This document shows positions 1 to 64,000 of a stretch of DNA of 64,000 bases, piece by piece (positions within the stretch are counted from its first letter, which is position 1; each line of letters begins with the position of its first letter). The DNA is taken from positions 32,401 to 96,400 of the forward strand of contig CAVXYF010000002.1 in assembly GCA_963765835.1 (NCBI GenBank). Reading direction: 5' to 3'. Made by a program: the position numbers and the translations under genes. The notes beneath the pieces were generated by a model, which saw only the letters and a list, made by a program, of their open reading frames with translations, was not told the DNA's origin and did no database searches. The stretch is from an uncultured Acidobacteriota bacterium. Lineage in GTDB: Bacteria > Acidobacteriota > Thermoanaerobaculia > UBA5066 > Gp7-AA6.

Positions 1-185
1 GCGGAGTACTTCTCCCCGCGAACGCGAACGATCTGGCCGCGCCGTTCGAGCGACTCGAGCTGCTCCTGAAGGGAGTCTTCCTCCGCTTCCGAGACGCCGA
101 TCTTTCGGGCGAGCTCCCGAAACGAGAGGATTCGCAGGCCTTTTTCGCGAAGCCGAGCGAGGATTTCCGAGTCCCGAGGCAACAC
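1..185 (-). CDS. Partial CDS running off the window edge (only 61 aa visible); the N-terminal winged-HTH region resembles ribonuclease R (VacB)
   Basis: Reverse-strand translation from GTG at 185 gives VLPRDSEILARLREKGLRILSFRELARKIGVSEAEEDSLQEQLESLERRGQIVRVRGEKYS, which resembles the RNase R N-terminal HTH region. There is no stop before the window edge. Confidence 0.4.
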   Translation of the reverse strand, partial: MLPRDSEILARLREKGLRILSFRELARKIGVSEAEEDSLQEQLESLERRGQIVRVRGEKYS

Positions 186-281
186 GCGCGCAGTGTATCC
201 GAGGCTTTCGCGAGGACTTCCGCGATGCGTTCACGTCCCGTTCGCGAGAAGGCGAAGCGATCGGAACTTAATGCGAAACGG

Positions 282-2129
282 TCAGACGGCGCACTCCCCT
301 TCCTTCGTCTCGACCCGGTACTCGCGATCCTCGCCGAGATCCACGAAGTCGTTTGCACTCGCGTTCTCCGGCGTGAGGTCCGCGAAGTCGGCCAGGACCT
401 CCTTCACGCGGTCGAGCCCGACGTGGCCGAAGAACGCCGTCGCGGTCTCTCCCTCGGAACGCTCCACCTCGTAGAGAGCGAGGAGCCGATCCAGTGCGTC
501 CGTCATCCTGCGGGCCGGAATCCTCGCGGCGACCCGCCCGAATCGCGCCCCCTTTTCGTCTACGCCGCCACCCACCAGGACCAGGTACTGCGGAACGACC
601 TTGTCGCCGAGTCGTCGCGTGCTGCCCTGGAACCCGATCCCGGCGATGTGGTGCCGGCCGCAGCCGTTGGGGCAACCGCTGATCTTGATCTGGAGGTCGG
701 AAGCCGCGGCGACCAGCTCGGGGCGGGAACGGAGGTGCTCTCCGAGCAACCGGCCGAGTCCGCGCGACTGTGTCACCGCGAGCCGGCAGGATTCGGCGCC
801 CGGGCAGCTCGTGACGTCCGCGATGGTGCCGGCGTCGGGCAGCCCAAGCCCGCTCGCGGCCAGCCGGCGATAGAGGTCCGGGACGTCTTCGGTGCTCACC
901 CAGCGGAGCAGCAGGTCCTGCTCGGCGCTGACGCACACGGAACCGTCGCCGTAGGCGAGCGCGAGATCGGCGAGGATCCGCATCTGCGCGCCGGTCAGGT
1001 CTCCGAGGGGTACGGTGACCGTGGCGATGACGTAACCCGCCTGCTTCTGCGGCCGGACGTTCGTCCGCTTCCAGTGAGAGAAGTCGCCGTTCATCGCGGG
1101 CAGGAAACCTTGATACACGGGCAGGATGCCGGGACCCCGCGTCTCGGATGCCAGGGCGCGAGCTCGAGCCGCCGCCACGGATGGCGGAGCCGGTCGCTCC
1201 CACGCCGGGGCCTCTTCGGACGGCGGCCGCTCCGGATCGAACGGGAGCTGCGCTCCTCCCTCCTCCCGGAATGCGGCGAACGCGCTCTCGAACTCCTGCC
1301 GCCACTTCTCCCAGCCGAGCTCCTTCAGGAGGAACTTCATCCGGTTGCGATTCCGATGTTCGCGATCGCCCATCCGGTGGAAAACGCGCAGAACAGCTTC
1401 TGCGACGTTCAGCACGTCCTCGGCGGGCAGGAAGTCGTACAGCACCGATCCGGCGCGGCAGAGGTTTGCCGTTCCGCCTCCCACGGTGACGCGGAAGCCG
1501 CGGCGCTTCTGGCCATCCACTTCCTGGACGCGTGCCAGCCATCCGATGTCGTGAATCGGGGTCAGGGCGTGGTCTTCCGAACAGCCCTCCCACGCGATCT
1601 TGAATTTCCGCGGCAGCGAAGCGGAGAGCGGGTGGCGCAGCAGGTACCGCGTGAGCGCTTCCGCGTAGGGAAGGACGTCGAAGACTTCGTCCGCGCCCAC
1701 GCCCGCGTAGGGGCAGGCCGTGATGTTGCGCACCGAGTTTCCGCAGGCCTCGCGGGTCGTCAGGCCGGCGTCCCCCAGCCGGCGCATCGCGAGCTCGACG
1801 TCGTGCAGTTTCATGAAGTGGAACTGGATGTTCTGACGCGTCGTGATGTGACCAAATCCGCGCGAGTACTGCTCGGCCACGTCGGCGAAGGCGATCAGCT
1901 GGTCCGCGGAGAGCAACCCCTGCGGGATCTTGACCCGGAGCATCTGATAGTCGCCGTCCTGCCTCTGGCTGTAGGTCCCGCGCACGAGGCGGAACGCCCG
2001 CCACTCGTCGGGGGTAATTTCTCCCCGCTCGAACTTCCCGACGACCGCCACGAACTCATCGATCTCGGCCTCGTTGGCGAACGAGAGGCGGGACCTGCCC
2101 AGCGTTTTTGGATCGTCTACCGCGACCAC
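282..2129 (-). CDS. sir: Ferredoxin-dependent sulfite/nitrite reductase haemoprotein (NirA/Sir family)
   Basis: 615-aa ORF with nitrite/sulfite reductase ferredoxin-like and sirohaem Fe-S signatures (CGNSVRNITACP, TSCPGAESC, ISGCPNGCG). It sits in the sulfate-assimilation operon. Confidence 0.9.
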   Translation of the reverse strand: MVAVDDPKTLGRSRLSFANEAEIDEFVAVVGKFERGEITPDEWRAFRLVRGTYSQRQDGDYQMLRVKIPQGLLSADQLIAFADVAEQYSRGFGHITTRQNIQFHFMKLHDVELAMRRLGDAGLTTREACGNSVRNITACPYAGVGADEVFDVLPYAEALTRYLLRHPLSASLPRKFKIAWEGCSEDHALTPIHDIGWLARVQEVDGQKRRGFRVTVGGGTANLCRAGSVLYDFLPAEDVLNVAEAVLRVFHRMGDREHRNRNRMKFLLKELGWEKWRQEFESAFAAFREEGGAQLPFDPERPPSEEAPAWERPAPPSVAAARARALASETRGPGILPVYQGFLPAMNGDFSHWKRTNVRPQKQAGYVIATVTVPLGDLTGAQMRILADLALAYGDGSVCVSAEQDLLLRWVSTEDVPDLYRRLAASGLGLPDAGTIADVTSCPGAESCRLAVTQSRGLGRLLGEHLRSRPELVAAASDLQIKISGCPNGCGRHHIAGIGFQGSTRRLGDKVVPQYLVLVGGGVDEKGARFGRVAARIPARRMTDALDRLLALYEVERSEGETATAFFGHVGLDRVKEVLADFADLTPENASANDFVDLGEDREYRVETKEGECAV

Positions 2130-2908
2130 GAGATGCTCCTTTCCCCGGTGGGTCTGATCCCGAAGGGGTCAGATCCACATTCCAACCGTTGGAGGCTCAA
2201 TGCAACCGAGACGACGTCGCCGATCACGAGCGTGCCGGGCGCGTCGCTCTCCTCCGGGATCGGCGCGCGGCCCAGGTCTTTCAGCAAGCCCGTCCAGAGG
2301 TACGAGTCGGGTGTCGAAGCGCCCAGGACGATCGCCGCGGGAGTGCCCGCGGGCCACCCCCGCGCGAGAAGGAATTCGGCCACGCCGGCGCGCGTCGAGA
2401 GACCCATGAGGACGACGAGCGTCAGCGAGCCCGGGGCGATCGACTCCAGGATGGGACCGTACGTCCCCTCGGCGTGCCCGGACACGACCGCGAATCCGGA
2501 GGCGAGGCCCCGATGCGTCACGGGGATCCCCGCGAGCGCCGGCGCCGCCAGCGCGGAGGAAATCCCGGGCACGACCTCGAATGGAATTCCGGCCGCGGCG
2601 AGGGCGAGCGCTTCCTCGCCGCCCCTGCCGAGCAGGAAGGGGTCGCCGCACTTCAACCGCACGACCCGCTGCCCCTTTCGGGCCGCGCGGATCATGAGCC
2701 AGTGAATCGTCTCCTGCTTCATCGCCGGGCGCCGCGCGCGCTTGCCCACGAAGAACCGCCGTGCGGTCGGAGCGAGGTCGAGCGCCTCGCTGGATACGAG
2801 GGCGTCGTAGAGAACGAGGTCCGCCTCCGCGAGACGGCGGGCCGCCTTCCTCGTCAGGAGGTCGGGGTCCCCCGGACCCGCCCCGACGAGAGAGACGAAG
2901 CCGCTCAC
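2117..2908 (-). CDS. cobA: Uroporphyrinogen-III C-methyltransferase (SUMT; the CysG C-terminal domain)
   Basis: VSLVGAGPGDPDLLT...GDPFLLGRGGEE...VVPGISS motifs. The ORF-track entry is over-extended at its 5' end. A GTG at 2908 overlaps the stop of the upstream gene in a GTGA junction. Confidence 0.85.
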   Translation of the reverse strand: MSGFVSLVGAGPGDPDLLTRKAARRLAEADLVLYDALVSSEALDLAPTARRFFVGKRARRPAMKQETIHWLMIRAARKGQRVVRLKCGDPFLLGRGGEEALALAAAGIPFEVVPGISSALAAPALAGIPVTHRGLASGFAVVSGHAEGTYGPILESIAPGSLTLVVLMGLSTRAGVAEFLLARGWPAGTPAAIVLGASTPDSYLWTGLLKDLGRAPIPEESDAPGTLVIGDVVSVALSLQRLECGSDPFGIRPTGERSISWSR

Positions 2909-3480
2909 TGCGTCCTCTCCGCGTAGAGCCGGTTGATCGCCGCGAGAAGGAGCGGGCGACGTTCCTCCATGGGAATTCCGTTGGCGCGCCACAGCCGGGC
3001 CTCGCCCCGCGAGAGCTCCAGCCACGCCCCGATGTCGTCCGGGACGAGCACCTCGAGACCCTCCCGCAGAAGTCCCGCGAGTGCGGGGGCTTCTCCGTTC
3101 GTGGAGATGGCCACGGTCAGGCTCCCGCGCCGGAAGACGCCGCCGGCGTACGCGCTGGCGCTCGCGGGGTCGTCCACGGCGTTGACGAAGATGCGCCGCT
3201 CCTCCGCGGCCTCCGCCACCTGTCGGTTGGCGGCGGACGTTGCCGCGGCGACCGCGAACCACGCGCCGTCGAGGTCGCCCGCCTCGAACTCCCGCTGGAG
3301 GATCGTCACGCCTTCCCGTTTCAGCTCGGGCCGGATATCGGGTGCGACGACCGTCACCTGTGCGCCGGCCCGGAGCAGGCCCTCGAGCTTGGTCGCCGCG
3401 ACGCGGCCGCCGCCCACGAGCAGCACGGGCTTACCCGCGAGGCGGAGGAAGATCGGGAAAACCGGCGCCCCGGGCGTCAT
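2905..3480 (-). CDS. Precorrin-2 dehydrogenase / sirohydrochlorin ferrochelatase (the CysG N-terminal domain, SirC/Met8-like)
   Basis: [36 protein letters not shown]... is an NAD-binding Rossmann segment typical of the siroheme synthase N-domain. The start lies inside the 457-aa ORF of the track, and ATGA overlaps the sat stop. Confidence 0.8.
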
Positions 3481-5291
3481 GCGGTTGCCGCGATCGCCGG
3501 AGCGGCTTGTGGCTCCACGAGGCCGCGGTCGTTGAGCGCCGCCAGGATCCTCGCCAGACTCTCCTCCACCGTTTCCTGATCCGTCTCCACGACCACGTCC
3601 GGATACTCCGGCGGCTCGTACGGATCCGAGATCCCGGTGAAGTGCTCGATCGTCCCGGCAATTGCCTTCTTGTAGAGCCCCTTCACGTCGCGCTCGATCA
3701 GTGCGTCGAGAGGGGCGTGGGCGTAGACCTCGAAAAAGGGAATTCCCTCCTTGACCGCCAGGCGGTGGACCTCCCGCCGGGTTTCCCGATAGGGAGAGAT
3801 CGCGGCGGCGATCGCCGCGACTCCATTCCGGGCGAGGACCCGGGCGACGTACCCGATCCGGCGGACGTTGGTGTCGCGGTCCTCCCGGGAAAAGCCGAGC
3901 CCCGCCGAGAGGTAAGTGCGGATCTCGTCGCCGTCCAGGATCTCGACGGGACGCTCCCCCGAGAGGCGCGCCTGCAGGGCCGTGGCAAGGGTGCTCTTCC
4001 CCGCCCCGGAGAGGCCCGTGAACCAGAGGATGAAGCCTTCCCCGGACGATCCTCCGGAAACTCGGGGCGGCAGCGCGGCCGCGACGGAGAGCGAGGCGGG
4101 CGACTTCCCGTGGCCGTTTCCGTTCCCGTTTCCGTGACCGTTCCCGCGATAGTGGTCGCGCAGGATCGTCGCGATCTCGGGGCGAGTGAACTCCCGCGGA
4201 AGGTCTCCGCCGCTCTCCAGCAACTCGCGCACGCGCGTGCCGGACAGCTCCAGCCGGTGCGATGCATCGTGCGGGCACGTCCGCGCGGAGGCGGTCGAGT
4301 CGCAGGCCTGGCAGAAAAACGCGGCGTCGAGCTTCATCGGAGTGATGCCGATCTCGGACGGAAGAAATCGGTCGAAGATCGCCTGCGCCTCGAGGGGCGC
4401 GTAGAACTTACCGACGCCGGCGTGATCCCGGCCCACGATGAAGTGAGTCATCCCGTAGTTCTTGCGCGTCAGCGCGTGGTAGATGGCCTCGCGAGGGCCG
4501 GCGTAGCGCATCGCGGCGGGAAAGGCGGCGAGGACCGTCCGCTCCCGCGGGTAGTAGTTCTCGACGAGCGTCTCGTAGGCCCGGAACCGGACGTCCGCCG
4601 TGATGTCTCCACCCTTCGTTTCGCCGATCAGCGGGTGGATGACGAGTCCGTCGGTCACCTCCAGGGCGAGCTTCGTCAGGTGCTCGTGAGCGCGGTGGAT
4701 CGGGTTGCGGGTCTGGAAGCCGACCGCGGTCCGCCAGCCGCGCGCCGCGATCTCCGACCGCAGCTCCCTGGGGGTCAGCCGGCGCGCCGAGAACGGAAGG
4801 TCCTCCGGGAGGGGAAGAACGCGAACAGGTCCGCCGACGAGCCGGCGCGGACGCGACAGGAGATAGGCGACGCCGGGGTGCGAGGGGTCTCCGGTGCCGT
4901 ACACGGCGAGAGCCTCGGCGAGCGGGTCGCGTTCGTAGATCTCGGTCACTTCGATCGTTCCCCAGAGGCGGCCTCCGCCGAAGAGGGCGGCCGCGGCGCC
5001 GGGGACGAGGGACGAATCCTCCTCCGTTAGACAGAGCGTGATCGGAAGCGGCCACACGGTGCCGTTGGCCAGGCGCATGTCGCGGGTCACGCTTTCGTAG
5101 TCCGCGAACCCGAGAAATCCGGTGAGAGGACTGGAGGCTCCCGTCGCGATCATTTCGAGATCCGCGGTTTCCCGCGCATCCAGGTCGATCCGCGGAAGAA
5201 ACAGCGCGCGCTCCCGAAACTCTCCGGCCTCGGAGGGCGTGACGAAACGATCGACGAGAACGCCGCCGTGCGGCTCAACCAAGGCGGGCAT
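3477..5291 (-). CDS. sat: Bifunctional sulfate adenylyltransferase (ATP sulfurylase) fused to adenylylsulfate kinase
   Basis: The N-terminal two-thirds matches Sat ([19 protein letters not shown]). The C-terminal ~180 aa is an APS kinase with a P-loop ([13 protein letters not shown]). The two halves are joined by a [13 protein letters not shown] linker. Confidence 0.9.
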
Positions 5292-6045
5292 TACCGGGCC
5301 TCTCTTTCCTCAATGGAGTGAGCTGGGACCGCTCGGAGCGCGAGTGAATCCCGCACTCCTTTCTCTCGAGGCCCCGCCAGCGGCCGGCGCGCGGGTCCTC
5401 TCCCGGAAAGACCGGGCTCGTGCAGGGCAGGCAACCGATACTCGGATATCCGCGCTCGTGAAGCGGGTTGAACGGGACGTCGTTCGCGCGGACGTAGGTC
5501 CAGACATCGGCGCTGGTCCAGAGAGCCAGTGGGCTCACCTTCACCAGCGCGAACTTCGCGTCCCACTCCACGACGCCGGTGGTGGAGCGTTCGCGGGTCT
5601 GATCCCGGCGAATGGCGCTCACCCACGCGTCGAAGTTCGCCAGCTGTGCGCGCAGCGGAACGACTTTGCGCATGCCGCAGCACAGGTCCGGCGCGCGCTC
5701 CCAGAGACGGTCCCCGAATTCCGCGCCCTGTTCCTCGACGCTCCGCTCGGGGCGGACCGCCCGGATCGTCAACTTGTAGCGCTCCTCCAGCCGGCGCCAG
5801 AGCTCGACGGTCTCGGGGAACAGGAGTCCCGTATCCAGCGTGAACAGGTCGACCGGCAGAGAGTTGCGGGCGATGACGTCGATCAACGCGCAACCCTCGA
5901 CGCCGAATCCCGTAGCGAACGTGATGCGGGGAAACCTCTCAACCGCGAGCGCGAGGATCTCGTGCGGCGCCCGTCCGGCGAGCGCGACGCTCAGCCGCTG
6001 GAGCTCACGACTCTCCGTTGGAATTGCTTCGACCGCGCTCTTCAT
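5275..6045 (-). CDS. cysH: Phosphoadenosine-phosphosulfate / adenylylsulfate reductase (thioredoxin-dependent, with the Fe-S-type Cys-Cys and CxxC motifs)
   Basis: PAPS-reductase-fold motifs, plus CCGMRKV and SIGCLPCT...ECGIH cysteine pairs typical of APS-type reductases. The start was chosen at MKSAV (6045), because the alternative ATG at 6084 lies inside the terminator T-run. Confidence 0.85.
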
Positions 6046-6070
6046 TCCGCCTTGTCTCCAGTTCTCCGTG

Positions 6071-6113
6071 CGCCCAAAAAACAAAAAGGCCCGAGAGGTT
6101 TCCCCCCCGGGCC
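6071..6113 (-). terminator. Rho-independent terminator (GC stem-loop plus U-run) on the minus strand, ending 26 nt before the cysH start
   Basis: Minus strand reads GGCCCGGGGGGGAAACCTCTCGGGCC followed by TTTTTGTTTTTT. This is an 11-bp stem with two G-U pairs. Confidence 0.6.
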
Positions 6114-6352
6114 ATCGATCGACTTTGTTTGACGAGTTAGAAGTTGAACACTCGGAACGCAGCGTGACCGCGGCCGGAGGAGATCCGACGACAACAACAA
6201 CAAGCGGTCAATCTGGCGTTCACTGCGGCTTCATGGTCGCAAGCGGACGACTCGCTGTCAACCTATCCATTGGTCGGATCTTTCCTGCCGGGGACGAGAG
6301 CCCCATACCGGACGCCGAAACAGGTTTTCGAGGAGCTGGAACGTGACGCCGG

Positions 6353-8731
6353 TCACCGGATCCGGCTGGACAGGGCGCGCAGACGCTCCGTCAGCATGAG
6401 CAGCAGCGAGCGCGAAACGCGTTCCCGCGAGAGAAGGCGGTCCCGGAACGCCTGGGCTGGAATTCGCAGGACGCGAAGCGAACCGCCCCGGGGCCGGACC
6501 GTGGCGCTGCGCGGGCTGCCATCGATGAGCGACAGCTCCCCCACGATCTCGCCCGGACCGAGGACCGCAATCGCGTTCTCGCCGCCGTGCACGACCACGG
6601 TCGCGTTCCCCGCGAGGATGATGAAGAGATCCCCGGAGTCCGGCCGATCCTCTTCGCACAGCGCCTGGTCCGGTGGGATCTCCTCTTCGCGGGTCAGCTC
6701 GGCCAGGTCGAGAAGATCCCGCGGTTCGAGATCTGCGAACAGCGGGACGCCCCGCAGGAACTGCATGCGCGAGATGCGGGTCCGTCCCCGGAACCGCCCG
6801 ACCCGGGCGGCACGGTCTGCGTCGTCTTCCGGGACGAGCGCGGCTGCCGCCGCTTCCGTGACCAAAGGATCGCCGTCGTTTCTCGCCGCTTCGAGAATCT
6901 CGGGGGCCCCCGGCGTCGTCATGCTCAGGCTCCACACCGCGGCCGCCCGGACGAACGAATCGGGGTCCTTTACCAGCCGCGTCAGCGTCTCCCGGATCGC
7001 CTCGCCATCGGTGCGAATAGCGGGGACGGGCGGCTCCGGTACGAACCTCTCGATCAGAGGGAGCAGCTCTCGGGCATCCGGGGACGCGTCGGCCAGGTCC
7101 CGGAAGAGTCCGCGCCGTGTTTCGATCTCGCGACTCTGCAGTCCCGGACGGAGAGCGTCGATCCGAGCGCGGTCGCCGACGGTCCCGAGGAGGTCGAAGA
7201 CACGTCCGAGCGACGCCTCCTCGGCACCGGCGAGAAGGAAGCCGAGCAGCTGAACGCTCTCGTCGGTCGCTTCGATCGCCGCCAGCGTTTCGCGGTCCCC
7301 GCGGCGGACGAGGGCTTCGACCAGCTCGCGCCGCGCGCGATCGAGAAGCGGGCTGGAGGCGCTGCGCATCCGCTCGACGATCGTGGCGTGGTCTTCCAGG
7401 GTGACGCCGAACTCCTGCCGAAGGAGTTCGATCTCGGCCAACGATGCCGACCGCGCGAGCGCTTCGGTGAGAGCGGCGCTGTAGGTCTCGAGTTGCAGTC
7501 GCTCTTCCACGGTAACAAAGCGGCCGGAAGCGAGCAGGCGTCGCTCGTCTTCGGAGAGACGAAGGAGGGTCCGCTCGTGCTCTCGCGGCGTGATGCCGAA
7601 CTGCTTGCGGATCTCGGCGAGCATCCGCGCCTCGCTCTCATCGACGATTCCGTCGGCGACAACGTCGCGCAGCGTCTGCGCGTATCCAGAAAAGAGTTGA
7701 TCGCGGGCCTGCTCGCTCGCCTGCGCACGCGCGTAGGCTTCCACAGGATCCGAGGGCGGTCTCCCCTCGAACGGCCAGTTCTTGAGGAGGCGGACCGCTC
7801 CCCTCTCGCGGACGTAGGTCTCGCGGCGGCGCCCCCAGCGACGGACGAGCACGAGGGCGCCGATGGCCGGCGCAGCAAAGGCGAAGGCGCGAGTCGCTCC
7901 CGGGATCCGGCGGAGCGTGGGCGCGCCTGCGTAAACGTAGAACACGCTGAACGCCGTGAACGAGGCGAGCGACAGGACCAGGTGCCGGCGCCGGTCGAAC
8001 CCGGGAAGGAACCGCTTCAGGCCGACCTCGAGCCCGCGGAACAAAACGTAGCTCAGGAGCGCACAGACCGTGAGCGTCAACGCGGCGGCCGCGATCGCCG
8101 GGACGCCGGAGGCGAAGAAGAATCCGGGACCGAAGGCGAGGCCGGCATCGGCCGCCTGCCGCGTCCACCGCCCGTCGAAGTAGGCCTCCCAGTCACCCAC
8201 CCGCAACCAGAAGTAGAGGTAGAAGGCGAACACCAGGCCCGGAAAAGCGTAGGTGGCGAGGCGCCGGCCCCGCTCGGTCAACTCGTGCCAGTAGTTGTTC
8301 TCCTGGTCGATGTCGGGACACGACCTCTTGCAGGCGGTACAGCGCTCGCACTGGGAGTTCGCATCGGAGCGGACGGGGGACGACGGATCGGTATAGATCC
8401 TTTCGACGACCCCCACTGGACAAATGAAGTTGCACCACGTCTTGCCCGTGAAGAACGTGTTGGTGGCGAAGGCGGCGAGCGCGAGGCCGATCAGCAGCCC
8501 CGAGATCCACCGGCCGTCGCCGTTGGTCGCCACGTGCCGGAGGACGAGCATCGCCCCGAGAAAGACGAATGGGACCACCATGTGGCCCCGCTCGAGCCAC
8601 TCCGGAACCCGGCGCTGGGTGGGGCGCGGCAGCGTGCGACCGATCTCCCCGAAAGCTGCGAGCGGACAGATCGCGCGCCAGGGATAGAAGCCCGCGAGGA
8701 CGATGAACAGAACCAACAGCGGCAGCAGCAC
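6353..8731 (-). CDS. Multidomain membrane protein: N-terminal polyferredoxin-like 4Fe-4S membrane domain (COG0348, NapH/NosR-like), a TerB-like segment, HEAT repeats, and a C-terminal cyclic-nucleotide-binding (CAP-type) domain
   Basis: Several hydrophobic helices are followed by WCNFICPVG and CERCTACKRSCP. There is a VADGIVDESEARMLAEIRKQFGI (TerB-like ADG motif), then HEAT/PBS-lyase-like repeats (VRAAAVWSLS...). The C-terminus carries RGVPLFADL...GPGEIVGELSLIDGSPRSATV, a cNMP-binding domain with no HTH after it. Confidence 0.75.
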   Translation of the reverse strand: MLLPLLVLFIVLAGFYPWRAICPLAAFGEIGRTLPRPTQRRVPEWLERGHMVVPFVFLGAMLVLRHVATNGDGRWISGLLIGLALAAFATNTFFTGKTWCNFICPVGVVERIYTDPSSPVRSDANSQCERCTACKRSCPDIDQENNYWHELTERGRRLATYAFPGLVFAFYLYFWLRVGDWEAYFDGRWTRQAADAGLAFGPGFFFASGVPAIAAAALTLTVCALLSYVLFRGLEVGLKRFLPGFDRRRHLVLSLASFTAFSVFYVYAGAPTLRRIPGATRAFAFAAPAIGALVLVRRWGRRRETYVRERGAVRLLKNWPFEGRPPSDPVEAYARAQASEQARDQLFSGYAQTLRDVVADGIVDESEARMLAEIRKQFGITPREHERTLLRLSEDERRLLASGRFVTVEERLQLETYSAALTEALARSASLAEIELLRQEFGVTLEDHATIVERMRSASSPLLDRARRELVEALVRRGDRETLAAIEATDESVQLLGFLLAGAEEASLGRVFDLLGTVGDRARIDALRPGLQSREIETRRGLFRDLADASPDARELLPLIERFVPEPPVPAIRTDGEAIRETLTRLVKDPDSFVRAAAVWSLSMTTPGAPEILEAARNDGDPLVTEAAAAALVPEDDADRAARVGRFRGRTRISRMQFLRGVPLFADLEPRDLLDLAELTREEEIPPDQALCEEDRPDSGDLFIILAGNATVVVHGGENAIAVLGPGEIVGELSLIDGSPRSATVRPRGGSLRVLRIPAQAFRDRLLSRERVSRSLLLMLTERLRALSSRIR

Positions 8732-8861
8732 TGTCCAGAAGAGACGGGGCTGCCAGGGAATGAGGAAGCCGGCCGCGATGAACGCCAGGTAGCCAGCGAC
8801 GAGGAGGAGCCGGGCCGCTTTCCGGCGCGGCGCGGCCGAAAGGAAACCGTCGAGCTTCAGC

Positions 8862-10502
8862 TCAAGGTTCCTCGCTCGAGAAGTTCACGAGGCTCTTCAG
8901 GAACGCGACGAGCGCCCGCTGGTCGTCGGGCGGCAGCTTGACGTATGCGTCCCGCGCCTCCTGCGCTTCGCTCCTTCCCGGCTGACCGGGCGCGGGAGGA
9001 GAGTCCTCGCCGTGCAGCGTGATCGCCTCCGCGAGGGTGCCGGCGCGGTCGTCGTGCAGGTAGGGTCCGGTGTTGCCGACGCCCCAGAGCTCGGGAGTCA
9101 GGTACTGGCTCGCCGAGACCATCACCGTCTTTCCCTCGTATTGAAGCGGCGCAAGGGTCACGTGGAGCACCGCGACCGGAGCCGGATCCGCGAGCTGCCG
9201 ACCCATTTCGTGCCGCTTGAGATCACCGTACAGGCGAACGACCGCGCCCCCCTTCGGATCGGCCTCGAGCCGCGGAGCCTGAGAGTCCTTGAGGAGGTCG
9301 AAGCGCACGGGCCGCGCCGGGTCGTAGTCGGGAGTCTTGCCGGCGAGGAAAGCGTCGAGGTACTGCCCGGCGCCGCGCCGGGTCGGCTCCTCGAAGACGG
9401 TGTTGCCGAGATGCATCTCAGGCATGTGGCAGGTGACGCAACCGACCTGCGTAAAGAGCTGGCGTCCGCGGTCGATCATTCCCTTGGCCGTCGCGTCGGG
9501 AGCCGTCGTGAAGCCCATCGCGGCAACGTGGTCGAGATCCGTCGGAACTTCCTGCGCCGCGTTGTAGATCGCCAGCGCGGTGATGTCGCCGACCGAGAGC
9601 TCCCGCTTCACGCCGTCGCCGTCCGGGTCATCTCCCGCCTTCGGAGGGAGACGCCAGACGAACTCCTCGGCCTGCATCCCCATGCCGAAGCTCGCGGCGG
9701 CAACGGAGAAGTTCCGGAGCGTCGTGATCTGCCCCTTCCATCCGTACGGCCGCACCACGAGGTCCGGCGAGATGCCCCGGACTTTCGAGACGTCGTACGT
9801 CACGTCGCCGGTCGGGCTCGCCGTCGCGGTGAGAGTTCCGAAGTCGACTCCGTTGACCGTCAGCGGCTGGCTCGCGGGGGTGCCTGGCGTCGCTTTCGCC
9901 TGCTGGGCCGCGGTTTCCTTCGACGCGATGAGCTTCTCGGTCATCTCCTGGGCCACCAGCTGGACGACTCCGTTGCCGAAAAGCGAGATCGTGTCCCGCG
10001 CGTCAAAGGGCGGGAGGCCGTTCTGATCGGGATCGAAAAAGACCCGCGTGTTCGCGAGCCCGGCGCCCGCGCCGAAGGGCGTGGCGTGACAGCTGCCGCA
10101 CGACTGGACACCCACGGGCACCGGGGATCCGGCGATCGGGCCAACCGAAAAGCGGTGGAGGGGCGTCCCCGCGGGAGTGCGCTGCATGCCGACTCCATCG
10201 AGGCCGTTGTAGGGCGTGTGGAACAGCTTGTCGCCGTCGTCGAACAGGGTCGCAAACGGAATCGTCCCCGCTGCGATGTCCTTCTGCTCGAGATGCTTCT
10301 CCAGAGGAAATGCCGGCTTCTCGACGAGGTCGACGGTGAACCGGTTCTTCGCGAGAGTCGCTCTCGGGGCGTTCTCGCCGGCGGGCGCCTTCTCGGCGAC
10401 CGGTCCGCGCTTCTGACAAGCGAGACTTCCGGCGGCGATCAGCGCCGCTGCCACGTAAAACCGAACGACCCGACCCGGGGACCCCGTGCCCGTTTTACTC
10501 AT
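8862..10502 (-). CDS. Secreted di-haem cytochrome c family protein (DUF1111 / putative peroxidase-thiol oxidoreductase-like)
   Basis: Signal peptide with a lipobox-like AAGSLAC, and two CxxCH haem motifs (CGSCH, CVTCH). The start was taken at the internal MSKTG; the ORF track extends it to 10607. Confidence 0.75.
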   Translation of the reverse strand: MSKTGTGSPGRVVRFYVAAALIAAGSLACQKRGPVAEKAPAGENAPRATLAKNRFTVDLVEKPAFPLEKHLEQKDIAAGTIPFATLFDDGDKLFHTPYNGLDGVGMQRTPAGTPLHRFSVGPIAGSPVPVGVQSCGSCHATPFGAGAGLANTRVFFDPDQNGLPPFDARDTISLFGNGVVQLVAQEMTEKLIASKETAAQQAKATPGTPASQPLTVNGVDFGTLTATASPTGDVTYDVSKVRGISPDLVVRPYGWKGQITTLRNFSVAAASFGMGMQAEEFVWRLPPKAGDDPDGDGVKRELSVGDITALAIYNAAQEVPTDLDHVAAMGFTTAPDATAKGMIDRGRQLFTQVGCVTCHMPEMHLGNTVFEEPTRRGAGQYLDAFLAGKTPDYDPARPVRFDLLKDSQAPRLEADPKGGAVVRLYGDLKRHEMGRQLADPAPVAVLHVTLAPLQYEGKTVMVSASQYLTPELWGVGNTGPYLHDDRAGTLAEAITLHGEDSPPAPGQPGRSEAQEARDAYVKLPPDDQRALVAFLKSLVNFSSEEP

Positions 10503-10678
10503 CGAGTCCTCCTGTGAGGCGATGACGCTGGTGGTTGCGTTCGAAGACGAGCGGGATCTTACATTCGCGAAGACGGAGTGCGTAGCCGGAAGACCCGTCG
10601 GGCTCACCCCCCGCTCGAGCGGTGGGCAGCAAGCCCGGAATCATTGCTTCGCGGAGAGGTTGCGGCTACGATTCCCGT

Positions 10679-10721
10679 CCCCGCGAAAGTGGCGGAACTG
10701 GTAGACGCGCAGGTTTCAGGA
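10679..10721 (+). repeat. 43-bp direct repeat identical to the 5' half of tRNA-Leu(CAG), from the acceptor stem through the anticodon loop; a tRNA fragment marking an att site or island boundary
   Basis: cccgcgaaagtggcggaactggtagacgcgcaggtttcaggaa is identical to 14303-14345. The sequence after it lacks the anticodon-stem closure, so it is not a functional tRNA. Confidence 0.75.
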
Positions 10722-10863
10722 AAGCGCGCCTCGTTTCCCCCGAATCCCTAGAAAACCCAATAAAGACAGGCCTATCCCCTGTCTCGGGCGAGTGCTGTTT
10801 TCGTCGTCTAGAGAAGTCGAAAACCGTTGATATTCGTGCAGACCCGTCACACCAGCCGTCACA

Positions 10864-11202
10864 GTGGAAAGACGGTCGGACACCATGAGGCGACTTCGCC
10901 TCCGCCCCGTTCGTCTCGGTCCCGCGCCCGACCCAAATCGCCGGAAACGGCAGATCCCGCCCACCGCGCCGCTGGAGGAGCACATCGAGGACTTCGTCGG
11001 CTGGATGGTCGCCGGTGGGTTCTCGCCCGAGGAGGCACAGCATCGCGGCGAGTGGGTTCGTGAGTTTTACAGAGAGACCGGGGTCAGTTTCCTGACGCTC
11101 CCACCAGAGGAGATGCTCACTTTCATCGTAGAGTGCGACCGCCAGCTCGAGCAACTAGATCGCGAAGAGGCGGAGGACCTTGCGGAAGAGCCGGAGCACT
11201 GA
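10864..11202 (+). pseudogene. N-terminal (SAM-like / core-binding) fragment of a tyrosine recombinase/integrase
   Basis: LEEHIEDFVGWMVAGGFSPEEAQHRGEWVREFYRETG resembles the integrase N-terminal domain. It is separated by ~120 bp from the catalytic-domain ORF, so the integrase is split. Confidence 0.5.
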
Positions 11203-11321
11203 ATCTTTCGACTCTTGGCCGGGCAGCAGGTCCTGCTAAAGGTTAGATAGAGAAAGATACGGGAACGAACGAGGGGGATCGCAAGCGGATCCCCCCTCTT
11301 TTCGCTCCACGCTCCTTAAGG

Positions 11322-12158
11322 ATGAACCTCGCGGAAAGCACGCGCCAGCTCCGGGGGCAGTCGGCCCCGAGGAGGTTCTTCCGATGGCTGGTCCGTCGTG
11401 GTCACGCCAGCGTCGATCCGACGAAGGACCTCCCGCCGATGAAAGTCCGCTTCATGGAACGCATCCCCGTCTTGACGCGCGCGGAGATCGCCCGGCTTAC
11501 CCTTCGATGCCCGCCGGTGCCTGCGCCGAGAAAGGGACGGCGCGAGCCGATGGCGTTCTTCAGGCGCCGCGTGGAGCTGCACCATCTGGTCGAGGCGCGC
11601 GACCGCGCGCTGATCGCGCTCGTCCACGACATCCCGCTCCGAGGCGGGGAGCCGGCCCTCCTCGAGCTGCGCGACTACGACGAAGTCCGGGGTGAAATCG
11701 ACATCCGTGGCGGGAAATGGCAGTCGGAACCCGTCTCGTTCCCGGTGCTCGAGAGCACGAAAGCCGCGATGGCGCTTTACCTCGATGCCCTCCGGCGCTC
11801 GCGCTGGGCGGATACGTCACCCGCGCTCTTTCCGCCGCTCGGTGTCCGCCGGGCCGATACGAAAAGACCTGCCTCCGGGATCGGCTACTACGAGGTCTAC
11901 CGGATCCTCAAGAGGCGCATCGCGCGTGCGGGGATTGAGCCCAGGGGAAGAAGGCTCTCAGTTCACGTCTTTCGGTATACCCGCGCAACCCACTGGAAGG
12001 AGGAGGGCGTACCGATCGACGACATCTCAGTCCTTCTCCGTCACAAGAAGATCGAAACGACTCGCCTACATCCGGGCGGGCCGTTGAAGCGAACGAAGCG
12101 CCGGGCCGATTGCGCGAGCTTGTTTCGCAGGGTGAACTTCGAGATCCCGCCAGAGTAG
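11322..12158 (+). mobile_element. Tyrosine recombinase (phage-type integrase) catalytic-domain ORF; probably inactive, as it is truncated or split and the catalytic Tyr position reads His
   Basis: HVFRYTRATHWKEEGVPIDDISVLLRHKKIETTRLH matches integrase box II. The expected ...TT(Q/R)(I/L)Y reads TTRLH (CAT where TAT is expected). The lower-GC surroundings and the adjacent tRNA repeat support a mobile origin. Confidence 0.65.
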
Positions 12159-12286
12159 AATCGGGTCTTCAACGAAAGGAGGCCTCCGTTGAAAGCCCTT
12201 TTGTTGATGCCGGAAAACACCCCCACTTGCGGGGGATAACCACGAGGTCGCCCGGCGCCCGCGCCTCAATGCAAAAGTTTACTTCG

Positions 12287-12763
12287 CTAGTGAATCACGA
12301 TGGTTCCGTCGATCGAAGCTATGGAGGTGCCTGCGACGGGGCTAACCAGGGTCAAGTGACGCACTAGAGTGAAACTCCCGGTGGCGAGTGAGAAACGACC
12401 CGTCCCGCCTATAATGGTGTACGTTTCCAAAACAACTTCGGGGTCAGCCGTACCCTCTCCGGTAAACTCAGTGAAAACGCTGTCCCCGTTGGCCGCAACG
12501 AAGTGAGCAGACCCGATTGACGTATTGGTCAAGAGGTTGATCTCAACCTCATAAGTTACCGTGAATCGACCTAGATGTGTGGCCTCTCCTGTGCCGATCG
12601 CATCCACAAACAATGTCGGGAACTGCAGGTCAAAACTTTCAACGTTTTGGACGGAGCCTTTGAAGGGGACCTGTTGAGCTGCCGCGGTGGGGCCGACGAG
12701 GGCCGCTGTCAAGAGGATGGCTGCGATCTGCAAACCGAGCATGGATTTCCTGATACTTTTCAT
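12287..12763 (-). CDS. Small secreted protein of unknown function (island cargo)
   Basis: MKSIRKSMLGLQIAAILLTAALVGPTAAA is a signal peptide. The protein is Gly/Thr-rich and beta-rich, with no recognisable family. Confidence 0.45.
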   Translation of the reverse strand: MKSIRKSMLGLQIAAILLTAALVGPTAAAQQVPFKGSVQNVESFDLQFPTLFVDAIGTGEATHLGRFTVTYEVEINLLTNTSIGSAHFVAANGDSVFTEFTGEGTADPEVVLETYTIIGGTGRFSLATGSFTLVRHLTLVSPVAGTSIASIDGTIVIH

Positions 12764-12902
12764 ATTCGGATCCTTCCTTTCGAGTGGAATGAATCTTCCG
12801 ACGATTCTGAGGACGAAAACTCTCAAGCGCTATGTTGCGGGTTACGGAGCAACTTCCTGGTGACTGGCTCTTCAAATCGCCTCGTTTTGCCTTCCTTTCA
12901 AA

Positions 12903-12967
12903 GTGGCACAGACTTCAGTCTGTGAAGCCCGTACCGTTCACACAACACAGACTGAAGTCTGTGCCAC
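12903..12967. repeat. Perfect 22-bp inverted repeat with a 21-bp spacer
   Basis: GTGGCACAGACTTCAGTCTGTG (12903-12924) and its exact reverse complement CACAGACTGAAGTCTGTGCCAC (12946-12967). Each arm is itself near-palindromic. Confidence 0.8.
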
Positions 12968-14305
12968 CGGCAACTTCCTGACGATGGTGTTTTCTTTCGT
13001 ACATGGTCTCTATTCCTTGTGCGCCGAAAGGCTAGGGGTTTTCATTACCGCCTCCGGTCGCCTTCTCGCTCCCGAACGCCTCCCGATCGCGCTGATCCGC
13101 ATTCTACGTCCCTCTGTCGGGATCCCGGCTGTCAGGAGTCGGAAATGCGGTCGAGAGATGGCGTGGGTTCGCGGCACGGTGTGGCGCGGATGCCGCTTGG
13201 GTCGCCAGACCGACCCGGGCAGCTCTTAGAGTTCAACCTCCCTGCTTCGAATGTCGGATCATCCGGGTGCCGGCAGAGTTAGGATTCGCCCGTAAATGCT
13301 GCGCCGCAGCGTGCTCATCGCAACCCTGGTCGCCGGTTCGTGCGCACCGGTCCAAAAGATGTCCACCCCCCCTCCGCGCACCACGACAGAGCGGAAGCTT
13401 CTCCGGGTGACTCGAAATCCCAATGCAGTCAGGGGGTGCGAGTTCATCGGCAACGTTCGCCCCGCAACCGCTACTTCGAACCCGGTTTACTCAATGCGGC
13501 TCCGTACGGACGAGCTCGGGGGAACGTTCTTTTCATTGTGACGGAGAGGCCACACACCGGCGAGGCGTACCGGTGTAAGGCGCCTACCATCTCAAGCGAC
13601 GATCCCCCACCGGTTACCATCGCGGCGCCTCCATTGACCCCCACGCCGCGCGCCCGCTGATCTTCCCCGGGCGCGTCCCCCCGAGTAGAGAAAAAGGCTC
13701 TTCTCTCTACCCCGAGACCGGGTCAATACAGTCCGCGCTCCCGGGCGGCTCGACGAGGCCTTTCGGGAAGTGAACAGAAATCGAATCTCGCTCCCAGGCT
13801 CCAAACCGCGTGTGCATCCAGCGAGTTGCGCCCAAAATCAGGGGGTCGTTTATCAAGCGATTTGTCGAGCGCCAGGACCCGTATTTCGGGGTGTTCGGAA
13901 AGCCGCCGGTAGACGGGATCGGCTACCACCTCCCTGTTTGTCTAAGAGCCCTAGAGTCCTAGGGAACCTGTCACGCCAGAGGTCACAGGAAAGAGGCTCG
14001 CCTCGAGATCGCTAATGTTCCCAGAGGTATCAGAAGCAGGCGCGCAGTTCTCGGGCACTCGGACGAGAACGTGACCGACTCCTACCTGCAACCCTCGCTC
14101 GCCGACGTGCGCGATGCGGTCAACGCGCCGCGCGCTCGATCGACGGGCACATCCTGCCCGGCACGATTGCGTTTCCAGCGCGACCCGTCACAAAATCCGT
14201 CACGCTCACCGGCGAGAGCGCGGGAATCGCAGAGAGGAGCGTCTCGAATCCTCATGGTTAGCCCCTTGATTCCTCAGAGGCTTGCGCGTAATCTCCGGCC
14301 CTCCC

Positions 14306-15060
<755 letters not shown>

Positions 15061-15069
15061 GCGCCGCGA

Positions 15070-16176
15070 TTACGAGCAGGGAAAGAACGCCGTGATCCCA
15101 TCGGGGAACTGGGTATGAAAGCGATTCCCCGCAAAGCAGTTCCCCGTTCCGCTTCCGTCGTAGACGATGTCCGCCCCGGGAGTCTGTGCGCGCACCGGGT
15201 CTGGACTCCGGCCGTTCTGCAGGATCACGTTATCGCGGACTTCGTTGCCGTCGGGGTTGGGTTCGATTCGGGGATCGAGGCCAGCAAACGGGTTTCCGAG
15301 AATCGCGACGCCCAGGCTGTCGTTCTGGTTCACGACGTTGTCGCGGATCACGACCCGGTCGCCGCCGATGTTCAGGATCCCTGTTCCCGTCGGAAGGAGC
15401 CCTTCGGCCTCACCGCTGTCGGGCGGGACCGGGTTCGGGAAGTTGTTCCGGACCACCACGTTGTTCTCGATCAGAACGTCCTCCGTGAAGGGCTTGGGGA
15501 GACCGGGAAGAACCACGACGAGGATTCCGGTGGTGTTTCCGATCGTTCGGTTGTCGCGGACGACAACGTCCTCGGAGTTCTCGATCTCGATGCCGATGGT
15601 GCACCGGGAAACATCGTTCCTCGCAACGACGATCTCTTCGTCGTCGCCCACGTAGATGCCGGCGTCCTCCGTCCCCTCGACGTGGTTGGACTCGATGACG
15701 CCATTCCGGGAGCAGATCGGGAAGATCCCGTAGTCCTCGTTGTCGAGATACTTCCCGCCCGAGATTCGAAAGCCGTCCACCCCCCGCAGGAGAATCCCGT
15801 TCCTCTCCGCATTCACGACAGTCAGACCGTCGATGGTGAAGTCGTGAAGGGCCAGCGGTGGGCACACCGGGAAGCCGTCCGGGCCCACGGAAAAGCTGCC
15901 GGTACCGACGCGGATTCCGTTATTGAAGCCTTCGGCGTCGAGAATGGCACCGTGGCTTCCCCGAATGGTGATGCCGCTCGTCTCCACGAGCACGCTTTCG
16001 GAGTACCTCCCCGGAGGGACCAGAACAACGTCGCCGGGGCTCGCGGCGTTGACGGCCGCCTGAATCGTCGTCTCGACGACGATCACCTGGCCCCCGCGGG
16101 CCATCCCCGGGAAAAGCGCCCCCACGAGCGCCAGCAGCAGGAAGAAACGGGCGTGCGGCAGGGTCTCTCGGATCAT
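15070..16176 (-). CDS. Secreted right-handed parallel beta-helix repeat protein (pectate-lyase fold / NosD-like)
   Basis: Signal peptide MIRETLPHARFFLLLALVGALF, and repeated PbH1-like segments (NNGIRV, NNVVVRN, IRDNVVNQN). Confidence 0.65.
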   Translation of the reverse strand: MIRETLPHARFFLLLALVGALFPGMARGGQVIVVETTIQAAVNAASPGDVVLVPPGRYSESVLVETSGITIRGSHGAILDAEGFNNGIRVGTGSFSVGPDGFPVCPPLALHDFTIDGLTVVNAERNGILLRGVDGFRISGGKYLDNEDYGIFPICSRNGVIESNHVEGTEDAGIYVGDDEEIVVARNDVSRCTIGIEIENSEDVVVRDNRTIGNTTGILVVVLPGLPKPFTEDVLIENNVVVRNNFPNPVPPDSGEAEGLLPTGTGILNIGGDRVVIRDNVVNQNDSLGVAILGNPFAGLDPRIEPNPDGNEVRDNVILQNGRSPDPVRAQTPGADIVYDGSGTGNCFAGNRFHTQFPDGITAFFPCS

Positions 16177-16349
16177 GGCGAACCTCCTGGCGACCAGAGT
16201 GGAGCGGTCGCTCAGCAAAGTCTTTGAAGGGCTCTGGAGTTCTCATGGGTTTCTTCTGGCCTCTAGAGGTCCGGCGGTCTCTTCGACCAAAGTCTTATTG
16301 ACGCTGACCTCTTCTTGGCTAAGAGTGGAATCCGGGAAGAGAGGTTCTG

Positions 16350-16823
16350 GTGGGTTCCATTCAAGGTTCGAGCACGGCGGGGCGTGCGGAGCGCAAAGAC
16401 TGGACATTGCTGGCGATAGCACTTTCCCGTCAGGGCCTCGCTCCCATCCAGCTTCAGAAATCACTCCACCTTCTTCTTGAGACCTACCCGCGGGACCTCG
16501 GAAGCTTTTACGAGTTCCGCTCCATCAGCTCGGGCCACTTCTCCGCGGAGATCTATCCCGACGCGCAGGCCCTCGCGGGCGACGGGCTCATTACAGTCGA
16601 GATTTCGGAACAGGAGGGGTGGCAGCACTACTCTGCCACGACCGCGGGGGTCGCGCGAGCGAAGCAGATCAAAGAGGTCCTCCGCGCTCCCGTTGTGCAC
16701 TACCTGAAGAGAGTCGTCGAGTGGGCGAGCATCCGTTCCTTCGACCAGCTCGTCCGCCGGCCCTTCGATTCGGGTATGGCGGCGCCCGACGTCTCCGAGC
16801 CGCGGACCGCTCCCCACCGGTAG
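16350..16823 (+). CDS. Hypothetical protein (weak resemblance to a Panacea/DUF4065-type domain)
   Basis: 157-aa ORF; the resemblance to that family is uncertain. Confidence 0.35.
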   Translation: MGSIQGSSTAGRAERKDWTLLAIALSRQGLAPIQLQKSLHLLLETYPRDLGSFYEFRSISSGHFSAEIYPDAQALAGDGLITVEISEQEGWQHYSATTAGVARAKQIKEVLRAPVVHYLKRVVEWASIRSFDQLVRRPFDSGMAAPDVSEPRTAPHR

Positions 16824-16865
16824 GTCGAAACTCTCCCGCGAAGCCGCCTCGAAGCGGCACGGAGG

Positions 16866-17399
16866 GTGCAAGCTCATCCGTTCGTGGACCGCGAAGGCAG
16901 GATTCCGGCGGGTCTCGTCGCGGGTCTGATCGTCTTCGTGCTCGTCATCGGAGCCCTGGCCTACTACGCCGGTCGCTTCGGCCGCCGGGACCCCGGCGCC
17001 TCACCCGCGCATTCGCTCCCCCCTCCCGCCGCTCCGGCGCCCGCGGTGGCCGAGGCCGTTCCGACGCCCGCGGACATTCCCCCGACCGTGACACCGGCCC
17101 TTCCCGTCGTCGTTGAGAGAACCTCTCGCACGCAGCGAACGCTCGTCGAGAAGTCCGCCCAGATCGTGGTCCCGGTGGCGCCCGTGGCGGTGACGCCGAC
17201 GCCCGAGCTTGCGGCCCCGCCGCGGCGGATCATGGTGGAGGTCATCAACACGCCGCGCCCGCTGCCGTCGCCCACGGTTCCCGAGCTGGAGCAGGGGGAC
17301 GAAGAAGACCTGGAACCGGAAGAGGTACCCGAGGAGCCCGAGTTGGAGCCGACCCCCGAGGTCCGCAGTCAGGCCGGAGGCAGACCCGTCTCGATCTGA
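16866..17399 (+). CDS. Hypothetical membrane-anchored proline-rich protein
   Basis: One N-terminal transmembrane helix (LVAGLIVFVLVIGALAYYAG), followed by a Pro/Ala/Thr/Val-rich low-complexity region and an acidic tail. Confidence 0.35.
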   Translation: MQAHPFVDREGRIPAGLVAGLIVFVLVIGALAYYAGRFGRRDPGASPAHSLPPPAAPAPAVAEAVPTPADIPPTVTPALPVVVERTSRTQRTLVEKSAQIVVPVAPVAVTPTPELAAPPRRIMVEVINTPRPLPSPTVPELEQGDEEDLEPEEVPEEPELEPTPEVRSQAGGRPVSI

Positions 17400-17636
17400 T
17401 CCTTCGGCATCGAGATCGCGTTCTCCCGCAAACCGCGATCGACGCACACGAAGCACGCCTTGTAGACGTTCTCGTAGCCCATTTTCATCTCACGGTTTGT
17501 CACGAACACGTTTCGCGGCGGATAGGGCTCGTCCATCCTTCTCAGGGTCACGAGGATTCCGTTACCGACGCGGCTGCGCTCGGTCAGGGTGAACCGATGG
17601 GGCGGCTCCGCCGTGCACTCGATCGAAGCGGCGCTC

Positions 17637-18002
17637 TCAGCGGGCACCCGTGTCGCCCTCCTTGTCCTCCAGGGCGGCGCGGGCTGCTTCCACGGTCGGG
17701 TAGATCTCGAAGAGGGAGTCGAGGTTCGCGGAGTGAAGCAGCGCGGCAATGCGTTCGCGCGGCTTGACGAGCAGGAGCTCCCGCCCCTCCCCCTTCAGGC
17801 GGTGGAGCAAACCCACCAGGATTCCCACGGCGGTCGAGTCCATGTACTCGAGGTCCGTGAGGTCGAGAATGACGGCGCCCGTCCGCTCGGACGCCGCCCT
17901 CTCGAGGCTGCTTTCGAGCTCGCGCACGGTCTCCCCGACCTTCACCATGCCGGCGACTTTGAGGACGGTCGTGCCGCCGGGTCCGTCGTCGTCGACGAAC
18001 AT
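17637..18002 (-). CDS. STAS-domain protein (anti-sigma-factor antagonist, SpoIIAA-like)
   Basis: ...LDLTDLEYMDSTAVGILVGLLHRLKGEG... is the typical STAS fold signature. Confidence 0.7.
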   Translation of the reverse strand: MFVDDDGPGGTTVLKVAGMVKVGETVRELESSLERAASERTGAVILDLTDLEYMDSTAVGILVGLLHRLKGEGRELLLVKPRERIAALLHSANLDSLFEIYPTVEAARAALEDKEGDTGAR

Positions 18003-18030
18003 GGCTACCGCCGGGAAGGACGCGGGCTCG

Positions 18031-18438
18031 TCACGAGTCTCCCTGGCGCACGAGAATTCCTCCGCGCGCGAGAGTCTCGGAGCCGCAACGCACTTCCCCC
18101 TCGAACTTGACGATGAAACCGAATCGCGCGGTCAGGCGGACGTCGATCTCCAGCTTGTCGCCGGGCTGAGGCAGGCGCTCGACCTGGAAACCGTCGATAC
18201 CGGCGAGGAATCCTCGGCGGCCGACCTCCGGATCGCCGCCCTGCAGGAGAAGAGCGGCCTGGGCGAGAGCTTCCGCGAGGAGCGTCGAGCCGCTGCCGCA
18301 ATCCGCGCCGCCGGCGAAGCGCCCATTCGCCGTGAAAGCGGCCGCGACCCGTCCCTGCGTGAAGTCCGGGCCGGCCGGCCGCCGGACGACGTCCACGAAG
18401 CGAAAGGGATACTCGTGAGGCAGGTCCGCCGGCGGCAT
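18031..18438 (-). CDS. Hotdog-fold 3-hydroxyacyl-ACP dehydratase (FabZ/FabA-like)
   Basis: The PHEYPFRFVD N-terminal motif, and ~135 aa hotdog size. TGATG overlap with the upstream ACP gene. Confidence 0.7.
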   Translation of the reverse strand: MPPADLPHEYPFRFVDVVRRPAGPDFTQGRVAAAFTANGRFAGGADCGSGSTLLAEALAQAALLLQGGDPEVGRRGFLAGIDGFQVERLPQPGDKLEIDVRLTARFGFIVKFEGEVRCGSETLARGGILVRQGDS

Positions 18439-18698
18439 CAGGCGATTTTCTTCTGCTCGATGAAGTCGACAAGAGCGTTGACCGAGGAAAACGCTTTCAC
18501 GCCGACCTCTTCGTCCTCGACTTTGATTCCGAACTCCTGCTCCAGGCCGAGAACGAGCTCGAGCGCGTCGATCGAATCGAGACCCAGACCTTCGCCGAAG
18601 AGAGGGGCGTCGTCCTGGATCGAAGCCGGATCGATCTCGAGCTTCAAGCGCCGCACGATCAGTTCTTTGACTCGCGGCGCCAGGTTGTCATTGGTCAT
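18438..18698 (-). CDS. Acyl carrier protein (a dedicated ACP)
   Basis: LGLDSIDALELVLGLEQEFGI carries the phosphopantetheine-attachment Ser motif; ~86 aa. Confidence 0.8.
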   Translation of the reverse strand: MTNDNLAPRVKELIVRRLKLEIDPASIQDDAPLFGEGLGLDSIDALELVLGLEQEFGIKVEDEEVGVKAFSSVNALVDFIEQKKIA

Positions 18699-18750
18699 CG
18701 GATCTCCTCGCAACGAAAATTATAGTCGCGCCGCCTTCGGTGTCCCTTTT

Positions 18751-19479
18751 TCACGCCATTCCCCCGTCGACCCGCCAGACCTGTCCCGTGACGTAGGACG
18801 CGCGGTCCGAGACGAGAAAGCCGACGACCGCCGCGATCTCCTCGGGCGTTCCGAAGCGCGCCATCGGGATTCGCCGGACGAACTCCTCCCGGGCATCCTC
18901 TTTCAGGTGCGCGATGATCTCGGTCGAGACGAGTCCGGGTGCAACCGCGTTGACCGTGATCTGTCGCGTGGCGAGCTCGAGCGCGAGCGCCTTCGTGAAC
19001 GCAATCAGCCCTCCCTTCGCGGCGGAGTAGTTCGTCTGGCCGGCGTGGCCCGAGATTCCCGAGACCGACACGACGTTGACGATCCGGCCCCATCCCTTGT
19101 GGAGCATTCCGCGGACCACCGCCTTCGTGACCCGGAAGGCTCCCTTCAGGTCCGTGTCGAGGACGAAGTCCCAGTCCTCCTCCTTCATGAACGGGAAGAG
19201 CGCGTCCTTGATGACACCGGCGTTGTTCACCAGAATGTCCGCGCCGCCGAACTCGGCGGAAATCCTCTCTCCCAGGCTTCGGACCTCCGCGGCCTTCGTC
19301 ACGTCGGCGGCGATCGCGACCGCCTCGCCTCCCCGCGCCCGCAACTCGTCGACCGTCCGGGAAGCGCGGGCCTCGTCTTGCCGGTAGCAGACGACGACGC
19401 GGTGGCCCGCCGTCACGAGCTCGTCCGCGATGGCCCGCCCGATCCCGCGGGATCCGCCCGTCACGAGAGCCGTTTTCAT
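18751..19479 (-). CDS. fabG: 3-oxoacyl-ACP reductase (SDR family, FabG)
   Basis: TGGSRGIGRAIA ... NNAG ... YSAAK catalytic motifs; 242 aa. Confidence 0.9.
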   Translation of the reverse strand: MKTALVTGGSRGIGRAIADELVTAGHRVVVCYRQDEARASRTVDELRARGGEAVAIAADVTKAAEVRSLGERISAEFGGADILVNNAGVIKDALFPFMKEEDWDFVLDTDLKGAFRVTKAVVRGMLHKGWGRIVNVVSVSGISGHAGQTNYSAAKGGLIAFTKALALELATRQITVNAVAPGLVSTEIIAHLKEDAREEFVRRIPMARFGTPEEIAAVVGFLVSDRASYVTGQVWRVDGGMA

Positions 19480-20408
19480 GCGCCGCCGAGACTATCCGAG
19501 ACGGCGCGGATGGCCGAAAGGGATCCGGCCGGGCGGCATGTGGTGGTCCGGTCGATCCACCGGGCCATCTTCGAGAGCATGTCTCCGGGTCCGACTTCCA
19601 CGAACGAGCGGTGCCCATCCGCGACCATCGCCTCGTAAGTCTCGTTCCACAGCGTCGGGTGAATGAACTCCGTCGCCAGGAGCTCTCGCACCTTCTCGCC
19701 CGTCCGGGCCCGCCGCCCATCCGGGCCGTAGTAAGGCACGACGGGGTCGCGGATCGAGTCGAGCGCCGCGACCACCGGGGCCACCGCGTCGGCGACAGGT
19801 TGCATGAGCGAGCTGTGGATCGGCCAGCTCATGGACAGCGGAAGGACCGTCAGCGACTTTGGAGACAGAAGAGCCAGAGCCTCCGCCACCGCCTCGGCGC
19901 GGCCGGTCAGGACGAACTGCGTGGACGCGTTGACGTTTCCGATCCACACCGGCTGGCCGCGGCTGCGCAGTTCCGCGCAGACCTCGTCGACGGCTTCCCG
20001 GCGGGCGCCGACGACCGCGCCCATCGACCCTCGGATCCCGAGCCGCTCGGTCTCCCGCCAGACGGCGATCAACACTGCGAGCGCGTCCTCGTAGGAAACG
20101 GCCCCGGCGGCGACGAGAGCTGCGTAGTTGCCGAGGCTGTAACCCGCGGTCGCCCCGGGGCGCACGCCCTCCCTCTCGAGCGCGCGCGCCGCCAGCGTGG
20201 AAACCAGGTACACGCCGGCCTGGGCCGCAAGGTTCTCGTGAAGGGCTTGCGCGGGTCCCGCGAACAGAATCTTCTCCAGGTCGCGGCCGCAACGCTCCGA
20301 CGTACGGGTGAAGAGCTCTCGGGCGGCGGGGTCGGACTCCCAGAAGTCGCGACCCATCCCTACGGTCTCGGCGAGCTGGCCCGAGAAGAGAAAAGCCGGC
20401 GGGTTCAT
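19476..20408 (-). CDS. fabD: Malonyl-CoA:ACP transacylase (FabD-like acyltransferase)
   Basis: FLFSGQ...GYSLGNYAAL (GxSxG nucleophile elbow). The internal ATG at 20408 gives ~310 aa; the ORF track over-extends it. Confidence 0.85.
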   Translation of the reverse strand: MNPPAFLFSGQLAETVGMGRDFWESDPAARELFTRTSERCGRDLEKILFAGPAQALHENLAAQAGVYLVSTLAARALEREGVRPGATAGYSLGNYAALVAAGAVSYEDALAVLIAVWRETERLGIRGSMGAVVGARREAVDEVCAELRSRGQPVWIGNVNASTQFVLTGRAEAVAEALALLSPKSLTVLPLSMSWPIHSSLMQPVADAVAPVVAALDSIRDPVVPYYGPDGRRARTGEKVRELLATEFIHPTLWNETYEAMVADGHRSFVEVGPGDMLSKMARWIDRTTTCRPAGSLSAIRAVSDSLGGA

Positions 20409-21280
20409 GCCGTTTCGAGCGAGGGAAGAACGTCTTCGAGCGCGACGCAGCGGTCGCGGTCCAGCCAGCGGCGGAAGCGGTCCGGCAGGACCGAGAGCTT
20501 CAGGAAGTGCACCGTGCGGAGGAGCGGTGGAAGCCCCTCCATCCGGGGGTGATCGAAATCGAACTCCCACGGGTGGAACGTGAAGACCGCGGGGTGGCCG
20601 CGATCGCGGTACGCCCGTTCGGCCGCCGCGATCCGGTCCTCCGGGAGCAGCCGGAAGGGCCAGCCTCCACCGACCGGCAGCCTCCGGCCGAATCCGCGAC
20701 CCGTCAGAGGGGGAATCTCGACGATCGAGCCGCCCTCCCCCTCCACGCGGTACGGGCCGAGCGGGTTGTCGAAGCGCCCGAGGGGAGGGACCGCGGTCGC
20801 CGACGCGTCGCACCGGAAGCCCTCTTCCGACAGGATTCCGAGCGCGGGGTCGCCGGGATGGCGGATCGACCACTCCGCCGCGCGGTGCGCGTGGCAGCGG
20901 ACTCCCGCGGCGTCTTCGATCGCAAAGCGTGCCCGGCGCAGGTCCTCCCGGAACTCCCGGGGGGTCATTTCATCAGCGCGGAGGTGACGATCGCCGTGGA
21001 CCGCCGGCTCGTGGCCCCGGCGAACAGCCTCCCTCACCAGGTCGGGGCGTTTCCGCGCTACCCAGCCGAGGAAGAAGACCGTGGCCCGGTGTCCGCCGCC
21101 CTCGAGCAGGTCGAGGAGGTGGAGAAAGGTCTTCTCGATCCGCGATGGGAACGAGTCCCAGCGGCGCCAGTCCGAGTAGAAGTCGTCGCCGCACACGTGG
21201 AACCAGTCTTCCGCATCGATCGTGAGCACCCGCGGAGCGGGGCCGGGCGTACGGAGGAGGGTGATCCGAGGTTGCGACAC
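20405..21280 (-). CDS. Polysaccharide deacetylase (NodB-homology domain; ArnD or PEP-CTERM-locus type)
   Basis: LTIDAEDWFH is a metal-binding motif variant, and the His-rich C-terminal half resembles DUF3473. Confidence 0.75.
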   Translation of the reverse strand: MSQPRITLLRTPGPAPRVLTIDAEDWFHVCGDDFYSDWRRWDSFPSRIEKTFLHLLDLLEGGGHRATVFFLGWVARKRPDLVREAVRRGHEPAVHGDRHLRADEMTPREFREDLRRARFAIEDAAGVRCHAHRAAEWSIRHPGDPALGILSEEGFRCDASATAVPPLGRFDNPLGPYRVEGEGGSIVEIPPLTGRGFGRRLPVGGGWPFRLLPEDRIAAAERAYRDRGHPAVFTFHPWEFDFDHPRMEGLPPLLRTVHFLKLSVLPDRFRRWLDRDRCVALEDVLPSLETA

Positions 21281-21432
21281 GAGTCCCGAATTCTAGTCGC
21301 CGCGAGGTCGCGTCTTCGCCATGGGATGGTGCTTCGCCATGAGTTAGCGGCCGCTCGACACGGCCGGAGGGAGCAAACGGCCGTTGCGCACCATCCCATG
21401 GTGAGTGCGCAGCTCGCCTCGCGACTCGGACC

Positions 21433-22123
21433 CTAGTCCGTCTCGAAGACCTTGTAGTACACCGCGCCCCACGAAATGATCCACGTGTCGCGGAACGGCC
21501 GGTAGTGCGAGCCGGCAGAGTCGTAGATGGCGCGCACCGGAACGCTCGCGAACCGGTGGACGTGCCGCGCCGCCTTCAAGAGAACCTCCGTCTCGATCAG
21601 ATATCCGCGCGAAGAGAGCGACAGCCGGCGCAGCAGGGGCGCGGCGACCACGCGGTAGCCGGACTGCCCGTCCTCGACCTCGTGTCCGGTCATGCGCGTC
21701 AGGATGCGGCTCCCGATTTCGTTCGTGCGGAAGCGGACCGCCGGGATGTGCTCCCTCCCGTTGACGCGCGAGCCGATAACGAAGTCGTCGCCGGACCGCG
21801 CGGCGTCGAGCAGTCGGGGGAGATCGTCCGGATCGTGCTGGCCATCCGCGTCGACGAAGGCGACGTGACTCGCGTCCCCGGCGAGAACCGTCTCGAGGCC
21901 GGCCCGCAGCGCGCTCCCCTTGCCGGCGTTCACCGGAAGCCGGACGACCTCCGCGCCCGCCCGCTTCGCCTCCGCCGAGGTCCCGTCGGTGGACCCGTCG
22001 TCGACGACCACGACTCGCGGCACGTGCCTCCGCAGGCCGCGAACCACCGCACCGATGGTGGCCTCCGCCTGAAATGCGGGGACGAGCGCAACCGGATGGA
22101 AGTCGGATTCCACGTGGGGATCG
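21433..22123 (-). CDS. Family-2 glycosyltransferase (polyprenyl-phosphate sugar transferase-like: DPM1/ArnC/GtrB type, soluble domain only)
   Basis: VVVDDGSTDGT...FVDADGQHDP...QSGYR GT2 motifs. A GTG start at 22123 is used, because the upstream part of the ORF-track entry overlaps the nuo promoter region on the other strand. Confidence 0.75.
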
Positions 22124-22157
22124 TAGCCCGAGCATCCCGTTGACTCTCCCTCCGCGC

Positions 22158-22175
22158 TTGTGAAAAAGTTCACAA
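22158..22175 (+). promoter_or_regulatory. Rex operator (TTGTGAA-N4-TTCACAA), ~50 bp upstream of nuoA, in the divergent intergenic region with a TTGACT -35-like hexamer at 22139
   Basis: Exact palindrome TTGTGAAAAAGTTCACAA. The rex gene lies at the 3' end of the same operon. Confidence 0.75.
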
Positions 22176-22227
22176 CCGCTCGGCGCGCCCCGTTGCGCCG
22201 TTGGAAAGCCGGAATCGCGAGGTGCGG

Positions 22228-22581
22228 ATGGAAGAAAGTTATCTCCCGATCCTCATCCTGATGCTCTTCGCGATCGGAATCGCCGGCGCGATGATCCTCG
22301 TTTCCGCGGTGCTCGGCCCGCGTCTGCGCACGCGCCGGAAGCTCGACACCTACGAGAGCGGAATGCCGCTCCTGGACGCGTCTCACAAACGGATCTCCAT
22401 CCAGTTCTTCCTGATCGCGATGGTCTTCATCCTCTTCGACGTCGAGATCGCGTTCCTCTACCCCTGGGCGCTGGTGTTTCGCGAGGGAGGCATGCCCCTC
22501 TTCTACGAAATGGTGGCCTTCCTCGCGGTCCTCGCCGTGGGCTACGCCTACCTCTGGAAGAACAGGGCGTTCGACTGGTGA
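22228..22581 (+). CDS. nuoA: NADH-quinone oxidoreductase subunit A
   Basis: Three transmembrane helices, with the YESG and FDVE..FLYPWA motifs. Confidence 0.85.
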   Translation: MEESYLPILILMLFAIGIAGAMILVSAVLGPRLRTRRKLDTYESGMPLLDASHKRISIQFFLIAMVFILFDVEIAFLYPWALVFREGGMPLFYEMVAFLAVLAVGYAYLWKNRAFDW

Positions 22582-23084
22582 CCCACGTCCGTTACACGCT
22601 CGAGTCCGGGGGAGCACCGGCGAAGTTTCCCCCGAGGCGCGCCAGCGGATCGAGCGGATCCTGGCCCGCTACCCCACGAAGCAGGCGGCGCTCCTGCCCG
22701 TCCTGTGGGTCGCGCAGGAGACCTGGGGCTGGATTTCCCGGGAAGCGGCCGAGGAAGTCGCTCGGATCCTGGAACTCCCCCCGCGCACGTTTCGGGGTTC
22801 TCACCTTCTACACGATGTACAACCTGCGGCCCGTCGGCCGGAACCTGCTCCAGTTCTGCACGTCGATCTCCTGCCACATCGCGGGCGCCGGCCGACTGCT
22901 CGATCACTGCCGGAACCGTCTCGGGATCGACCTCGGTCAGACCACCGCGGACGGCAGCTTCACGATGGTCGAGGTCGAGTGCATCGCGGGCTGCGACCGC
23001 GCGCCGTCGATGATGGTCAACGACACCTACCACGAGCCGATGGACGCGGCGCGGCTGGATGCCCTGCTGGACGGGTTGAAGTGA
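22578..23084 (+). pseudogene. nuoE: NADH-quinone oxidoreductase subunit E (24-kDa, [2Fe-2S]), interrupted by frameshifts at homopolymer runs
   Basis: The C-terminal half (CTSISCHIAGAG...VECIAGCDRAP) is in the ORF frame. The N-terminal half (ARQRIERILARYPTKQAALLPVLWVAQETWGWIS) lies in another frame. Removing one C from CCCCCC at 22774-22779 restores LELPRARFGVLTFYTMY. A second shift near the GGGGG run at ~22608 is probable. Confidence 0.75.
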
Positions 23085-24397
23085 AGTCGGAGCAGGTTCT
23101 TCTCGCGCGGGTCGGCCGGGAGCACTCGGAGGCGATCGACACGTACGTCGCGGACGGCGGGTACGAGGCTCTCCGGAAAGTCCTCGGCGGCGCGTGGACT
23201 CCGGAAGCCGTCACGGAGGAGGTCAAGAAGTCGGGGCTTCGCGGCCGCGGCGGCGCGGGTTTCCCGACCGGCGTGAAGTGGGGCTTCGTCCCCAAGGACA
23301 CGAAGGGGAAGCCGGTCTACCTCCTCTGCAACGCGGACGAGTCGGAGCCCGGGACCTTCAAGGACCGGCTGCTGATGGAGAAGGACCCCCACCAGATGCT
23401 GGAGGGCCAGATCATCTCGGCGTACGCGCTGAAGTGCCGCAGCTCGTACATCTACATCCGCGGCGAGTTCTACGAGGGAGCCCGGATCCTGCAGCGCGCG
23501 ATCGACGAGGCGTACCGGGAGGGCTTCCTCGGGGAGAACATCCTCGGGTCCGGGTTCTCGCACGACATGACCGTCCACCGCGGCGCCGGCGCCTACATCT
23601 GCGGCGAGGAGACCGGTCTGATCGAGAGCCTGGAGGGCAAACGCGGCCAGCCTCGGATCAAGCCGCCCTTCCCCGCCGTGTTCGGGGTCTTCGGCGCGCC
23701 CACGATCGTCAACAACGTCGAGACGCTGTGCTGCGTGACCCACGTGATGAAACGGGGCGCCGAGTGGTTCGCAAAGATCGGCCGAAACGAGAAGAACACG
23801 GGGCCGAAGCTCTACTGCCTGTCCGGTCACGTCAACCGGCCCGGCGTCTACGAGGCCCCGATGGGCCTTCAGATGAAGGAGCTCCTCTTCGGGGACGACT
23901 ACGGGCAGGGCATGAAGGACGGCCGTAAGGTCAAGGCGGTCATCCCGGGTGGAGCCTCCGCGGCAATGCTGACGGCGGAGGAAATCGAAGACTGTCCGCT
24001 GGACTTCGACGGCCTGGCCGCCAAGAAGTCGATGCTGGGGTCGGCCGCGATCATCGTCATGAACGAGGACACCTGCATCGTCGACGCCGCGACGAACCTG
24101 GCCAAGTTCTTCTCCCACGAGTCGTGCGGGCAGTGCACTCCCTGTCGGGAGGGAACTCCCTGGCTGCACCGGGTGCTCGCGCGCATCGAAGACGGGGAGG
24201 GCCGGAGCGAGGACATCGACCTCCTCGAGAAGATCTCCAACCAGATGGCCAACGGCATGACCATCTGCGTCTTCGCGGACGCCGCGATCGCGCCAGTGCT
24301 GTCGTCGATCGGGAAGTTCCGCGACGAGTACCGGTACCACGTCGAGAACAAACGCTGTCTCGTGGGGCCGCGCGCCGGGGCGCTGGCCACGGCATGA
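23081..24397 (+). CDS. nuoF: NADH-quinone oxidoreductase subunit F (51-kDa, FMN/NADH/[4Fe-4S])
   Basis: GRGGAGFPTG, GEETGLIESLEG, and the CGQCTPCREG cluster motif. A GTG start overlaps the nuoE stop. Confidence 0.9.
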   Translation: MKSEQVLLARVGREHSEAIDTYVADGGYEALRKVLGGAWTPEAVTEEVKKSGLRGRGGAGFPTGVKWGFVPKDTKGKPVYLLCNADESEPGTFKDRLLMEKDPHQMLEGQIISAYALKCRSSYIYIRGEFYEGARILQRAIDEAYREGFLGENILGSGFSHDMTVHRGAGAYICGEETGLIESLEGKRGQPRIKPPFPAVFGVFGAPTIVNNVETLCCVTHVMKRGAEWFAKIGRNEKNTGPKLYCLSGHVNRPGVYEAPMGLQMKELLFGDDYGQGMKDGRKVKAVIPGGASAAMLTAEEIEDCPLDFDGLAAKKSMLGSAAIIVMNEDTCIVDAATNLAKFFSHESCGQCTPCREGTPWLHRVLARIEDGEGRSEDIDLLEKISNQMANGMTICVFADAAIAPVLSSIGKFRDEYRYHVENKRCLVGPRAGALATA

Positions 24398-26046
24398 GCA
24401 CCCCGGCCCCGCCCGCGACCGAAAAGAAGACCGTCACCGTCGTCTTCGACGGTGTCCCGATCGAGGTGCCCCCCGGGATCAACCTGATCGAGGCTGCGAA
24501 GCTCGCGGGAATCGAGATCCCCCACTTCTGCTTCCACCCCCGGCTGTCGGTCGTCGGGCAGTGCCGGATGTGCCTCGTCGAGATCGAGGGCATTCCCAAG
24601 ATCCAGGCGGCGTGCACGACCCCGCTGAAGGAAGGTCTCGTCGTCAAGACGACCACGGAGAAGGTGCGCGACTCGCGGGCCGCGAACATGGAGTTCCTCC
24701 TCATCAACCACCCGCTCGATTGCCCGATCTGCGACCAGGCCGGCGAGTGCAAGCTGCAGGACAACGCGTTCGGCTACGGCGAGCAGCGGTCCCGGTACGA
24801 CGAGCGGAAGCGGCAGTACGCCGGCTACGACCGGACGATGATCGGACCGCACGTCGTCGCCGACATGACCCGCTGCATCCAGTGCACGCGGTGCATCCGC
24901 TTCTGCTCCGAGATCGCAGGCACCGGCGAGCTCACCTTCCTGGATCGCGGCGGGCGCACGCTCGTCTGGACCCACGACGGTAAGCCGCTCGCGAACGACT
25001 GGTCGGCGTGCGCAGCCGACGTTTGCCCGGTCGGCGCGCTCACGACCCGGGAGTTCCGGTTCCGGCGCCGCGTCTGGGACCTCGCAAAGACTCCCTCGGT
25101 CTGCCCGGGGTGCAACATCGGCTGCAACATCTCGATCGAGAACCGCGACAACGTGGTCTACCGGTTCCTGCCCCGGCTGAACCCGGACGTGAACGACTAC
25201 TGGCTCTGCGACTACGGCCGCTTTCTGTCGGAGAGCCTGAACGCCCGGGACGTGGCGAAGGCCACGGTCCGGAGCGCGACGGAGGTGCGGGACGTCATCG
25301 TGCCGGCGGCCGTCGGGCAGATCGCGTCCGTCATCCGGGAGACGATCGACGCGGACGGGCCGTCGGGGCTGTTCTTCCTCGGGTCGGCGGACCTCTCGAA
25401 CGAGGAGAACTTTCTCCTCCGGAAGATCTCGGACCACCTGGGGTGCGCCAACCGCGACGTCGTCGTCGACCGCTCCCGGGTTCGCCGGATGAAGTCGAAG
25501 ACCGAGTGGATCGAGGGAGACCACGCCGCCGCCAACTACGCCGGCGCCCGGGACATGGGCATGACGCCGGGACCCGGTGGGCACGGCCTCGCCGACGTCC
25601 TCGAGGGCCGGTGGAGTCCGGCGGTCGTGGTCGTCGCGGACGCGGCGTTCTCGGCGGCCGCGGACGACCCGGACTCGGTTGCCCTGCTCCGCAAGGCGAA
25701 ATTTCTCGCGGTCGCCGGGCGAACCTCCAACGCCTTGACCCGAGCGGCCGACGTCGTCCTCCCGGCGTCCTCGCTCGCCCAGAAGGAGGGTTCGTTCACG
25801 AACGTGCAGGGGCGCGTCCAGCGGTTCGACCGGGCCTTCCTGCCGCCGCCGCCGTCGCGGCCTCACTGGGAGTTGCTCCTGCTGCTGGCGGTGGCGCTCG
25901 GTTGGGGAGACCGCAACTGGACTCCGGCCGACCTGCGCGCCCAGATCCGCGCGGAGGTAGCGGGCTACGACCACATCACCGAAGAGGAGATGGCGGGCGG
26001 CGGCCTCCTGAAGAAGGGGCTGTTCGTCTCGACCGGCGCGCTGTGA
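24394..26046 (+). CDS. nuoG: NADH-quinone oxidoreductase subunit G (short form, ~550 aa)
   Basis: N-terminal 2Fe-2S and 4Fe-4S cysteine clusters (CRMCLVE, CPICDQAGEC, CIQCTRCIRFC, CPVGAL). ATGA overlap with nuoF. Confidence 0.9.
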   Translation: MSTPAPPATEKKTVTVVFDGVPIEVPPGINLIEAAKLAGIEIPHFCFHPRLSVVGQCRMCLVEIEGIPKIQAACTTPLKEGLVVKTTTEKVRDSRAANMEFLLINHPLDCPICDQAGECKLQDNAFGYGEQRSRYDERKRQYAGYDRTMIGPHVVADMTRCIQCTRCIRFCSEIAGTGELTFLDRGGRTLVWTHDGKPLANDWSACAADVCPVGALTTREFRFRRRVWDLAKTPSVCPGCNIGCNISIENRDNVVYRFLPRLNPDVNDYWLCDYGRFLSESLNARDVAKATVRSATEVRDVIVPAAVGQIASVIRETIDADGPSGLFFLGSADLSNEENFLLRKISDHLGCANRDVVVDRSRVRRMKSKTEWIEGDHAAANYAGARDMGMTPGPGGHGLADVLEGRWSPAVVVVADAAFSAAADDPDSVALLRKAKFLAVAGRTSNALTRAADVVLPASSLAQKEGSFTNVQGRVQRFDRAFLPPPPSRPHWELLLLLAVALGWGDRNWTPADLRAQIRAEVAGYDHITEEEMAGGGLLKKGLFVSTGAL

Positions 26047-27083
26047 GCGGCACAGACCTGGGGATCGCGGCCCTTCGCGTGCTCGCCCCGGTCCTGGCCA
26101 TCCTGATCGTTCTGCCGATGCTCCAGTGGGTGGAGCGCCGCGGAGCCGGCTTGATCCAGGACCGGCCGGGCCCCAACCGCGTCGGCCCGTTCGGCCTTCT
26201 CCAGCCGCTCGCCGACGTCGTCAAGTTCTTCATGAAGGAAGACCTGATCCCGTCGAACGCGGACCGTTTCCTCTACGTGCTCGCGCCGGGCCTCGCGGCG
26301 TTCGCGGCGATGACCACCTTCGCTGTCATCCCGTACGGGGCGACGCTGACCGCGGGCGGCCGGGTCATACCGCTGGTCGGCGCGGACATCTCGATCGGGA
26401 TCCTGTACCTGTTCGCGCTCACCTCGCTGTCGGTCTACGGGATCGTGCTCGCGGGCTGGTCTTCCAACAACAAATTCTCCCTGATGGGCGGCATCCGCTC
26501 GAGCGCTCAGATCATTTCCTACGAGCTCGCGATGACGACCGCCGCCGCCGGCGTCGTTCTTTCGGCCGGATCGTTCCGGCTGACGGAGGTCGTCGTCCAA
26601 CAGGGCGGGAGCTGGTTCGCGTTCCCCTTCCACGGATGGAACGTCGTTCCGCAATTCCTGGGGTTCGTCGTCTTCTTCGTCTCCGCGTTCGCGGAGACCA
26701 ACCGCCTTCCCTTCGACCTCCCGGAAGCCGAGGCGGAGCTCGTCGCCGGATACCACACCGAGTATTCCGCCATGAAGTTCGCGATGTTCTACATGGCCGA
26801 GTACATCAACGTCATCGTGGCCTCGGCGCTCACGGTCACGCTCTACTTCGGGGGCTGGACGCTGCCCGGTTTTCACCCGACCGGGATCGGCGGCGTCCTC
26901 CTCTCGGTCCTGGTCTTCGCGGTCAAGACCGTAGCCGTCGTGTGGGTCTTCATGTGGGTGCGGTGGACTCTGCCGCGCTTCCGGTACGACCAGCTCATGC
27001 GGCTCGGCTGGAAAGCGCTCCTGCCGCTCGCGCTCGCGAACCTCTTCTGGGCCGCGGCGCTCGTTCTCTGGAAGGTCCTGTGA
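26043..27083 (+). CDS. nuoH: NADH-quinone oxidoreductase subunit H
   Basis: Multi-transmembrane protein with the conserved FAETNRLPFDLPEAE.ELVAGY.TEYS motif; GTGA overlap with nuoG. Confidence 0.9.
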   Translation: MSGTDLGIAALRVLAPVLAILIVLPMLQWVERRGAGLIQDRPGPNRVGPFGLLQPLADVVKFFMKEDLIPSNADRFLYVLAPGLAAFAAMTTFAVIPYGATLTAGGRVIPLVGADISIGILYLFALTSLSVYGIVLAGWSSNNKFSLMGGIRSSAQIISYELAMTTAAAGVVLSAGSFRLTEVVVQQGGSWFAFPFHGWNVVPQFLGFVVFFVSAFAETNRLPFDLPEAEAELVAGYHTEYSAMKFAMFYMAEYINVIVASALTVTLYFGGWTLPGFHPTGIGGVLLSVLVFAVKTVAVVWVFMWVRWTLPRFRYDQLMRLGWKALLPLALANLFWAAALVLWKVL

Positions 27084-27589
27084 CGGTCCGGCTCGCGTTC
27101 GACGTCGCCGCGGGGCTCGCAATCGTCTTCGCCTGCGCCATGGTGGTACACCGCCACCCGGTCAAGAGCGTTCTCGCGCTGGTCGTCTCGTTCTTCGCCC
27201 TCGCGGTCACGTTCGTGCTCCTTTCGGCGCCGCTGATCGCGGCCGTCCAGGTCATCGTCTACGCGGGCGCCATCCTCGTCCTCTTTCTCTTCGTGCTGAT
27301 GCTCTTAAACGTGCCCGCCGAGGTCCGACAGACCCCGGGCCGGCCGATCCACCACACGCTTTCGGCCGGAGCGATCGTGGCCTTCGCGGCGGCTTTGCTG
27401 GCGGCGTTCCGCTCCTACGGCTCGACGTCCGCGACTCCCTCCGCGGCGCTTTCGGACCCCTCCGACCTGGCTCCTCTCGCCCGGGTTCTGTTCTCGGATC
27501 ACCTCCTCTCGTTCGAGGCCCTGTCGATCCTGCTCCTGGCGGCGCTCGTGGGGGCGTTCGCTCTGGCGCGGCGGGAGGGAAGCCCGTGA
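27081..27589 (+). CDS. nuoJ: NADH-quinone oxidoreductase subunit J
   Basis: Small five-transmembrane-helix subunit sitting directly after nuoH, with no nuoI between them. Confidence 0.8.
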
Positions 27590-27900
27590 CGCCCAACGGA
27601 ATTCCGCTGGGCGACATCCTGCTCGCCTCCGGAGCGCTCTTCTCGATCGGGCTCGCGGGCGCGCTGCTGCGCCGGAACGCCATCTCGATCTTCCTCGCCA
27701 TCGAGCTGATGATGAACGCGGCGAACCTGGCGATCCTCGGCTATGCCGCGGCGCTCAACAGCCTCGAGGGGCAGATCGTCGTCTTCTTCGTGATCGCGAT
27801 CGCCGCCGCCGAGGCCGCGGTGGGGCTCGCCATCTTCGTCGCCCTCTTCCGGCACACCGAAACGATCGACGTCAACAAGATCAACCTGCTGAAGTGGTGA
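27586..27900 (+). CDS. nuoK: NADH-quinone oxidoreductase subunit K
   Basis: 104 aa with three transmembrane helices; the ...AAAEAAVGLAI.. motif. Confidence 0.9.
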   Translation: MTPNGIPLGDILLASGALFSIGLAGALLRRNAISIFLAIELMMNAANLAILGYAAALNSLEGQIVVFFVIAIAAAEAAVGLAIFVALFRHTETIDVNKINLLKW

Positions 27901-27901
27901 C

Positions 27902-29836
27902 ATGACGGTTGCCCTCTGGGTCGTCGCGGCGCTCCCGCTCGCCGGCTTCCTGCTGTGCCTTCTGCTGGGGCCCCGGCTCGGGAAGTCGTTCGTCTCGGCG
28001 GTCGGCGCCGGGTCCGTGGGCCTGGCGACGGTCGCCGCCTGGTCCCGACTCGTCCCCTACCTGGCGGGAGACGGCGGAACGGTCGTCGAGAAGGTGGCCC
28101 CGTGGATTGCCGCGGGCGACTTCTCCGTGGACCTCTCCCTGCGTCTCGACCCGCTGTCGGCCCTGATGGTCTCGTTCGTCACGTTCGTCGGTTTCCTCAT
28201 CCACGTCTACTCGATCGGCTACATGAAGCACGACGAGACCGACGCCGGTTACGCGCGCTACTTCGCCTACCTCAACCTGTTCCTTTTCGCGATGCTCGTC
28301 CTCGTGCTCGCGAACAACTTCCTCCTCATGTTCGTGGGGTGGGAGGGTGTGGGCCTCTGCTCCTACCTGCTCATCGGCTACTACTACGAGAGGGAGTACG
28401 CGGCCGACGCCGGAAAGAAGGCGTTCATCGTCAACCGGATCGGCGACTTCGGGTTTCTCCTCGGGATGTTCGGCGTCTTCTCGCTCTTCGGCACGCTCGA
28501 CTTCGATGCCGTCTTCACGAGCGCCGCCGCGGATCCCGGGCGGTTCGCGCCGGGCTTGACCCTCGTCTGCCTCCTCCTCTTCGTGGGGGCGATGGGCAAG
28601 AGCGCCCAGTTCCCGCTCCACGTCTGGCTTCCGGACGCGATGGCTGGACCGACCCCCGTCTCCGCGCTCATCCACGCCGCGACCATGGTGACCGCGGGTG
28701 TCTACATGGTGACACGCTGCAACGTCCTCTTCCGCCTCGCTCCCGACGCAATGTTCGTCGTCGCGGTCGTGGGAGGGTTGACCGCCATCTTCGCCGCAGT
28801 GATCGCGATCGCCCAGAACGACATCAAGAAGGTCCTCGCCTACTCGACCGTGTCCCAACTCGGGTACATGTTCATGGCCTGCGGGGTCGGGGCGTATGTC
28901 GCCGGGATGTTCCACGTCCTCACGCACGCCTTCTTCAAGGCCTGCCTGTTCCTCGGTTCGGGGGCCGTCATCCACGCCCTGGGGGGCGAGCAGGACATGC
29001 GGCGCATGGGTGGTCTCGCGCGCCGGCTCCCCGTGACCTATCGCACGTTCGTGGTCGCGACCCTCGCGCTCGCCGGCATTCCGCCGCTCGCCGGGTTCTT
29101 CTCCAAGGACGCCATCCTGACCGGGGTGTTCGCCGCGCACCACACGGTCCTCTTCGGAATCGGTCTCCTCACCGCCGGCCTCACGGCTTTTTATATGTTC
29201 CGGCTCGTCTCCCTGACCTTTGCCGGAGAGTTTCGAGGGACGCCGGAAGAGGCGGCTCACATCCACGAGGCGCCTCCGTCGATGACCGTCCCGCTCGTCG
29301 TCCTCGCCTTTCTCTCGGCGGTCGCCGGATTTCTGGGAATGCCCGAGGTCTTCGGGGAGCACGCCAACCGGATTGCCGCCTTTCTGCAACCGGTCTTTCC
29401 GAGGATCGGGCTCGCCTCCGCCGAGGCCCCCGAACACGCGCTTTCGGCAGTCACGGAGTGGGTCCTCATCGGCGCCTCGGTGGCCTTCGCCGTCGTCGGC
29501 ATCCTCGTCGCCTGGAACTGGTACGCGAGGAAGCGGGGCGAGCCGGCGGAGCGCGTGGCCGCGTCGTTCCCGGCTCTCTATCGGCTGGTCGTGGAGAAGT
29601 TCCGGATCGACGACCTCTATGACGCCCTCTTTGTGAAGCCCTTCGCGTGGCTCGCGCGAATGCTTTGGAAGGTAGTCGACGTTCTCATCATCGACGGCGT
29701 ACTGAACGCCGGCGCCTTCATCGTCGAGCTCATCGGCGACGTCCTGCGTTTCCTGCAGACGGGAAACGTGCGCAACTACGCCCTGACGTTCCTGATCGGC
29801 ATCGTGGCGCTCCTCCTGATCGTGCTGGCCGGATAG
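27902..29836 (+). CDS. nuoL: NADH-quinone oxidoreductase subunit L
   Basis: 644-aa antiporter-like subunit, with the long C-terminal amphipathic-helix region. Confidence 0.9.
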   Translation: MTVALWVVAALPLAGFLLCLLLGPRLGKSFVSAVGAGSVGLATVAAWSRLVPYLAGDGGTVVEKVAPWIAAGDFSVDLSLRLDPLSALMVSFVTFVGFLIHVYSIGYMKHDETDAGYARYFAYLNLFLFAMLVLVLANNFLLMFVGWEGVGLCSYLLIGYYYEREYAADAGKKAFIVNRIGDFGFLLGMFGVFSLFGTLDFDAVFTSAAADPGRFAPGLTLVCLLLFVGAMGKSAQFPLHVWLPDAMAGPTPVSALIHAATMVTAGVYMVTRCNVLFRLAPDAMFVVAVVGGLTAIFAAVIAIAQNDIKKVLAYSTVSQLGYMFMACGVGAYVAGMFHVLTHAFFKACLFLGSGAVIHALGGEQDMRRMGGLARRLPVTYRTFVVATLALAGIPPLAGFFSKDAILTGVFAAHHTVLFGIGLLTAGLTAFYMFRLVSLTFAGEFRGTPEEAAHIHEAPPSMTVPLVVLAFLSAVAGFLGMPEVFGEHANRIAAFLQPVFPRIGLASAEAPEHALSAVTEWVLIGASVAFAVVGILVAWNWYARKRGEPAERVAASFPALYRLVVEKFRIDDLYDALFVKPFAWLARMLWKVVDVLIIDGVLNAGAFIVELIGDVLRFLQTGNVRNYALTFLIGIVALLLIVLAG

Positions 29837-29839
29837 CGC

Positions 29840-31357
29840 ATGGCAGAGCTCCTCGAGTCCCGCCTGCTGACCGTGCTGGTCTTTCTGCCGTCGGCGGCGG
29901 CGGTCCTCCTTCTCTTTTTTCCGGAGAGCCGCAGCCGGGAGGCGAAGATCTTCGCGATCGCCGCGTCCGTCCTGGAGCTCGGCCTCGCGCTCCCCCTCTG
30001 GTCCCGTTTCGACGTCAGCTCCGGCGCCTTCCAGTTCGTCGAGCGAACCGACTGGATCCCGGCGCTCGGGATCTCCTACACGCTGGGGATCGACGGCATC
30101 TCCCTGTTGCTGATCCTGTTGACCGTCGTCCTCACGCCCGTCTCTCTTCTTTTCTCGCTCACGCACGTCCAGAAGAGCGCCCGGGCGTTCTCGATCGCGT
30201 TCCTGGTGCTCGAGACCGGGATCAACGGCACACTTGCGGCCCTCGACCTCGCGCTCTTCTACGTCTTCTGGGAAGTGATGCTCGTCCCGATGTACTTCAT
30301 CATCGGGATCTGGGGTGGGGCTCGGCGGATCTACGCCGCCATGAAGTTCTTCCTGTTCACGATGGCGGGGAGCCTCCTCATGTTCCTCGCGATCCTGTAC
30401 CTCGCGGCGCGGCACCGGGCGGAGACGGGCGAGTGGTCGTTCCTGCTCGCCGACCTCGCCACGCTGACCTACCCGTCGATGGCCATCCAAACCGTTCTCT
30501 TCCTCGCATTCGCGCTCGCTTTCGCGATCAAGGTGCCGGTCTTCCCTCTCCACACCTGGCTGCCCGACGCGCACACGGAGGCCCCGACGGCCGGCTCGAT
30601 CATCCTGGCCGGCGTCCTGCTCAAGCTGGGGGTGTACGGATACCTGCGGTTCGCGCTGCCGCTCTTCCCCGACTCCTCGATCCGATTCGCGCCGTGGCTC
30701 GGGGTGCTCGGAGTCATCGGGGTCATTTACGGAGCCCTCGTGGCCTTCGCGCAGAAGGACATGAAGCGCCTCGTGGCCTACTCCTCGGTTTCTCACCTCG
30801 GGCTGGTCGTGATCGGAATCGGCGCGTTCACGAGCACCGCCCTGGCCGGGTCGGTTCTCCAAATGATCAACCACGGTCTGTCGACCGGCGCCCTGTTCCT
30901 CCTCGTTGGCGTGCTCTACGAACGAACCCACACGCGCGAGATCGCCGACTACGGCGGAATCGCGGGCGTCGTGCCGGTGACGACCGGGCTCTTCCTCGTC
31001 GCAACCTTCTCGTCGATCGGCCTTCCCGGGTTGAACGGGTTCGTCGGCGAGTTCCTCGTTCTCCTGGGAACCTGGACGTCCGAACACCGGTGGTGGGCGG
31101 TCGCCGCCGCGACCGGCGTCGTTCTGTCCGCGATCTACATGCTCTCCCTGGTGCAGCGAGTCTTCTGGAACCCGCTGACGAGAGACGAGAACCGCCGGCT
31201 TCGGGATATCCGGGCGAGCGAGCTCGTCGCGGCCGGGACGCTGATCGTGCTCATGGTCTGGATCGGCGTCCGGCCGAACGACGTCCTCGATCGAATCCGG
31301 CCGTCCGTGGAGGAGCTGCGGCGTTCCGTGGCGGCGCACGTGGGGGCCCGGCCTTGA
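29840..31357 (+). CDS. nuoM: NADH-quinone oxidoreductase subunit M
   Basis: 505-aa antiporter-like subunit. Confidence 0.9.
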   Translation: MAELLESRLLTVLVFLPSAAAVLLLFFPESRSREAKIFAIAASVLELGLALPLWSRFDVSSGAFQFVERTDWIPALGISYTLGIDGISLLLILLTVVLTPVSLLFSLTHVQKSARAFSIAFLVLETGINGTLAALDLALFYVFWEVMLVPMYFIIGIWGGARRIYAAMKFFLFTMAGSLLMFLAILYLAARHRAETGEWSFLLADLATLTYPSMAIQTVLFLAFALAFAIKVPVFPLHTWLPDAHTEAPTAGSIILAGVLLKLGVYGYLRFALPLFPDSSIRFAPWLGVLGVIGVIYGALVAFAQKDMKRLVAYSSVSHLGLVVIGIGAFTSTALAGSVLQMINHGLSTGALFLLVGVLYERTHTREIADYGGIAGVVPVTTGLFLVATFSSIGLPGLNGFVGEFLVLLGTWTSEHRWWAVAAATGVVLSAIYMLSLVQRVFWNPLTRDENRRLRDIRASELVAAGTLIVLMVWIGVRPNDVLDRIRPSVEELRRSVAAHVGARP

Positions 31358-31374
31358 CCCCCAGCTTTCTCGCG

Positions 31375-32808
31375 ATGGGACCCAACGACGTGGCGGCGGC
31401 CGCGCCCGAAATCTGCCTCGCCGCGGCCGGCTGCCTCCTGGTGCTCCTGGACGCGTTCGCCCCCTCGGCCCGGCGGTGGTTCGCAACGCTCTCGCTCGCC
31501 GCCCTCGCCCTCTCGATCTGGTTCCTCCTGGAGGCACCGTACGGCCTTTCCTTCGGCGGGCGGTACGAGACCTCCGACCTGACGACCGCGGCCGGACTCT
31601 TCGCAGCGGCAACGGCCGCCGTCGCCATCCTCGTCGCAAAGCCGTACCTCCGCCGCACCGGCGAGGAGAAGGGCGAGTTTTACGCCCTCCTGCTGTGGGG
31701 CCACCTCGGGGTCTCTCTCATGACGCGGGGGCTCGACCTGCTCATCGTGTTCATCGGGCTGGAGACCCTGTCGCTCTCCTTCTACGTTTTGGCGGCATTT
31801 TTCCGGACCATCCACGCTTCCTCGGAGGCCGGCCTGAAGTACTTCCTGACCGGCGCCTTCGGCTCGGCGTTCACGCTCTACGGCATCGCACTTCTCTTCG
31901 GCAAAGCCGGCACGGTCCGGATCGCCGCCCTCGCGCGGCCGGACCTCGGCGCCGATCCCCTGGTTCTCTTCGGCCTCCTCCTCCTGCTGGTCGGTTTCGG
32001 GTTCAAGATGTCGCTCGCTCCCTTCCACGCGTGGGCCCCCGACGTCTACCAGGGAATGCCCACACCCGCGGTCGCCTACCTCTCCGTGGCGCCGAAGGGC
32101 GCGAGCGTGATCGTGCTCTATCGCGTCTTGACGGCGGCCTTCGAGGGCGGGATGCCGGACCGTTTCCGGACGGCGATCGCCGTTCTCGCGATTCTGTCCA
32201 TGAGCCTGGGCAACGTCGTGGCCCTGGCCCAGCGCGACATCAAACGACTTCTCGCGTATTCGGGAATCGCGCACATGGGCTACGTGACGATTGCGCTCGC
32301 GATATTCGGCCGCGATGCCCTCGCCGCCGTGATCGTCTACTTCTTCGCCTACGTGGTCTCGAACGCCGGTGCGTTCGCGGCGGTCGCGGCTCTCTATGGC
32401 GACGAGACGAAGCCGCATCCGGTCGGTCTGCTCGCCGGGGCGGGCCATCGGTCGCCCTTTGCGGCGGCCGTGCTGGCCCTGTGCATGTTCTCGCTCGCCG
32501 GAATCCCCGCGACCGCCGGCTTCATCGGAAAGTTCTTCGTCTTCAAGTCCGCCATCGACGGGGGCTTCTACGCCCTCGCGATCATCGGCGTCGTCAACAG
32601 TCTCATTTCCATCGGTTACTACCTGAAGGTCGTGTACATCCTCTACATGCGCGAACCGGTCGAGGAGAGCGCTCCCCCGCGCCTCGCGATCGCGGATCGC
32701 CTCGTGCTCGGGCTCTGCGGGGCCGGGATCCTGGCGCTTGGCATCTTTCCGGCGGGCGTCTGGAACTTTGCGCGCAACGCCGCCGCGAGCCTTTCCCTCG
32801 GACCATGA
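31375..32808 (+). CDS. nuoN: NADH-quinone oxidoreductase subunit N
   Basis: Antiporter-like subunit. The start is either ATG at 31375 or TTG at 31354; the ORF track over-extends it upstream in the same frame. Confidence 0.85.
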   Translation: MGPNDVAAAAPEICLAAAGCLLVLLDAFAPSARRWFATLSLAALALSIWFLLEAPYGLSFGGRYETSDLTTAAGLFAAATAAVAILVAKPYLRRTGEEKGEFYALLLWGHLGVSLMTRGLDLLIVFIGLETLSLSFYVLAAFFRTIHASSEAGLKYFLTGAFGSAFTLYGIALLFGKAGTVRIAALARPDLGADPLVLFGLLLLLVGFGFKMSLAPFHAWAPDVYQGMPTPAVAYLSVAPKGASVIVLYRVLTAAFEGGMPDRFRTAIAVLAILSMSLGNVVALAQRDIKRLLAYSGIAHMGYVTIALAIFGRDALAAVIVYFFAYVVSNAGAFAAVAALYGDETKPHPVGLLAGAGHRSPFAAAVLALCMFSLAGIPATAGFIGKFFVFKSAIDGGFYALAIIGVVNSLISIGYYLKVVYILYMREPVEESAPPRLAIADRLVLGLCGAGILALGIFPAGVWNFARNAAASLSLGP

Positions 32809-33605
32809 GCCGCACGACGCCGCCCAGGACGTCCCGCGAGTCGAAGGAGCCAGTATCGGAGGCGACGGCTTCCCGTCTCTCGGTCTACGTTCGATGCCTC
32901 GCCGAGCTCGAGGCAGAGGGCCGGGAGCACATTTCGTCGCAGGAGCTGGCGCGCCGCTTCCACCTGAACTCTCCCCAGATCCGCAAGGACCTCGCGACTT
33001 TCGGCGAGTTCGGCATCCGCGGCGTCGGTTACTCGATCGGCGCTCTCAAGCGGCACCTCGTCTCGATCCTCGGCCTCGACCAGGTCCGCCGGGTCGCAAT
33101 CGTCGGGGCCGGCCACCTGGGCTCGGCTCTGGCGGACTACGGCGGCTTCCGCTCCGGCGGCTTCCGCATCGTCGCCCTGTTCGACAACGACCGCTCCCGG
33201 ATCGGCTCGAAGAGCCGGGCGGGCGTGCCGGTGCACGACGTCCGCCGGATGGCGGAGGTAGTCGCTCGGGAAGGGATCGAGATTGCCGTGATCGCCGTCC
33301 CGGCGTCCGCTGCGGCGGAGGTCGCCCGGCAGTGCTGGGAAGCTGGCCTGAAAGCAGTCCTGAACTTCGCGCCGGTGCGCCTCGACCCTCCCTCCGACGC
33401 CTTTCTGAAGAACGTCGATCTCAAGATCAACCTCGAAACGCTCTCCTTCTACATCGCGCGTCCCGGAGGGCGACCTGCAAAGGTCAAAGGAGAAACGAAT
33501 GCCGTCGAAGCCGAAGCCGTTTTCCCCGCAAGGCCGCGCCGTCCCCGCGCCGAAGCCCGTCACCCCGGAGCGCGGCTCCCACCGGCCCAAGCCGATCGCG
33601 GCTGA
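32805..33605 (+). CDS. rex: Redox-sensing transcriptional repressor Rex
   Basis: Winged-helix N-terminus (ISSQELARRFHLNSPQIRKDLATFGEFGIRGVGY) and a Rossmann fold (VAIVGAGHLGSAL). ATGA overlap with nuoN. The ORF continues ~55 aa past the usual Rex C-terminus and overlaps gdh. Confidence 0.75.
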   Translation: MSRTTPPRTSRESKEPVSEATASRLSVYVRCLAELEAEGREHISSQELARRFHLNSPQIRKDLATFGEFGIRGVGYSIGALKRHLVSILGLDQVRRVAIVGAGHLGSALADYGGFRSGGFRIVALFDNDRSRIGSKSRAGVPVHDVRRMAEVVAREGIEIAVIAVPASAAAEVARQCWEAGLKAVLNFAPVRLDPPSDAFLKNVDLKINLETLSFYIARPGGRPAKVKGETNAVEAEAVFPARPRRPRAEARHPGARLPPAQADRG

Positions 33606-34845
33606 GAACCTCAACCCGTACGACTTCGCGCTCCTTCAGTTCGATCGGGCGGCGGACAAGCTCGGGCTGGACTCGGGGGTGCGCGCGGTCCTGTCCACGC
33701 CGAAGCGGCAGCTCATCGTTTCCGTGCCCATCAAGATGGACGACGGCTCGATCAGCGCGTTCCAGGGATACCGGGTCCAGCACTCGATCACCCGCGGGCC
33801 CTCCAAGGGGGGGATCCGGTATCACCCCGGCGTCACCCTCGACGAAGTCAAGGCTCTCGCGATGTGGATGACGTGGAAGTGCGCGGTCGTCAACATCCCG
33901 TTCGGCGGCGCGAAGGGCGGAATCACCGTCGATCCCAAGAAGCTGTCAGACGGTGAGAACGAGCGGATGACGCGCCGCTACACGTCCGAGATCTCGATTC
34001 TCCTGGGGCACGACCGAGACATCCCGGCTCCCGACGTCTACACCACGCCCCAGACGATGGCCTGGATCATGGACACGTTCTCGATGACGAAGGGATATTC
34101 GACCCTTGGCGTCGTGACGGGGAAGCCGCTCGCCGTCGGCGGCTCCGCAGGCCGCAACGAGGCGACGGCGGAGGGATGCTTCGTCGCCATCGAAGAGGCC
34201 GCGAACAGGCTCTCCCTCCCGCTTCACGGGACGACGGCGGCGGTCCAGGGCTTCGGCAACGCGGGCGCGGCGGTCGCGCGGTTTCTCGACGAGGCAGGGG
34301 TCAGGGTGGTCGCGATCTCCGATTCGAAGGGGGGCATCTACGACAAGCGCGGACTGGAGCTGAACGCGGTGTTTACGGCCAAGGAGAAGAAGGGATCCGT
34401 CACCGCGGCGCGCGGGGAGAAGATCACCAACGAAGAGATCCTGGAGCTGCCCGTCGACATCCTCGTCCCCGCGGCGCTGGAGGGCGTCATCACCCGGAAG
34501 AACGCGCCCCGGATCAAGGCGCAGATCATCGCGGAGGCGGCGAACGGGCCCACGACTCCGGACGCCGACGACATCCTCCGAAGCAAGGGCACGGTGGTCA
34601 TTCCGGACATCCTCGCCAACGCCGGCGGGGTCACCGTCTCGTACTTCGAGTGGGTCCAGGACCTGTACTCGTTCTTCTGGGAGCCGGACGTCGTCCGCAA
34701 TCACCTGGACCGCACGATCCGGCGCGCTTACCAGGAGGTCGACGACACCGCGCGGCGCTACAACACGGACCTCCGCACCGGTGCTCTCATTCTCGGAGTG
34801 GGCCGCGTCGAGGAGGCCACCCGGATCCGCGGCCTCTTCCCGTAG
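33499..34845 (+). CDS. gdhA: NAD(P)-specific glutamate dehydrogenase
   Basis: GPSKGGIRYHP and KCAVVNIPFGGAKGG motifs, with a C-terminal Rossmann fold. The start is uncertain. Confidence 0.85.
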   Translation: MPSKPKPFSPQGRAVPAPKPVTPERGSHRPKPIAAENLNPYDFALLQFDRAADKLGLDSGVRAVLSTPKRQLIVSVPIKMDDGSISAFQGYRVQHSITRGPSKGGIRYHPGVTLDEVKALAMWMTWKCAVVNIPFGGAKGGITVDPKKLSDGENERMTRRYTSEISILLGHDRDIPAPDVYTTPQTMAWIMDTFSMTKGYSTLGVVTGKPLAVGGSAGRNEATAEGCFVAIEEAANRLSLPLHGTTAAVQGFGNAGAAVARFLDEAGVRVVAISDSKGGIYDKRGLELNAVFTAKEKKGSVTAARGEKITNEEILELPVDILVPAALEGVITRKNAPRIKAQIIAEAANGPTTPDADDILRSKGTVVIPDILANAGGVTVSYFEWVQDLYSFFWEPDVVRNHLDRTIRRAYQEVDDTARRYNTDLRTGALILGVGRVEEATRIRGLFP

Positions 34846-34858
34846 ACCGCGACAGGGC

Positions 34859-35450
34859 TCAGAGGCGGATCAGAACGGCCCGGACGGGGGACGCGTCGAG
34901 CTCGTCCAGGCGGAGGGGCAGCGCGACCAGCTGATACTCCCCCTCTTCGACTGCCTCGAGGGCGAGGTGTTCGAGCAAAGCGATCCCTTGCGAGAGGAGC
35001 GCCCGGTGCGCCGGCAGGTCCTCGGCGTCGGGCGGATCGATGGAGGGCGCGTCGGTTCCGACGAGGATGGCGCCGTGCTCCGCCAGCCGCAGGGCGGCGA
35101 GCGGCGACAGGTAGGCGCGGCCCCGGCTGCGAAACAGGACGCGGGGAACGCGAAGACTCGACGCGGGGAGCTCCTCCGGTCCGAGCTCTCCCCTTCCGGA
35201 AACTTCGACGACCCGCGCCGGCCCCAGGTAGGGATGGAGCGGCACCGCGCCGATGTTCGCCGCGCCCGCGAGAACGTGGCTGGGCGCGTCCGCGTGGGTC
35301 CCGAGATGCGCGCTCATCGTGAAGGCCGTGGATTCGAAGGGCCAGCCCTCCGCGAGGCTCGACGTGCTCCGAAATGAGAACGCCGTGTCGCCGGGCCACG
35401 GGACGGTGCCCTCGTCGATACGACGGGAGATATCGAAGATCTTCAGCGCA
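34859..35450 (-). CDS. Cyclase-family protein (arylformamidase / kynurenine-formamidase-like)
   Basis: KIFDISRRIDEGTVPWPGDTAFSF...HLGTHADAPSHV matches the cyclase fold. The start is unresolved: there is no canonical start in frame, and the upstream part of the ORF-track entry overlaps the next gene. Confidence 0.5.
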
Positions 35451-35901
35451 TTCGCCGCAGCGTTTTCGTCTCCGCGTATCTTTCCGCGACGTGCGGGTCG
35501 TACCCGCGGTGGCGCGGATTCAGGGGGAGGTCGCGGTACTCGGCGTCGCACCGGTAGCAGATCGTAACCGCACCGATTCGCCGGGCGACGATCCAGTCGA
35601 CCACGACCGACGCGAGGAGGACCGGCGTGAACCAGATCCAGCCGAACTTCCAGCCCGCAAAGAGGGCGACGCCCAGGGAGATGGCCATCAGCAGGCAGCC
35701 GAGGCGCTGGTCGAAGTCCTTCTGGACGAAGAAGGCGCGGTTGCCGCAGAACGCGCACCTCTCGATCGGCCCCGCCGACACGACGCCCTCTCGCCGCAAC
35801 GCATAGGGAGCCCCGCACTTCGCGCAAGTGAACTCTCCCCCTTCGGAGGGGCCGTGCTCCCGCGACTCGAGACAGCTCGGACAGTAGCGGCGGGCGCGCA
35901 C
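35443..35901 (-). CDS. Zinc-ribbon membrane protein of unknown function
   Basis: CPSC...CAKC and CAFC pairs, followed by two transmembrane helices. Confidence 0.45.
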   Translation of the reverse strand: MRARRYCPSCLESREHGPSEGGEFTCAKCGAPYALRREGVVSAGPIERCAFCGNRAFFVQKDFDQRLGCLLMAISLGVALFAGWKFGWIWFTPVLLASVVVDWIVARRIGAVTICYRCDAEYRDLPLNPRHRGYDPHVAERYAETKTLRRMR

Positions 35902-35905
35902 GCCG

Positions 35906-36663
35906 CTAGGCGGGGAAGCCGGTCGCTATCGTCAGGTACGAGGACAACAGCTCCCCGATGAGAACGAAGACGAGCGCGACGTAGAGCAGTCCGGTGGCCG
36001 CCTGGTTCGACTTCATTTCCGCGGTCCGCCACACGAAGTACGAGAGCGCCAGCGGTCCCAGCAGTCCCCAGACCACCCGGAAGAGGAAGAAGAGCGCGTC
36101 CCGGTCGAGGGAGAGCAACGCCTCCAGGCCCTCGGGCTGCGGGTTGACGGCGATCGCCGCCGCGAGCAGTCCCGCCCGGGCCGCCGCGAGCGCCGCGAAC
36201 AGTGTGGCTCCGCGGGCGAGGAGTTGAAAGGGCAGCGACCGCGAGACCAGGTACCAGTGACCGAGGTTCATCGTGAGCAGCACGGCTCCGAAGAACAGGC
36301 CCCCCATTGCGGCGCTCGCGACCGTCCAGCCGCTTCCCGGCGTTCGCGGCGCGACGAGGGCTACCCGGGCCGCGCCGAATGCCGCGAGGGCCGCGCCGGC
36401 CAGGAGAAGCGGTCGGGCGGCGCCCGCGCGGCGGACGTGCGCGGCGAGCGAATACAGCCCGAGGACCGCGGCCGCGGCCACCGCGAGCCCCAAAGACAGG
36501 CCGGCCGGACGGGCGACCGCCGCCAGCGCGACGAGAGAAAAGGAGATCGCTCCGTGAAGAGAGAAGAACCCCTTGCCCAGCGTTTTCGGCGGAAAGAACA
36601 GAAGCAGGAATGCGGTGCCGGCGCCCGCTTCGAGCAGAAAGAGACCCAGTCCGGCGCGCGTCA
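35906..36663 (-). CDS. Hypothetical polytopic membrane protein
   Basis: A GTG start at 36663 removes the overlap with the upstream hydrolase; there are ~7 hydrophobic helices. Confidence 0.4.
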
Positions 36664-36704
36664 CGGCGGAGGATCTTACGCGGTCGCGCCTGGCGGCGCT
36701 CTTC

Positions 36705-37385
36705 TCAGCCGGCCGACGTTCTCGAGAGCAGATCGAGGACGTTTTCCGCGAGGAGAGGCGCGTGCTCGACGAGGCCGTGATCGCCCCCCGCGACCGCGAT
36801 GAACCGCGAGCCCGGAGCGAGTCGTCCCGAGTCTTCCCATCGCCGCCAGACCTCCCGCACGTGGCCGATCGGAACACTGTCGTCGAGCGTTCCCATGACG
36901 ATGACGACGGGCACCGAAGGGGGAACGTCGGCGTCTTTTCGGGCCGCGAGGCTTTCGAAGAATTCGCGGTGGATCGGCATGTCCCGACCCTCGGCGTGGT
37001 GGAAGAAGCTCAACGGATCCCCCGCAGGAAGCTTTCCGATCCACCTGCCGCCGAACCCGACGGCGGGAGCGATCAGCAGCAAGGGCGCGCCAACTCCGCG
37101 GCGGCTCGCTTCGAGCGCGACGAGCGCCCCGAGAGAGCTTCCGACGACGACCGCGGGGCGGTGGCGCTCGGACTCGCCCAGGACGACCCGGACCATCGAC
37201 TCGAAGTCGAGGTCCCGGAACGACGGTACGTTCAGGTCGGGCGCCACGATGTCGGCCTTACCCTCGAGGAGCGACCTCAGCGCTGCGATCTTCCGCCCGG
37301 CGGGAGAGGACGCAAAACCGTGGACGTAGAGGATCTTCTTCACGCCGGGATCGAAGGATAGACTCGCCCGCAAATCGGAGACCAC
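36705..37385 (-). CDS. Alpha/beta-hydrolase (esterase, YqiA-like)
   Basis: ILYVHGF ... VVGSSLGA nucleophile elbow ... GGDHGL. Confidence 0.6.
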   Translation of the reverse strand: MVSDLRASLSFDPGVKKILYVHGFASSPAGRKIAALRSLLEGKADIVAPDLNVPSFRDLDFESMVRVVLGESERHRPAVVVGSSLGALVALEASRRGVGAPLLLIAPAVGFGGRWIGKLPAGDPLSFFHHAEGRDMPIHREFFESLAARKDADVPPSVPVVIVMGTLDDSVPIGHVREVWRRWEDSGRLAPGSRFIAVAGGDHGLVEHAPLLAENVLDLLSRTSAG

Positions 37386-37643
37386 ATGACGCGCCGAATG
37401 TCCCGCAGGACCGCGGCAAAGCTCTTCCTGTCCGCCTCTGCGGTGCTCGCCCTCCCCCGATCGACGTCCGCGCAGCCCGCGACGAAAAAGGCGGCCTCGC
37501 CCGCGCTCACGCCGAGCGAGCGTCAGAAGCTGGCGAAGTCGGTGGGCCAGCTCCGCGCGGCCGCGGAGAAGATCCGCGGGATGAAGATCCCGATGGGAAC
37601 CGAGCCTGCATTCGTCTTCCGGCCCCTCTCGGCCAGGCGATGA
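37386..37643 (+). CDS. Small ORF with a twin-arginine-like signal peptide; it may be the displaced N-terminus of the downstream amidase
   Basis: MTRRMSRRTAAKLFLSASAVLALPRSTSA. ATGA overlap with the amidase start. Confidence 0.3.
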   Translation: MTRRMSRRTAAKLFLSASAVLALPRSTSAQPATKKAASPALTPSERQKLAKSVGQLRAAAEKIRGMKIPMGTEPAFVFRPLSARR

Positions 37644-39059
37644 CCCCCGAAGAGGCGCTGGACGCGACCGTCGCCGAAGTCGCGCCGCTCGTCCGGTCCC
37701 GGCAGCTTTCTCCCGTCCTCCTCGCGGAGGCCTCGCTCGCCCGCCTCGAAAGCACGGGAAAGGCGTTGAACGCCGTCGCGACGGTTACGAGGGAGCGCGC
37801 GCTTCAGGAGGCGCGGAATGCCGATCGGGAGATCGCGGCCGGGCAGTATCGCGGACCCCTTCACGGGATCCCGTACGGCGCGAAAGACCTGCTCGCGACC
37901 GGGGACATTCCGACCGGCTGGGGAGCGCGCCCCCTGCGGGGTCAGACCTTTCCGGAGGACGCGACTGTCATCCGTCGCCTCCGCGAGGCCGGCGCCGTCC
38001 TCGTGGCGAAGCTCGCGATGATCGAGTCCGCGGGAGGTCTCGGCTACAACACGGCAGCCGCGTCATCGAGCGGCGCGACGAGCAATCCCTGGGACCGGGG
38101 CCGGTGGAGCTGCGGGTCGTCTTCCGGGTCGGGGGCGGCCACGGCGGCGGCTCTCGTCGGATTCTCGATCGGCTCCGAAACCTGGGGATCGATCCTCTTG
38201 TCGATCAGCATTCGATGGAGTGACCGGCCTCCGCCCGACGTACGGTCGGGTTCCCAGGACGGGGCGATGGCGCTGTCGTGGACGATGGACAAGATCGGCC
38301 CCATGGCCCGGTCAGCGGAAGATTGCCGCATCGTCCTGGAAGCGATCGGCGGGCCGGACCCCGGCGATCCCTCTTCCCTCGGTGACGGGGCGGCGCGCGA
38401 GGAGGCCAGGACGCCCGCCGACGCGAGCGGATACCGCGTGGAGTCGTGCGACCCGACTTCGGAAAGATCTATGACGCCGACGTCTCGGCGGCGTTCGAGG
38501 AGGCCGTCCGGAAGCTCTCCGGGCTCGGCGTCGCGATTTCCGACGCGAAGCTGGCGGACTTTCCGTTCGACGAAACCGCGGTCATCGTGATCGTGGTCGA
38601 AGCCGCCGCCGCCTTCGAGCCCCTGATCACGTCGGGCCGCGTGCGCGAGCTCGTCGAGCCCGCGGCGCGGTGGGCCGGAGACGCCGCGAAGAGCATCAGC
38701 GGTGTGGACTACGTGCGCGCCATGCAGGCTCGACGCCTGATCCAGCAGGCCTTCGACGAGCTGTTCCAGCGGTACGACCTCCTGATCTCTCCGACGATGC
38801 CGATCGTAGCCGCGAAGCTGACCGACAAGCTGGAGACCGCGTTCGCCTATCGCGATCCCCTGGGATCCGGCGGAAATCTGGCCGGGCTGCCGCCCTGTCC
38901 ATGCCGTGCGGCTTCTCGAAGCGCGGCCTTCCGATCGGGATTCAGGTCGTGGGTCGGCCGTGGGACGAGACCCGGATCCTGGCCCTCGGCCGCCTGTACC
39001 AGGAGAACACCGACTGGCACCGCCGGCGGCCGCCCGTAGGGGCACCGAAGCCCACCTAG
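37640..39059 (+). pseudogene. Amidase-signature family amidase (GatA-like) spread across three reading frames with at least four frameshifts
   Basis: GGSSSGSGAATAAALVGFSIGSETWGSI is in frame 1, GLRPTYGRV in another frame, ...NLAGLPP in a third, and ALSMPCGFSKRGLPIGIQVVGRPWDE in another. Each junction lies at a short G/C homopolymer, for example ctgccg(g)ccctg. Confidence 0.75.
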
Positions 39060-39210
39060 AACAGCGGAAAGAGCTTCTCGCGGTGCCGGCGGGGAAGGGG
39101 CTGGTGTGGTTCGACAGGCCTTGGGGTCTTTGGGAGGCCGGATCTTCGAAACAGACCTATCAGGAGTTGCCACAGGCCCGGTCGTTCGGAAATCCGCTCC
39201 TTTCCCGACA

Positions 39211-40833
39211 TCACTTCTTTGGGCGAAATCGGTCACGCGTATTGACGGTCTGGAGATCGACTTCCTGTCGACGAATCGCTTCCCGAAGCAGATTGAGTGC
39301 GACGACCCCATCGGCCAGCATCGCTTGGTCCTCAAAGACCGGAATAGCAGTTCGAATCTCCTTTTCCGCCTCGTGCGGAAGTCCCATTGCAAGGTAGGTC
39401 TCGGCGATCAGCATTCGGTTGACGGCCTCAAGGGCCTTCATCCCCAATCGCGCGTGCTCATCACAGCTGCTCTTGAGAAGTTCAAGGGCTTCACGGAGCA
39501 TGCCGTGAGAGCGGTACACACAGGAGATCATCGAGTGAACGTCAGCCAGACCTGTAAACTGCTTGCTCTCGCGGAGAAGATGCTCCGCTTCCCCCAACTC
39601 TTGCAGAGCCACTGCGTAGTGGCCACAAATCTGATGAAGGTCGCCTGAGTGCAAGAGTATCCATCCATAGAGGCTTGGAGGGATTTGCGATCCGCAATCC
39701 CGGATCGGTTGTAGGACTTCAAGGGCCTCTTGAAAGCGGCCGAGAAGTTTTAGAGAGGCGGCCCAAAGGATCCGACACTTAACGCGATCCTCCTCCATTC
39801 CGAAGTTTGCGAAGGACTTCTCGAGCGGCGGAGCACCAGCGGCAGCAAGTTCGTATCGACTTTGCTCGTAGAGAGACGCCAGCCGTAAGAAGGCTATCCG
39901 AGTCAGACTGGGGGACGGATTCGGATCATTCTCCAGGTGGGACTCAGCCAGGTCGCACCATCGCTTGAGGTGATCTGGCTCACTTATCTGCCGCAAAGCA
40001 CCGCCTACGACCCGAGCAGCTTCAGAAAGAAGAAACGAATGGAGGTCCTTAGGAAGTCGCCGACCGTGCAGGGACTGGTAGATGTCCTCCGCGACAACAG
40101 AGGTCTTCTTGGGATCTGCCTCACGCTGATCCTCGAGATATAGGAGGACTTGAAAGAGTCCTTCGGCATCGCTGCGCGCAACGTCCGAAAAGGCGGGGGA
40201 GCTCCCGCCCTCCGACTCAAATATCGATTCAGCGACATCCCAGGACAGAGACTTCCGAAAACTTCTCCGGTACTCAGATTCCCAACCCTGCGCCCTATAG
40301 GCTAGGCCGAGAATCCGAGCTGCTCTCCATGCGATGAAGGCAAAGGAACGCGACAGAAGACCCCTTTCCTCCATCTCGTCATCGGGCCATCTAATCGCCG
40401 CGACCACGCTGCCGATTGCCTCCGCCTCTTCGAGAACGAGCTCAGGGCAACCGGCGCAATCCTCAGACAGCCGGGTAACCAGGGCATGGAGTGCGTCTGA
40501 GGCTTCGTCCTGATTCCTCGGGTCAATCGAGACTGGCTGCCGGGTTCTTAAGTCGAACCGGATTCGATCAGCCAACGCAAATGCCTCTGCGTTAGTTTTC
40601 CCCAGAGTAACAACTCTCCCCCGACCGCACTCCAGCCACGCTGGGACCAATTGGGATATTTCGGCGTCTAAGATACTAATAGTCGCCTCCCTGGGAGTCC
40701 GCTTCGCGATACGGCTCCTCGTCCTCTTCCACGGCGGTGCTGCGAGCAGTGCCAGCCTCGGCCGGGGACCATCTTGAGACAAGCTTCGCGCGTCTAACCA
40801 CCTTGCGCTGAAAGTTGACGGATAGGTGGTCAA
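39211..40833 (-). CDS. Large TPR-like repeat protein (candidate regulatory partner or anti-sigma-like); paralogue of 41193-42314
   Basis: C-terminal helical repeats. Clear similarity to the other large ORF (GGA.RQI, LNP.P.L, RY, LE.SF, VKCR.L blocks). The 5' ~150 bp overlap the upstream small ORF, so the true start is probably internal. Confidence 0.55.
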   Translation of the reverse strand: MTTYPSTFSARWLDARSLSQDGPRPRLALLAAPPWKRTRSRIAKRTPREATISILDAEISQLVPAWLECGRGRVVTLGKTNAEAFALADRIRFDLRTRQPVSIDPRNQDEASDALHALVTRLSEDCAGCPELVLEEAEAIGSVVAAIRWPDDEMEERGLLSRSFAFIAWRAARILGLAYRAQGWESEYRRSFRKSLSWDVAESIFESEGGSSPAFSDVARSDAEGLFQVLLYLEDQREADPKKTSVVAEDIYQSLHGRRLPKDLHSFLLSEAARVVGGALRQISEPDHLKRWCDLAESHLENDPNPSPSLTRIAFLRLASLYEQSRYELAAAGAPPLEKSFANFGMEEDRVKCRILWAASLKLLGRFQEALEVLQPIRDCGSQIPPSLYGWILLHSGDLHQICGHYAVALQELGEAEHLLRESKQFTGLADVHSMISCVYRSHGMLREALELLKSSCDEHARLGMKALEAVNRMLIAETYLAMGLPHEAEKEIRTAIPVFEDQAMLADGVVALNLLREAIRRQEVDLQTVNTRDRFRPKK

Positions 40834-41071
40834 CCACCTGGATCAGCCAGGCCTTCGGGTTTCGTCGGGGGTCGAGCTTAACGAGTGCAACCAGAAATGC
40901 CTCTTGCACAACGTCTCGCGCGTCCTCTTTCTCCAATCGATGCTTCCATGTTGCTCTACGAACGAGGGGCAAAAAGTATCGACGGTAGAATTCGTCGAGC
41001 TGCGACGGGTCAGGTCCAGTTGGACTGCCGCCAGGCGGCTCCGAAGCGAGTCCCTCGGTCTTTCGGTTCAC
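40676..41071 (-). CDS. Sigma-70 region-2-only protein (ECF-sigma-like N-terminal domain; no region 4 recognised)
   Basis: DEFYRRYFLPLVRRATWKHRLEKEDARDVVQEAFLVALVKLDPRRNPKAWLIQVVDHLSVNFQRK fits the ECF region-2 pattern, followed by an acidic tail. Confidence 0.5.
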   Translation of the reverse strand: MNRKTEGLASEPPGGSPTGPDPSQLDEFYRRYFLPLVRRATWKHRLEKEDARDVVQEAFLVALVKLDPRRNPKAWLIQVVDHLSVNFQRKVVRRAKLVSRWSPAEAGTARSTAVEEDEEPYREADSQGGDY

Positions 41072-41192
41072 AAACCGCTGCCTCCACCGCTGGCCGTACC
41101 GGTTTCTACTATCTTTATCTTGTCGCGATGGTGCTGCGGAGGGGAGGCGAGCGGCTGGTTCAGCCGGGACGAAAAGACTACTTACCGATAAG

Positions 41193-42314
41193 TCATTTGT
41201 CCGCTTCGAGATGAGATTTGATCTGCTGGAGAGCGGCGGCGTCTGTCGCCCGGCGACGGGCCGAGTCCCTAAGCAGGGCCACTGCAGCCAGAGCCTCGGG
41301 TGCCATCTTCATCTCCTCGATCGAGGGTAGCGCGGCGAGGATCTCCCACTCTGCTTCCCTGTCTCTCCCGAGCGAGATCAGCGTCTCCGCAATTACCAGG
41401 TGCAGATAGGTGACCTGAGATCTCATGTCTAGGGCCAAGTAGGTCCGCTGCGAGGCTCGAAATGCCTCGCAGGCCTCTTCAAAGCGTCCCTGCGCCTGAA
41501 GGACGCCGCCAACGAAAAGCTGGAGATCGGCCCGGACCGGGGACGCGGTCTCGTGGTCAAGGAGAGCGACTGCCCCTTCGAACGCCTTCATCGCGAGGTC
41601 AAGACGTCCTTCAAACTGGTGAAGGTCTCCGATCTCGGAGAGAATCCGGGCCCGGAGAAAGCGATCGCCCGCTAGAAAGGGTTTTTCGTGCAATCCCTCG
41701 AGAAGGCCGAGCGCTCTCGCGGTGTCGCCAGTCTGCTTTAGCGTCATTCCAAGAAGGAGCCGGCACTTCACCGCTTCCACATCCATTTTCAACTTCGTGA
41801 AACTTGCTTCCAGAGACGGCGTCAGCTCAAGCACGTCCTGATAGCGGCCCATTTCAAATCGAGTGGCAATTCGCGCATACGCCACGTTGGCAAGGCCGGG
41901 CGCCGGATTCAGAGTGTGCCGGAAACCGGCCTCTGCCCTATCTAGCCAAAGAAAAGCCTGCTCTCGATTTCCGATTTGCCGGCAAGCTCCGCCTGCGATA
42001 AGAGCCATCTCGCCGAGAAAGTAATCGCGCTCGTCGAAAAGCCCAAGCTTCGAGTTAGGCCTGGAGATCCACTGGTAGATCTCGTTGGAATCTTCAAGAA
42101 CAGTGGTTGGTGTGAGATCCCGTGTCGCGCGCAGAATTGACGTTATCGACATCAGAACGTCCGGGCTGCTAAGGAAACGCTCCCGATCAGAGTCAGTTCT
42201 CCGGCTACGCGAAATCCCGAGAAACGCGCGCCCAGCCACCTCAGCGTCCTTTGGTGAAAGCCAGGAGACTTCCCCTCGAGAGGGGAAGGCGAGAATCTTG
42301 GCGCTAAGAGTCAT
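41193..42314 (-). CDS. TPR-like repeat protein; paralogue of 39211-40833
   Basis: 373 aa with the same domain architecture and alignable blocks. Confidence 0.55.
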   Translation of the reverse strand: MTLSAKILAFPSRGEVSWLSPKDAEVAGRAFLGISRSRRTDSDRERFLSSPDVLMSITSILRATRDLTPTTVLEDSNEIYQWISRPNSKLGLFDERDYFLGEMALIAGGACRQIGNREQAFLWLDRAEAGFRHTLNPAPGLANVAYARIATRFEMGRYQDVLELTPSLEASFTKLKMDVEAVKCRLLLGMTLKQTGDTARALGLLEGLHEKPFLAGDRFLRARILSEIGDLHQFEGRLDLAMKAFEGAVALLDHETASPVRADLQLFVGGVLQAQGRFEEACEAFRASQRTYLALDMRSQVTYLHLVIAETLISLGRDREAEWEILAALPSIEEMKMAPEALAAVALLRDSARRRATDAAALQQIKSHLEADK

Positions 42315-42771
42315 GCGGAGTGCGGAAGCTCAGAAGTTGAAGGCTTTGCGAGAAGTCACGGGCCACGTCGAGAGGTTCGCGGTCGAGAAGGCGGCGGAGC
42401 TTTTCATCGGAGGTCCGCACTCCACTTCCGAGGAGGTATTTCTGGTACTCCCGGGCAAATTGACAGCACGCGACAAGTAGAAAGGGACGAGCTTCACGCG
42501 CTGACGAATTACCCGGGCGGTAGCAGAACCGCAAGAACCAGACGTAAAGGTCTTTCTCGAGTTCCAGAGCCTCGGATTCGGCGAGTTGATAGTGAGTGAC
42601 CAAGGCAATGTGGATGAGTCCCAAGGTGTCCTGGAAGACGGTGCGAACTTCTCGCTCGAAGGCATCCCCTCCAGGTGCGGGGGCCACGGGATCGTCCGCT
42701 GCGTCCATTGTCACTATCTCCATGTTCTTGGGAGTCGCAGGAAGAGTAACCGGGCGTTTTAGAAAAAGCAA
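42304..42771 (-). CDS. Small protein weakly resembling sigma-70 region 2; partner of the TPR-like gene (the second copy of the two-gene module)
   Basis: ESEALELEKDLYVWFLRFCYRP...FLLVACCQFAREYQK aligns loosely to the region-2 segment of the 40676-41071 product. 11-bp overlap with the downstream gene. Confidence 0.35.
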   Translation of the reverse strand: MLFLKRPVTLPATPKNMEIVTMDAADDPVAPAPGGDAFEREVRTVFQDTLGLIHIALVTHYQLAESEALELEKDLYVWFLRFCYRPGNSSAREARPFLLVACCQFAREYQKYLLGSGVRTSDEKLRRLLDREPLDVARDFSQSLQLLSFRTPHDS

Positions 42772-43188
42772 TCCCTCCTCCCAGAACTGCTGTCTGGAAG
42801 AAGGCGTGCGCTTTCAGTCGGTTAAGAGAGGGGTTGGTTAACCGGGGACTGAGCCTCTGAAGGCGATCAAGTTTCCTCCTTTCCAAGAAACAGCTCCGAA
42901 CCCACCGCCCGGAGCTAAATCAAAAACGGCAAGCCGCGGATCGCTGTCTGGATTCGGCTTCGCGCGAAAACGCCCGTGTTTACGGGCCTTCTCGAGTCAC
43001 GCGGGTCGGACCCAGGAAGCTACCGAGTGCTTGGGGTTCCCACCAAAAAGAGAGGGTGTCCCACCGAATTGAAAATGAATCGAGAGCATTCCACCACGAT
43101 TCGCAATCACGATGTCAAATAATTCTTACAACCTTGCCCAATTCTACGACGAAAGTCGTACTTTTGGTGTGCAGGATCACAAGTTGGC

Positions 43189-43216
43189 GAAAAAAACCGC
43201 TCGGTAGCGGCCGAGC
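43189..43216 (-). terminator. Rho-independent terminator for dacB (minus strand)
   Basis: Minus strand reads CGCTCGGCCGCTACCGAGCGG followed by TTTTTTT, immediately after the dacB stop. Confidence 0.6.
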
Positions 43217-43225
43217 GCGCGCGAG

Positions 43226-44683
43226 CTATCCGTTGAGGATGAGCGCGCGGAGCAATCGATCCTGGAAGGCCTGCCCTCCCCCGTCGGTGACGCCGTTCAG
43301 GAGAATCGCGAAGACGTAGTTCCTACCGGAGCGCGCCCGCGCATAACCCGCGAGGGTAGACACGCGCTCGATGCTGCCGGTCTTCGCAAGAACCTGACCT
43401 CTCGTCAGGGGATCCTTCATTCGATGGCGCAGGGTTCCCTCCGGTTCGCCCGACACCGCGAGAGTCGTTCTCCATAGGGACCCGTAAGGCTGTCGATCCA
43501 TCGCGCGCAGGAACTTCACGATGTCCGCGGCCGGCACGCGATTTCCCGACGAGAGGCCGGATCCATCGCGGAGCGAAAAGTGCGCGGGGTCGAGACCCAG
43601 GGTCGCGAGAAACTCCTTGGCCAGCGCGACGGAGCCCGACCAGCTGCCGACACCCGTCTTCTCGGCCGACACAGTCTTGAAGATCTGCTCGGCGTAGAAG
43701 CCCTGGCTGCGCTTGTTGCACACGTCGATCGTCGGAAGGAGATCCGACTCGGTCGCCGCGACCTGAACCCAGAATGAGTCGGGCTGGACAGGTCTCACGA
43801 CGACCGGCCCGCTGACGGTAATCCCGGCGTTCTGCAGGCGCTTCTTCAGCGCCAGTCCGAAATAGGTCGGCGGGTCGTCGATGGTGATCGGAGTGGACCA
43901 GGAAGCTGGCCGGAGCGGAACGGTCCCGGATACGGTGACGGCGTTCGAACCGGCTGATCGCGACACGGCAACGCGGACCCGGCCCTTGCGGCCGACGGTT
44001 CGCGCCAGCGGGACCGGGCGGAGGATGCCCACCGGAGGCTCGATCGACACGCCGACCGGACGTCCCGGGCGACCTCCCGGCCGGATCGATACGAGAACCA
44101 CGTTGTCGTTGTAGGAGAGCGCCGAGATCGGCGCCTGGTACCAGCGGGACTCCTGCCCCGCCGGCCAGTCGGGGTGCCTCCCGACCGAGTCGAAAAACGC
44201 CGCATTCATCACGATCTCGCCCACGACCCGGGTGATCCCGGCTTGCTGCAGGCCCTCCGCCCACTTGTCGAAAACGGCGTTGATGTCGTCGTCGTAGAAG
44301 CGCCCGGAGATGTTGGGATCTCCCCCGCCGACCACCAGGAGCGATCCCATCAGGCTCCCCTGCCGCACTTCGCCCCGTCGCCAGAAACTGGTTCGGAAGC
44401 GGTACTCGGGTCCCAGGTAGTGGAGGGCGGTGGCCGTCGAGATCAGCTTGGTGACCGAAGCGATCGTCGCGGGCGCGTCCGGATTACGGGCAAAAACGAC
44501 TTCGCCGGTCTCCTCGTCCGAAATCTGAATCGAGACCCCGCCCGGATAGCCCGGGACCCGGCGCCCGACCTCGTCGAGGGCGAGGCGAAGCGCATTTCCG
44601 TCCGCAGCCGGAAGGGGCGAGGCGACGAGGATCGAAAGGAGAACCGCTCCGAGCCACCGGAGCGAAGAGGAGGACCGTGACAC
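43226..44683 (-). CDS. dacB: D-alanyl-D-alanine carboxypeptidase / endopeptidase (PBP4 family)
   Basis: Signal peptide, the active-site SVTKL (SxxK), and PBP4-family length and motifs. Confidence 0.8.
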   Translation of the reverse strand: MSRSSSSLRWLGAVLLSILVASPLPAADGNALRLALDEVGRRVPGYPGGVSIQISDEETGEVVFARNPDAPATIASVTKLISTATALHYLGPEYRFRTSFWRRGEVRQGSLMGSLLVVGGGDPNISGRFYDDDINAVFDKWAEGLQQAGITRVVGEIVMNAAFFDSVGRHPDWPAGQESRWYQAPISALSYNDNVVLVSIRPGGRPGRPVGVSIEPPVGILRPVPLARTVGRKGRVRVAVSRSAGSNAVTVSGTVPLRPASWSTPITIDDPPTYFGLALKKRLQNAGITVSGPVVVRPVQPDSFWVQVAATESDLLPTIDVCNKRSQGFYAEQIFKTVSAEKTGVGSWSGSVALAKEFLATLGLDPAHFSLRDGSGLSSGNRVPAADIVKFLRAMDRQPYGSLWRTTLAVSGEPEGTLRHRMKDPLTRGQVLAKTGSIERVSTLAGYARARSGRNYVFAILLNGVTDGGGQAFQDRLLRALILNG

Positions 44684-47151
44684 TCAGAAATTATAATGGG
44701 CACGATGCCATTTGTCCCGCGATTCCTCCGGCGAACCTCATCACATTGAAATTCGACGACGGGAGCAAGACCTTCGAGCTCTCGGTGCGGGACCTCGCGG
44801 AGGACGGCGGATTTCGCCGGGTCGGTTTCGATCGCGGCGACGGGTGGCGTCGGCTCGGGATCGGCACGGAAGTTCACTCGCGCGTCCTCGCCTCGCGCCG
44901 GGAGGCGCACGAGTCCTATCGGTGCGAAGTCCACCTGCAGGCGCGCATCCCGGTCGAAGAGTGGACGGCCGTTCTCACCGGGAGGCTGGACGGGTGCGTC
45001 GAACGCACCGGCGGTTCCTGGCTGATCGAGGAGTTCAAGTCAGCTCACCTTTCCGTGGACGGGCTCCGGTTCTCGAGTCACGCGATCGAGAGGGACCGTC
45101 GCCAGCTGCTCGGCTACTGCTACCTGTGGCGCCGGCTCGGCCACCTGAAGGTCTCCGGTGCTCTCGTGTACGTCGACATCGCGACGGGCGAGGAGATCTC
45201 GCTGGCGGTCGCGTACGACGAGGAGAAGTTCGACCGCGACGTGGAGGGCCGGCTTCGGAAGGTGCTCCACGGCTGGAAGGCGCAGGCCGCCGAGCGGGCG
45301 AGGAAGGCTCTCGCCGCGAAGAGTCTTCCGTTTCCTCACGCTGCTCCCCGAGAGATTCAGAACCGGATCATCGAGGCGGTCGACCAGGCGGTGCGGGGCC
45401 ACGAAGTTCTCCTCGCGGAGGCTCCGACCGGCTCCGGCAAGACCGCGGCCGCCCTCCATCCGGCGCTGACTGCCGGCCTGGAAACCGGGCGGCAGGTCGT
45501 TTTTCTGACGTCCAAGACGCTGCAGCAGAAGATGGCGGTCTCGGCGCTCACGGCCATGAACGAGCGGTCGTTTCACACGCTCCAGGTCCGGGCCAAGGAA
45601 CGGATGTGCGCGAACGACCGGATTCTCTGCCACGAGGAGTTCTGCCGGTTCGCCCGCGACTACCCCGAGAAGATGGCGCGCTCCAACATCCTCGGGCGAC
45701 TGCAGCAGCGCTACTCGCACCACGACCCCGACACCGTCTTCGAGGAGGCCCGGCGCGAGGAGGTCTGTCCGTTCGAGGTCCAGCTGGAGCTCGCCCAGCG
45801 GGCCGACGCGATCGTCGCCGACTACAACTACGTCTTCGAGCCGGGAGTGGCGATGAAGCACCTCTCGGGCGACGACCTCAAGGAGGCGATCCTCATCGTC
45901 GACGAGGCACACAACCTGCCGGACCGGGCGCGGCAGATCTTCTCCCCCGCGCTGCTGGAGGAGGACGTCCTCGTTCTTCACAACCGTCTCGCCCTTCAAT
46001 CGGGGGAACTCTTCGCGGATCTGACCGCGAGCGTCGAGGATCTCCAGGCCCTGCTGGCGGAGTGCGCCGGCGAGCTTCCCGAGGGGGATGCGATCGCGGA
46101 GATCGAGCCCCCGGCCGAGCGGATCCACGAGTGGCGGGCGGAGTGGGAGCCCCGCCTGCTGCGCTACCTCGACTGGAAGAGGGAGTCGAAGCTCGCGTTG
46201 CCCGACGACCCCGTTTTGGACCTTCACTTCGCCCTGATGCGGTTCGCCGCGGTCCTGAACCTCTACGGCCCGGACTTCTCGTGCGTGGTCGAACGCCGCG
46301 CCCTGGGCGTGCGCCTGGCGCTCGTCTGCCTCGACCCCGCGCGCGCCATCGGACCCGTCTTCCGGGCCGCCTCCTCGGCGGTCCTGATGTCCGCGACTCT
46401 CACGCCGCACGCCGCGATTCAGCGGCTCCTGGGCCTGCCGGCGGACCGCACCTCATCGGTTTCGCTTCCGCCCCCCTTCCCGCGCGAGAACCGCAAGGTG
46501 TTGATCGTCCCGGAAGTCCGCACGACCTTCGCCACGCGGGACAGGAACTACGGACGCATCGCGGCGCTCCTCGGATCGATGTCCGACGCCCACTCGGGCA
46601 ATGACCTCGTCCTCTTTCCGTCCTACCGATTCCTCGCCGAAGTCGCGCAGGTGATGCCGCCGACGCGCGCCCGCCTCCTCCTGCAGCGCGCCGACTTCTC
46701 GGAGTTCGAGCGGCACCGCGTCCTCGAGGCGCTCACTGCACCGCCGCCCGAGGGCATCCTCCTGTTCGCGGTCTCCGGCGGAATGTATGCCGAGGGCGTG
46801 GACTACCCGGGTGAGGTCATCTCCGGCGTGTTCGTGGTCTCCCCCGCTCTCCCGCAGGTCTCGTTCGAGCGGGAGCTTCTGCGCCGTTACTTCGAGGACC
46901 AGGAGGAGGCCGGCTTCGACTATGCCTATCTCCAGCCCGGAATGACGCGGGTCGTGCAGGCCGCCGGGAGGCTGATCCGGAGCGAGACCGATCGGGGCGT
47001 GATCGCGCTCCTCTGCCGACGTTTTCTCGAAGAGCCCTACGCGAGTCGCCTTCCCCGCGACTGGTACGCGGAGAGTCCGAACGAGCTCGCGTCGCGCCGT
47101 CCCGCCGAGGACATCCGGGCGTTCTTCGATGACGAGGGCCGCCGGCCGTGA
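44677..47151 (+). CDS. Fusion protein: N-terminal RecB-family (PD-(D/E)xK, Cas4-like) nuclease domain plus an XPD/DinG-family Fe-S superfamily-2 helicase
   Basis: Nuclease motifs IGTEVHSRV, RLDGCVE, WLIEEFKS and QLLGYCYLW (the QxxxY motif). Helicase Walker A EAPTGSGKT, DEAH box LIVDEAHNL, and an Fe-S domain with four Cys (CANDRILCHEEFCRF...VCPFE). Confidence 0.8.
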   Translation: MTLRNYNGHDAICPAIPPANLITLKFDDGSKTFELSVRDLAEDGGFRRVGFDRGDGWRRLGIGTEVHSRVLASRREAHESYRCEVHLQARIPVEEWTAVLTGRLDGCVERTGGSWLIEEFKSAHLSVDGLRFSSHAIERDRRQLLGYCYLWRRLGHLKVSGALVYVDIATGEEISLAVAYDEEKFDRDVEGRLRKVLHGWKAQAAERARKALAAKSLPFPHAAPREIQNRIIEAVDQAVRGHEVLLAEAPTGSGKTAAALHPALTAGLETGRQVVFLTSKTLQQKMAVSALTAMNERSFHTLQVRAKERMCANDRILCHEEFCRFARDYPEKMARSNILGRLQQRYSHHDPDTVFEEARREEVCPFEVQLELAQRADAIVADYNYVFEPGVAMKHLSGDDLKEAILIVDEAHNLPDRARQIFSPALLEEDVLVLHNRLALQSGELFADLTASVEDLQALLAECAGELPEGDAIAEIEPPAERIHEWRAEWEPRLLRYLDWKRESKLALPDDPVLDLHFALMRFAAVLNLYGPDFSCVVERRALGVRLALVCLDPARAIGPVFRAASSAVLMSATLTPHAAIQRLLGLPADRTSSVSLPPPFPRENRKVLIVPEVRTTFATRDRNYGRIAALLGSMSDAHSGNDLVLFPSYRFLAEVAQVMPPTRARLLLQRADFSEFERHRVLEALTAPPPEGILLFAVSGGMYAEGVDYPGEVISGVFVVSPALPQVSFERELLRRYFEDQEEAGFDYAYLQPGMTRVVQAAGRLIRSETDRGVIALLCRRFLEEPYASRLPRDWYAESPNELASRRPAEDIRAFFDDEGRRP

Positions 47152-47648
47152 CCCGGCGCGGCGCGCCCCGCGGCCCGAAGCTCACGGTCGACGCATGGGC
47201 GCGCGATCGCCGCGGCCGCATTCTGCTGGTTCGCCGGGGACATCCGCCATTCCGGGGAAAGTGGGCTCTTCCCGGCGGCTTCGTCGAGGTTGGCGAGACC
47301 ACCGACAGGTCGTGCGCGCGCGAAGTCCGCGAGGAAACGGGCGTCAGGGTTCGAGTCGGGGGCGTCCGGGGCGTCTACTCGGATCCGAAGCGCGATCCGC
47401 GCGGACACACGGTCACCGTCCTCTACGACGCGGTGGCCATATCTGGAACGGCGCGCGGCGGCGATGACGCTGCAGAGGCGCGATGGTTCTCGCGCCGCGA
47501 CCTCGTGAAGCTCGATTTCGCCTTCGACCACGCCCGGATCGTCCGGGAGCAACTCGCGCGACGGAACCCACCCGGGGTCAGCCCGCGACGGGCTCCACCG
47601 AAGGCGCGGCATCCTCGGCTCGCGCGGCGCGGCGGCGCTCGAGGATGA
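47148..47648 (+). CDS. NUDIX hydrolase
   Basis: Nudix box GGFVEVGETTDRSCAREVREETGV. ATGA overlap with the helicase stop. Confidence 0.75.
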   Translation: MTRRGAPRGPKLTVDAWARDRRGRILLVRRGHPPFRGKWALPGGFVEVGETTDRSCAREVREETGVRVRVGGVRGVYSDPKRDPRGHTVTVLYDAVAISGTARGGDDAAEARWFSRRDLVKLDFAFDHARIVREQLARRNPPGVSPRRAPPKARHPRLARRGGARG

Positions 47649-48339
47649 TGCTCTCGCGTGCCGCGTCGAATCTCTCCTTGTGGCTCTCGATCCGCGCGAC
47701 CGCCTGATCGATCGACGTCGCGAGGGAGACCAGGTCCAGGTCGTCCGCGTTCATCAGGCTGCGGGAGACCATCTCCTGCCGCATCCAGTCGAGCAAACCG
47801 CGCCACATATCGCCGACGAGCACCACCGGCCGCTCCGTCAGGAATCCGACCTGCAGAAGCTGCCACACCATGAAGAGCTCCAGGCTCGTCCCGATCCCCC
47901 CGGGAAAGATGATGAAAGCCTGCGACATCCGAACGAAGTGGTGCAGCCGCGAGAAGAACGTCCGATGCGCGGTGACCGTATCGAGGTAGGGGTTCGCCTT
48001 CTCGTACGGGATCGAGATGGTCAGCCCGAAGGATCGAGTCTTGCGCGTGCCGCGGGAGGACGCCGCTCCCTCGTTGGCGGCCTCCATCAGGCCCGGTCCG
48101 CCTCCCGTGACGATGTCGCACCCGAGCTCGGTCAGCCGCGATGCGAGGTCCCGCACCTCCAGGTACTCGCGGTCTCCCGGCCGGATGCGGGCGCTTCCGA
48201 AGACGGCGACCCGGTAGAAGCGCAGCTCGGCCGGGTTCAGCTCCTCGAGCTCTTCGATCGTGTCCCACAGGCGCACGATCGTGCGGTCGATGATTTTTCC
48301 GACGTCCGGTTCGCGCCGGACTTTTCTGTTGGGCGGCAT
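47578..48339 (-). CDS. LOG-family protein (TIGR00730 Rossmann-fold nucleotide-binding / cytokinin-riboside-5'-phosphate phosphoribohydrolase-like)
   Basis: VFGSARI...GGGPGLMEA...PGGIGTSLEL motifs. Confidence 0.75.
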   Translation of the reverse strand: MPPNRKVRREPDVGKIIDRTIVRLWDTIEELEELNPAELRFYRVAVFGSARIRPGDREYLEVRDLASRLTELGCDIVTGGGPGLMEAANEGAASSRGTRKTRSFGLTISIPYEKANPYLDTVTAHRTFFSRLHHFVRMSQAFIIFPGGIGTSLELFMVWQLLQVGFLTERPVVLVGDMWRGLLDWMRQEMVSRSLMNADDLDLVSLATSIDQAVARIESHKERFDAARESIILERRRAARAEDAAPSVEPVAG

Positions 48340-48445
48340 AACCTCCCGACCTCTCTCGCCGGCCCGGGCGGACGGGCTCGCGCGTCAGATGCGGCGGAAA
48401 AAGTCCTCCGGTTCGCTCCGCCGGGAGGACGAACGTCCTTCCGGG

Positions 48446-49894
48446 TCAGTCGGAGGTCCGGAGGGTCACGCTGAAGGCTCTCGAGAGAAGCCCATCTTTC
48501 GTGACCGCCCAGACGGTGTAACGGTAGAACGTCCCGGGGCTGGCCGCCGGATCCAGATAGGCGTAGGCAAAGGACTCCTCCGCCCGATCCGAGGAGGGCA
48601 GGATTTCGGGACCGGTCCTGGCGATCCGACCGTCGCTCAGGACCTCTTCCCGGAAGATTGCCCATCCCGCAAGTCCCTCGTGGGACGTCGTGTTCCACAG
48701 GACCCGCGTCCCGTTGGCGCCGGCGGCTGCGTGCGCGATCAGACCCGCGTACGGGAAGGCCGCCGCCTGCTCGAAGCCCACGGGAGCCCGGACCGCCGCG
48801 CCCGGGAACCCACCCGCGACGATCCAGTCGAGGCGGGCGACTCCGCCGAGCGGCACGTTGCGCACGTCCCCGCGGGAGAAGTAGAGAACGTCCGGCGGGA
48901 GATCGGCTTCCCGGTAGCGCACGACGACCGCACCCGACCCGCCGTCCTCGGGCCAGGAGACCCGGAGAGCCGCGGCGCCTTCCGCCGGGAGAAACGTCCG
49001 ATGCCGCAGAGCGAAACCGGCCGGAGCCGCCGCGTCGAGGGCTCCGGACTCGAGGTCCAGCAGGCTCACGCGGGAGGGCGCGGCTTCGACTTCGAGGGTG
49101 GAGTAGAGCCGGGCACCGAACCGCAGGAGCGGGGCGCCTTCGGACTCCCCGGTGCGCTCGGCGTACATTCCGAGGAGAACCGGCAGGATCTCCTCGCCCG
49201 ACTCGGAGGCCCTCTCCCACGCCGACCGGAGGAAGCCCGGACCTGCGGCGCGAGTCAGCTCCTCGAGGTAGAGGCGTCCGAGGGTCGCCGGGTTCTTCTC
49301 GAGCTGGAGCTCGGACGCCGCCGCGACGATCCGCGCGGGCTCGGGGTCCTGGTCGGTTTCGGAGCTGGAAATCAGGACGGCCGCGGCCTCCGTGACGAAG
49401 CTGGCATCCGCGACGCCATACCGACCCAGGGTTGCCAGGGCGACCTGCCGCGCAACCTCCCGGACGATTTCCTGCGGCGTCAGGCCGCGCGCGTCGAGGA
49501 GAACCGCGGTTCCCACGAGCTTGCCGCCCTCCACGGACCGGGAGCTGACCCGGCGAACGCCGTCGGCTCCCTTTCGGGCCACGAAAACGCGGACCGCCTC
49601 GCCGTCGGCGAACGGCAAGTGCCATCCCTGCCGGACGTAGAGGTCGTTGAACAGCCGGCGCATCTCGGCGGCGAGCAGCGTTCGCAGGCTCGAGTCGTCG
49701 GCCTCGTCGAGGAGGACCACCTGGCCGGGCAAGAGCACCTGGGGAGGACCGAAGTTCCGGTAGGGGCTCTCCACCCAGCCGTCGGCCGAGATGGGAGAGA
49801 GAGTCTGGGCTCCCGTCGCGAAGGCGACGAGGGCCAGCAAGACCCAGCAAATCAGTGATTTGCGCACGAGCCCTTCCCGGTCTGCCGATGCCAT
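48446..49894 (-). CDS. Secreted hypothetical protein
   Basis: Signal peptide LICWVLLALVAFATGAQT; no confident domain assignment. Confidence 0.5.
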   Translation of the reverse strand: MASADREGLVRKSLICWVLLALVAFATGAQTLSPISADGWVESPYRNFGPPQVLLPGQVVLLDEADDSSLRTLLAAEMRRLFNDLYVRQGWHLPFADGEAVRVFVARKGADGVRRVSSRSVEGGKLVGTAVLLDARGLTPQEIVREVARQVALATLGRYGVADASFVTEAAAVLISSSETDQDPEPARIVAAASELQLEKNPATLGRLYLEELTRAAGPGFLRSAWERASESGEEILPVLLGMYAERTGESEGAPLLRFGARLYSTLEVEAAPSRVSLLDLESGALDAAAPAGFALRHRTFLPAEGAAALRVSWPEDGGSGAVVVRYREADLPPDVLYFSRGDVRNVPLGGVARLDWIVAGGFPGAAVRAPVGFEQAAAFPYAGLIAHAAAGANGTRVLWNTTSHEGLAGWAIFREEVLSDGRIARTGPEILPSSDRAEESFAYAYLDPAASPGTFYRYTVWAVTKDGLLSRAFSVTLRTSD

Positions 49895-49985
49895 GGACTT
49901 TTTAGAATAGTCGCCGGGCCCTGGCCCGTCAATCGTTTTACGTCCGGGAGGCCCCGAACGTTGGCCGTTCTCGCCCTCCGAAACG

Positions 49986-50801
49986 CTACTTGCTGGCGGC
50001 GGCCGCCTTCGTCTTGGGACCCGCGGTCGTCGGGACGCGCACCACGACCACGGTGATGTTGTCCACCCCCCCGCGCTCGTTGGCGATGTCGATCAGCTTG
50101 CGGCACAGTCCCTGCGGCTCGGGCTCGCCGTCGACGCTGTCGTGGATGTCCTCGTCGGAAAGCATCGTGGTCAGCCCGTCCGAGCAGAAGATGAATTCGT
50201 CACCCGGTTGGAACGTGAGCTCCTGGAGGTCGGGCGACACGGAGGGGCCGCCGCCGAGCGCGCGCGTGACCACGTTTTTCAGCGGATGGGTCTTCGCCTC
50301 CTCCTCGGTGAGGATGCCGGCGGTGACCTGTTCGTGTACCCAGGAGTGGTCGTCGGTCAGCCGCGTCAGTCTTTTGTCGCGATACAGGTACGCCCGGCTG
50401 TCGCCCACGTGGGCGAGCGAGAGCGTCTTCTCGTTCAGGAGCCCGGCGACGACCGTGGTACCCATGCCTTTCAGCCAGGGCTGCGCCGCGACGGCCGCCA
50501 TGACCCGTTCGTTCGCCTTCTCGATCGCGATCGCGAGCCGGTTGCTGTTGAACTGAAGCTTGTGGTCGTAGCGGAAGGGCCACGTGGCCTCTTCCTTCTG
50601 CCGGGTCGCGGCGATGAACTCGCCAATGGTCTCCACCGTGATTTTCGCAGCGACCTCGCCGGCGGCGTGGCCGCCCATGCCGTCCGCGACAATGAAGAGC
50701 CCCTCGTTCACGTCGAGAGCGTAGGCGTCCTCGTTGTGCTTGCGCTTACGACCCACGTCGGTCAGGCCGAAGGCGTCGATGGTCAGGGCGACTCCCGCCA
50801 T
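49986..50801 (-). CDS. PP2C-family Ser/Thr protein phosphatase
   Basis: VGRKRKHNEDA...VADGMGGH...DGLT motifs. Confidence 0.85.
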   Translation of the reverse strand: MAGVALTIDAFGLTDVGRKRKHNEDAYALDVNEGLFIVADGMGGHAAGEVAAKITVETIGEFIAATRQKEEATWPFRYDHKLQFNSNRLAIAIEKANERVMAAVAAQPWLKGMGTTVVAGLLNEKTLSLAHVGDSRAYLYRDKRLTRLTDDHSWVHEQVTAGILTEEEAKTHPLKNVVTRALGGGPSVSPDLQELTFQPGDEFIFCSDGLTTMLSDEDIHDSVDGEPEPQGLCRKLIDIANERGGVDNITVVVVRVPTTAGPKTKAAAASK

Positions 50802-50818
50802 GCGCTAGACGCCTCTCC

Positions 50819-51442
50819 TCACGCCTTGACCGCCCGCTCGGCTCGAATCTCCTCGACCGCCTTTCGGGCGTCGGCTTCGGCGGGATTCCATCGGAGCGCT
50901 TCCTGGAAGGACTTCTCCGCTTTCGAGAGAAGACCGGCCTGCCGGAAGATCTTTCCCGCGTCCTTGAGGAGAGTCACGTTGTGCGGATCGAGCGTGACCG
51001 CGGTCTCCAGAGCCTTCACCGCGGTGTGCAGGTCCCCGGCCCGGGCCGCCGAAACTCCGAGGTGGTGCTGCGCGCGGGCATCCCGGGGTTCCATCTGCGC
51101 CGCCAGGGCGAAATTGCCGGCGGCCTCCGCGTATGCACCCGCCCGGAAAGCGGCGTTGCCCTGTTCCATGTAGTCCTGGACGACCGGGTCCGAGGCAGCG
51201 CCGGACGACGACGCCGCGATCACCTGGTCCCGGTCGTACGCCTGTCGGCGGTCCGGGTTGCAAAGGACGTTCACGGCCGCGGTCAACTCCTGAAACCGCA
51301 TTTCCGCTTCGGCCTTCTGCGCGCGCGGTGCCCGGTCGGGATGGGCCTCCCGCGCGAGGACGCGAAAGCGCTCGCGGATCTCAGTCTCACTCGCTTCACG
51401 GTCCACGCCGAGCAGCGTGTAGTAATCGACTTTTTGAAACAT
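50819..51442 (-). CDS. J-domain (DnaJ-like) protein with C-terminal TPR repeats
   Basis: YYTLLGV...HPDR (J domain, with the HPD tripeptide), then TPR-like AAFRAGAYAEAAGNFALAAQMEP... The start is taken at the internal MFQK. Confidence 0.7.
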   Translation of the reverse strand: MFQKVDYYTLLGVDREASETEIRERFRVLAREAHPDRAPRAQKAEAEMRFQELTAAVNVLCNPDRRQAYDRDQVIAASSSGAASDPVVQDYMEQGNAAFRAGAYAEAAGNFALAAQMEPRDARAQHHLGVSAARAGDLHTAVKALETAVTLDPHNVTLLKDAGKIFRQAGLLSKAEKSFQEALRWNPAEADARKAVEEIRAERAVKA

Positions 51443-51544
51443 GTCTTCCGAAGTATTCGGAGTTCGAGGGCTCTCGACATTAACATAAGGGAAACGGGTT
51501 GCTCGGGGCAAGCGAGGCGATTGTGGCGGCGGTCACTTTCGCCG

Positions 51545-52645
51545 CTACCGGCGCCGGTGGAGGAGAAGCTTTCGAGCGGAAGCCCGAATGACGGGCGCCA
51601 GGTTGCGGTCGCGATAAACCCCGCGGAGGTCCCTCGTCGCGAGCCTCTTCAACAGCGGCAGCGTGATGTCGAGCGGAACCCGGGGGTTTTTCACCAGCGC
51701 GACGACGACCGCGGGTTTCCGCATCCACTCCCGGCTCATGGAGATCCGGCGGAAGATCTCCTGGTCCACGTTCCGCATCGCCGCGAAGCTCTCGACCTCG
51801 TTGATCGACAGGGAACGGGACTTCAGGACCGCGTAACCGATGAGCTTGTTTGCATCACCGATGAGGATCTTCCGCTCTTCCTTGCTCCCCGTGTAGGCGA
51901 GGGCGATCTTCTCGCTGATGGTCATGAGACCAATTCGGCGGTAGATCGCGCCGAGGAAGATGGAGTTGTCGTCGGTCCTGTCCGCGGCGGTTTCTTCCGG
52001 AGCGTCCTCCGAAGGCTCCCCGTCCGCTTCGAGGTCGAGGTCCAGGTCGTCGCCGCCGCTCTCGAGATCGAGCTCCTCCTCGGCTGCGCTCGCGGCCGCA
52101 GCCTCCTCGGCCTCCCGCGCCTCCGACTCGCGTCGCCGCGACTGCTTCTCGAAGAACTCCTCGGTCAGCTCGGAGAGAAGACGCCGGCCGTCGTCCGTGA
52201 GATCCGGGTTCTCGAGCAAGGCCTGGACGAGGTCGGGTCGCGCCAGCAGCCGGGACTGGTTCGCGATCAGAGCCTCCTGAGGCCGGCCACCCGCGGTGCG
52301 AGCGAGGAAGAGAAGCGTTTCGTCTCCGGTGATCCGTGACCGCACCACTTCTTCGAGGACGAACGGGTCATCGCTCTCGTGGGCGACCACGTCGATCTCG
52401 CCCTCGAGTGGCGAGCCCGAACGAAGGAAAGCCGCCAGGCGGTCCGGGGATGTCGCCCGGAGCGTCGAGCGGGCCAGGCCGGAGGTCTCCGGGTCCGGAT
52501 CCGACACGACGGCCAGCAGCGCGCGCAGGGTGGAGTCGGGGTCGAGCGGCAGAAGCCCCCGGGCCGCAAAGAGCCGGATTTCCGGGGCTGCGGAGCCATT
52601 GCGCAGCAGGGAGACGAGGTCTTCGGGGGCGGCCGTGTTCTCCAC
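51545..52645 (-). CDS. Hypothetical protein with an acidic low-complexity centre and a helical-repeat C-terminus
   Basis: 366-aa ORF with codon usage consistent with its neighbours and no recognised catalytic motif. Confidence 0.45.
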   Translation of the reverse strand: MENTAAPEDLVSLLRNGSAAPEIRLFAARGLLPLDPDSTLRALLAVVSDPDPETSGLARSTLRATSPDRLAAFLRSGSPLEGEIDVVAHESDDPFVLEEVVRSRITGDETLLFLARTAGGRPQEALIANQSRLLARPDLVQALLENPDLTDDGRRLLSELTEEFFEKQSRRRESEAREAEEAAAASAAEEELDLESGGDDLDLDLEADGEPSEDAPEETAADRTDDNSIFLGAIYRRIGLMTISEKIALAYTGSKEERKILIGDANKLIGYAVLKSRSLSINEVESFAAMRNVDQEIFRRISMSREWMRKPAVVVALVKNPRVPLDITLPLLKRLATRDLRGVYRDRNLAPVIRASARKLLLHRRR

Positions 52646-52701
52646 GTCAGCCCGGATTATTCACAATCCGGCGTCGAAGCGGGCGAGACCGGTCGGACGA
52701 C

Positions 52702-53529
52702 TTAACCGCGGGATGGGGAATCGGGGAGGACCACGTTCCGCACGACCTCGCCCGGTCGGCCGAGTGGCGCCAGGGGTCGGCCGTCGATCGAAACCCGGAC
52801 GCCTCCGGCGTTTCCGAGCGTGATGCTGAACGTTTTCCGAGCCTCGAATTTTCGGCTGACGCCGGCTGAGATCGTTCCGCCGAAAACCCTCTCGCCGTCC
52901 GCCCGGATTTCGATCCACGACGGCTCGTCGAACTGAAGGACGAGCGCGACGCCGGTGTCGACTCCCGGCAGCAGCATCGGCGCGTCTTCGCGGATGAGCG
53001 GAGTCGGTTCGTTCGACGGCGCCACGTTCTTGAACGAGACCGGTTCGATCCGAGCTTCCGACGAGGTGCTCGCAACCCTCGGCCGATGTTCCGGGCTCGC
53101 GATCAATCCGAGCAGAAGGAGAACCGCGGTCACTCCGCCGAGAATCGTCCCCGCCGTGGAACGTCGCCCGCGGAGGAACCGCGAGCCGCCTCCCGGTTTT
53201 GCGACGGAGGGGAAGGAAGGCGCTGAGGGCTGCGCCTCGGCCAGGTAGACGTTGATTTTCTCGACGGGATCGAGTCCGAGGTGCAGGCAGTACGCGCGGA
53301 TGAAACCCCGTATGAAGACCGGCGCCGGCAGCTTTGCGCGATTGCCCTCCTCGAGCGCCGTGAGGAGTCGCATCGAGATTTTCGTAGCCGCGGAGATTTC
53401 CTCCAGAGATATCTCCCGCACGATTCGCTCGCGCCGAAGCTCATCTCCGAAGCCTGGACCTGACGCTCGAGGATGTTGCATCCGTCGAAGAAGCCTGTCT
53501 CTCTTTTTCCGGGAGCGGTTTTGGTTCAA
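52702..53529 (-). CDS. rodZ: RodZ-like cytoskeleton protein (XRE-type HTH, a transmembrane segment, and a DUF4115 C-terminus)
   Basis: LGDELRRERIVREISLEEISAATKISMRLLTALEEGN (HTH), a transmembrane helix ILGGVTAVLLLLGLI, and a C-terminal WIEIRADGERVFGG...SITLGNAGGVRVSIDG. The start may be the internal Met at 53481. Confidence 0.65.
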   Translation of the reverse strand: MNQNRSRKKRDRLLRRMQHPRASGPGFGDELRRERIVREISLEEISAATKISMRLLTALEEGNRAKLPAPVFIRGFIRAYCLHLGLDPVEKINVYLAEAQPSAPSFPSVAKPGGGSRFLRGRRSTAGTILGGVTAVLLLLGLIASPEHRPRVASTSSEARIEPVSFKNVAPSNEPTPLIREDAPMLLPGVDTGVALVLQFDEPSWIEIRADGERVFGGTISAGVSRKFEARKTFSITLGNAGGVRVSIDGRPLAPLGRPGEVVRNVVLPDSPSRG

Positions 53530-53535
53530 CCAATG

Positions 53536-54207
53536 CTATTCCGGCCGCCTGCGTTGCGCAAGAACTGTTTGCGCCGCGGCGCGGATGGCGGCCGCATTCT
53601 CCCGCCTTTCGGAGATCCGGGCAAGTTCGACTTCAGTCGAATCCGCAAGGAGGGTTTCCGCGACCTCACCGGGGAGGCCGGGGTTCGCGAGCAGGGCGTC
53701 CCGGACTCCCCTTCGGCGCTTCCAGCGCGGGTGGCGGGCCACCGTAGCCAGCGACTCCGGCGCGGACCGGGCGGAGGCTGCCACGGCCACGACGTCCGCC
53801 TCGATGGCCAACCGGTTGTCCAGGAGCGCCGCCAGGACCCGCGGGTCGGGGTCCTGCCGGACGGCGGGCAGCGTCCCCCGGCCGACCGATCTCGCGAGGT
53901 CCACCCGCTCAGCGAGGGTCATCTCGGGTAGCCGGCGCTGCAGCTGGAGGTCCGCGGCCCGCCGGACCTCGGGATGAACGAGCGCATTCGTCGAGAGAAA
54001 CGCGAGGCCCCGCCAGAAGAGCGTCTCGACCAGCGAGATCGCGTCGGCCCGGGGGGTGTTGCGATGAGCTGCGATCGCCAGCCGGACCGAGTGGAACCGG
54101 CGCGCCTCGCGGTCGCCCAGGATCCGCGCGACCTCGGACGCCGGCAGGTCCGGGCGCCTCAGAAGTCTCAGGTGCTCCGACTCAGCGCCCATGCGCCGCC
54201 CGCGCAC
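53536..54207 (-). CDS. Hypothetical helical-repeat protein
   Basis: 223-aa ORF with Ala/Arg-rich repeats and no assignable family. Confidence 0.4.
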   Translation of the reverse strand: MRGRRMGAESEHLRLLRRPDLPASEVARILGDREARRFHSVRLAIAAHRNTPRADAISLVETLFWRGLAFLSTNALVHPEVRRAADLQLQRRLPEMTLAERVDLARSVGRGTLPAVRQDPDPRVLAALLDNRLAIEADVVAVAASARSAPESLATVARHPRWKRRRGVRDALLANPGLPGEVAETLLADSTEVELARISERRENAAAIRAAAQTVLAQRRRPE

Positions 54208-55057
54208 TTCCCCGCTTCGCCGACCCTTCGGTCCGACCGCACGCGCGAATGAGCTCTCCGGCGAAGCGGCTCACCGCGGCGGCTGCATCGTCCCCGGCCT
54301 TCTCCGCGACGGCTACCAGGGCCGACCCGACGACGACTCCGTCAGCCAGACTGGCGGCGAGCCGCGCCGCGGCCGGGGTGGCGATTCCGAAACCGACTGC
54401 GATCGGGAGCGGCGTCCGGGAGTTTCCGCCGCGCGACCGGCGCGCCGCCTGCCTCGCTCGCGCCACCGTCGCGGGCAAATCGGCCGGCAGGGAGTCGCGG
54501 GTACCCGTCGTGCCGGTCCGGGTGACCACGTAAAGGAATCCGCTCGAGAGCTGCGCGGCGCGCGCCATTCGCGCCGGAGGCGACGTGGGCGAAACGAGGA
54601 ACACCGTCTGCAGCCCCGCGTCGCGGAACAAGGGCGCTACGGCTGCTCCCTCCTCGGGGGGAAGGTCGGTGACGAGCACCGCGTCGAACCCCGCGCGGGC
54701 GGCCTCTTCCGCTGATTTCTTCAGACCGGGCCGGAGAAGCGGGTTCAGGTAGGAAAAGAGGACGAGCGCGAGCGACGTCTCGCGTCGGATCGTCCGGGCC
54801 ACACGCCAGACGTCCGCGAGCGTCATCCCCGCGCGGAGCGCCCGCTCCGCGGAGCGTTGGAGCACGGGGCCGTCCGCGATGGGATCCGAGAACGGAACGC
54901 CGAGCTCCAGGATGTCGGCGCCGGCGCGGCCGAGCGCGATGGCCAGCTCGATCGTGGTGTCCGCCGACGGATCGCCCGACGTCAGGAAAGGGATGAACGC
55001 CGCCCGCCGGTCCCCTCGCGCGCGGTCGAAGGCCGCCGCGAGCCGGTCCGGGGTCAA
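54182..55057 (-). CDS. trpA: Tryptophan synthase alpha chain
   Basis: [12 protein letters not shown]...[14 protein letters not shown] motifs. A TTG start at 55057 overlaps the trpB stop. Confidence 0.85.
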
Positions 55058-56238
55058 TCCGCTCCGGACGCGGACTCGACGATTTCCAGGTCCTTGTCGC
55101 CGCGCCCCGACAGATTGACGAGAATCCAGGACCTCTTCGACAGGCTTCCGGCCAGCCGCACCGCGAACGCCACCGCGTGAGCGCTCTCGAGCGCCGGGAG
55201 AATCCCCTCGCATCTCGCGAGGAGCCGGAAGGCACGGAGCGCCTCGCGGTCGCTGACCTTCACATACTCGACGCGCCCGAGCGACTCGAGGTGGGCGTGC
55301 TCGGGCCCGACCGCGGGATAGTCGAGTCCCGCCGAAATCGAGTGCGTCGGGAGAACCTGTCCATGCTCGTCCTGGAGGAGAAGAGTGCGCGTGCCGTGGA
55401 GCACTCCGGCCGAGCCCCCCGCGAAGCGCGCGGCGTGGTCTCCCGGTCGGTTACTGCGACCGCCCGCCTCCACGCCGTAGAGCCGGACGCGGCTCGAGAG
55501 GTAGGCCGAAAAGAGTCCGATGGCGTTGGAGCCCCCGCCGACGCACGCGACCGCGGCGTCCGGATCCCGTCCCGCGAGCTTCCGGAATTGAGCGCGCGCC
55601 TCCCGGCCGATCACCGCCTGGAACTCGCGGACGATCGTGGGATAGGGGTGCGGCCCGAGCGCCGACCCCAGAACGTAGTGCGTCGTGCCGACGTTCTCGA
55701 TCCAGTCCCGCATCGCCTCGTTGATCGCATCCTTGAGCGTCCTCGAGCCGGAGTCCACCCCCACGACCTCGGATCCGAGCAGGCGGATGCGGGAAACGTT
55801 CGGGGCCTGGCGCGCCATGTCCACCGTGCCCATGTAGACGCGGCAGGGAATCCCGAGGCGCGCCGCGGCCGCGGCGGTGGCCACCCCGTGCTGACCCGCG
55901 CCGGTCTCCGCGATCACCCGCCGCTTCCCCATCCGCTTCGCGAGCAGGACCTGACCGAGGCAGTTGTTCAGCTTGTGCGCCCCGGTGTGGAGCAGGTCCT
56001 CGCGCTTCAACACGATCTTCGCGCCGCCCGCCGTTTCCGATAGCCGCGGCGCCTCCGACAGAGCGGTCGGCCGGCCGCCGTAGTTCTTCAGGAGATCCTG
56101 CAGCTCCCGACGAAACCCGGGATTCCGGTGCCAGCGCCGGAAGGCCCGCTCCAGCTCCTCGAGCGGCGCCATGAGCGTCTCCGGCGCGAAGCGTCCGCCA
56201 TAGTTACCGAAGTATCCGACTCTCTTCCGCGCGCTCAT
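55054..56238 (-). CDS. trpB: Tryptophan synthase beta chain
   Basis: The PLP-lysine motif [17 protein letters not shown], and the expected overall length. Confidence 0.9.
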
Positions 56239-56869
56239 CGGGAGGATTCCGCGGCGTCCGCCTTCCGCACGGCCTCGAAGAACCGCCGCATGCGGTTACC
56301 ATCCTTCACGCCGGGCGAGCTCTCCACGCCCGAGGCCACGTCGACCGCGTTCGGGCGCGTCCGGCGGATCGACTCCTCCACGTTTTCGGGACGCAGCCCG
56401 CCCGAAACGAAAAGGGGGACGGGCCACGTCCGACCCTCGACGAGATACCAGTCGAAGGGGACTCCGGAGCCGCCGGCCACGCCCGCGACGTCGCTGTCGA
56501 ACAGGATTCCCGCGCAGCGGTCCAGAAGGGCTCCGGGAGGGATTTCTTCCTCCCGGCCGGCGTGCGCGACGGCGAGCACGGGACGCGGAATCCGCACCAG
56601 GTCCTCGGCGCGGAGCGTCCGGTGAAGCTGCACGACGTCGAGGCTGGCCGACGAGATCGCCTCCTCGATCTCGTCGTAGCTCTCGTCGACGAACACCCCG
56701 ACGCGCCGGACCGATCCGGAGACCGCCGCGGCGAGGTCGCGCGCCCGATCCGGAGTGACCCGGCGCGGGGAAGTCGTGGAGAAGTTGAAGCCGACCCACG
56801 CCGCTCCGAGGCTGCAGGCCGCCTCGACGTCCGCCTCGCGCGTGAGGCCGCAGATCTTGACGTCGGTCA
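56235..56869 (-). CDS. trpF: Phosphoribosylanthranilate isomerase
   Basis: VKICGLT...VQLHR motifs. The GTG start overlaps the trpC stop in a GTGA junction. Confidence 0.8.
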
Positions 56870-57649
56870 CCGGGAAAGCTCCCGCAGTGCCTCTTCGGGG
56901 TCGTCGGACCGCAGAAGGCTCTCGCCCACGAGGAACGCTTCCCAGCCCGCGGTCGACAGCGCCTGGACGTCGTCTCGCGAGGCGATGCCGCTCTCCGCGA
57001 GCTTCACGGGTCCGGCGGGGATCGTTGCCGCGAGCGGAGCCAGCGCGGCCGTGTCGGTTTCGAAGGTGGCGAGGTCGCGCGCGTTCACGCCGAGGACGTC
57101 CGGTTTCACGGCGGCGGCGCGGGGGATCTCGTCCGCCGCGTGAGCTTCGACCACGGCCGCCAGGCCCCGCTCCGCCGCGCCGCGCCGCAGGTCGGCGAGC
57201 TCGCCGTCGGAGAGAGCGCGCACGATCAGAAGGATCGCGTCGGCCCCGAGAGAGAGGGCGAAGTCGAGCTGGCGCTCCGAGATGACGAAGTCCTTCATCA
57301 GGACGGGCAGGCCCGAAATCCGCTTGGCCCGCGTCACCCACTCCGGCGTGCCCCCGAAGTGGTCCTGCTCCGCGACGACCGAAAGTGCCGCGGCGTGTCC
57401 CCGGCGATACGCGAGCGCGAACGTCTCCAGCCGCCCGTCCGCGCCGGAGACGATCTCCCCCGCCGACGGCGAGCGCGCCTTGAACTCCGCCACGATCCGG
57501 ATGCCGGGCTCCCGGAGCGACGCGACGAAACGGGCGCCGTCGCTCTGCCGTGCCGCCGGCCCCAGCGAGGAGTACTCCCCCCGGGCGAGGCGCAGCCGCT
57601 TGTCCGCCAGGATCCGCTCGAGGACGCCGACACTGCCCGCCGCGCTCAC
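56867..57649 (-). CDS. trpC: Indole-3-glycerol-phosphate synthase
   Basis: IVAEFKARSPS...LMKDFV...VNARDL motifs. Confidence 0.9.
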   Translation of the reverse strand: MSAAGSVGVLERILADKRLRLARGEYSSLGPAARQSDGARFVASLREPGIRIVAEFKARSPSAGEIVSGADGRLETFALAYRRGHAAALSVVAEQDHFGGTPEWVTRAKRISGLPVLMKDFVISERQLDFALSLGADAILLIVRALSDGELADLRRGAAERGLAAVVEAHAADEIPRAAAVKPDVLGVNARDLATFETDTAALAPLAATIPAGPVKLAESGIASRDDVQALSTAGWEAFLVGESLLRSDDPEEALRELSR

Positions 57650-58668
57650 GACAAAGCCGCGGCGGCACGCATTCTCTCGAAGGCGTCGAGCGCTCGTCCC
57701 GCGTCCAGGGCGACGCGCGCCTGCTCGTAGCCTTCCGGGAGTCCCCGCGCGACGTCCGCCATGACGAGACCGAGCGCGGCGTTCAGGAGGACCGCCTCCC
57801 GGCGGGGCCCGGCCTCCCCCTCCAGGAGCCGGCCCAACATCGCGGCGTTCGAAGGCGCGTCGCCGCCGGAGAGGGCAGCCATCTCGACCGGTTCCTGAGG
57901 GAGCTCGGCGGGATCGTAGCTCCAGGGGCGGGTCCAGCCGTCGCGGACCTCGATCCCCGTGGCCGGCACTCCCGGGATGAGCTCGTCCATCCCGTTGGCG
58001 GAGTGAAAGACGACCGCGCGCTCCGAGCCCAGAGTGGCGAGAGCCTCCGCGAGAAGGGCCACGAGCTCGGGCCGGCCGACGCCGATCATCTGCCGGGTCG
58101 CGCCGGCTGGGTTCGCGAGCGGCCCCAGCGCGTTGAAGATCGTCCGCACTCCCAGCTCCCGGCGCACCGTGCCGAGCTCCTTCATGGCAGGGTGGAAAGC
58201 GGGAGCGAAGAGAAACACGAGCCCCACGTCGTCCAGCAGCCGGCCCGCGCGGTCCGGATCGAGGTCGATTGCCACACCCGCTGCCGCGAGCACGTCCGCC
58301 GACCCGACCCGGGAGGAGATGGACCGGTTGCCGTGCTTCGCGACGCAGGCCCCCGCGCCGGCGGCCACGATCGCCGTGGCGGTCGAGAGGTTGAAAAGAT
58401 CGCGGCCGATTCCGCCGGGTCCGCAGGTGTCGAGCACCGGCGCGCGGGAGGTCGCGACGCGCCGCATCCGGGACCGCAGCGCGGCGACCGCGCCGACGAT
58501 CTCGTCGGAGGTCTCGCCGCGCGTCGCGATGCCGATCAAGATCGCGCCCTTCTGCGCCTCGGTGGCCTTGCCGTCCATGAGATCGCCGAACACGGACTGT
58601 GCGAGATCGCGCGGCAGCGCACGGCGCGACGCCACCACTTTCAGGGCCTCGGCGACGTGGGGCGTCAT
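57646..58668 (-). CDS. trpD: Anthranilate phosphoribosyltransferase
   Basis: TCGPGG...HGNRSISS...DELG motifs. ATG at 58668, with ATGA overlap with trpG. Confidence 0.85.
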   Translation of the reverse strand: MTPHVAEALKVVASRRALPRDLAQSVFGDLMDGKATEAQKGAILIGIATRGETSDEIVGAVAALRSRMRRVATSRAPVLDTCGPGGIGRDLFNLSTATAIVAAGAGACVAKHGNRSISSRVGSADVLAAAGVAIDLDPDRAGRLLDDVGLVFLFAPAFHPAMKELGTVRRELGVRTIFNALGPLANPAGATRQMIGVGRPELVALLAEALATLGSERAVVFHSANGMDELIPGVPATGIEVRDGWTRPWSYDPAELPQEPVEMAALSGGDAPSNAAMLGRLLEGEAGPRREAVLLNAALGLVMADVARGLPEGYEQARVALDAGRALDAFERMRAAAALS

Positions 58669-59267
58669 GGCCCCTGCGCTCCCCGGACGGAGGGTGCCCG
58701 CGCGAGCGCCACGAAGTTCGCGAGGAGGGTCTCGCCGGCAGGCGTCAGCACCGACTCGGGGTGGAACTGCACCCCGAACACCCTCCGGGTCCGGTGCGCT
58801 ATCGCCATGACCAGCCGGTCCGGAGTCCGCGCCGTGACAGAGAGCTCGGCCGGCAGTCCCGCTTCTCGCACGACCAGCGAATGGTACCGCCCCGCGTCGA
58901 ACGGATTCGTCATCCCGGCGAAGAGCGGCGACCCGTCGTGGAGGACGGGAGACGTCTTGCCGTGCTGCGGCCCCGGGGCCCGCTCGACGCAGCCGCCGTG
59001 CAGGGCCGCGATCGCCTGGTGACCCAGGCACACGCCGAGCAGTGGAACGTCCTCCCGCTCCGCGGCCGCGATCGTCTCGAGGGTCCGGCCCGCCCGCTCC
59101 GGCCGGCCGGGGCCCGGCGACACGACGATGGCCGCGGGGCGCCTCGCGACGATAGCGTCCGGATCGAACCGGTCGTTGCGCGCGACCTCCACGTCCGGAT
59201 CGAGCTTCGACAGCGCCTGGACGAGGTTCCAGGTGAACGAGTCGTAGTTGTCGACGACGAAGATCAC
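58665..59267 (-). CDS. trpG: Anthranilate synthase component II (glutamine amidotransferase)
   Basis: GVCLGHQ and FHPES triad motifs. Confidence 0.9.
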   Translation of the reverse strand: MIFVVDNYDSFTWNLVQALSKLDPDVEVARNDRFDPDAIVARRPAAIVVSPGPGRPERAGRTLETIAAAEREDVPLLGVCLGHQAIAALHGGCVERAPGPQHGKTSPVLHDGSPLFAGMTNPFDAGRYHSLVVREAGLPAELSVTARTPDRLVMAIAHRTRRVFGVQFHPESVLTPAGETLLANFVALARAPSVRGAQGP

Positions 59268-60688
59268 GGCGTCCCCCGCCCGATCTCCACCGCCCGGAAG
59301 AGAGCCTCCGCCTTCGACTCCGCCTCGCGGTACTCATTTTCAGCAACCGAGTCCGCGACGACGCCCGCACCCGCCTGGATCCGGCACATGCCCTTCTCGA
59401 CCACGGCGGTGCGGATGGCGATGGCCATGTCGAGGTTCCCGGAGCAATCGACGTAGCCGACCGCGCCGCCGTAGATGCCCCGCCGCGCCGATTCGAGCGC
59501 GTCGATCAACTCCATCGCCCGGATCTTCGGAGCGCCCGTGAGCGTTCCGGCCGGGAAGCAGGCGCCGAGTGCGTCGAGCGACCGCTTCCCCCGGGCGAGC
59601 GTCCCGCGGACCTCCGAGACGATGTGTTGCACGTGGGAGTAGCGCTCGACTTCGGCGCTCCGGGTGACGCGGACGGTCCCCGTCTCGCTGACGCGACCGA
59701 GGTCGTTGCGCCCGAGGTCGACCAGCATGACGTGCTCCGCGCGCTCCTTCGGATCGCGAAGGAGCCGGCCCGCCAGCTCGTCATCCTCTTCCCCGGTCTT
59801 CCCCCGGCGGATGGTCCCGGCGATCGGACGCGTCTCGACCGTGCGGCCCCGGCACCGCACCAGCATTTCGGGGGACGCCCCGAAGACGGCGGCCTCGCGC
59901 GTCTCCAGGTAGAAGAGGTACGGCGAGGGATTCAGAATTCGCAGCGCTCCGTAGACGTCGAGCGGGTCCGCGCCGAGCGTGCCGGTCCACCTCTGCGACA
60001 GGACGACCTGGTAAATCTCTCCCGCGAGGATCGCCTCCTTCGCGGTCGCGACCGCGGCGAGAAAGTTCTCTTTCGAGGTCGCGGGATCGAATCGGGAACC
60101 GGGTGACTCCGGAGTCGGTTCCGCCGGGGTATGGGCCCGGATGAGACTCTCCAGCCGGTCCAGGCGGACGTTCGCGGCGGCGCGCTCACCCTCCGGCGCC
60201 GTCGTCGTGACGATCAGCCGCCGGCGCAGGCGGTCGAACGCAACGGTGGAATCGAAGCGCAGAAAGAGCGCATCGGGCAGGTCTCCCTCTCGTGCGTGAC
60301 GGTCCGGGATGTCCTCGAGCAACCGGGCGGCGTCGTAACCGAGGTATCCCACGGCTCCCGCGCAAAGCGGAGGCAGGGCGGGGTCCGGCTCGAAGCCCTC
60401 GCGGACCGCGAACGCCTGGAGGGAGTCGAGGAGCGGCATACCGGAGTCTTCGCGCTTTCCGTCTCTCTCGACCTCGACCGTTCGGCCGCGCACCGTGAGT
60501 CGCGCGGAGGGGGCGACGCCCAGGAACGTGTAGCGCGCCATCGTCTCCCCGCCCTCCACGCTCTCGAGCAGAAAACACTCCTCGCCCGACCCCCGCAGCC
60601 TGCGAAAGAGGTCCATCGGGTCAGCGTCCCCCTCCGCGATCGTGCGCGAAATGGGGACGACGCGGCCAACCACCGGACGCTCGGTCAT
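59264..60688 (-). CDS. trpE: Anthranilate synthase component I
   Basis: Chorismate-binding-domain motifs (GAVGYV, GTLTGAPK). ATG at 60688 overlaps the upstream stop. Confidence 0.85.
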   Translation of the reverse strand: MTERPVVGRVVPISRTIAEGDADPMDLFRRLRGSGEECFLLESVEGGETMARYTFLGVAPSARLTVRGRTVEVERDGKREDSGMPLLDSLQAFAVREGFEPDPALPPLCAGAVGYLGYDAARLLEDIPDRHAREGDLPDALFLRFDSTVAFDRLRRRLIVTTTAPEGERAAANVRLDRLESLIRAHTPAEPTPESPGSRFDPATSKENFLAAVATAKEAILAGEIYQVVLSQRWTGTLGADPLDVYGALRILNPSPYLFYLETREAAVFGASPEMLVRCRGRTVETRPIAGTIRRGKTGEEDDELAGRLLRDPKERAEHVMLVDLGRNDLGRVSETGTVRVTRSAEVERYSHVQHIVSEVRGTLARGKRSLDALGACFPAGTLTGAPKIRAMELIDALESARRGIYGGAVGYVDCSGNLDMAIAIRTAVVEKGMCRIQAGAGVVADSVAENEYREAESKAEALFRAVEIGRGTP

Positions 60689-62160
60689 CGCGCCAGCGTC
60701 CGCAGGATTCCGCCGAGTTCCTCCCGCGTGACGCCCTCCACCCCGAAGAAGCCGGCCTGCAGGGCGGCTTGGACCGCGAACATTTCGAGTCCGTTGATGG
60801 TCGGGCAACCTGCCGCGCGGGCCGCGCGAATCGTCGCCGTCTCCCCGGTGTCGCGCCGGTACGCGCAGTCGAACACGAGCGGCCGACGCGAGAGAACGCT
60901 CGCGGGAATTGCGGGCGGATCGTCCGGCCGCCAGCCCGCAGGCGTGGCGTTCACGTACAGGTCCGCCTCCGTGGCTGCCACGTCGTCCCACGCGAGGGAG
61001 TCGACGCCGAACCGCGCCGCGAGCTCGTCTGCCGCCTCGTTGCGGCGGCCGCTCACCGCGACCTCGTAACCCAGCCGCCGAGCGGCGACGACGGCCGCGC
61101 GCGCCGCGCCGCCGCTTCCCAGGACGACGGCGGTCCGACCCTCTCCGGTGTCGTGGTCCGCGAGCGGCTCGAAGATCCCGTCCACGTCGGTGTTCTCGGC
61201 GCGCCAGCGGCGCCCGTCGAGGAAGAGCGTGTTGGACGCGCCGGTCGCCTTCACGTCCTCGCTCGGGGCTCCGACTGCGGCGGCCCGCGTCTTCCACGGC
61301 TGCGTCACCGAGAAGCCGCGAAAACGCGGCTCGAAATAGAGCTCGTGGGGACGGTCGCGCTCGAAGTCCGCGACGGGGAGGGGGAGGTAGAGGAACGGGA
61401 GGTCGCGCGACCGGAAGAGCGCGTTGTGGACGAACGGAGACAGAGAGCCGGCCGGCTCGGTCGCCACGATCCCGAAGAGCGCCTCCGGAGGCTGGCGCTC
61501 GTGCGTCCCGTACACGTCGAGGAGCTCCGAGAGGAGAGGCTGCCCCGCGGCCGTCGGGATACCGACCGCGCCGTAGACGAGCGCCGATCCGAACATCGCG
61601 GCGAGGATGCGCCCGGGGGCGCTCGCCGGACCCATCGGAAAAATCGCGGTGGCGCCGTCGGCCTGGCGTCGCTGGAGGTCCGCGAGGTCGAGGCTTCCTC
61701 GGAGATGCGCGGCGCCCCCCACGAGCTTCACCGCGAGCGGACGCGTCTCCCGCATGGCGGACAGGAGCGATTCCGGGTCGGCCGGAAGGGCGAAGGGGAA
61801 ATGCGCGGAGACGATGACGCGGGATCGGTCGACCAGGGCGCCGTCTCCCTCCAGGCCACTCCCGTGCTCGACGTCCACGATCGCGCCCGCGGCGAACGCC
61901 TCGATAATGAGCCGGCGGTATTCGTCCGCCGCGCCCTCGAAGTGCCCGCCCTCACGGACGCTGCGCCAGGTGACGATCGCCGGGCGCGGGTCGAGAGATA
62001 CGACCGCGGCCGCCGGAATCCGCTCCGCCGCGGCGTCCAGCCGGAACTCGATCGCCGACGCGCGCGCGGGAACTGACGCGACGAGCCGCTTTGCGTCCGC
62101 CAGGTCGCGCGGAGCGAGCGAGGCCACGTGCGCCGGAAGCGAAAGCCGTGTCTCCTTCAA
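60685..62160 (-). CDS. aroE: Fused type-I 3-dehydroquinate dehydratase / shikimate 5-dehydrogenase (AroD-AroE)
   Basis: The N-terminal domain is DHQase I; the C-terminal domain is shikimate DH with an NAD(P) Rossmann fold (AVVLGSGGAARA). The start is uncertain: TTG at 62160 or GTG at ~62127. Confidence 0.8.
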   Translation of the reverse strand: MKETRLSLPAHVASLAPRDLADAKRLVASVPARASAIEFRLDAAAERIPAAAVVSLDPRPAIVTWRSVREGGHFEGAADEYRRLIIEAFAAGAIVDVEHGSGLEGDGALVDRSRVIVSAHFPFALPADPESLLSAMRETRPLAVKLVGGAAHLRGSLDLADLQRRQADGATAIFPMGPASAPGRILAAMFGSALVYGAVGIPTAAGQPLLSELLDVYGTHERQPPEALFGIVATEPAGSLSPFVHNALFRSRDLPFLYLPLPVADFERDRPHELYFEPRFRGFSVTQPWKTRAAAVGAPSEDVKATGASNTLFLDGRRWRAENTDVDGIFEPLADHDTGEGRTAVVLGSGGAARAAVVAARRLGYEVAVSGRRNEAADELAARFGVDSLAWDDVAATEADLYVNATPAGWRPDDPPAIPASVLSRRPLVFDCAYRRDTGETATIRAARAAGCPTINGLEMFAVQAALQAGFFGVEGVTREELGGILRTLAR

Positions 62161-62193
62161 AACGAAAACCCCCGGATCCTTCCGGACCGGGGG
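62159..62193 (-). terminator. Rho-independent terminator downstream of cysS (minus strand)
   Basis: Minus strand reads CCCCCGGTCCGGAAGGATCCGGGGG followed by TTTTCGTTTT. Confidence 0.65.
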
Positions 62194-62321
62194 TCGCTTC
62201 GAATCGCTCGCCCTGGCCCGACGAATTCGCGGCAGGGTCGCAGTAGGCGGAGTTCCGACCCTACCGGGATCCCTCCCGCCAGCACCAGTTCGAGCGTCCG
62301 ATCATCCGGAAGCGAAACATA

Positions 62322-63722
62322 TCAAACGGATCCCGTTTTCTTCCAGCGGGTCCCGGCCGGCGTGTCCTCGAGGACGATTCCCCGGGCCGCCAGCTCGTCG
62401 CGAATGCGGTCCGACTCCGCGAAGTCCCGCCGCTTCCTCGCCGCGTTGCGCGCCGCGATCCGCTCCTCGACCTCCGCCGGCAGGACCTCCGGAGCGCGCG
62501 GCAGGACGCCCAGCACGGCGTCGGCCCCGCCGACTGCATCCCGTGCGACGCGCGCGCCGTCCGCGTCCAGCGATCCGTCGTCGATCGCGGCGTTGACCTC
62601 CCGCAGATAGTTGAAGAGGGCCCCCAGGGCCTCCGGCGTATTCAGGTCGTCGTCCAACGCCCCGCCGAACTTCCTCGCAAACTCGGCGGCCCGCTGGGCC
62701 GACGGAAATCCGCCGTCCTTCCGCGCGGTCCGGGTGACTTCGTCCAGGCGCATCGCAGCCGAGCGGATCCGGTCCACCGCGGCCGCCGCACCCGAGAGCG
62801 CCTCCCACGTGAAGTTGAGCTTCTTGCGGTAGGGAACGGAGAGGAACAGGTAACGCACCGCGGCCGCGTCGTCGCGCCGCGCCAGAACGTCGTCGAGCGT
62901 GTAGAAGTTTCCCTTCGACTTGGACATCTTTTCGCCGTCCACGATCAGGTGCTCGGCGTGCAGCCACACGTCCACGAACGGCTGGCCCGTCGCCCCCTCG
63001 CTCTGGGCGATCTCGTTCTCGTGGTGCGGAAAGATGTTGTCCACGGCTCCGGTGTGAATGTCGAAGTGCTCGCCCAGGTACTTCATGCTCATGGCGGAGC
63101 ACTCGATGTGCCACCCCGGTCGGCCCTTGCCCCACGGCGATGGCCAGGACGGTTCTCCGGGCTTGGCCGACTTCCACAGGGCGAAGTCCTTGACGTCCTC
63201 CTTCTCGTATTCGTCGTCCGCGACGCGGTCGCTCCGCCGGGTCTGCGACAGGTCGATCCCGGAGAGCTTTCCGTAGTCGGGGAAGGTCGCGATCCGGAAG
63301 TAGACGGAGCCCTCCGACTCGTACGTGTGGCCCCGCTCCTCCAGCCGGCGGATGAGGCCGATCATCTCGGGGACGTGGTCGGTCGCCTTCGGATAGTGCT
63401 CCGCGGGTTGCACACTCAATCGGCCGATGTCCCGGAAGAAGGCATCCTCATACTTCTGCGTGAACTCCGGAAGCGTGAGCCCTGCCTCGTGCGCTCCCCG
63501 GATGGTCTTGTCGTCCACGTCGGTCAGATTCATGACCTGGGTGACCCGCTCCCCGCGGGCGAGGAATCGCCGGCGCAGCACGTCCTCGAACACGAAGGTC
63601 CTCAGGTTGCCGATGTGAATGACGTTGTAGACCGTGGGTCCGCACGTGTAGAGCCGCACGTGTCCGGCCTCGATTGGGGAGAAGTCGACGACCTTCCGGC
63701 GGAGCGTGTTGTGGAGCTTCAC
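62322..63722 (-). CDS. cysS: Cysteine--tRNA ligase
   Basis: HIGN (HIGH-type) and KMSKS motifs, and a Zn-binding Cys. Confidence 0.9.
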   Translation of the reverse strand: MKLHNTLRRKVVDFSPIEAGHVRLYTCGPTVYNVIHIGNLRTFVFEDVLRRRFLARGERVTQVMNLTDVDDKTIRGAHEAGLTLPEFTQKYEDAFFRDIGRLSVQPAEHYPKATDHVPEMIGLIRRLEERGHTYESEGSVYFRIATFPDYGKLSGIDLSQTRRSDRVADDEYEKEDVKDFALWKSAKPGEPSWPSPWGKGRPGWHIECSAMSMKYLGEHFDIHTGAVDNIFPHHENEIAQSEGATGQPFVDVWLHAEHLIVDGEKMSKSKGNFYTLDDVLARRDDAAAVRYLFLSVPYRKKLNFTWEALSGAAAAVDRIRSAAMRLDEVTRTARKDGGFPSAQRAAEFARKFGGALDDDLNTPEALGALFNYLREVNAAIDDGSLDADGARVARDAVGGADAVLGVLPRAPEVLPAEVEERIAARNAARKRRDFAESDRIRDELAARGIVLEDTPAGTRWKKTGSV

Positions 63723-63726
63723 CGCG

Positions 63727-64000
63727 TTACCACAGCCCCCGCGCGCGACGCCGCTCGATCTTCTTCCACGTGAGCTCGCGCTTGAGACCGCGCAGGTGGT
63801 CCACGAAGAGAAGCCCGTTCAGGTGATCGGTCTCGTGGAGGAGCGCCCGGGCCAGCAGACCCGTGCCCTCGATCTCCCGGGGGCGCAGGCTCGCGTCGCC
63901 CGCGCTGACGACGACGCGGCTCGGGCGAACGACCTTCTCCGAGATGTCCGGAACCGACAGGCAACCCTCCTCCTCCTTCTGCTCGCCGGCGGTGGACAGG
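63727..64000 (-). CDS. def: Peptide deformylase (3' part only; the gene continues past the window end)
   Basis: The frame ending RARGLW* contains the HETDHLNG metal-binding motif (HExxH) of peptide deformylase. Confidence 0.6.
   Translation of the reverse strand, partial: LSTAGEQKEEEGCLSVPDISEKVVRPSRVVVSAGDASLRPREIEGTGLLARALLHETDHLNGLLFVDHLRGLKRELTWKKIERRRARGLW

Follow-up and report, generated by a model that had tools for sequence, protein, structure and literature searches.

An eight-gene locus of Thermoanaerobaculia in which a glycosyltransferase and a NodB-fold deacetylase are encoded with a private acyl carrier protein and three altered enzymes of the fatty-acid type

Established precedents for the chemistry considered here (in part PMC9671496) are ArnC/ArnD, the undecaprenyl-phosphate-Ara4FN synthase and deformylase, mycobacterial PpgS, a polyprenyl-P-GalNAc synthase followed by GalN on arabinogalactan, and LpxC/LpxD of lipid A. 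In ArnC/ArnD and PpgS systems a DPM1-family GT2 acts together with a cytoplasmic enzyme by which an N-acyl group is removed from a lipid-linked amino sugar. In lipid A synthesis the acetyl group of a UDP-sugar is removed and an (R)-3-hydroxyacyl group is then added from the housekeeping ACP. The Nod-factor genes (NodC GT2, NodB, NodA, NodF ACP, NodE KS and NodG FabG) serve N-acylation of deacetylated GlcNAc, and in a true XrtA/PEP-CTERM locus the gene of the deacetylase (TIGR03006) overlaps a FemAB-family gene, a layout in which an amine is freed and re-acylated. Related ACPs are found in aryl-polyene (APE)/flexirubin-type clusters and in an uncharacterised AT-FabG-ACP-FabZ cassette of Bacillus cereus-group plasmids (e.g. 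NZ_CP009349.1), which is followed by the genes of a large ketosynthase and a GNAT protein and by dTDP-rhamnose genes.

In the window, i.e. the whole 64-kb stretch of DNA that was analyzed, the genes of a sugar transferase and of a sugar deacetylase are joined in one locus of eight genes to those of a private ACP and of three altered enzymes of the fatty-acid type. Hosts of the locus are an uncultured group of soil Acidobacteria in the class Thermoanaerobaculia. The seven genes listed in a first-pass annotation all exist, with coordinates nearly as given there, and an eighth gene absent from that list, orf92, belongs to the locus as well; all genes and predicted -10 boxes described below are on the minus strand. 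The seven genes had been described as co-directional and overlapping. They are co-directional, whereas overlap was found at only three of the six junctions, NodB/AT (ATGA), AT/FabG (ATGA) and ACP/hotdog (TGATG), the others being gaps of 152 bp (GT2-NodB), 52 bp (FabG-ACP) and 28 bp (hotdog-STAS). Across about 80 species-level Thermoanaerobaculia genomes the order GT2, NodB/DUF3473, AT, FabG, ACP, hotdog, (STAS), orf92 is conserved, with protein identities of 40-98%, and the nuo operon is always divergent from the locus. As the identical order recurs in this many genomes, the gene arrangement is far beyond chance. Past orf92 synteny has decayed, any downstream gene being common to at most 10 of 56 loci, while the eight-gene block is kept.

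The first gene (21433-22113; PF00535 at 2.1e-23) encodes a GT2 glycosyltransferase of 226 aa of the DPM1/PpgS/AglJ/ArnC type without transmembrane segment. The GTG at 22113 is favoured as its start over an in-frame GTG at 22173; the end coordinate initially assigned, 22123, exactly matches neither. The motifs VVDDGS and DADGQHD are conserved and the orthologues of 74 loci share 61-85% identity. In agreement with the type proposed before, a polyprenyl-phosphate sugar transferase, its best matches are polyprenyl- or dolichyl-phosphate sugar synthases, namely AglJ (111 bits) and PpgS (100 bits) among the NCBIfam models, both far under their cut-offs, and DPMS (5mlz, 1e-9) followed by ArnC in the PDB. 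It is not NodC-like, being a non-processive enzyme without membrane domain. The locus shares with the Nod-factor genes the combination of a GT2, a NodB-fold deacetylase, a private ACP and a FabG paralogue, but NodA and NodE are missing from it.

The second gene (20405-21280; PF01522 and PF11959) codes for a cytoplasmic NodB-fold deacetylase of 291 aa with a C-terminal DUF3473 domain and without signal peptide, in which the motifs TIDAEDWFH, HE..VHGD.H, RAAEWS and FHPWEFD are conserved (79 sequences). It had been called ArnD-like; the NodB fold and motifs are present, whereas an ArnD match was not obtained and the architecture is of the DUF3473 type. TIGR03006, the subfamily model named for checking this gene, is its best-scoring model, with 198.5 bits (cut-off 276.2), and annotated XrtA-system deacetylases, which have the same NodB plus DUF3473 architecture, are its closest annotated relatives (38% identity). 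By this sub-cut-off score and its non-XrtA context the deacetylase is not of the XrtA type. In both loci its gene overlaps that of an enzyme that may acylate an amine, but the role of the FemAB protein would fall here to a FabD-fold acyltransferase working with an ACP. The NodB model itself gave only 26 bits. Since all subfamily scores are far under the equivalog cut-offs, the substrates of GT2 and deacetylase are guesses. Compared with ArnC/ArnD and PpgS, the locus is moreover without an ArnT/Rv3779-type GT-C and contains an ACP module that is absent from both systems. With LpxC/LpxD only the logic is shared: the enzymes are unrelated, LpxC not being NodB-fold and LpxD being a left-handed beta-helix protein.

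Translationally coupled to NodB and to FabG by ATGA overlaps is the gene of an atypical FabD-fold acyltransferase (AT) of 310 aa (19476-20408; PF00698), which has 32% identity with E. coli FabD and scores 175 on TIGR00128 against a cut-off of 260.9. It retains Ser92, His201, Gln11 and Asn162. However, GHSLG is changed to GYSLG and the malonyl-binding Arg117 to Val/Ile in 72 of 72 sequences, and all six aligned family sequences have GQLAE instead of GQGSQ. The following gene (18751-19479) encodes a FabG-type 3-oxoacyl-ACP reductase of 242 aa that passes TIGR01830 (301, cut-off 297.75), shares 47% identity with E. coli FabG, conserves TGGSRGIG, NNAG and YSAAK and has a score of 278 bits with FlxB, the flexirubin model.

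The best-conserved gene of the locus (18438-18698; PF00550; 79-98% identity across loci) encodes an ACP of 86 aa of the ApeE-like subfamily; PGAP names the orthologues 'phosphopantetheine-binding protein', and the motif APLFGEGLGLDSIDALEL is common to PDB entry 9ls6. It nearly reaches NF006617 (69.0 vs 70), fails TIGR00517 (52.7 vs 70.45) and is 54% identical to the ACP of the Bacillus plasmid cassette, its closest annotated relative, 51% to that of the Pseudoalteromonas APE cluster (shared motif PLF..GLGLDSIDALEL) and 34% to E. coli AcpP. By these comparisons the ACP is shown to be a dedicated one, of the type found in APE clusters, and not the housekeeping AcpP, which bears out its earlier description as private. 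The next gene (18031-18438) encodes a FabZ-fold hotdog protein of 135 aa without Pfam match, which scores 41 and 34 bits on the FabZ NCBIfam models (cut-offs 113 and 155) and has FabZ structures as top Foldseek matches (TM 0.72). In 70 of 70 family members the histidine of GHFPG is replaced by Ala/Gly/Met; the Glu of the central helix (LAEAxAQ) does not vary. Without the catalytic His the protein would be unable to dehydrate by the FabZ mechanism. Thus, the previous labels FabD and hotdog dehydratase hold for the fold and not for the function, key residues being missing in both proteins. The Bacillus cassette has the same four-gene order, but its AT retains Arg117, GHSLG and GQGSQ and its FabZ retains GHFP. 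APE/flexirubin-type clusters also share with the locus a FabG-like KR, a hotdog protein and a small GT2, whereas the locus contains a NodB deacetylase instead of KS/CLF, AMP-ligase, thioesterase, LolA-like protein and exporter.

The locus is completed by a single-domain STAS protein of the SpoIIAA/RsbV type (17637-18002, 121 aa; PF01740; TIGR00377 68.7, cut-off 53.45), with TM1442 as best PDB match and a conserved DST serine, and by orf92 (17369-17647), an orphan protein (92 aa) that is conserved and in which Cys11, His17, Cys65 and Cys68 are invariant. STAS is accessory, being missing from about 14 lineages (L015, L017, L021, L024, L026 and others). The orf92 gene overlaps the STAS stop by 11 nt and is better conserved than STAS.

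Based on conserved -10 boxes, three transcription units are predicted, [GT2], [NodB-AT-FabG] and [ACP-hotdog-STAS-orf92], which weakens the initial reading. A TA..AT box is located ahead of GT2 in 69 of 73 loci, most commonly 6 nt from the start; in the window it is TACGAT at 22120-22125, 6 nt before the start codon, in a predicted promoter of the leaderless type. Ahead of NodB, TA(C/G)AAT is found 6-10 nt from the start in 75 of 79 loci, even in spacers of 16-19 nt, and here a predicted leaderless-type promoter with TAGAAT (21290-21295) lies 9 nt before the NodB GTG without a Shine-Dalgarno sequence. An invariant TATAAT (18719-18724), followed by a GAGGAG/AAGGAG Shine-Dalgarno sequence, would form the internal promoter of the last unit; it was found by promoter scan as GGGACA-16-TATAAT, and each of 71 loci has it at a distance of 16-21 nt from the ACP ATG, at any spacer length (21-193 nt). 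No -10 box was detected before AT or FabG in about 70-75 loci, so that, given also the ATGA overlaps, the deacetylase is physically coupled to the acyl module. The link of GT2 to the rest of the locus is weaker, because a promoter of its own is predicted for it and because in at least eight lineages (L010, L014, L019, L033, L037, L061, L069 and L078) unrelated genes are inserted between it and NodB. The nuoA/GT2 divergent spacer also harbors a perfect palindrome of the CRP/FNR type TGTGA-N6-TCACA, TTGTGAACTTTTTCACAA (22158-22175). Of 70 loci, 24 have it ahead of nuoA, and 1.34 Mb of related sequence contain it no more than 27 times.

The initial observation that no ketosynthase or acyltransferase is visible in the window holds in that neither a ketosynthase nor an acyltransferase other than AT was detected, as judged by Pfam scans of nearly all called window genes other than those of nuo and most of those of trp, and by tblastn with E. 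coli FabF and FabH, which in 84 related loci likewise revealed no ketosynthase within 10 kb.

We consider it possible, with a probability of about 0.35, that through the locus a longer, ACP-borne acyl group takes the place of the N-acetyl group on a lipid-linked hexosamine. At the cytoplasmic face the peripheral GT2 would use a nucleotide sugar to load polyprenyl phosphate with an N-acetyl-hexosamine, as suggested by its family, and the NodB+DUF3473 enzyme, cytoplasmic and with intact NodB motifs, would strip the N-acetyl group. The replacement acyl group would be borne by the ApeE-like ACP, on which the FabG paralogue, in line with its family and catalytic motifs, may reduce a 3-oxoacyl to an (R)-3-hydroxyacyl group. 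With its Ser-His dyad kept and the malonyl-binding Arg lost, AT probably handles a monocarboxylic acyl group, either loading it from CoA onto the ACP, independently of a ketosynthase, or transferring it from the ACP onto the freed amine; the latter role fits the translational coupling of its gene to that of the deacetylase. The chain probably retains its 3-hydroxyl, and a more likely role of the hotdog protein is to bind or present the acyl-ACP, or to form a pair with a second hotdog subunit. Accessory partners may be STAS and orf92, the latter rich in Cys and His. The proposal that three fatty-acid-synthase-type enzymes make a (3-hydroxy)acyl chain is too simple in view of the residues lost from AT and the hotdog protein, whereas deacetylation followed by N-acylation of a lipid-linked amino sugar, also proposed before, is still the best reading, although no transferase could be assigned to the N-acylation. 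Counted in favour of this exchange are the conserved order, NodB-AT-FabG coupling, the specialised ACP, the GT2 matches, the cytoplasmic NodB, the AT motif losses, the lack of nearby ketosynthases in the 84 loci and the deacetylase/FemAB overlap of XrtA loci. Counted against it, a flippase, a GT-C transferase and a recognised N-acyltransferase were not found in the conserved block.

Alternatively, the locus may belong to an APE-like specialised lipid pathway related to type II fatty-acid/polyketide synthesis, in which ACP, KR, AT, hotdog and ketosynthases encoded elsewhere produce an unusual acyl chain while GT2 and NodB build or modify a head group or anchor, the product being a free glycolipid and not an N-acylated sugar precursor. 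The ACP, the FlxB score of FabG, a GT2 26% identical (1e-19) to that of the Pseudoalteromonas APE cluster and the Bacillus cassette with its ketosynthase point in this direction, but KS, CLF, AMP-ligase, thioesterase, LolA-like protein and exporter were found neither in the window nor within 10 kb in 84 loci, repeated dehydration would fail with this hotdog protein, and AT is without the Arg needed for extender-unit supply, so that we regard such a pathway as doubtful. Rather less probable is that inherited synteny alone keeps together two or three units of separate function, with GT2 and NodB as a glycan-modifying pair beside an acyl-ACP module unrelated to them. All loci are from one class, hence part of the conservation is explained by common descent alone, and the three predicted promoters and the insertions between GT2 and NodB would fit as well; the NodB/AT/FabG overlaps with no -10 box between them, and the retention of the block where synteny beyond orf92 has decayed, argue against it.

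A part of the housekeeping fatty-acid synthase (fabD-fabG-acpP-fabZ) placed beside glycan genes appears very improbable. The order AT-FabG-ACP mimics the canonical one, FabG passes its model and the ACP is very highly conserved, its -10 box being perfect and its Shine-Dalgarno sequence strong. AT, ACP and hotdog nevertheless fail their equivalog cut-offs (175/260.9, 52.7/70.45 and 34/155), neither AT without Arg117 nor the hotdog protein without its catalytic His can do the housekeeping job, fabH, fabF and plsX were not found near the locus, and the PGAP name of the orthologous ACPs is 'phosphopantetheine-binding protein'. Membership in an XrtA/PEP-CTERM exopolysaccharide system, at which the first-pass annotation had hinted, is hardly credible even though the deacetylase has its closest annotated relatives and its top model there, since the cut-off of that model is not reached, exosortase, chain-length determinant, export and FemAB genes were not found in the 64-kb window by the Pfam scans described above, and a true XrtA locus has an entirely different appearance.

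For the N-acyl exchange that we prefer, the acceptor could alternatively be a nucleotide sugar or a polymer instead of a polyprenyl-linked sugar. A more central role in the cell would likewise be compatible with an ACP that is conserved to this very high degree and has a perfect TATAAT box. Taken together, the sequence comparisons suggest, at the tentative level given above, that the locus may be an envelope tailoring locus specific to the class Thermoanaerobaculia.

The locus comprises eight minus-strand genes that run divergently from the nuo operon. In this high-GC DNA of an uncultured member of the Acidobacteriota, class Thermoanaerobaculia (about 67% GC across the window), real genes were told from the many spurious open reading frames (ORFs) by third-position GC and codon scoring. 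In the direction of reading they encode a GT2 transferase (21433-22113; PF00535), a deacetylase with NodB and DUF3473 domains (20405-21280; PF01522 and PF11959), an acyltransferase of the FabD fold (AT, 19476-20408), FabG (18751-19479), an acyl carrier protein (ACP, 18438-18698), a hotdog protein of the FabZ fold (18031-18438), a STAS protein (17637-18002) and the 92-aa Cys/His-rich protein orf92 (17369-17647). All seven genes that the first-pass annotation had described as one overlapping block are present, and their families are backed by Pfam and NCBIfam models, which for the hotdog protein are FabZ models of NCBIfam scoring below cut-off. The eighth gene, orf92, had been missed, and three of the junctions are gaps and not overlaps. 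ATGA joins NodB to AT and AT to FabG, TGATG joins ACP to the hotdog gene, and STAS and orf92 overlap by 11 nt; the gaps measure 152 bp (GT2-NodB), 52 bp (FabG-ACP) and 28 bp (hotdog-STAS).

A search with the deacetylase gene returned copies with 60-88% identity in 80 species-level genome bins, all of them labelled Thermoanaerobaculia or Acidobacteriota. When the window proteins were compared with 80 related loci by tblastn, the order nuoF-nuoE-nuoA followed by the divergent genes GT2-NodB-AT-FabG-ACP-hotdog-(STAS)-orf92 was recovered in essentially every locus of sufficient length, and this arrangement is not due to chance. The best-conserved member is the ACP (79-98% identity across loci). 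STAS is missing from about 14 lineages, and orf92 is retained wherever the contig reaches far enough. Since nothing conserved follows orf92, the most widely common downstream neighbour being found in only 10 of 56 loci, the locus ends at this gene; on the other flank, the adjacency to the nuo operon is held in about 70 loci. Two plus-strand ORFs converge on orf92, one encoding a protein that is rich in proline and has a single hydrophobic segment (16866-17399) and the other a protein of 138 aa (16407-16823). No family matched either of them, and their conservation is limited to the closest relatives (loci L001-L012 and L079). Rfam had no match in 16000-23000 of the window, exact-protein look-ups with NodB, AT and the hotdog protein returned no identical record, and literature searches found nothing on this locus, on DUF3473 or on Thermoanaerobaculia combined with 'acyl carrier protein'. 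By these comparisons the locus appears to be well conserved, confined to one class and equipped with three unusual proteins.

Within the acyl module, the ACP carries the phosphopantetheine serine (GLDS) and shares the motif APLFGEGLGLDSIDALEL with PDB entry 9ls6. It scored below the cut-off of TIGR00517 (AcpP; 52.7 versus 70.45 bits) and came very close to that of NF006617, the model of ApeE-like 'phosphopantetheine-binding proteins' (69.0 versus 70 bits), by which the NCBI pipeline names its orthologues. Its identity to E. coli AcpP is 34%, and a homology search gave, among the matches listed, only orthologues of at least 90% identity and none from outside the class. The ACP is best regarded as a dedicated carrier. 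FabG looks canonical, as had been assigned: it passed TIGR01830, the model of 3-oxoacyl-ACP reductases (301 versus 297.75 bits), and conserves the catalytic motifs YSAAK and NNAG, with Ser, Tyr and Lys in place.

The other two proteins of the module earned their first-pass labels only in part. AT has the FabD fold, with true FabDs as best PDB hits, and the Ser92-His201 dyad is invariant in 72 of 72 sequences, with Gln11 and Asn162 also kept; however, the FabD model TIGR00128 was missed (175 versus 260.9 bits), GHSLG is changed to GYSLG and the Arg117 position is occupied by Val or Ile in all 72 sequences, and GQGSQ reads GQLAE in the six family sequences aligned. In FabD, Arg117 is the residue that binds the malonyl carboxylate, and within this fold its loss goes with the use of monocarboxylic acyl groups. 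The hotdog protein had been called a dehydratase. Its model (pLDDT 75, moderate quality) does have a FabZ-type fold, with all top Foldseek hits being FabZ at a TM-score of 0.72, but the catalytic His of GHFPG is replaced in all 70 family members. Both FabZ cut-offs were missed (34 versus 155 bits for TIGR01750, 41 versus 113 for NF000582), and no hit to FabA or any other Pfam family was obtained. The central-helix Glu is invariant and an LPHxYPFRFVD motif is conserved. Because the His on which the known FabZ mechanism depends is gone, the protein is predicted to be unable to dehydrate alone by that mechanism. PF22817, listed in a precomputed table for about half of the homologues, was discarded as a family for it, as hmmscan gave no match even at E ≤10.

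The first-pass statement that no ketosynthase or further acyltransferase is visible in the window was borne out by two kinds of search. Pfam scans took in almost every gene called in the window outside the nuo operon and most of the trp operon. What they returned was unrelated, including sulfate assimilation genes, an integrase and the trp operon, and neither a ketosynthase, a further acyltransferase nor an exosortase was among the hits. With E. coli FabH, FabF, PlsX and AcpP, tblastn gave no hit in the window, nor in any of the 84 loci taken with flanks of 10 kb; AT (30-32% identity) and FabG (44-47%) alone responded to E. coli proteins in that search.

GT2 is a protein of 226 aa with no membrane segment, matching PF00535 at 2.1e-23 and carrying its DxD motif within a conserved DADGQHD. 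Best matches were AglJ, PpgS, a haloarchaeal dolichyl-phosphate hexose transferase, DPMS and ArnC, all far under the equivalog cut-offs where these were compared (AglJ 111 versus 325, PpgS 100 versus 370, ArnC 37 versus 529). The protein fits the polyprenyl-phosphate sugar transferase type (DPM1/ArnC/PpgS/AglJ), with polyprenyl phosphate as its putative acceptor. In the deacetylase, for which no signal peptide was found, the Polysacc_deac_1 + DUF3473 architecture (PF01522 at 5.9e-14, PF11959 at 6.4e-24) comes with intact NodB motifs. TIGR03006, the subfamily model named beforehand as a check, is its best model, yet the score of 198.5 bits lies below the trusted cut-off of 276.2. STAS passed TIGR00377 (68.7 versus 53.45 bits), keeps the phosphorylatable Ser position (DST conserved) and has TM1442 as best PDB match; it is closest to single-domain anti-sigma antagonists of the SpoIIAA/RsbV type. 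The locus encodes no partner kinase or anti-sigma factor for it. A role as an ACP-binding domain, for which the SLC26 protein YchM offers a precedent, was considered as a lead only and set aside in view of this closest kinship.

Transcription units were predicted from -10 boxes that phylogenetic footprinting showed to be conserved. The ACP gene is preceded by TATAAT in 71 of 71 loci (18719-18724 in the window), 16-21 nt from the start codon and accompanied by a Shine-Dalgarno sequence (AAGGAG), and the box is kept at any spacer length from 21 to 193 nt. The NodB gene has a TA(C/G)AAT box in 75 of 79 loci, 6-10 nt from the start codon (21290-21295 in the window), which persists in spacers as short as 16-19 nt. 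For GT2, boxes of the TAGGAT or TACGAT type occur in 69 of 73 loci, mostly 6 nt from the start codon (22120-22125 in the window). Neither NodB nor GT2 has a Shine-Dalgarno sequence, and since their -10 boxes lie so close to the start codons, both appear to be leaderless genes, which hints that leaderless transcription is common in Thermoanaerobaculia. No -10 box was detected within 40 nt upstream of AT, FabG, the hotdog gene, STAS or orf92 (0 of about 70 loci each). Three units are predicted: GT2 alone, NodB-AT-FabG and ACP-hotdog-(STAS)-orf92. Their transcripts would begin at the GTG codons of GT2 (22113) and NodB (21280) and, for the third, some 7 nt past the TATAAT box.

The divergent spacer between nuoA and GT2 contains a perfect CRP/FNR-type palindrome, TTGTGAACTTTTTCACAA (22158-22175). 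Of 70 related loci, 24 carry it ahead of nuoA, and it is otherwise nearly absent from 1.34 Mb of related sequence. Another motif, GAGTCAACG (22138-22146), whose reverse complement includes TTGACT, was found in 64 of 70 loci. Between GT2 and NodB (21319-21401), the 13-bp inverted repeats CCATGGGATGGTG and CACCATCCCATGG enclose a 57-bp core with a GC-rich hairpin. This core is reversed in L081, a 93%-identical relative, and in several other loci. An invertible promoter was considered here and appears less likely, since L081 does not have the left repeat and the element also occurs in other spacers in both orientations (in the related locus L005, between nuoA and GT2). A small intergenic element of palindromic type is the more probable identity, and an invertible segment the less probable one.

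The divergent nuo operon (22201-32808, plus strand) consists of nuoA, E, F, G, H, J, K, L, M and N. This run lacks nuoB, C, D and I, which belong to the Q module: nuoE starts where nuoA ends and nuoJ directly follows nuoH, and the order is the same in L081. At 26000-32000, covering nuoH-nuoN, the AT skew is strongly negative (about -0.27 to -0.29), much more so than in the rest of the window, presumably owing to the codon composition of the membrane proteins encoded there. Elsewhere in the window, GC drops to 51-62% (versus 67%) after a tyrosine recombinase/integrase gene (11322-12158), in a stretch that has no confident genes and ends at a tRNA-Leu(CAG) gene (14306-14390); the whole region, 11322-14390, looks like an integrated element or its remnant at a tRNA gene. 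A second low-GC stretch (39000-44000, 59%) has few confident genes, among them one for a TPR protein (41193-41852), and may be acquired DNA.

The first-pass annotation had proposed that a lipid-linked amino sugar is deacetylated and then N-acylated from a private ACP. A refined version of that logic fits most of the facts and is our preferred, still tentative reading (probability about 0.35). In this refined version, GT2, resembling DPM1 and PpgS, would place HexNAc on a lipid carrier, the cytoplasmic deacetylase would free the amine, and the amine would be re-acylated from the dedicated ACP. With FabG intact and the hotdog protein predicted not to dehydrate, the acyl chain would likely retain its 3-hydroxyl. 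For the transfer step, the strongest candidate is the atypical AT, which could either load a non-malonyl acyl group with no ketosynthase involved or hand the acyl group to the amine. Precedents exist as analogies of logic, not as memberships: ArnC/ArnD for the GT2 and deacetylase steps, LpxC/LpxD for deacetylation followed by N-acylation, and the PpgS/GalN pathway for the lipid-linked sugar steps. PpgS acts in the mycobacterial and corynebacterial GalN pathway, as stated in a passage of PMC9671496 that cites Skovierova 2010.

Among the alternatives, a specialised lipid pathway resembling those of aryl polyenes (APE), with ketosynthases encoded elsewhere, is the least unlikely, at roughly one chance in five. 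The ACP is 51% identical to the first ACP of a Pseudoalteromonas APE cluster. Membership in an APE cluster was rejected, however: a real one has a ketosynthase pair (KS/CLF), AMP-ligase, thioesterase, LolA-like protein and exporter beside the ACP, whereas all of these are absent from the window and the 84 loci. The same AT-FabG-ACP-FabZ order recurs in an uncharacterised cluster found on many Bacillus cereus-group plasmids, exemplified by L087 (NZ_CP009349.1, Bacillus thuringiensis HD1002, 7795-18653), which also encodes a thioesterase, a 1038-aa GNAT protein, DUF6365, an aminomethyltransferase, an 818-aa ketosynthase and dTDP-rhamnose genes. The ACP is 54% identical to the one on these plasmids; the AT of the Bacillus cassette keeps GHSLG, GQGSQ and Arg117. 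Somewhat more doubtful is that separate units are kept together by inherited synteny. At least eight lineages have unrelated genes in the GT2-NodB interval, among them one for a secreted SLH-like protein, and GT2 is therefore the most loosely attached member; the deacetylase, unlike GT2, is by gene layout physically coupled to AT and the reductase.

Housekeeping fatty acid synthesis, although FabG would suit it, is very improbable and largely rejected by the missed HMM cut-offs, the loss of Arg117 from AT and that of the catalytic His from the hotdog protein. The kinship with PEP-CTERM/exosortase systems hinted at in the first-pass annotation did not hold up, and an XrtA module is the least probable of all readings. 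The deacetylase is 38% identical to annotated XrtA deacetylases, but its TIGR03006 score falls short, the gene context is wrong, and neither the exosortase XrtA nor PEP-CTERM EPS families were among the window genes scanned with Pfam. The XrtA locus on plasmid pDV of Desulfovibrio (Nitratidesulfovibrio) vulgaris includes a complete set of EPS export genes, all of them missing here. There is one notable parallel: its deacetylase gene overlaps a FemAB-family gene, as the deacetylase gene here overlaps that of AT. The FemAB family consists of enzymes that acylate amines.

A functional tie between the ACP sub-operon and the adjacent complex I operon is speculative and highly improbable; its basis is the adjacency on the nuo side in about 70 genomes against the complete decay of the other flank. 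If it held, complex I would be assembled or regulated with the help of the acyl-ACP or of a lipid derived from it. Mitochondrial complex I carries an acyl-ACP subunit, and the ACP next to nuo would be its bacterial counterpart.

Should the units prove unrelated, all that remains is gene order conserved over this stretch within a single class. Should the proposed chemistry hold, the locus would encode an undescribed envelope route in a class of abundant, uncultured soil Acidobacteria, yielding a lipid-linked amino sugar in which acetyl is exchanged for an ACP-borne, probably 3-hydroxylated acyl chain. Its parts would include a FabD-fold acyltransferase that no longer recognises malonate, a non-dehydrating FabZ-fold protein and, in orf92, an orphan Cys/His protein known from nowhere else. 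DUF3473 deacetylases, and those ApeE-type ACPs that lie outside pigment clusters, would also gain functions open to testing, and there would be another case in which parts of fatty acid synthase are reused without a ketosynthase.

Follow-up and report, generated by a model that had tools for sequence, protein, structure and literature searches.

An exact palindrome in front of a complex I (nuo) operon from a Thermoanaerobaculia (Acidobacteriota) bacterium is very probably a functional Rex operator, lying within the core promoter of a predicted nuoAEFGHJKLMN-rex(-gdh) operon. This reading, and the autoregulatory loop that it implies, are well supported by the identity of the Rex protein, by conservation of the box, by loss of its right arm together with rex, and by the location at nuoA promoters of all 23 sites with up to two mismatches (23/23) in 604 kb of related loci.

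The nuoA promoter region

The 18-bp palindrome TTGTGAAAAAGTTCACAA occupies positions 22158–22175 of the window, by which we mean the whole 64 kb stretch of DNA analyzed. As a predicted Rex operator (no strand assigned), it consists of the arms TTGTGAA and TTCACAA around the spacer AAAG and matches the consensus TTGTGAA-N4-TTCACAA without mismatch. A preliminary description of this DNA had placed an exact Rex palindrome about 50 bp before nuoA, and the distance to the nuoA ATG (22228), which is preceded by GAGGTG, is indeed 52 nt. No other sequence in the window matches the consensus with up to two mismatches, and 0.01 such matches are expected from shuffled sequences. Boxes with three mismatches at 29631 (within nuoL) and 39807 both fall in coding sequence and were discarded as chance matches; no others were added.

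A putative −35 hexamer of the nuo promoter, TTGACT, was assigned to 22140–22145 (+ strand) by conservation in related loci, where clades A, A′ and B have TTGAC(T/G/C) at a spacing of 11–12 nt before the box; the spacing is 12 nt here. The left arm and spacer of the box, TGTGAAAAAGT, coincide with the predicted −10 region, and we infer that the Rex box overlaps the −10 element of the nuo promoter. Since a strict sigma-70 consensus scan of 21900–22400 found neither promoter nor terminator, the −35 and −10 assignments draw on conservation only, and both these elements and the transcription start of the operon are to be read as predictions.

It is also conceivable that the box acts mainly, or additionally, on the divergent gene for a GT2 glycosyltransferase (21433–22113, − strand), whose GTG start codon at 22113 faces it. 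The intergenic region is just 114 nt long, 44 nt separate the GT2 start codon from the box, and similar upstream sequence is present in the related locus L001 and in clade B. However, the upstream sequence differs in L003, L004, L008 and L009 while the position of the box relative to nuoA is unchanged, the conserved TTGAC points to nuoA at a fixed spacing of 11–12 nt, and a cell-envelope glycosyltransferase has no obvious tie to NADH balance. We consider control of this gene improbable; it would be compatible with Rex regulation of nuo, adding to that function rather than replacing it.

Rex and the genes of the operon

The gene that follows nuoN, rex, extends from 32805 to 33605 (+ strand) and encodes 266 aa. 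It had been described as overlapping the nuoN stop codon and encoding Rex, and both points hold: its ATG (32805–32807) overlaps the nuoN TGA (32806–32808) as ATGA, and, judged by its sequence, the product is a bona fide Rex. A profile check for the Rex winged-helix/Rossmann signature found both the winged-helix domain (PF06971; 4.8e-18, residues 17–63) and the Rossmann domain (PF02629; 9.7e-17) in a core spanning residues 14–224, and the cut-offs of three NCBIfam Rex models were passed (score/cut-off: NF003995, 245.1/126; NF003993, 230.8/217; NF003992, 226/226). Like the Rex proteins of T. maritima (PDB 5zz5; 1e-48), T. aquaticus (1xcb; 2.5e-43) and T. thermophilus (3ikt), with which it aligns over the full length (1e-48 to 4e-43), the protein has the RKD of the recognition helix, the RGVGY wing, the GxGxxG motif (residues 101–106, G101-A-G103-H-L-G106), equivalents of Ala94 and Tyr98, and the C-terminal swapped helix. 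Lys47, Ala94 and Tyr98 of T. aquaticus Rex correspond to K61, A108 and Y112, which are invariant in relatives, as are QIRKDL and RGVGY. In T. aquaticus Rex, Ala94 and Tyr98 contact the nicotinamide (PMC8063818). With the Rex protein as query, all matches were close relatives (64% identity or more); occurrences of rex after nuoN in other phyla were outside the reach of this search.

Unlike these structurally characterized proteins, the present Rex carries an additional Pro/Arg/Ala-rich C-terminal tail of about 45 aa (residues 220–266) that is common only to its closest relatives, P0001–P0004. An artefact of the kind seen in the nuoE frame (below) was considered and set aside; since the tail is found in four independent protein clusters, it is probably real.

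The nuo operon comprises 10 genes in the order A-E-F-G-H-J-K-L-M-N, followed by rex, all on the + strand. Profile searches identified all three N-module genes: nuoE (22578–23084; a 168-aa ORF with a disturbed frame, matched by PF01257 on residues 73–167 only), nuoF (23081–24397; 438 aa; PF01512, 3.8e-49; PF10589, 1.3e-30) and a short form of nuoG (24394–26046; 550 aa; PF22117, PF13510, PF10588 and PF00384), whose product scores 453.8 bits on TIGR01973, slightly below the cut-off of 470. The membrane-arm genes are likewise all present in these searches: nuoA (22228–22581; 117 aa; PF00507, 1.9e-32), with a start that agrees with L001; nuoH (26043–27083; 346 aa; PF00146, 4.3e-120); nuoJ (27080–27589; 169 aa; PF00499, 1.8e-34); nuoK (27586–27900; 104 aa; PF00420, 5.3e-28); nuoL (27902–29836; 644 aa; NF005141, 772 bits against a cut-off of 556); nuoM (29840–31357; 505 aa; TIGR01972, 608.7 bits against 263.8); and nuoN (31375–32808; 477 aa; PF00361, 1.7e-68), which follows nuoM in all related loci. 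The frame of nuoE is disturbed at about 22630–22795, where alignment to L001, L089 and L081 reveals three 1-nt gaps at homopolymer runs, at 22630, 22778 and 22793, and the N-terminal NuoE motif lies in another reading frame. Because of their homopolymer positions, and because none of the three relatives has such gaps, these are probably assembly errors.

The Q-module genes nuoB, nuoC, nuoD and nuoI are missing from this order: nuoA abuts nuoE, and nuoH abuts nuoJ with no nuoI between them. tblastn searches with NuoB, NuoC, NuoD and NuoI of L036 as queries (E up to 0.01) found none of the four genes in the 64 kb window, and tblastn with the L036 queries found none in any Thermoanaerobaculia locus examined. 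The same queries do detect these genes in the canonical operons of other loci.

Downstream, gdh (33499–34845, + strand), encoding a glutamate dehydrogenase of 448 aa (PF00208 and PF02812), begins within the region of the rex ORF that encodes the tail, overlapping it by 107 nt; the MPSKPKP start of Gdh is conserved in L001. It follows rex in L001, L003, L004, L008, L081 and L089 and comes directly after nuoN in the rex-less clade described below. Probably, gdh is co-transcribed with nuo and rex as the last gene of the unit. Matches in a promoter scan of 32500–35600 all fell within gdh, at chance level, and were rejected.

Conservation of the predicted operator with rex

The order nuoA to nuoN followed by rex is kept in 19 further loci (14 from genomes and 5 from metagenomes), and each of these rex-containing relatives (19/19) has, shortly before nuoA, a box whose GTG...CAC core is intact. 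The preliminary description had made its case depend on conservation of the palindrome in orthologous promoters; the palindrome proves to be conserved among Thermoanaerobaculia whose NuoG identity is as low as 44%, with a right arm that has decayed exactly where rex was lost. In a rex-containing subgroup (L013, L014, L020 and L093), the right arm is weak (AGCACGA, three mismatches).

Five related loci have no rex. The right-arm CAC is gone from all of them (5/5); what remains is the left arm, together with the −35 element. L006, L010, L087 and L088 make up one monophyletic clade, to which L006 was assigned by promoter and gene order since a split NuoF match kept it out of the tree, and L021 is independent; loss of rex and decay of the operator thus vary together over two independent loss events only. 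Complete or near-complete assemblies are available for both groups: L009 (OY970224.1) and L008 (CAWGSA010000002.1) with rex, and L006 (CAVPSG010000002.1) without it. No box was found in Myxococcota and delta-type operons that have the same gene order and are without rex.

If the palindrome is an operator, which regulator does it serve? Rex and CRP motifs are alike, and TTGTGAAAAAGTTCACAA contains TGTGA-N6-TCACA, the CRP core, raising the possibility that a regulator of the CRP/FNR family binds here instead of Rex. However, the flanks that distinguish a Rex site, TTGTGAA and TTCACAA, are exact, the site is linked to rex in the 19 further loci with a right arm that decays exactly where rex is lost, and no CRP-family gene was tied to the locus. 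Binding by such a regulator is therefore very unlikely.

Another possibility is that the box is a core promoter element only, with an A-rich extended −10 and an incidental right arm, or that it folds into a hairpin, as RNA or as DNA. The left arm and spacer, TGTGAAAAAG, are unchanged even in loci of the rex-less clade and must therefore have a function that does not depend on Rex, a point in favor of this explanation. Yet the right arm is kept in every rex-containing locus, over a range of 44–87% NuoG identity, and is lost only without rex, and right-arm changes such as ATCACGA occur with no compensating change on the left, contrary to expectation for a hairpin. We regard both forms of this explanation as extremely unlikely. 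For a Rex operator embedded in the promoter, the rex-less sister clade provides a natural experiment, in which the left arm is seen in its promoter role, apart from the Rex-specific right arm.

A proposed circuit and its known counterparts

How might the operator work? At a low NADH/NAD+ ratio, a Rex dimer would bind TTGTGAA-N4-TTCACAA. Since this box overlaps the predicted −10 region, 11–12 nt downstream of the TTGAC −35 element, we propose that bound Rex would block RNA polymerase. When NADH rises, it would occupy the Rossmann domains, upon which the dimer would close and leave the DNA, allowing the operon to be transcribed, presumably as one unit over 10.6 kb. The NADH-oxidizing N-module and the membrane arm of complex I would then be made and would lower NADH, and rex, as the translationally coupled last gene, would yield more Rex and so restore repression. 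It may also be that rex has an internal promoter. DNA binding by this Rex and its sensitivity to NADH are predictions made from the protein and its putative site.

Rex control of complex I has precedents. In S. avermitilis, Rex binds the nuoA1 promoter, and NADH releases Rex and relieves repression, as seen by EMSA, ChIP and footprinting (PMC5355995). Rex operators in Streptomyces (S. coelicolor and S. avermitilis) are located at nuoA1-N1, cydABCD, atp and rex-hemACD. The system described here resembles that of Streptomyces in the repressor family, the operator consensus (TTGTGAANNNNTTCACAA), the complex I operon as target, the overlap of the operator with core promoter elements and the autoregulation of Rex, the last two of which are predictions here. 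It differs in several respects. In Streptomyces, rex and hemACD form an operon apart from nuo that is served by another operator, whereas here a single operator would serve nuo, rex and probably gdh; the Streptomyces nuo operon is a full 14-gene operon, whereas the present one lacks nuoBCDI; the Streptomyces operator overlaps the −35 region rather than, as here, the predicted −10 region; and the phylum is Acidobacteriota. Experiments in Streptomyces had already established that Rex represses nuo and regulates its own gene, and what is new is the phylum and the combination of both functions in one operon.

A literature search on Rex in Acidobacteria turned up nothing relevant. Thermoanaerobaculia are known almost only from metagenomes. 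Our analysis would extend Rex/NADH feedback on complex I to this class of Acidobacteriota, in a compact design that places one operator over the genes of an NADH-consuming enzyme and the gene of the sensor. Its use lies in the annotation of regulons in Thermoanaerobaculia MAGs; the general understanding of Rex is unchanged.

The preliminary description had called the circuit a self-contained loop on complex I. Box, Rex and conservation support a feedback loop, in which binding and NADH response are predicted; since nuoBCDI lie outside both the operon and the window, the loop is not self-contained for complex I. It is possible, if unlikely, that Rex sets only the N-module and the proton-pumping arm, with NuoBCDI encoded and regulated elsewhere and perhaps serving a second complex I-like enzyme as well. 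In that case, the NADH sensor would pick the electron-input module on a common Q-module and not merely set the amount of complex I. Separate encoding of nuoBCDI from the other nuo genes is also a feature of the Chloroflexi "2M" complex I (PMC7117926), from which the present operon differs in having a single nuoM and in the position of nuoEFG between nuoA and nuoH.

The Rex box and the operon downstream

Scanning of the window for TTGTGAANNNNTTCACAA with at most two mismatches gave one match, the 18-bp palindrome TTGTGAAAAAGTTCACAA at 22158-22175 (0.01 matches in shuffled sequences). When three mismatches were allowed or only the GTGAA-N4-TTCAC core was required, the extra sites all lay within coding sequence, at chance level. 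The box occupies a divergent intergenic region of 114 nt, with nuoA (ATG at 22228, preceded by GAGGTG) on one side and, on the minus strand, a family-2 glycosyltransferase gene (GTG start at 22113; PF00535) on the other. The 52 nt between box and nuoA ATG agree with the ~50 bp given in the preliminary description. It is possible that the box also controls the glycosyltransferase gene besides nuo. That cannot be its conserved function, since several relatives have a different gene upstream.

Downstream of the box are ten nuo genes, all identified with Pfam or NCBIfam models, with neighbours overlapping by 4 nt or lying no more than about 17 nt apart: nuoA (22228-22581), nuoE (22578-23084), nuoF (23081-24397), nuoG (24394-26046), nuoH (26043-27083), nuoJ (27080-27589), nuoK (27586-27900), nuoL (27902-29836), nuoM (29840-31357) and nuoN (31375-32808). 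As nuoA abuts nuoE and nuoH abuts nuoJ, there is no space for nuoB, C, D or nuoI within 22228-32808, and NuoB, C, D and I of the canonical operon L036, used as tblastn queries, had no match within the 64-kb window. The operon therefore consists of the N-module (nuoE, F, G) and membrane arm without the Q-module (nuoB, C, D, I). This arrangement is unusual yet has precedent, since in Chloroflexi nuoBCDI are known to be encoded apart from the other nuo genes (PMC7117926). All Thermoanaerobaculia loci share the order without Q-module genes, which is also seen, but with rex missing, in Myxococcota and delta-type MAGs (e.g., L034, L048 and L049). Near NuoG homologues, other odd arrangements occur in L059 and in L043, L047, L061, L064, L068, L104, L110, L117, L123, L130, L132, L134, L137, L141 and L145. 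They include nuoB-G-I-C-D-E-F without membrane subunits (L059:9424-15794) and nuoB-nuoF-nuoG trios, which many Binatia and delta-type MAGs contain.

Compared with the related loci L001, L089 and L081, nuoE contains three single-base gaps at homopolymer runs (22630, 22778 and 22793; columns 72, 219 and 234 of alignment A2 of the window with these loci). Jointly the gaps restore the frame, leaving about 55 codons out of frame, and matches to NuoE models are confined to the C-terminal half of the ORF. Because the gaps fall at homopolymers and garble these codons with no stop codon arising, they are more likely to be errors of long-read assembly than signs of a pseudogene. Several relatives have an operator identical to the one in the window, which is therefore not affected by such errors. 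In another long-read MAG, L006 (CAVPSG010000002.1), tblastn hits for nuoF, K, L and M are split, consistent with frequent frameshift errors like those in nuoE.

The Rex protein and the gdh junction

The gene after nuoN, described as encoding Rex and overlapping the nuoN stop, does both: the rex ATG (32805) and the nuoN TGA (32806-32808) share the sequence ATGA, and the product of rex (32805-33605) contains the Rex winged helix (PF06971) and Rossmann domain (PF02629) in HMM searches with Pfam. It also scores at or above the cut-offs of the NCBIfam Rex models NF003995, NF003993 and NF003992, and its full core aligns with the top solved structures, Rex of Thermotoga (5zz5, 1e-48) and Thermus (1xcb, 2.5e-43). 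By sequence, then, the product is Rex. In a structure-sequence alignment, K61, A108 and Y112 correspond to Lys47, Ala94 and Tyr98 of T. aquaticus Rex, of which Lys47 lies in the recognition helix and Ala94 and Tyr98 contact nicotinamide and ribose (PMC8063818). No variation among relatives was seen at these three positions, in GxGxxG (101-106) and FDxD, or in the C-terminal swapped helix.

Beyond the core is a Pro/Arg/Ala-rich extension of 45 aa (33462-33605) that is common to four close protein clusters, P0001-P0004 (265 aa); other relatives end at about residue 221, upstream of gdh. In the window the tail overlaps the glutamate dehydrogenase gene gdh (33499-34845; PF00208 and PF02812) by 107 nt, and a convergent cyclase gene follows 14 nt beyond gdh. 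Among the related loci mapped, a gdh gene after rex is confined to the clade of the window.

Operator and rex in related loci

Related loci came from a NuoG-based scan of species-representative genomes, with further loci from a metagenome scan. The closest are MAGs of Thermoanaerobaculia, a class of Acidobacteriota (L001 at 86% identity). Using tblastn with all operon proteins, we found the order nuoA-E-F-G-H-J-K-L-M-N-rex in 14 genome and 5 metagenome loci, in which NuoG identity ranges from 87% down to 44%. Five loci with sequence after nuoN lack rex there: L006, L010, L087 and L088, in which gdh directly follows nuoN within 60-150 nt, and L021. In a NuoF neighbour-joining tree, L010, L087 and L088 form one clade with L085 and L086, sister to the window's clade; L085 and L086 belong to this clade yet are outside the count of five. 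L006, not in the tree because of its split NuoF hit, is grouped with this clade by its promoter sequence and nuoN-gdh junction. As L021 falls apart from the sister clade, among rex-containing loci, rex has been lost from the nuo locus twice independently.

The palindrome is kept in orthologous promoters: all 19 rex-containing loci have a Rex-like box a short distance upstream of nuoA with the GTG...CAC core intact. In the window's clade the box matches the consensus exactly or departs from it at one or two terminal positions; a second clade has TTGTGAAAAGTATCACGA or TTGTGAAAATTAGCACGA, a third has TTGTGACnnnnTTCACGA, and L009 has AAGTGAAATTTTTCACGC. Within 604 kb of Thermoanaerobaculia loci, every site with at most two mismatches (23/23) is at a nuoA promoter. 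In the five rex-less loci, the CAC of the right arm is always gone (TTCGCCT, TTCGCAC, TCGCTCA, TCGCCCG or TCCGCAC), but neither the TTGACT upstream nor the left arm with its spacer (TGTGAAAAAG) has changed. This co-variation of rex absence with right-arm decay comprises two loss events.

The pattern bears on two other readings of the palindrome. A CRP-family site, for which the TGTGA-N6-TCACA inside the box could be cited, is disfavoured, since the flanks are exactly Rex-specific and the box co-varies with rex. Neither a pure promoter element nor a hairpin explains why conservation of the right arm is limited to loci with rex, or why right-arm changes have no compensating changes in the left arm.

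Proposed promoter architecture and regulation

Related loci share a conserved TTGAC(T/G/C) 11-12 nt ahead of the box. With a spacer of 17-18 nt, the -10 region would coincide with AAAAGT in the box spacer, just after the left-arm TG. Since a strict E. coli-type scan found no promoter in the region upstream of nuoA, this architecture is one that we infer. The left arm persists where rex is missing and so has a function that does not depend on Rex, the simplest being to form part of the -10 region; constraint on the right arm is confined to loci with Rex. In many relatives, among them L002, L008, L084, L095 and clade B loci (e.g., L012 and L019), the nuoA ATG is only 3-16 nt past the box, so that with a -10 region inside the box their transcripts would have very short leaders or lack them altogether. 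Leaders in the window, L001, L081 and L089 are 53-57 nt, with the Shine-Dalgarno sequence GAGGTG.

The best-supported model has three steps and builds on the operator, its conservation and linkage to rex, and the identity of the protein. At low NADH/NAD+, a Rex dimer would sit on the operator, covering the -10 region, and keep RNA polymerase away. Binding of NADH would close the dimer and release the DNA. Transcription would then supply the complex I parts encoded here, namely the NADH-oxidising module and the membrane arm, and probably GDH; the translationally coupled last gene would supply more Rex. The resulting negative feedback would be both metabolic and genetic. It is by analogy with Streptomyces, in which Rex was demonstrated to bind the nuoA1 and rex promoters and NADH to relieve binding (PMC5355995), that we propose DNA binding, a response to NADH, the start of transcription and co-transcription here.

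The Rex regulator, its operator, complex I as a target and autoregulation are already known. We found no report in the literature of Rex in Acidobacteriota, and the lineage is new here. Two further differences are that sensor and target share one operon under one operator and that Q-module genes are absent from that operon. Operons of other phyla in our sample had neither rex nor box, L109 excepted. In this unrelated metagenome contig, with no rex within 10 kb, AAGTGAATCATTTCACAA (L109:4810-4840) lies 37 nt upstream of nuoA in a canonical 14-gene nuoA-N operon, which suggests that Rex may control nuo in another lineage.

Follow-up and report, generated by a model that had tools for sequence, protein, structure and literature searches.

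A conserved Thermoanaerobaculia complex I operon lacking the Q-module genes nuoB, nuoC, nuoD and nuoI

The stretch of DNA analysed here (64 kb, hereafter the window), from an acidobacterium of the class Thermoanaerobaculia, carries an operon for complex I at positions 22228-32808 of its forward strand, from which the entire Q-module is missing: neither the operon nor any of the six frames of the 64 kb contains nuoB, nuoC, nuoD or nuoI. The operon is real, conserved and under strong purifying selection, and represents a split gene set typical of its lineage and not a new enzyme. It is likely to be the operon for NADH-dependent complex I of Thermoanaerobaculia, repressed by Rex and completed by NuoB, NuoC, NuoD and NuoI encoded elsewhere, with a nuo cluster devoid of nuoEFG as the prime candidate for their source and the Q-module shared between the two. 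The features of the locus are as follows:

22158..22175, palindrome without strand: predicted Rex operator, TTGTGAAAAAGTTCACAA, approximately 50 nt upstream of nuoA
22228..22581, + strand: nuoA, 117 aa; NCBIfam NuoA/Ndh3 models, E = 6e-27, under the curated cut-offs
22578..23084, + strand: nuoE, 168 aa as read; TIGR01958 117 bits (cut-off 142), residues 73-168 only
23081..24397, + strand: nuoF, 438 aa; TIGR01959 614 bits, over the cut-off of 559
24394..26046, + strand: nuoG, 550 aa, short form; TIGR01973 454 bits, slightly below the cut-off of 470
26043..27083, + strand: nuoH, 346 aa; NF004741 333 bits, over the cut-off of 305
27080..27589, + strand: nuoJ, 169 aa; NCBIfam NuoJ models, E = 9e-30; GTGA overlap with nuoH
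27586..27900, + strand: nuoK, 104 aa; NF004320 105 bits, over the cut-off of 57
27902..29836, + strand: nuoL, 644 aa; NF005141 772 bits, over the cut-off of 556
29840..31357, + strand: nuoM, 505 aa; TIGR01972 609 bits, over the cut-off of 264
31354..32808, + strand: nuoN, 484 aa; TIGR01770 382 bits, over the cut-off of 333
32805..33605, + strand: rex, redox-sensing repressor of 266 aa as read; start ATG overlapping the stop of nuoN (ATGA)

The gene order nuoA-E-F-G-H-J-K-L-M-N proposed in the initial annotation was borne out by NCBIfam models, which named all ten ORFs at exactly the same coordinates. The description of the genes as overlapping throughout is nearly right: a stop/start overlap of 4 nt (GTGA, ATGA or TTGA) is found at seven junctions (A/E, E/F, F/G, G/H, H/J, J/K and M/N), but K/L and L/M are spaced by 1 and 3 nt, respectively. 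Since nuoJ begins on the nuoH stop codon there is no nuoI between the two and, with nuoE overlapping the nuoA stop in the same manner, the operon indeed leaves no space for nuoB, C, D and I. The N-module genes nuoE, F and G are present with FMN/NADH site and Fe-S ligands, NuoE passing its cut-off only in repaired form, and in the genes of the membrane arm (nuoA, H, J, K, L, M and N) the residues of the proton channels are conserved. An identity as F420H2 dehydrogenase (Fpo), Mrp antiporter or hydrogenase-4/Mbh was rejected, as the Fpo, Mrp and Hyf models scored far under their own cut-offs and, for H, K, L, M and N, also under the Nuo models. A scan for promoters and terminators gave no signal over background.

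Searches with E. coli NuoB, NuoCD and NuoI as tblastn queries gave no match in the whole 64-kb window at E < 0.1. Likewise, profile HMMs prepared from 122 NuoB, 122 NuoD, 122 NuoI and 8 NuoC sequences gave no positive-scoring match against the six-frame translation of the window with all filters off. The missing genes are thus not hidden in shifted frames. The resulting gene content is the opposite of that of the 11-subunit EFG-less enzyme, with EFG present and BCDI absent, and the lack of nuoB and nuoI with nuoJ directly following nuoH is a trait of partial nuo clusters reliant on a second locus.

Identical gene order was observed in 11 species-level relatives, Thermoanaerobaculia MAGs assembled independently (L002-L011 and L013), with NuoH proteins 58-93% identical to that of the window. 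This recurrence shows that the order is due neither to chance nor to mis-assembly. In a neighbour-joining tree of NuoF and NuoH the 11 relatives form one clade, the neighbours of which are full 14-gene operons (L012/L091, L025 and L028). Comparison with L003 and L002 gave dN/dS values of 0.04-0.12 for nine of the ten genes, including 0.04 for nuoF and, relative to L003, 0.05 for nuoA.

The roles of individual residues in complex I subunits are known from published work on E. coli and T. thermophilus, and all charged residues checked in NuoA, H, J, K, L, M and N are conserved. Given as equivalents, in E. coli numbering for NuoA and NuoH, these are D79/E81 of NuoA, E36, R37, E157, D213, E216, E220 and E228 of NuoH, Y59 of NuoJ, E36/E72 of NuoK, E144, D178, K229, H334, H338, K342, K399 and D400 of NuoL, E144, K234, K265 and E407 of NuoM, and E133, K158, K217, K247 and K395 of NuoN. 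The conserved NuoH residues include ones that work on E. coli assigns to the quinone cavity and the E-channel. In the N-module, the N3 cysteines of NuoF and all N1b/N4/N5/N7 ligands of NuoG, cysteines included, are retained, and the four N1a cysteines of NuoE are present in its repaired frame. These genes have kept residues that would be without purpose outside a complete complex I.

NuoG displays the Pfam domains Fer2_4, NADH-G_4Fe-4S_3, Fer4_Nqo3 and Molybdop_Fe4S4 and a partial Molybdopterin domain, and is without Molydop_binding. The initial annotation had singled it out as a short form of about 550 aa. The length is correct, but it is not special, since NuoG comprises 512-557 aa in relatives with complete 14-gene operons; a 550-aa NuoG is normal in the clade.

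The nuoE gene is present as annotated, but its reading frame is broken by three 1-nt deletions relative to both L003 and L002, at about 22633, 22780 and 22801, which move residues ~19-74 away from the ancestral frame; as read, NuoE matches the family models over residues 73-168 alone. In silico repair gave a full-length NuoE scoring 171 bits (TIGR01958 cut-off 142) and nearly identical to NuoE of the relatives, and 14 of the 16 differences to L003 in the shifted stretch fall on ancestral third codon positions. Consequently, the gene was either under selection until very recently or contains assembly errors, and the deletions look like very recent lesions or errors of the latter kind. General homopolymer collapse was rejected as their source, because C/G runs of 5-7 are equally frequent in the window and the relatives and no frameshift other than those of nuoE was found in 20 kb of alignment. 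If the damage to NuoE as read is real, it speaks against a functional N-module in the strain at hand.

The predicted Rex operator is a perfect, 18-nt match to TTGTGAAnnnnTTCACAA. It is the sole match in 64 kb even when two mismatches are allowed, against 0.01 expected by chance, and the same exact site is found 5' of nuoA in L002, L003 and L005. The protein encoded by the gene that overlaps nuoN scores above the curated cut-offs of two Rex models (NF003995, 245 bits, cut-off 126; NF003993, 231 bits, cut-off 217). Its Pfam domains, Put_DNA-bind_N and CoA_binding, correspond to the winged-helix N-terminal domain and the Rossmann NAD(H) domain of Rex-family repressors. In Streptomyces coelicolor, nuo is a known target of Rex control. 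Rex made from the 3' end of the operon probably represses its transcription: it would bind the perfect operator before nuoA and let go when NADH/NAD+ rises. The operator and the coupled rex gene in combination provide a directly testable regulatory model.

An operon without nuoB, C, D and I implies that a working NADH:quinone oxidoreductase must draw these subunits from elsewhere in the genome. A possible arrangement is seen in Ca. Sulfomarinibacter, a member of the same class, for which Flieder et al. 2021 (PMC8528874, Suppl. Table 5) list RAST gene numbers for each nuo subunit. There, nuoA-E-F-G are contiguous (1526-1523 in AM1, 987-984 in AM3-C), and a separate run B-C-D-H-I-J-K(-L-M-N) is present (1987-1996 in AM1, 2142-2133 in AM3-B); the table gives one gene number per subunit, and the NuoH of this family is 58% identical to that of the window. 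Partial operons occur elsewhere in the phylum as well. Hausmann et al. (bioRxiv 10.1101/197269) reported, in Acidobacteriota, nuoACD(EFG)HJKLMN operons that lack B and I, and in Acidobacteriae a location of nuoB and nuoI apart from every nuoACD..N operon. Operons of this type were observed directly in L024, L036, L061-L079 and L082-L084, and the partial operons of other Acidobacteriota include the orders A-C-D-E-F-G-H-J..N and A-H-J..N.

For the source genome or its close relatives, protein searches, gene contexts and a metagenome scan for nuoB, C, D and I gave other lineages only. With L024 NuoD as query, only Polarisedimenticolia-type A-C-D-E-F-G-H-J clusters were found among the matches. 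Those to L012 NuoB were broad, the contexts examined being full 14-gene operons or one operon with B and without I, and those to L012 NuoI were mostly from Planctomycetota. No match listed for the NuoB, NuoD and NuoI queries was located on a large MAG contig of L006, L009 or L010 (3,381,549, 1,763,771 and 3,878,252 nt, respectively). A search of metagenomes with L012 NuoD gave only 11 loci, none of them informative, and a NuoB search in plasmids gave no Acidobacteriota. In combination, the class-wide gene order, the purifying selection, the residues of a complete complex and the separate B-C-D-H-I-J-K run argue that BCDI are encoded elsewhere. Of the two explanations originally offered, a split or second nuo locus and a variant assembly, the former fits all of these observations, including the published table, and the latter is unsupported. 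On the best reading, nuoB, C, D and I would be supplied in trans from a second nuo locus.

The likely course of events behind such a locus would start from an ordinary 14-gene nuo operon, which then lost its genes for the Q-module (nuoB, C, D and I). What remains would still yield the N-module for NADH oxidation (NuoE, F, G) together with the whole proton-pumping membrane arm (NuoA, H, J, K, L, M, N). BCDI would most probably come from a nuo(A)BCDHIJKLMN cluster without EFG at a second locus; one Q-module would then be common to both loci and may be shared by two different NuoH proteins. A more far-reaching version of this reading is doubtful, although conceivable: complex I of Thermoanaerobaculia, and in weaker forms that of other Acidobacteriota, would be combinatorial, with a single NuoBCDI module, encoded in the EFG-less cluster alone, serving two different membrane arms, and with the sole N-module and an alternative arm placed in the Rex-gated operon. 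A rise in NADH/NAD+ would then add modules, converting an 11-subunit NADH-independent enzyme into a 14-subunit NADH dehydrogenase, with no separate complete enzyme being made.

The subunits could also derive from a small dedicated operon or from scattered genes serving this complex only, with no second arm and no sharing. Several bacteria are known to have their nuo genes split between loci. The position of nuoB and nuoI in Acidobacteriae (bioRxiv 10.1101/197269) speaks for such an arrangement. However, the only class members with published gene numbers have B-C-D followed by H-I-J-K(-L-M-N), i.e. a full EFG-less cluster, and we consider dedicated or scattered genes unlikely. A remnant in decay, which has lost its Q-module genes, carries a frameshifted nuoE and no longer gives a functional enzyme, is suggested by the three deletions in nuoE and by the score of NuoE as read, under the family cut-off. 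This is very improbable in view of the dN/dS values of the other nine genes, the conservation of all checked catalytic residues, the order held in 11 diverged species, and both the third-position bias of the nuoE differences and the near-identity of repaired NuoE to its relatives.

NuoB carries cluster N2 and NuoI clusters N6a/N6b, and the quinone site is formed by NuoD, NuoB and NuoH. The only point in favour of a new enzyme complete in itself, with NuoEFG attached straight to the membrane arm without NuoB, C, D and I, is the bare gene content of the locus, but the established structure of complex I leaves no electron path from NuoG to quinone in the absence of NuoB, D and I. In addition, NuoH retains the residues of the quinone cavity and the E-channel, the clade is placed among ordinary 14-gene operons, and there is no replacement gene in the operon because the junctions overlap; such an enzyme is thus exceedingly unlikely. 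An assembly artefact, in which a mis-join dropped BCDI or the genes lie in shifted frames, found no support and is refuted by the identical junctions in 11 independent assemblies, by the collinearity of the window with L003 and L002 over 20 kb, and by the negative six-frame tblastn and profile searches.

The locus in itself is an ordinary respiratory operon with lineage-specific gene loss. If the Q-module is truly common to two nuo loci, the class would offer an example from nature of complex I modules being swapped, comparable to the cyanobacterial NDH-1 variants that share a core, and in weaker forms the same would extend to much of the phylum. Such swapping would bear on how the modules of complex I were assembled in evolution. 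Annotation pipelines that score complex I as present or absent operon by operon will go wrong on these bacteria, which are abundant in soil and sediment.

Compared with the canonical 14-gene nuo operon (nuoA-N; E. coli, and nqo of Thermus thermophilus), the window operon retains ten of the 14 subunit families in the same relative order, as well as the checked FMN/Fe-S and proton-channel residues, and its nearest tree neighbours, e.g. L012, are 14-gene operons. It differs in that nuoB, C, D and I are gone from the operon and the surrounding 64 kb, and in that rex has been added after nuoN. As in known Rex regulons, a Rex-family protein above curated cut-offs is combined with a perfect predicted ROP operator, TTGTGAAnnnnTTCACAA, before a respiratory operon, whereas rex is here coupled in translation to the 3' end of the nuo operon that it presumably represses.

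The acidobacterial nuoACD(EFG)HJKLMN operons (bioRxiv 10.1101/197269) belong to the same phylum, are likewise without nuoB and nuoI, and have J directly after H, but they retain nuoC and nuoD, whereas the window operon is without the entire Q-module. Partial nuoA-(hyp)-H-J-K-L-M-N clusters have been described in marine actinomycetes (Salinispora, Streptomyces, Kocuria; PMC6676996), and A-H-J-K-L-M-N clusters were found here in the Blastocatellia L014 and L017. Similarly to the window operon, these encode a membrane arm with no genes for the Q-module and have to depend on a further nuo locus; in contrast to it, they also lack nuoEFG. The window operon keeps the N-module, and this type of operon appears to be its only source, as seen from the Ca. 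Sulfomarinibacter table (PMC8528874). Clusters of the 14- and 11-type commonly coexist in one genome (PMC3144371, PMC3362086, PMC9386147). The 11-subunit EFG-less nuoABCDHIJKLMN clusters are the presumed partner locus with BCDI, and the window cluster is their reverse, with EFG present and BCDI absent. The operon is thus a variant on the known theme of partial nuo clusters, in which here the whole Q-module is missing.

Ten ORFs on the + strand of the window, which is high-GC DNA (~67%), were identified with NCBIfam models as NuoA, E, F, G, H, J, K, L, M and N. Scores exceed the curated cut-offs for NuoF, H, K, L, M and N; NuoG falls slightly short of its own, and NuoA and NuoJ give clear matches with scores under the cut-offs. 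The Nuo models outscore those for Fpo, Mrp and hydrogenase-4 by a wide margin. Model naming and junction positions thus confirm the coordinates and the A-E-F-G-H-J-K-L-M-N order without nuoB, C, D and I in the initial annotation. The overlapping stop and start codons that it reported throughout are present, as 4-nt overlaps, at seven of the nine internal junctions, whereas gaps of 1 and 3 nt lie between K/L and L/M, respectively. Because the nuoA stop overlaps the nuoE start, and the nuoH stop that of nuoJ, there is no space for nuoB, C, D and I in the operon. The operon and its immediate surroundings comprise:

22158-22175, perfect Rex operator, TTGTGAAAAAGTTCACAA, ~50 nt upstream of nuoA
22228-32808 (+), nuoA-E-F-G-H-J-K-L-M-N
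32805-33605, rex ORF, overlapping the nuoN stop (ATGA); NF003995 245 bits against a cut-off of 126, with Pfam domains
33499-34845, glutamate dehydrogenase gene, downstream of rex

An identical operator site lies upstream of nuoA in three related loci (L002, L003 and L005), and no second match was found in the window even allowing two mismatches. Judged from its profile matches, the rex product is a redox-sensing Rex repressor. The gene is translationally coupled to nuoN, and its own repressor appears to be encoded by the operon. The upstream operator and the overlap with nuoN define the operon as nuoAEFGHJKLMN-rex, probably auto-regulated via the NADH/NAD+ ratio. A glutamate dehydrogenase gene is also found shortly downstream of the nuo cluster in two Acidobacteriota MAGs of another class (L083, L084), where only two antiporter-like subunits are found after nuoK.

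Upstream of the operon, the opposite strand carries a cluster of lipid/polysaccharide type (GT2, polysaccharide deacetylase, acyltransferase, SDR, ACP and STAS protein). Further features of the window are:

11322-12158, ORF judged integrase-like from its translated N-terminus, directly upstream of a lower-GC block (~58% at 12-14 kb)
14306-14390, tRNA-Leu(CAG) gene
14306-15025, array region in which the tRNA gene is followed by ~3-3.5 tandem units of 182-184 nt, each starting with a copy of the tRNA-Leu 3' end (..GAGTCCCCCCTTTCGCACCA)
38000-44000, second lower-GC block (~59-63%) with few confident gene calls

In combination, the integrase-like ORF, the lower-GC block and the repeat array give 11322-14000 and the tRNA-Leu repeats the appearance of scars left by serial integration at a tRNA gene; 38000-44000 may be another acquired region.

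The initial annotation had allowed that nuoBCDI might be concealed in shifted frames of the window. Searching the whole 64 kb with E. coli NuoB, NuoCD and NuoI by tblastn gave a best hit of only E=0.16, and profile HMMs (trained on 122 NuoB, 122 NuoD, 122 NuoI and 8 NuoC sequences) returned zero positive-scoring domains on the six-frame translation with all filters off. A mis-join with nuoBCDI adjacent in the true assembly was likewise contradicted. By a NuoH scan in which each GTDB species was represented by one genome, the window belongs to class Thermoanaerobaculia of the Acidobacteriota; L003 (93% NuoH identity) and L002 (87%) are its closest relatives. The complete order is kept in 11 species-level loci (L002-L011 and L013, the latter a Sulfomarinibacteraceae MAG), and nuoB, C, D and I are absent within 10 kb on each flank in all of these. 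This shared order, together with ~20 kb of collinearity between the window and L003 and L002, rules out an assembly artefact. The locus is a genuine and conserved case of split complex I genes, typical of its lineage.

Nine of the ten genes display dN/dS values of 0.04-0.12 against L003 and L002, and all residues checked by alignment to E. coli are conserved (E. coli numbering; their roles are those established in E. coli and T. thermophilus):

NuoA: D79, E81
NuoH: E36, R37, E157, D213, E216, E220, E228
NuoJ: Y59
NuoK: E36, E72
NuoL: E144, D178, K229, H334, H338, K342, K399, D400
NuoM: E144, K234, K265, E407
NuoN: E133, K158, K217, K247, K395
Fe-S cysteines: clusters N1a, N3, N1b, N4, N5, N7

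The NuoH residues, which line the quinone cavity and E-channel, make sense only with NuoH placed under a NuoB/D/I module.

The family match of NuoE is limited to residues 73-168 as read. Alignment with L003 and L002 revealed three single-base deletions in nuoE (~22633, ~22780 and ~22801), all three within runs of C or G; these sum to -3, so that the frame is regained and residues ~19-74 (~56 codons) are open but out of the ancestral frame. With the gaps filled, the protein is near-identical to that of the relatives and passes TIGR01958 at full length (171 bits against a cut-off of 142). Since the ancestral frame is otherwise fully intact, the repaired protein is near-identical and 14 of the 16 differences from L003 in the shifted stretch fall at ancestral third codon positions, the deletions are either very recent lesions or local assembly errors. 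Over the 20-kb alignment with L003, no further frameshifting indel was found, and homopolymer runs in the window are not generally shortened.

The short form of NuoG noted initially was verified at 550 aa. It contains Fe-S domains at the N-terminus plus a truncated molybdopterin-like domain, and Pfam detects no C-terminal Molydop_binding domain. As relatives with complete nuo operons carry a NuoG of 512-557 aa, the length is a clade trait unconnected with the absence of the Q-module genes.

A neighbour-joining tree of NuoF+NuoH (no bootstrap) unites all A-E-F-G-H-J..N clusters in one clade, which is neighboured by complete 14-gene operons (L012/L091, Schekmanbacteria, Oligoflexia) and then by Polarisedimenticolia-type A-C-D-E-F-G-H-J clusters. 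This position beside complete operons is consistent with a 14-gene ancestor from which B, C, D and I were lost once, at the base of the class. Other reduced orders were:

Acidobacteriaceae and Polarisedimenticolia-like: A-C-D-E-F-G-H-J..N
Blastocatellia: A-H-J-K-L-M-N
Latescibacterota locus L015 and L101-L103: no nuoI between H and J

The Blastocatellia clusters (L014, L017; NuoH 56% identical to that of the window) retain the membrane arm only and represent the furthest reduction along this trend in the phylum. L015 and the ENA contigs L101-L103 lie outside Acidobacteriota and are otherwise complete (A-B-C-D-x-E-F-G-H-J-K..); from these operons, nuoI relocation seems recurrent.

Database searches recovered no nuoB, C, D or I for the lineage of the window; published data indirectly support their location at another nuo locus. 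In Ca. Sulfomarinibacter MAGs of the same class, the RAST gene numbers (Suppl. Table 5, Flieder et al. 2021, PMC8528874) place A-E-F-G contiguously in AM1 (1526-1523) and AM3-C (987-984). Separate runs comprise B, C, D, H, I, J and K in AM1 (1987-1996) and B to N in AM3-B (2142-2133), and A lies next to B in AM2 (866, 865). This published pattern points to a second nuo(A)BCDHIJKLMN cluster devoid of EFG; 14-gene and 11-gene clusters often coexist according to the literature. The operon of the window would supply the N-module and one membrane arm, with the Q-module provided in trans from the other nuo locus. Should the latter be an 11-gene cluster, a single Q-module must fit two NuoH paralogues, and the cell could then make two forms of complex I out of shared parts. 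The main interest of the locus lies in this idea of a shared Q-module and in the clean Rex arrangement.

The string 'nuoAEFGHJKLMN' was not found in the literature searched. Partial nuo clusters are already documented, as nuoAHJKLMN operons in marine actinomycetes (PMC6676996) and as nuoACDHJKLMN operons without B and I, one also with nuoEFG, in peatland Acidobacteria (Hausmann et al., bioRxiv 10.1101/197269). The gene set of the window is a further form of these: the acidobacterial nuoACDHJKLMN(+EFG) clusters keep C and D, whereas the operon described here is devoid of these as well.

Follow-up and report, generated by a model that had tools for sequence, protein, structure and literature searches.

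An EndoDinG nuclease-helicase with a clade-specific NUDIX neighbor in a conserved housekeeping locus of an Acidobacteriota genome

A 64,000-nucleotide stretch of DNA from an uncultured Acidobacteriota bacterium (the window) contains an open reading frame that joins a RecB-like nuclease to an XPD/DinG-type helicase and runs directly into a NUDIX hydrolase gene. An earlier note on this DNA proposed that the pair could be either a repair module or a defense-like system, which raises the question of what the fusion protein is and whether its small neighbor belongs to it. Our preferred reading, which we hold at a probability of about 90%, is that the gene encodes an EndoDinG with an active N-terminal nuclease, vertically inherited in a housekeeping locus and most likely processing repair or replication intermediates, with the NUDIX gene as a clade-specific neighbor. 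A repair-type role is thus the half of the proposal that we retain; the defense half fails the tests described below.

The 824-aa frame is present on the plus strand (44677..47151, GTG start) with every motif that had been named in it, and its residue numbering is used throughout. It is the maximal frame, however, and its first 23 codons are probably untranslated. Relative to an orthologue that is 92% identical, codons 2-23 have one synonymous and seven nonsynonymous changes, compared to 241 and 64 in the remaining gene (first 23 codons versus remainder, Fisher p = 1.6e-4). The homologues are mostly 797-801 aa long, with their first residue where codon 24 lies here, residues 1-21 are disordered in the model of the 824-aa protein (pTM 0.91 for the full-length model), and a conserved TATAAT-like box falls within the 23 codons. 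Because of these four features, we regard the extension as probably non-coding and TTG 44746 as the likely start codon, giving a plus-strand gene (44746-47151) for an 801-aa product. Reading the extension as coding was rejected on the codon-change pattern. An AGGAGG 5' of GTG 44677 was also dropped as a Shine-Dalgarno candidate, for which a better account is the Ser-rich N-terminus encoded by the gene on the opposite strand.

That gene encodes a PBP4-type D-Ala-D-Ala carboxypeptidase (43226..44683, minus strand; Pfam Peptidase_S13, 3.3e-81; TIGR00666). The divergent junction between the two genes holds a palindrome, AAATTATAAT (44688..44697), that can be read as a -10-like box on either strand. 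It occurs once in the window and is conserved at three related loci (L004, L002 and L001), and a promoter scan found a minus-strand GGGACA-17-TATAAT that stops 7 nt short of the PBP4 start. The palindrome is a probable promoter element shared by PBP4 and EndoDinG.

The combination of a RecB-type nuclease with an XPD-type helicase had been thought unusual, but it is the architecture of a subgroup that already has a name. EndoDinG proteins are DinG-like enzymes, named in 2025 and with a structure solved in 2026, for which a crystal structure and biochemistry exist (PMC11981726, PMC13650095); the prototypes are Finegoldia magna DinG (FmaDinG, PDB 9KQH; PMC13650095) and Bdellovibrio bacteriovorus EndoDinG (PMC11981726). 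In the window protein, the N-terminal PD-(D/E)XK endonuclease module (residues 24-215; 44746..45321, plus strand) bears all four expected RecB/Cas4-type motifs: GTEVH (63-67), LDG (104-106), IEEFK (117-121) and QLLGY (143-147). The modeled fold of this region is PD-(D/E)XK, and the alignment to 9KQH agrees. No cysteine in residues 1-215 is conserved across the family, pointing to a nuclease module without an Fe-S cluster of its own.

Residues from about 216 to 803 (45322..47085, plus strand) form an XPD/DinG-type SF2 helicase core composed of MD1, an Fe-S domain, an Arch domain and MD2. The motor is intact, with Walker A (GSGKT, residues 252-256; 45430-45444, plus strand), a DEAH box (residues 409-412; 45901-45912, plus strand), an arginine finger and the Arch domain. 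The ligands of the Fe-S module (45607..45768, plus strand) are Cys311, Cys318, Cys323 and Cys364, each at least 90% conserved among 58 family members and aligned with the cluster cysteines of FmaDinG (PMC13650095). Pfam detects DEAD_2, HBB and Helicase_C_2 in this part of the protein, Foldseek matches it to 9KQH, archaeal XPD and E. coli DinG, and Q228, G252, G254, K255, D409, E410, H412, R621, G764, R765 and R768 are invariant. On sequence, profile and structure evidence, the assignment of a RecB/Cas4-like PD-(D/E)XK nuclease followed by an XPD/DinG Fe-S helicase is correct.

Downstream lies the NUDIX gene (47148..47648, plus strand, GTG start, 166 aa), a member of the Nudix superfamily that scores 86.6 bits for PF00293 (E 2e-24; cut-off 21.1) and has an intact Nudix box, GX5EX7REVREETGV (G44-V66; 47277-47345, plus strand). 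Every NCBIfam equivalog scores below its cut-off; the NCBIfam models that come nearest describe NtrR and the Nudix domain of NadM-Nudix ADP-ribose pyrophosphatases, and the nearest PDB entries are 2yyh (6e-25) and 2qjo (1.8e-13). A GC3-based gene caller picked an antisense frame here (47037-47612), which we rejected in favor of the NUDIX frame on the Pfam match and on orthologues in the close clade (64-87% identical). The gene does start inside the helicase stop codon, as had been noted, although the 4-nt plus-strand overlap (47148..47151) reads GTGA rather than ATGA, with the NUDIX GTG at 47148 and the helicase TGA at 47149-47151; an ATGA junction is found at several orthologous loci. Because of this overlap, the proposed co-expression is likely in the window genome, and we infer that the two genes are co-transcribed here and probably translationally coupled.

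Such coupling could mean that, in this clade, the two genes work together as a functional module, in which the NUDIX would, for example, sanitize oxidized nucleotides or hydrolyze ADP-ribose or another nucleotide derivative alongside repair by EndoDinG, with stoichiometry set by translational coupling. The 4-nt overlap recurs at seven related loci (L004, L006, L008, L013, L016, L035 and L038), including the distant L038, whose EndoDinG is 44% identical. Adjacency is kept throughout the clade of at least 72% identity, and 2yyh, the nearest solved structure, is annotated as an 8-oxo-dGTPase domain. However, apart from a single outlier the pairing stays within one clade, in all at 11 of the 72 species-level loci among the matches listed, and a regular-expression scan found no Nudix box within ±6 kb at 61 of the 75 loci with downstream sequence, again among the matches listed. 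The clade at 44-46% identity has the same synteny with the NUDIX missing. Even where the NUDIX is present, the junction otherwise varies: the two genes overlap by 1 or 11 nt at some loci and are separated by 58 to about 126 nt or more at others (L009, L002/L003, L005, L011, L001 and L007). At L002 and L003 the NUDIX is absent from public gene calls because it overlaps both neighbors, yet direct inspection shows the frame to be present. The NCBIfam likeness to ADP-ribose pyrophosphatase-type Nudix proteins points toward nucleotide metabolism, the adjacent convergent gene belongs to the LOG/TIGR00730 family of PpnN-like nucleotide nucleosidases (47578..48339, minus strand), and FmaDinG functions alone in vitro (PMC13650095). 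The NUDIX is a clade-specific neighbor of EndoDinG and not an obligate partner, and we consider a two-gene module unlikely. Slightly more doubtful still is the fuller proposal that the EndoDinG of one acidobacterial lineage gained a translationally coupled NUDIX partner and that both act as one genome-maintenance module, for instance with the NUDIX removing a nucleotide-derived adduct or signal (ADP-ribose or an oxidized dNTP) tied to nuclease-helicase action. If true, it would be the first clue to the role of EndoDinG in vivo.

The genomic setting bears on whether EndoDinG serves the cell or defends it. We searched for related loci with a 12-sequence alignment subset of the 58 family members and read the gene neighborhoods of relatives from the contigs encoding two homologues (P0051 and P0007). 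PBP4 is divergent and immediately 5' of EndoDinG both in the window clade and in the clade at 44-46% identity, and at the other end the NUDIX and LOG genes overlap by 71 nt at their 3' ends, with 71-92 nt conserved in relatives. The neighbors PBP4, LOG, PP2C, DnaJ, RodZ and TrpA/B keep their order, which is invariant among close relatives, and metabolic or housekeeping genes surround EndoDinG in other clades. In a neighbor-joining tree of the helicase, the members of a clade have gene order and taxonomic labels in common, as vertical inheritance predicts. EndoDinG occurs widely in Thermoanaerobaculia and Holophagae (both Acidobacteriota), and its conserved housekeeping context there argues for a genome-maintenance enzyme rather than a mobile defense gene.

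Nuclease-helicase fusions are common among defense systems, and the EndoDinG-NUDIX pair could in principle be an anti-phage or anti-plasmid system that combines a nuclease-helicase effector with a nucleotide pyrophosphatase. The PADLOC typeIV_DinG model PDLC01439 matches at 4.7e-103, the NUDIX matches the PADLOC candidate PDC-S07 at 1e-12, and the authors of the FmaDinG study leave a role against mobile elements open (PMC13650095). These similarities are generic at the family level, however. The PDLC01439 match is restricted to the helicase core (residues 219-803), the Csf4 equivalog TIGR03117 stays at 33.5 bits where its cut-off is 400, and the NUDIX protein obtains 45.9 bits with PDC-S07 compared to 86.6 with Pfam NUDIX. 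The 64-kb window contains no CRISPR-like array, the flanking genes include no csf genes, and the 10 flanking genes have no PADLOC match save a generic one for PP2C. Neither a complete PADLOC system gene set nor a variable defense island was found at the locus, and the nuclease module had no match in 50,697 phage and 72,556 plasmid records. Because there is no defense island, the gene order is invariant or housekeeping, the NUDIX is clade-limited and the PADLOC matches are generic, the defense reading is unsupported and we think it very improbable. Rather than a new anti-phage system, the EndoDinG of the window is a conserved chromosomal gene of an ordinary kind.

Least credible of all is that the N-terminal module has decayed into a pseudo-nuclease of the pExoDinG type, solely binding DNA or regulating the helicase: DinG subgroups of this kind are known (PMC11981726) and the window protein's N-terminal module falls below the Pfam thresholds for PDDEXK_1 and Cas_Cas4, but the catalytic center (H67, E84, D105, E119 and K121), R103 as a substrate-binding residue and the QxxxY motif (Q143 and Y147) are all kept and do not vary in the family (58 members for the catalytic center and R103), and residues 24-123 are under purifying selection, with 29 synonymous to 8 nonsynonymous codon changes.

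For an EndoDinG with an active nuclease, FmaDinG provides the closest mechanistic guide. By analogy, the motor domains would load onto a 5' single-stranded tail and translocate 5' to 3' with ATP, and the Fe-S and Arch domains would separate the duplex. The nuclease, which in FmaDinG depends on metal and prefers Mn2+, would cut the strand threaded into it, so that ATP-driven unwinding would let digestion advance into duplex DNA. Mn2+-preferring endonuclease and ATP-dependent 5'-3' helicase activities have been shown for FmaDinG only (PMC13650095), and the window EndoDinG presumably shares them; for metal preference, substrate polarity and an endo- rather than exonucleolytic mode of cutting, the basis of the extrapolation is a homologue of about 26% identity. 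The most likely role in vivo is DNA repair or the processing of replication intermediates, a proposal drawn from context and analogy. The terms that we searched in the review text led to no specific statement about the genomic context of EndoDinG, about anaerobes or about Acidobacteria.

The importance of the locus is modest, and the clade-limited NUDIX coupling is a small lead. The locus does expose an annotation gap: under the labels that current pipelines give to these EndoDinG proteins ('ERCC-2', 'ATP-dependent DNA helicase' and 'helicase C-terminal domain-containing protein'), the nuclease domain goes unnoticed; in this clade it lies below the Pfam thresholds.

Among known systems, Cas4 (SSO0001, 4IC1; Cas4-Cas1, 7MI4) resembles the window protein at the level of the nuclease fold only. 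The Cas4 model TIGR00372 gives 18.5 bits, short of its cut-off of 65, and the window nuclease lacks a four-Cys Fe-S cluster, which sits in the helicase instead. In comparison with Cas4 and the RecB-family nucleases (AddA/AddB, RecB, EXO5, Dna2, MGME1, lambda exonuclease and RecE), the attached motor here is SF2 XPD-type rather than SF1. Archaeal and eukaryotic XPD (Rad3) and E. coli DinG and YoaA share the four-domain Fe-S helicase core and a predicted 5'-3' polarity (Foldseek E 1e-25 to 1e-31) but have no N-terminal nuclease, and their models all fall far short of the cut-offs (rad3, 137.6 of 246.95 bits; YoaA, 133.4 of 680; DinG, 128.5 of 598).

CasDinG (Csf4 of type IV-A CRISPR-Cas) also has an XPD/DinG-family helicase core, the part that the strong 'typeIV_DinG' match covers. 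Its Fe-S domain is described as vestigial, with the cluster ligands missing, and it lacks a PD-(D/E)XK module (PMC10450177, PMC13650095), whereas the window protein keeps all four cysteines and carries the module. A CasDinG identity was rejected, with TIGR03117 far below its cut-off, no CRISPR array and no Cas genes in the flanks. ExoDinG (Staphylococcus aureus and Bacillus DinG; PDB 8ZEF/9II8), like EndoDinG, couples an N-terminal nuclease to 5'-3' translocation by a DinG core, but that nuclease is a DEDD/DnaQ-like 3'-5' exonuclease, unrelated in fold to PD-(D/E)XK. Foldseek matches ExoDinG over the helicase only, and the canonical CCCC Fe-S domain retained here sets the window protein apart from both ExoDinG and CasDinG. 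With 91.8 bits, the NCBIfam model dinG_rel (TIGR01407) stays far below its cut-off of 547.7; it and NF005569, also well under its cut-off, match only residues of about 560-793 within the helicase.

FmaDinG is the top structural match for the whole protein and for the isolated nuclease module alike, with an end-to-end alignment over residues 31-796 (E 1.9e-77) and an identical domain order of nuclease, MD1, Fe-S (CCCC), Arch and MD2. Its H40, E54, D75, E88 and K90, together with R10 and R73, correspond to H67, E84, D105, E119 and K121 and to R38 and R103 in the window protein, and the two proteins also agree fully in the four Fe-S cysteines, Walker A and DEAH. Beyond the low overall identity, the differences lie in the coupled, clade-specific NUDIX gene downstream and in the host: Thermoanaerobaculia are absent from the lineages in PMC11981726 and PMC13650095, where the closest are Acanthopleuribacterales of another acidobacterial class. 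With a nuclease and a DinG helicase on one polypeptide, the catalytic center, the CCCC Fe-S domain and an intact motor, the window gene is an EndoDinG, a member of an already described class in a further host lineage.

The maximal EndoDinG ORF (44677-47151, + strand, GTG start) encodes 824 aa, whose numbering we use here. A phmmer search of PDB sequences returned a single outstanding match, 9kqh_A, a 'DNA 5'-3' helicase' (E 1.9e-77, residues 31-796), in an alignment that takes in the N-terminal module. This entry is the Finegoldia magna protein FmaDinG, the first characterised EndoDinG, whose structure and biochemistry were described in 2026 (PMC13650095). The EndoDinG subgroup, defined by a PD-(D/E)XK nuclease at the N-terminus of a DinG-like helicase of the XPD family, received its name in a 2025 review (PMC11981726). 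AlphaFold2 modelled the whole protein with confidence (pLDDT 91.1, pTM 0.91), and the model's top Foldseek match in the PDB is again 9kqh_A (E 2.6e-52, TM 0.75/0.83 over 780 aligned columns), with the remaining matches (archaeal XPD, E. coli DinG, TFIIH XPD, CasDinG and SaDinG) covering the helicase only. By Pfam search, DEAD_2, HBB and Helicase_C_2 lie at residues ~220-800 and the N-terminal 215 residues have no match; NCBIfam gave only a weak match to Cas4 (TIGR00372, E 1.4e-3), whose 18.5 bits fall short of the cut-off, 65.

Alanine substitution at H40, E54, R73, D75, E88 and K90 nearly abolishes the nuclease activity of FmaDinG (PMC13650095), and these residues align with H67, E84, R103, D105, E119 and K121 of the window protein. 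The proposed substrate contact R10 aligns with R38, the ATPase residue D378 with D409, and the four Fe-S cysteines also align. Across 58 full-length family members (25-53% identity to the window protein), the invariant positions include G63, H67, E84, R103, D105, E119, K121, Q143, Y147 and those of Walker A and DEAH, and the Fe-S cysteines are at least 90% conserved. The earlier note had read the ORF as a RecB/Cas4-type nuclease joined to an XPD/DinG Fe-S helicase, and the 9kqh_A alignment, the conserved residues and the fold bear this out. Every motif it named is in place: GTEVH (63-67), LDG (104-106), IEEFK (117-121) and QLLGY (143-147) in the nuclease, and Walker A GSGKT (252-256), DEAH (409-412) and Cys311/318/323/364 in the helicase. 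Overall its observation holds with two small corrections, to the start codon and to the sequence of the overlap with the next gene. The architecture, which it called unusual, is not novel, because EndoDinG had already been named and structurally characterised (PMC11981726, PMC13650095).

The start codon is probably TTG 44746, giving a protein of 801 aa, for four reasons. Compared with a 92%-identical orthologue (L004), codons 2-23 carry 1 synonymous and 7 non-synonymous changes, against 241 and 64 in the remainder of the gene (Fisher p = 1.6e-4). Homologues are mostly 797-801 aa long and start at the equivalent of codon 24, residues 1-21 are disordered in the AlphaFold model, and the 23-codon stretch contains a conserved palindromic AAATTATAAT box. 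A candidate Shine-Dalgarno sequence before GTG 44677 was rejected, as the opposite strand here belongs to the divergent PBP4 gene and codes for its Ser-rich N-terminus. The AAATTATAAT box (44688-44697) sits in the junction between the divergent genes PBP4 and EndoDinG (44683-44718), is unique in the window and kept in relatives, and can be read as a -10 box on either strand. On the minus strand it ends 7 nt ahead of the PBP4 GTG start (44683), so the PBP4 mRNA may be leaderless and the two genes may share a bidirectional promoter.

Upstream of PBP4, a lower-GC stretch (0.59-0.63) holds two tandem minus-strand pairs (39211-42771), in each of which a TPR protein follows a small protein that is sigma-70-region-2-like or unannotated (40676-41071 then 39211-40833; 42304-42771 then 41193-42314); the second pair is conserved in the close clade. 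Elsewhere, the final 21 nt of tRNA-Leu(CAG) (14306-14390), CGAGTCCCCCCTTTCGCACCA, occur exactly four times (14370, 14554, 14738 and 14920) as part of a tandem array (~3.5 copies) of a 182-184-bp unit starting within the tRNA 3' end (14306-15025), directly downstream of a GC dip at 12-14 kb. The array looks as if integrative elements had stacked duplications of an att site or tRNA 3' end. Between 26000 and 32000, a run of + strand ORFs with very high GC3 (0.90-0.94), of 104, 644 and 505 aa (27586-31357), has a strongly negative AT skew (-0.27 to -0.29); their sizes recall those of membrane subunits such as NuoK, NuoL and NuoM.

Going by the source names of close homologues, the host is a bacterium of the Thermoanaerobaculia (Acidobacteriota). 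Searching exhaustively with the N-terminal module gave 245 cluster representatives at E<=1e-3; among the best 150 of these, the full-length matches are ~800 aa with the module N-terminal, and the others are short and probably fragments. Scanning one genome per species gave 304 relatives or more. Thermoanaerobaculia and Holophagales account for most of the best 80, which also include a few Verrucomicrobiota-labelled MAGs, Tectomicrobia, Caldithrix and one gammaproteobacterial MAG. The lineages listed for EndoDinG omit Thermoanaerobaculia, the nearest being Acanthopleuribacterales, of a different acidobacterial class (PMC11981726, PMC13650095). In the clade of at least 72% identity, every locus keeps the order PBP4 (divergent), EndoDinG, NUDIX, LOG (convergent), orf482, PP2C, DnaJ-TPR, orf366, RodZ and TrpA/B, except that some loci lack LOG. 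At 44-46% identity, PBP4, EndoDinG, PP2C, DnaJ and orf366 are retained without NUDIX and LOG, and recurrent neighbours in more distant clades are a DnaC/IstB-like ATPase, asparagine synthase, an aminotransferase, a PMT-type glycosyltransferase, OsmC and a LuxE-like enzyme. The EndoDinGs of four Verrucomicrobiota-labelled MAGs (L010, L012, L014 and L015) share 50-64% identity with the window protein, and the three placed in an NJ tree (L010, L014 and L015) are sister to its acidobacterial clade. Their loci share none of the window's neighbour genes, and these EndoDinGs could reflect horizontal transfer or mis-binning.

The only mildly novel residue of the locus is its clade-specific, often coupled NUDIX neighbour (47148-47648, + strand; PF00293 E 2e-24, Nudix box intact). 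The 4-nt start/stop overlap reported earlier is present, although it reads GTGA and not ATGA. Both tblastn with the window NUDIX protein and a family-agnostic six-frame Nudix-box scan placed a NUDIX gene beside EndoDinG in 14 of the 75 loci with downstream sequence (11 of 72 at species level), namely all members of the window's clade and one Holophagales contig (L038). EndoDinG and NUDIX overlap by 4 nt in eight of these loci (the window included) and by 1 or 11 nt in three; in four they are separated by 58 to >120 nt. Given this pattern, co-transcription and translational coupling are likely in the window, as had been proposed, yet they are no constant trait, and NUDIX is missing beside most EndoDinGs. 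By NCBIfam, the NUDIX protein is similar to Nudix domains of the ADP-ribose-pyrophosphatase type (NadM-Nudix and NtrR); it is also similar to the Aquifex '8-oxo-dGTPase domain' structure 2yyh. Its gene converges on the minus-strand LOG gene (TIGR00730-family, PpnN-like), with 3' ends that overlap by 71 nt in the window (47578-47648) and by 71-92 nt across the window and its relatives (L001-L011). Because of this overlap, public gene callers dropped NUDIX in two relatives, L002 and L003. Given its overlap with the LOG gene, NUDIX may act in nucleotide metabolism, which is no less plausible than a role with EndoDinG. We consider it unlikely that the two form a true functional module.

The suggestion of a defence system is unsupported: the window has no CRISPR array, the ten flanking genes have no PADLOC match except a generic one for PP2C, the nuclease module has no match among 50,697 phage or 72,556 plasmid records, and the match of EndoDinG to PADLOC 'typeIV_DinG' (PDLC01439, 4.7e-103) is generic, covering the helicase core only. 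Identity with CasDinG was rejected: the curated Csf4 equivalog scores 33.5 bits, its cut-off being 400, and CasDinG is missing the Fe-S ligands, whereas the window protein has them. The locus is no defence island, and within its clade EndoDinG comes close to the second case that the earlier note gave as refuting its reading, a conserved repair-type gene in an invariant neighbourhood. This conserved chromosomal housekeeping context supports a role in genome maintenance.

The catalytic apparatus and fold are conserved in the window protein. By analogy with FmaDinG (PMC13650095), its motor domains would bind a 5' ssDNA tail and hydrolyse ATP to move 5'-3', the Fe-S and Arch domains would separate the strands, and the N-terminal endonuclease, Mn2+-preferring in FmaDinG, would cleave the strand threaded into it, so that ATP-driven unwinding would let digestion reach into duplex DNA. 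Since the family alignment has no conserved cysteine in the nuclease module, that module lacks an Fe-S cluster of its own, unlike Cas4, EXO5, Dna2 and AddB. We conclude that the window protein is an EndoDinG, a kind already known, from a new host lineage.
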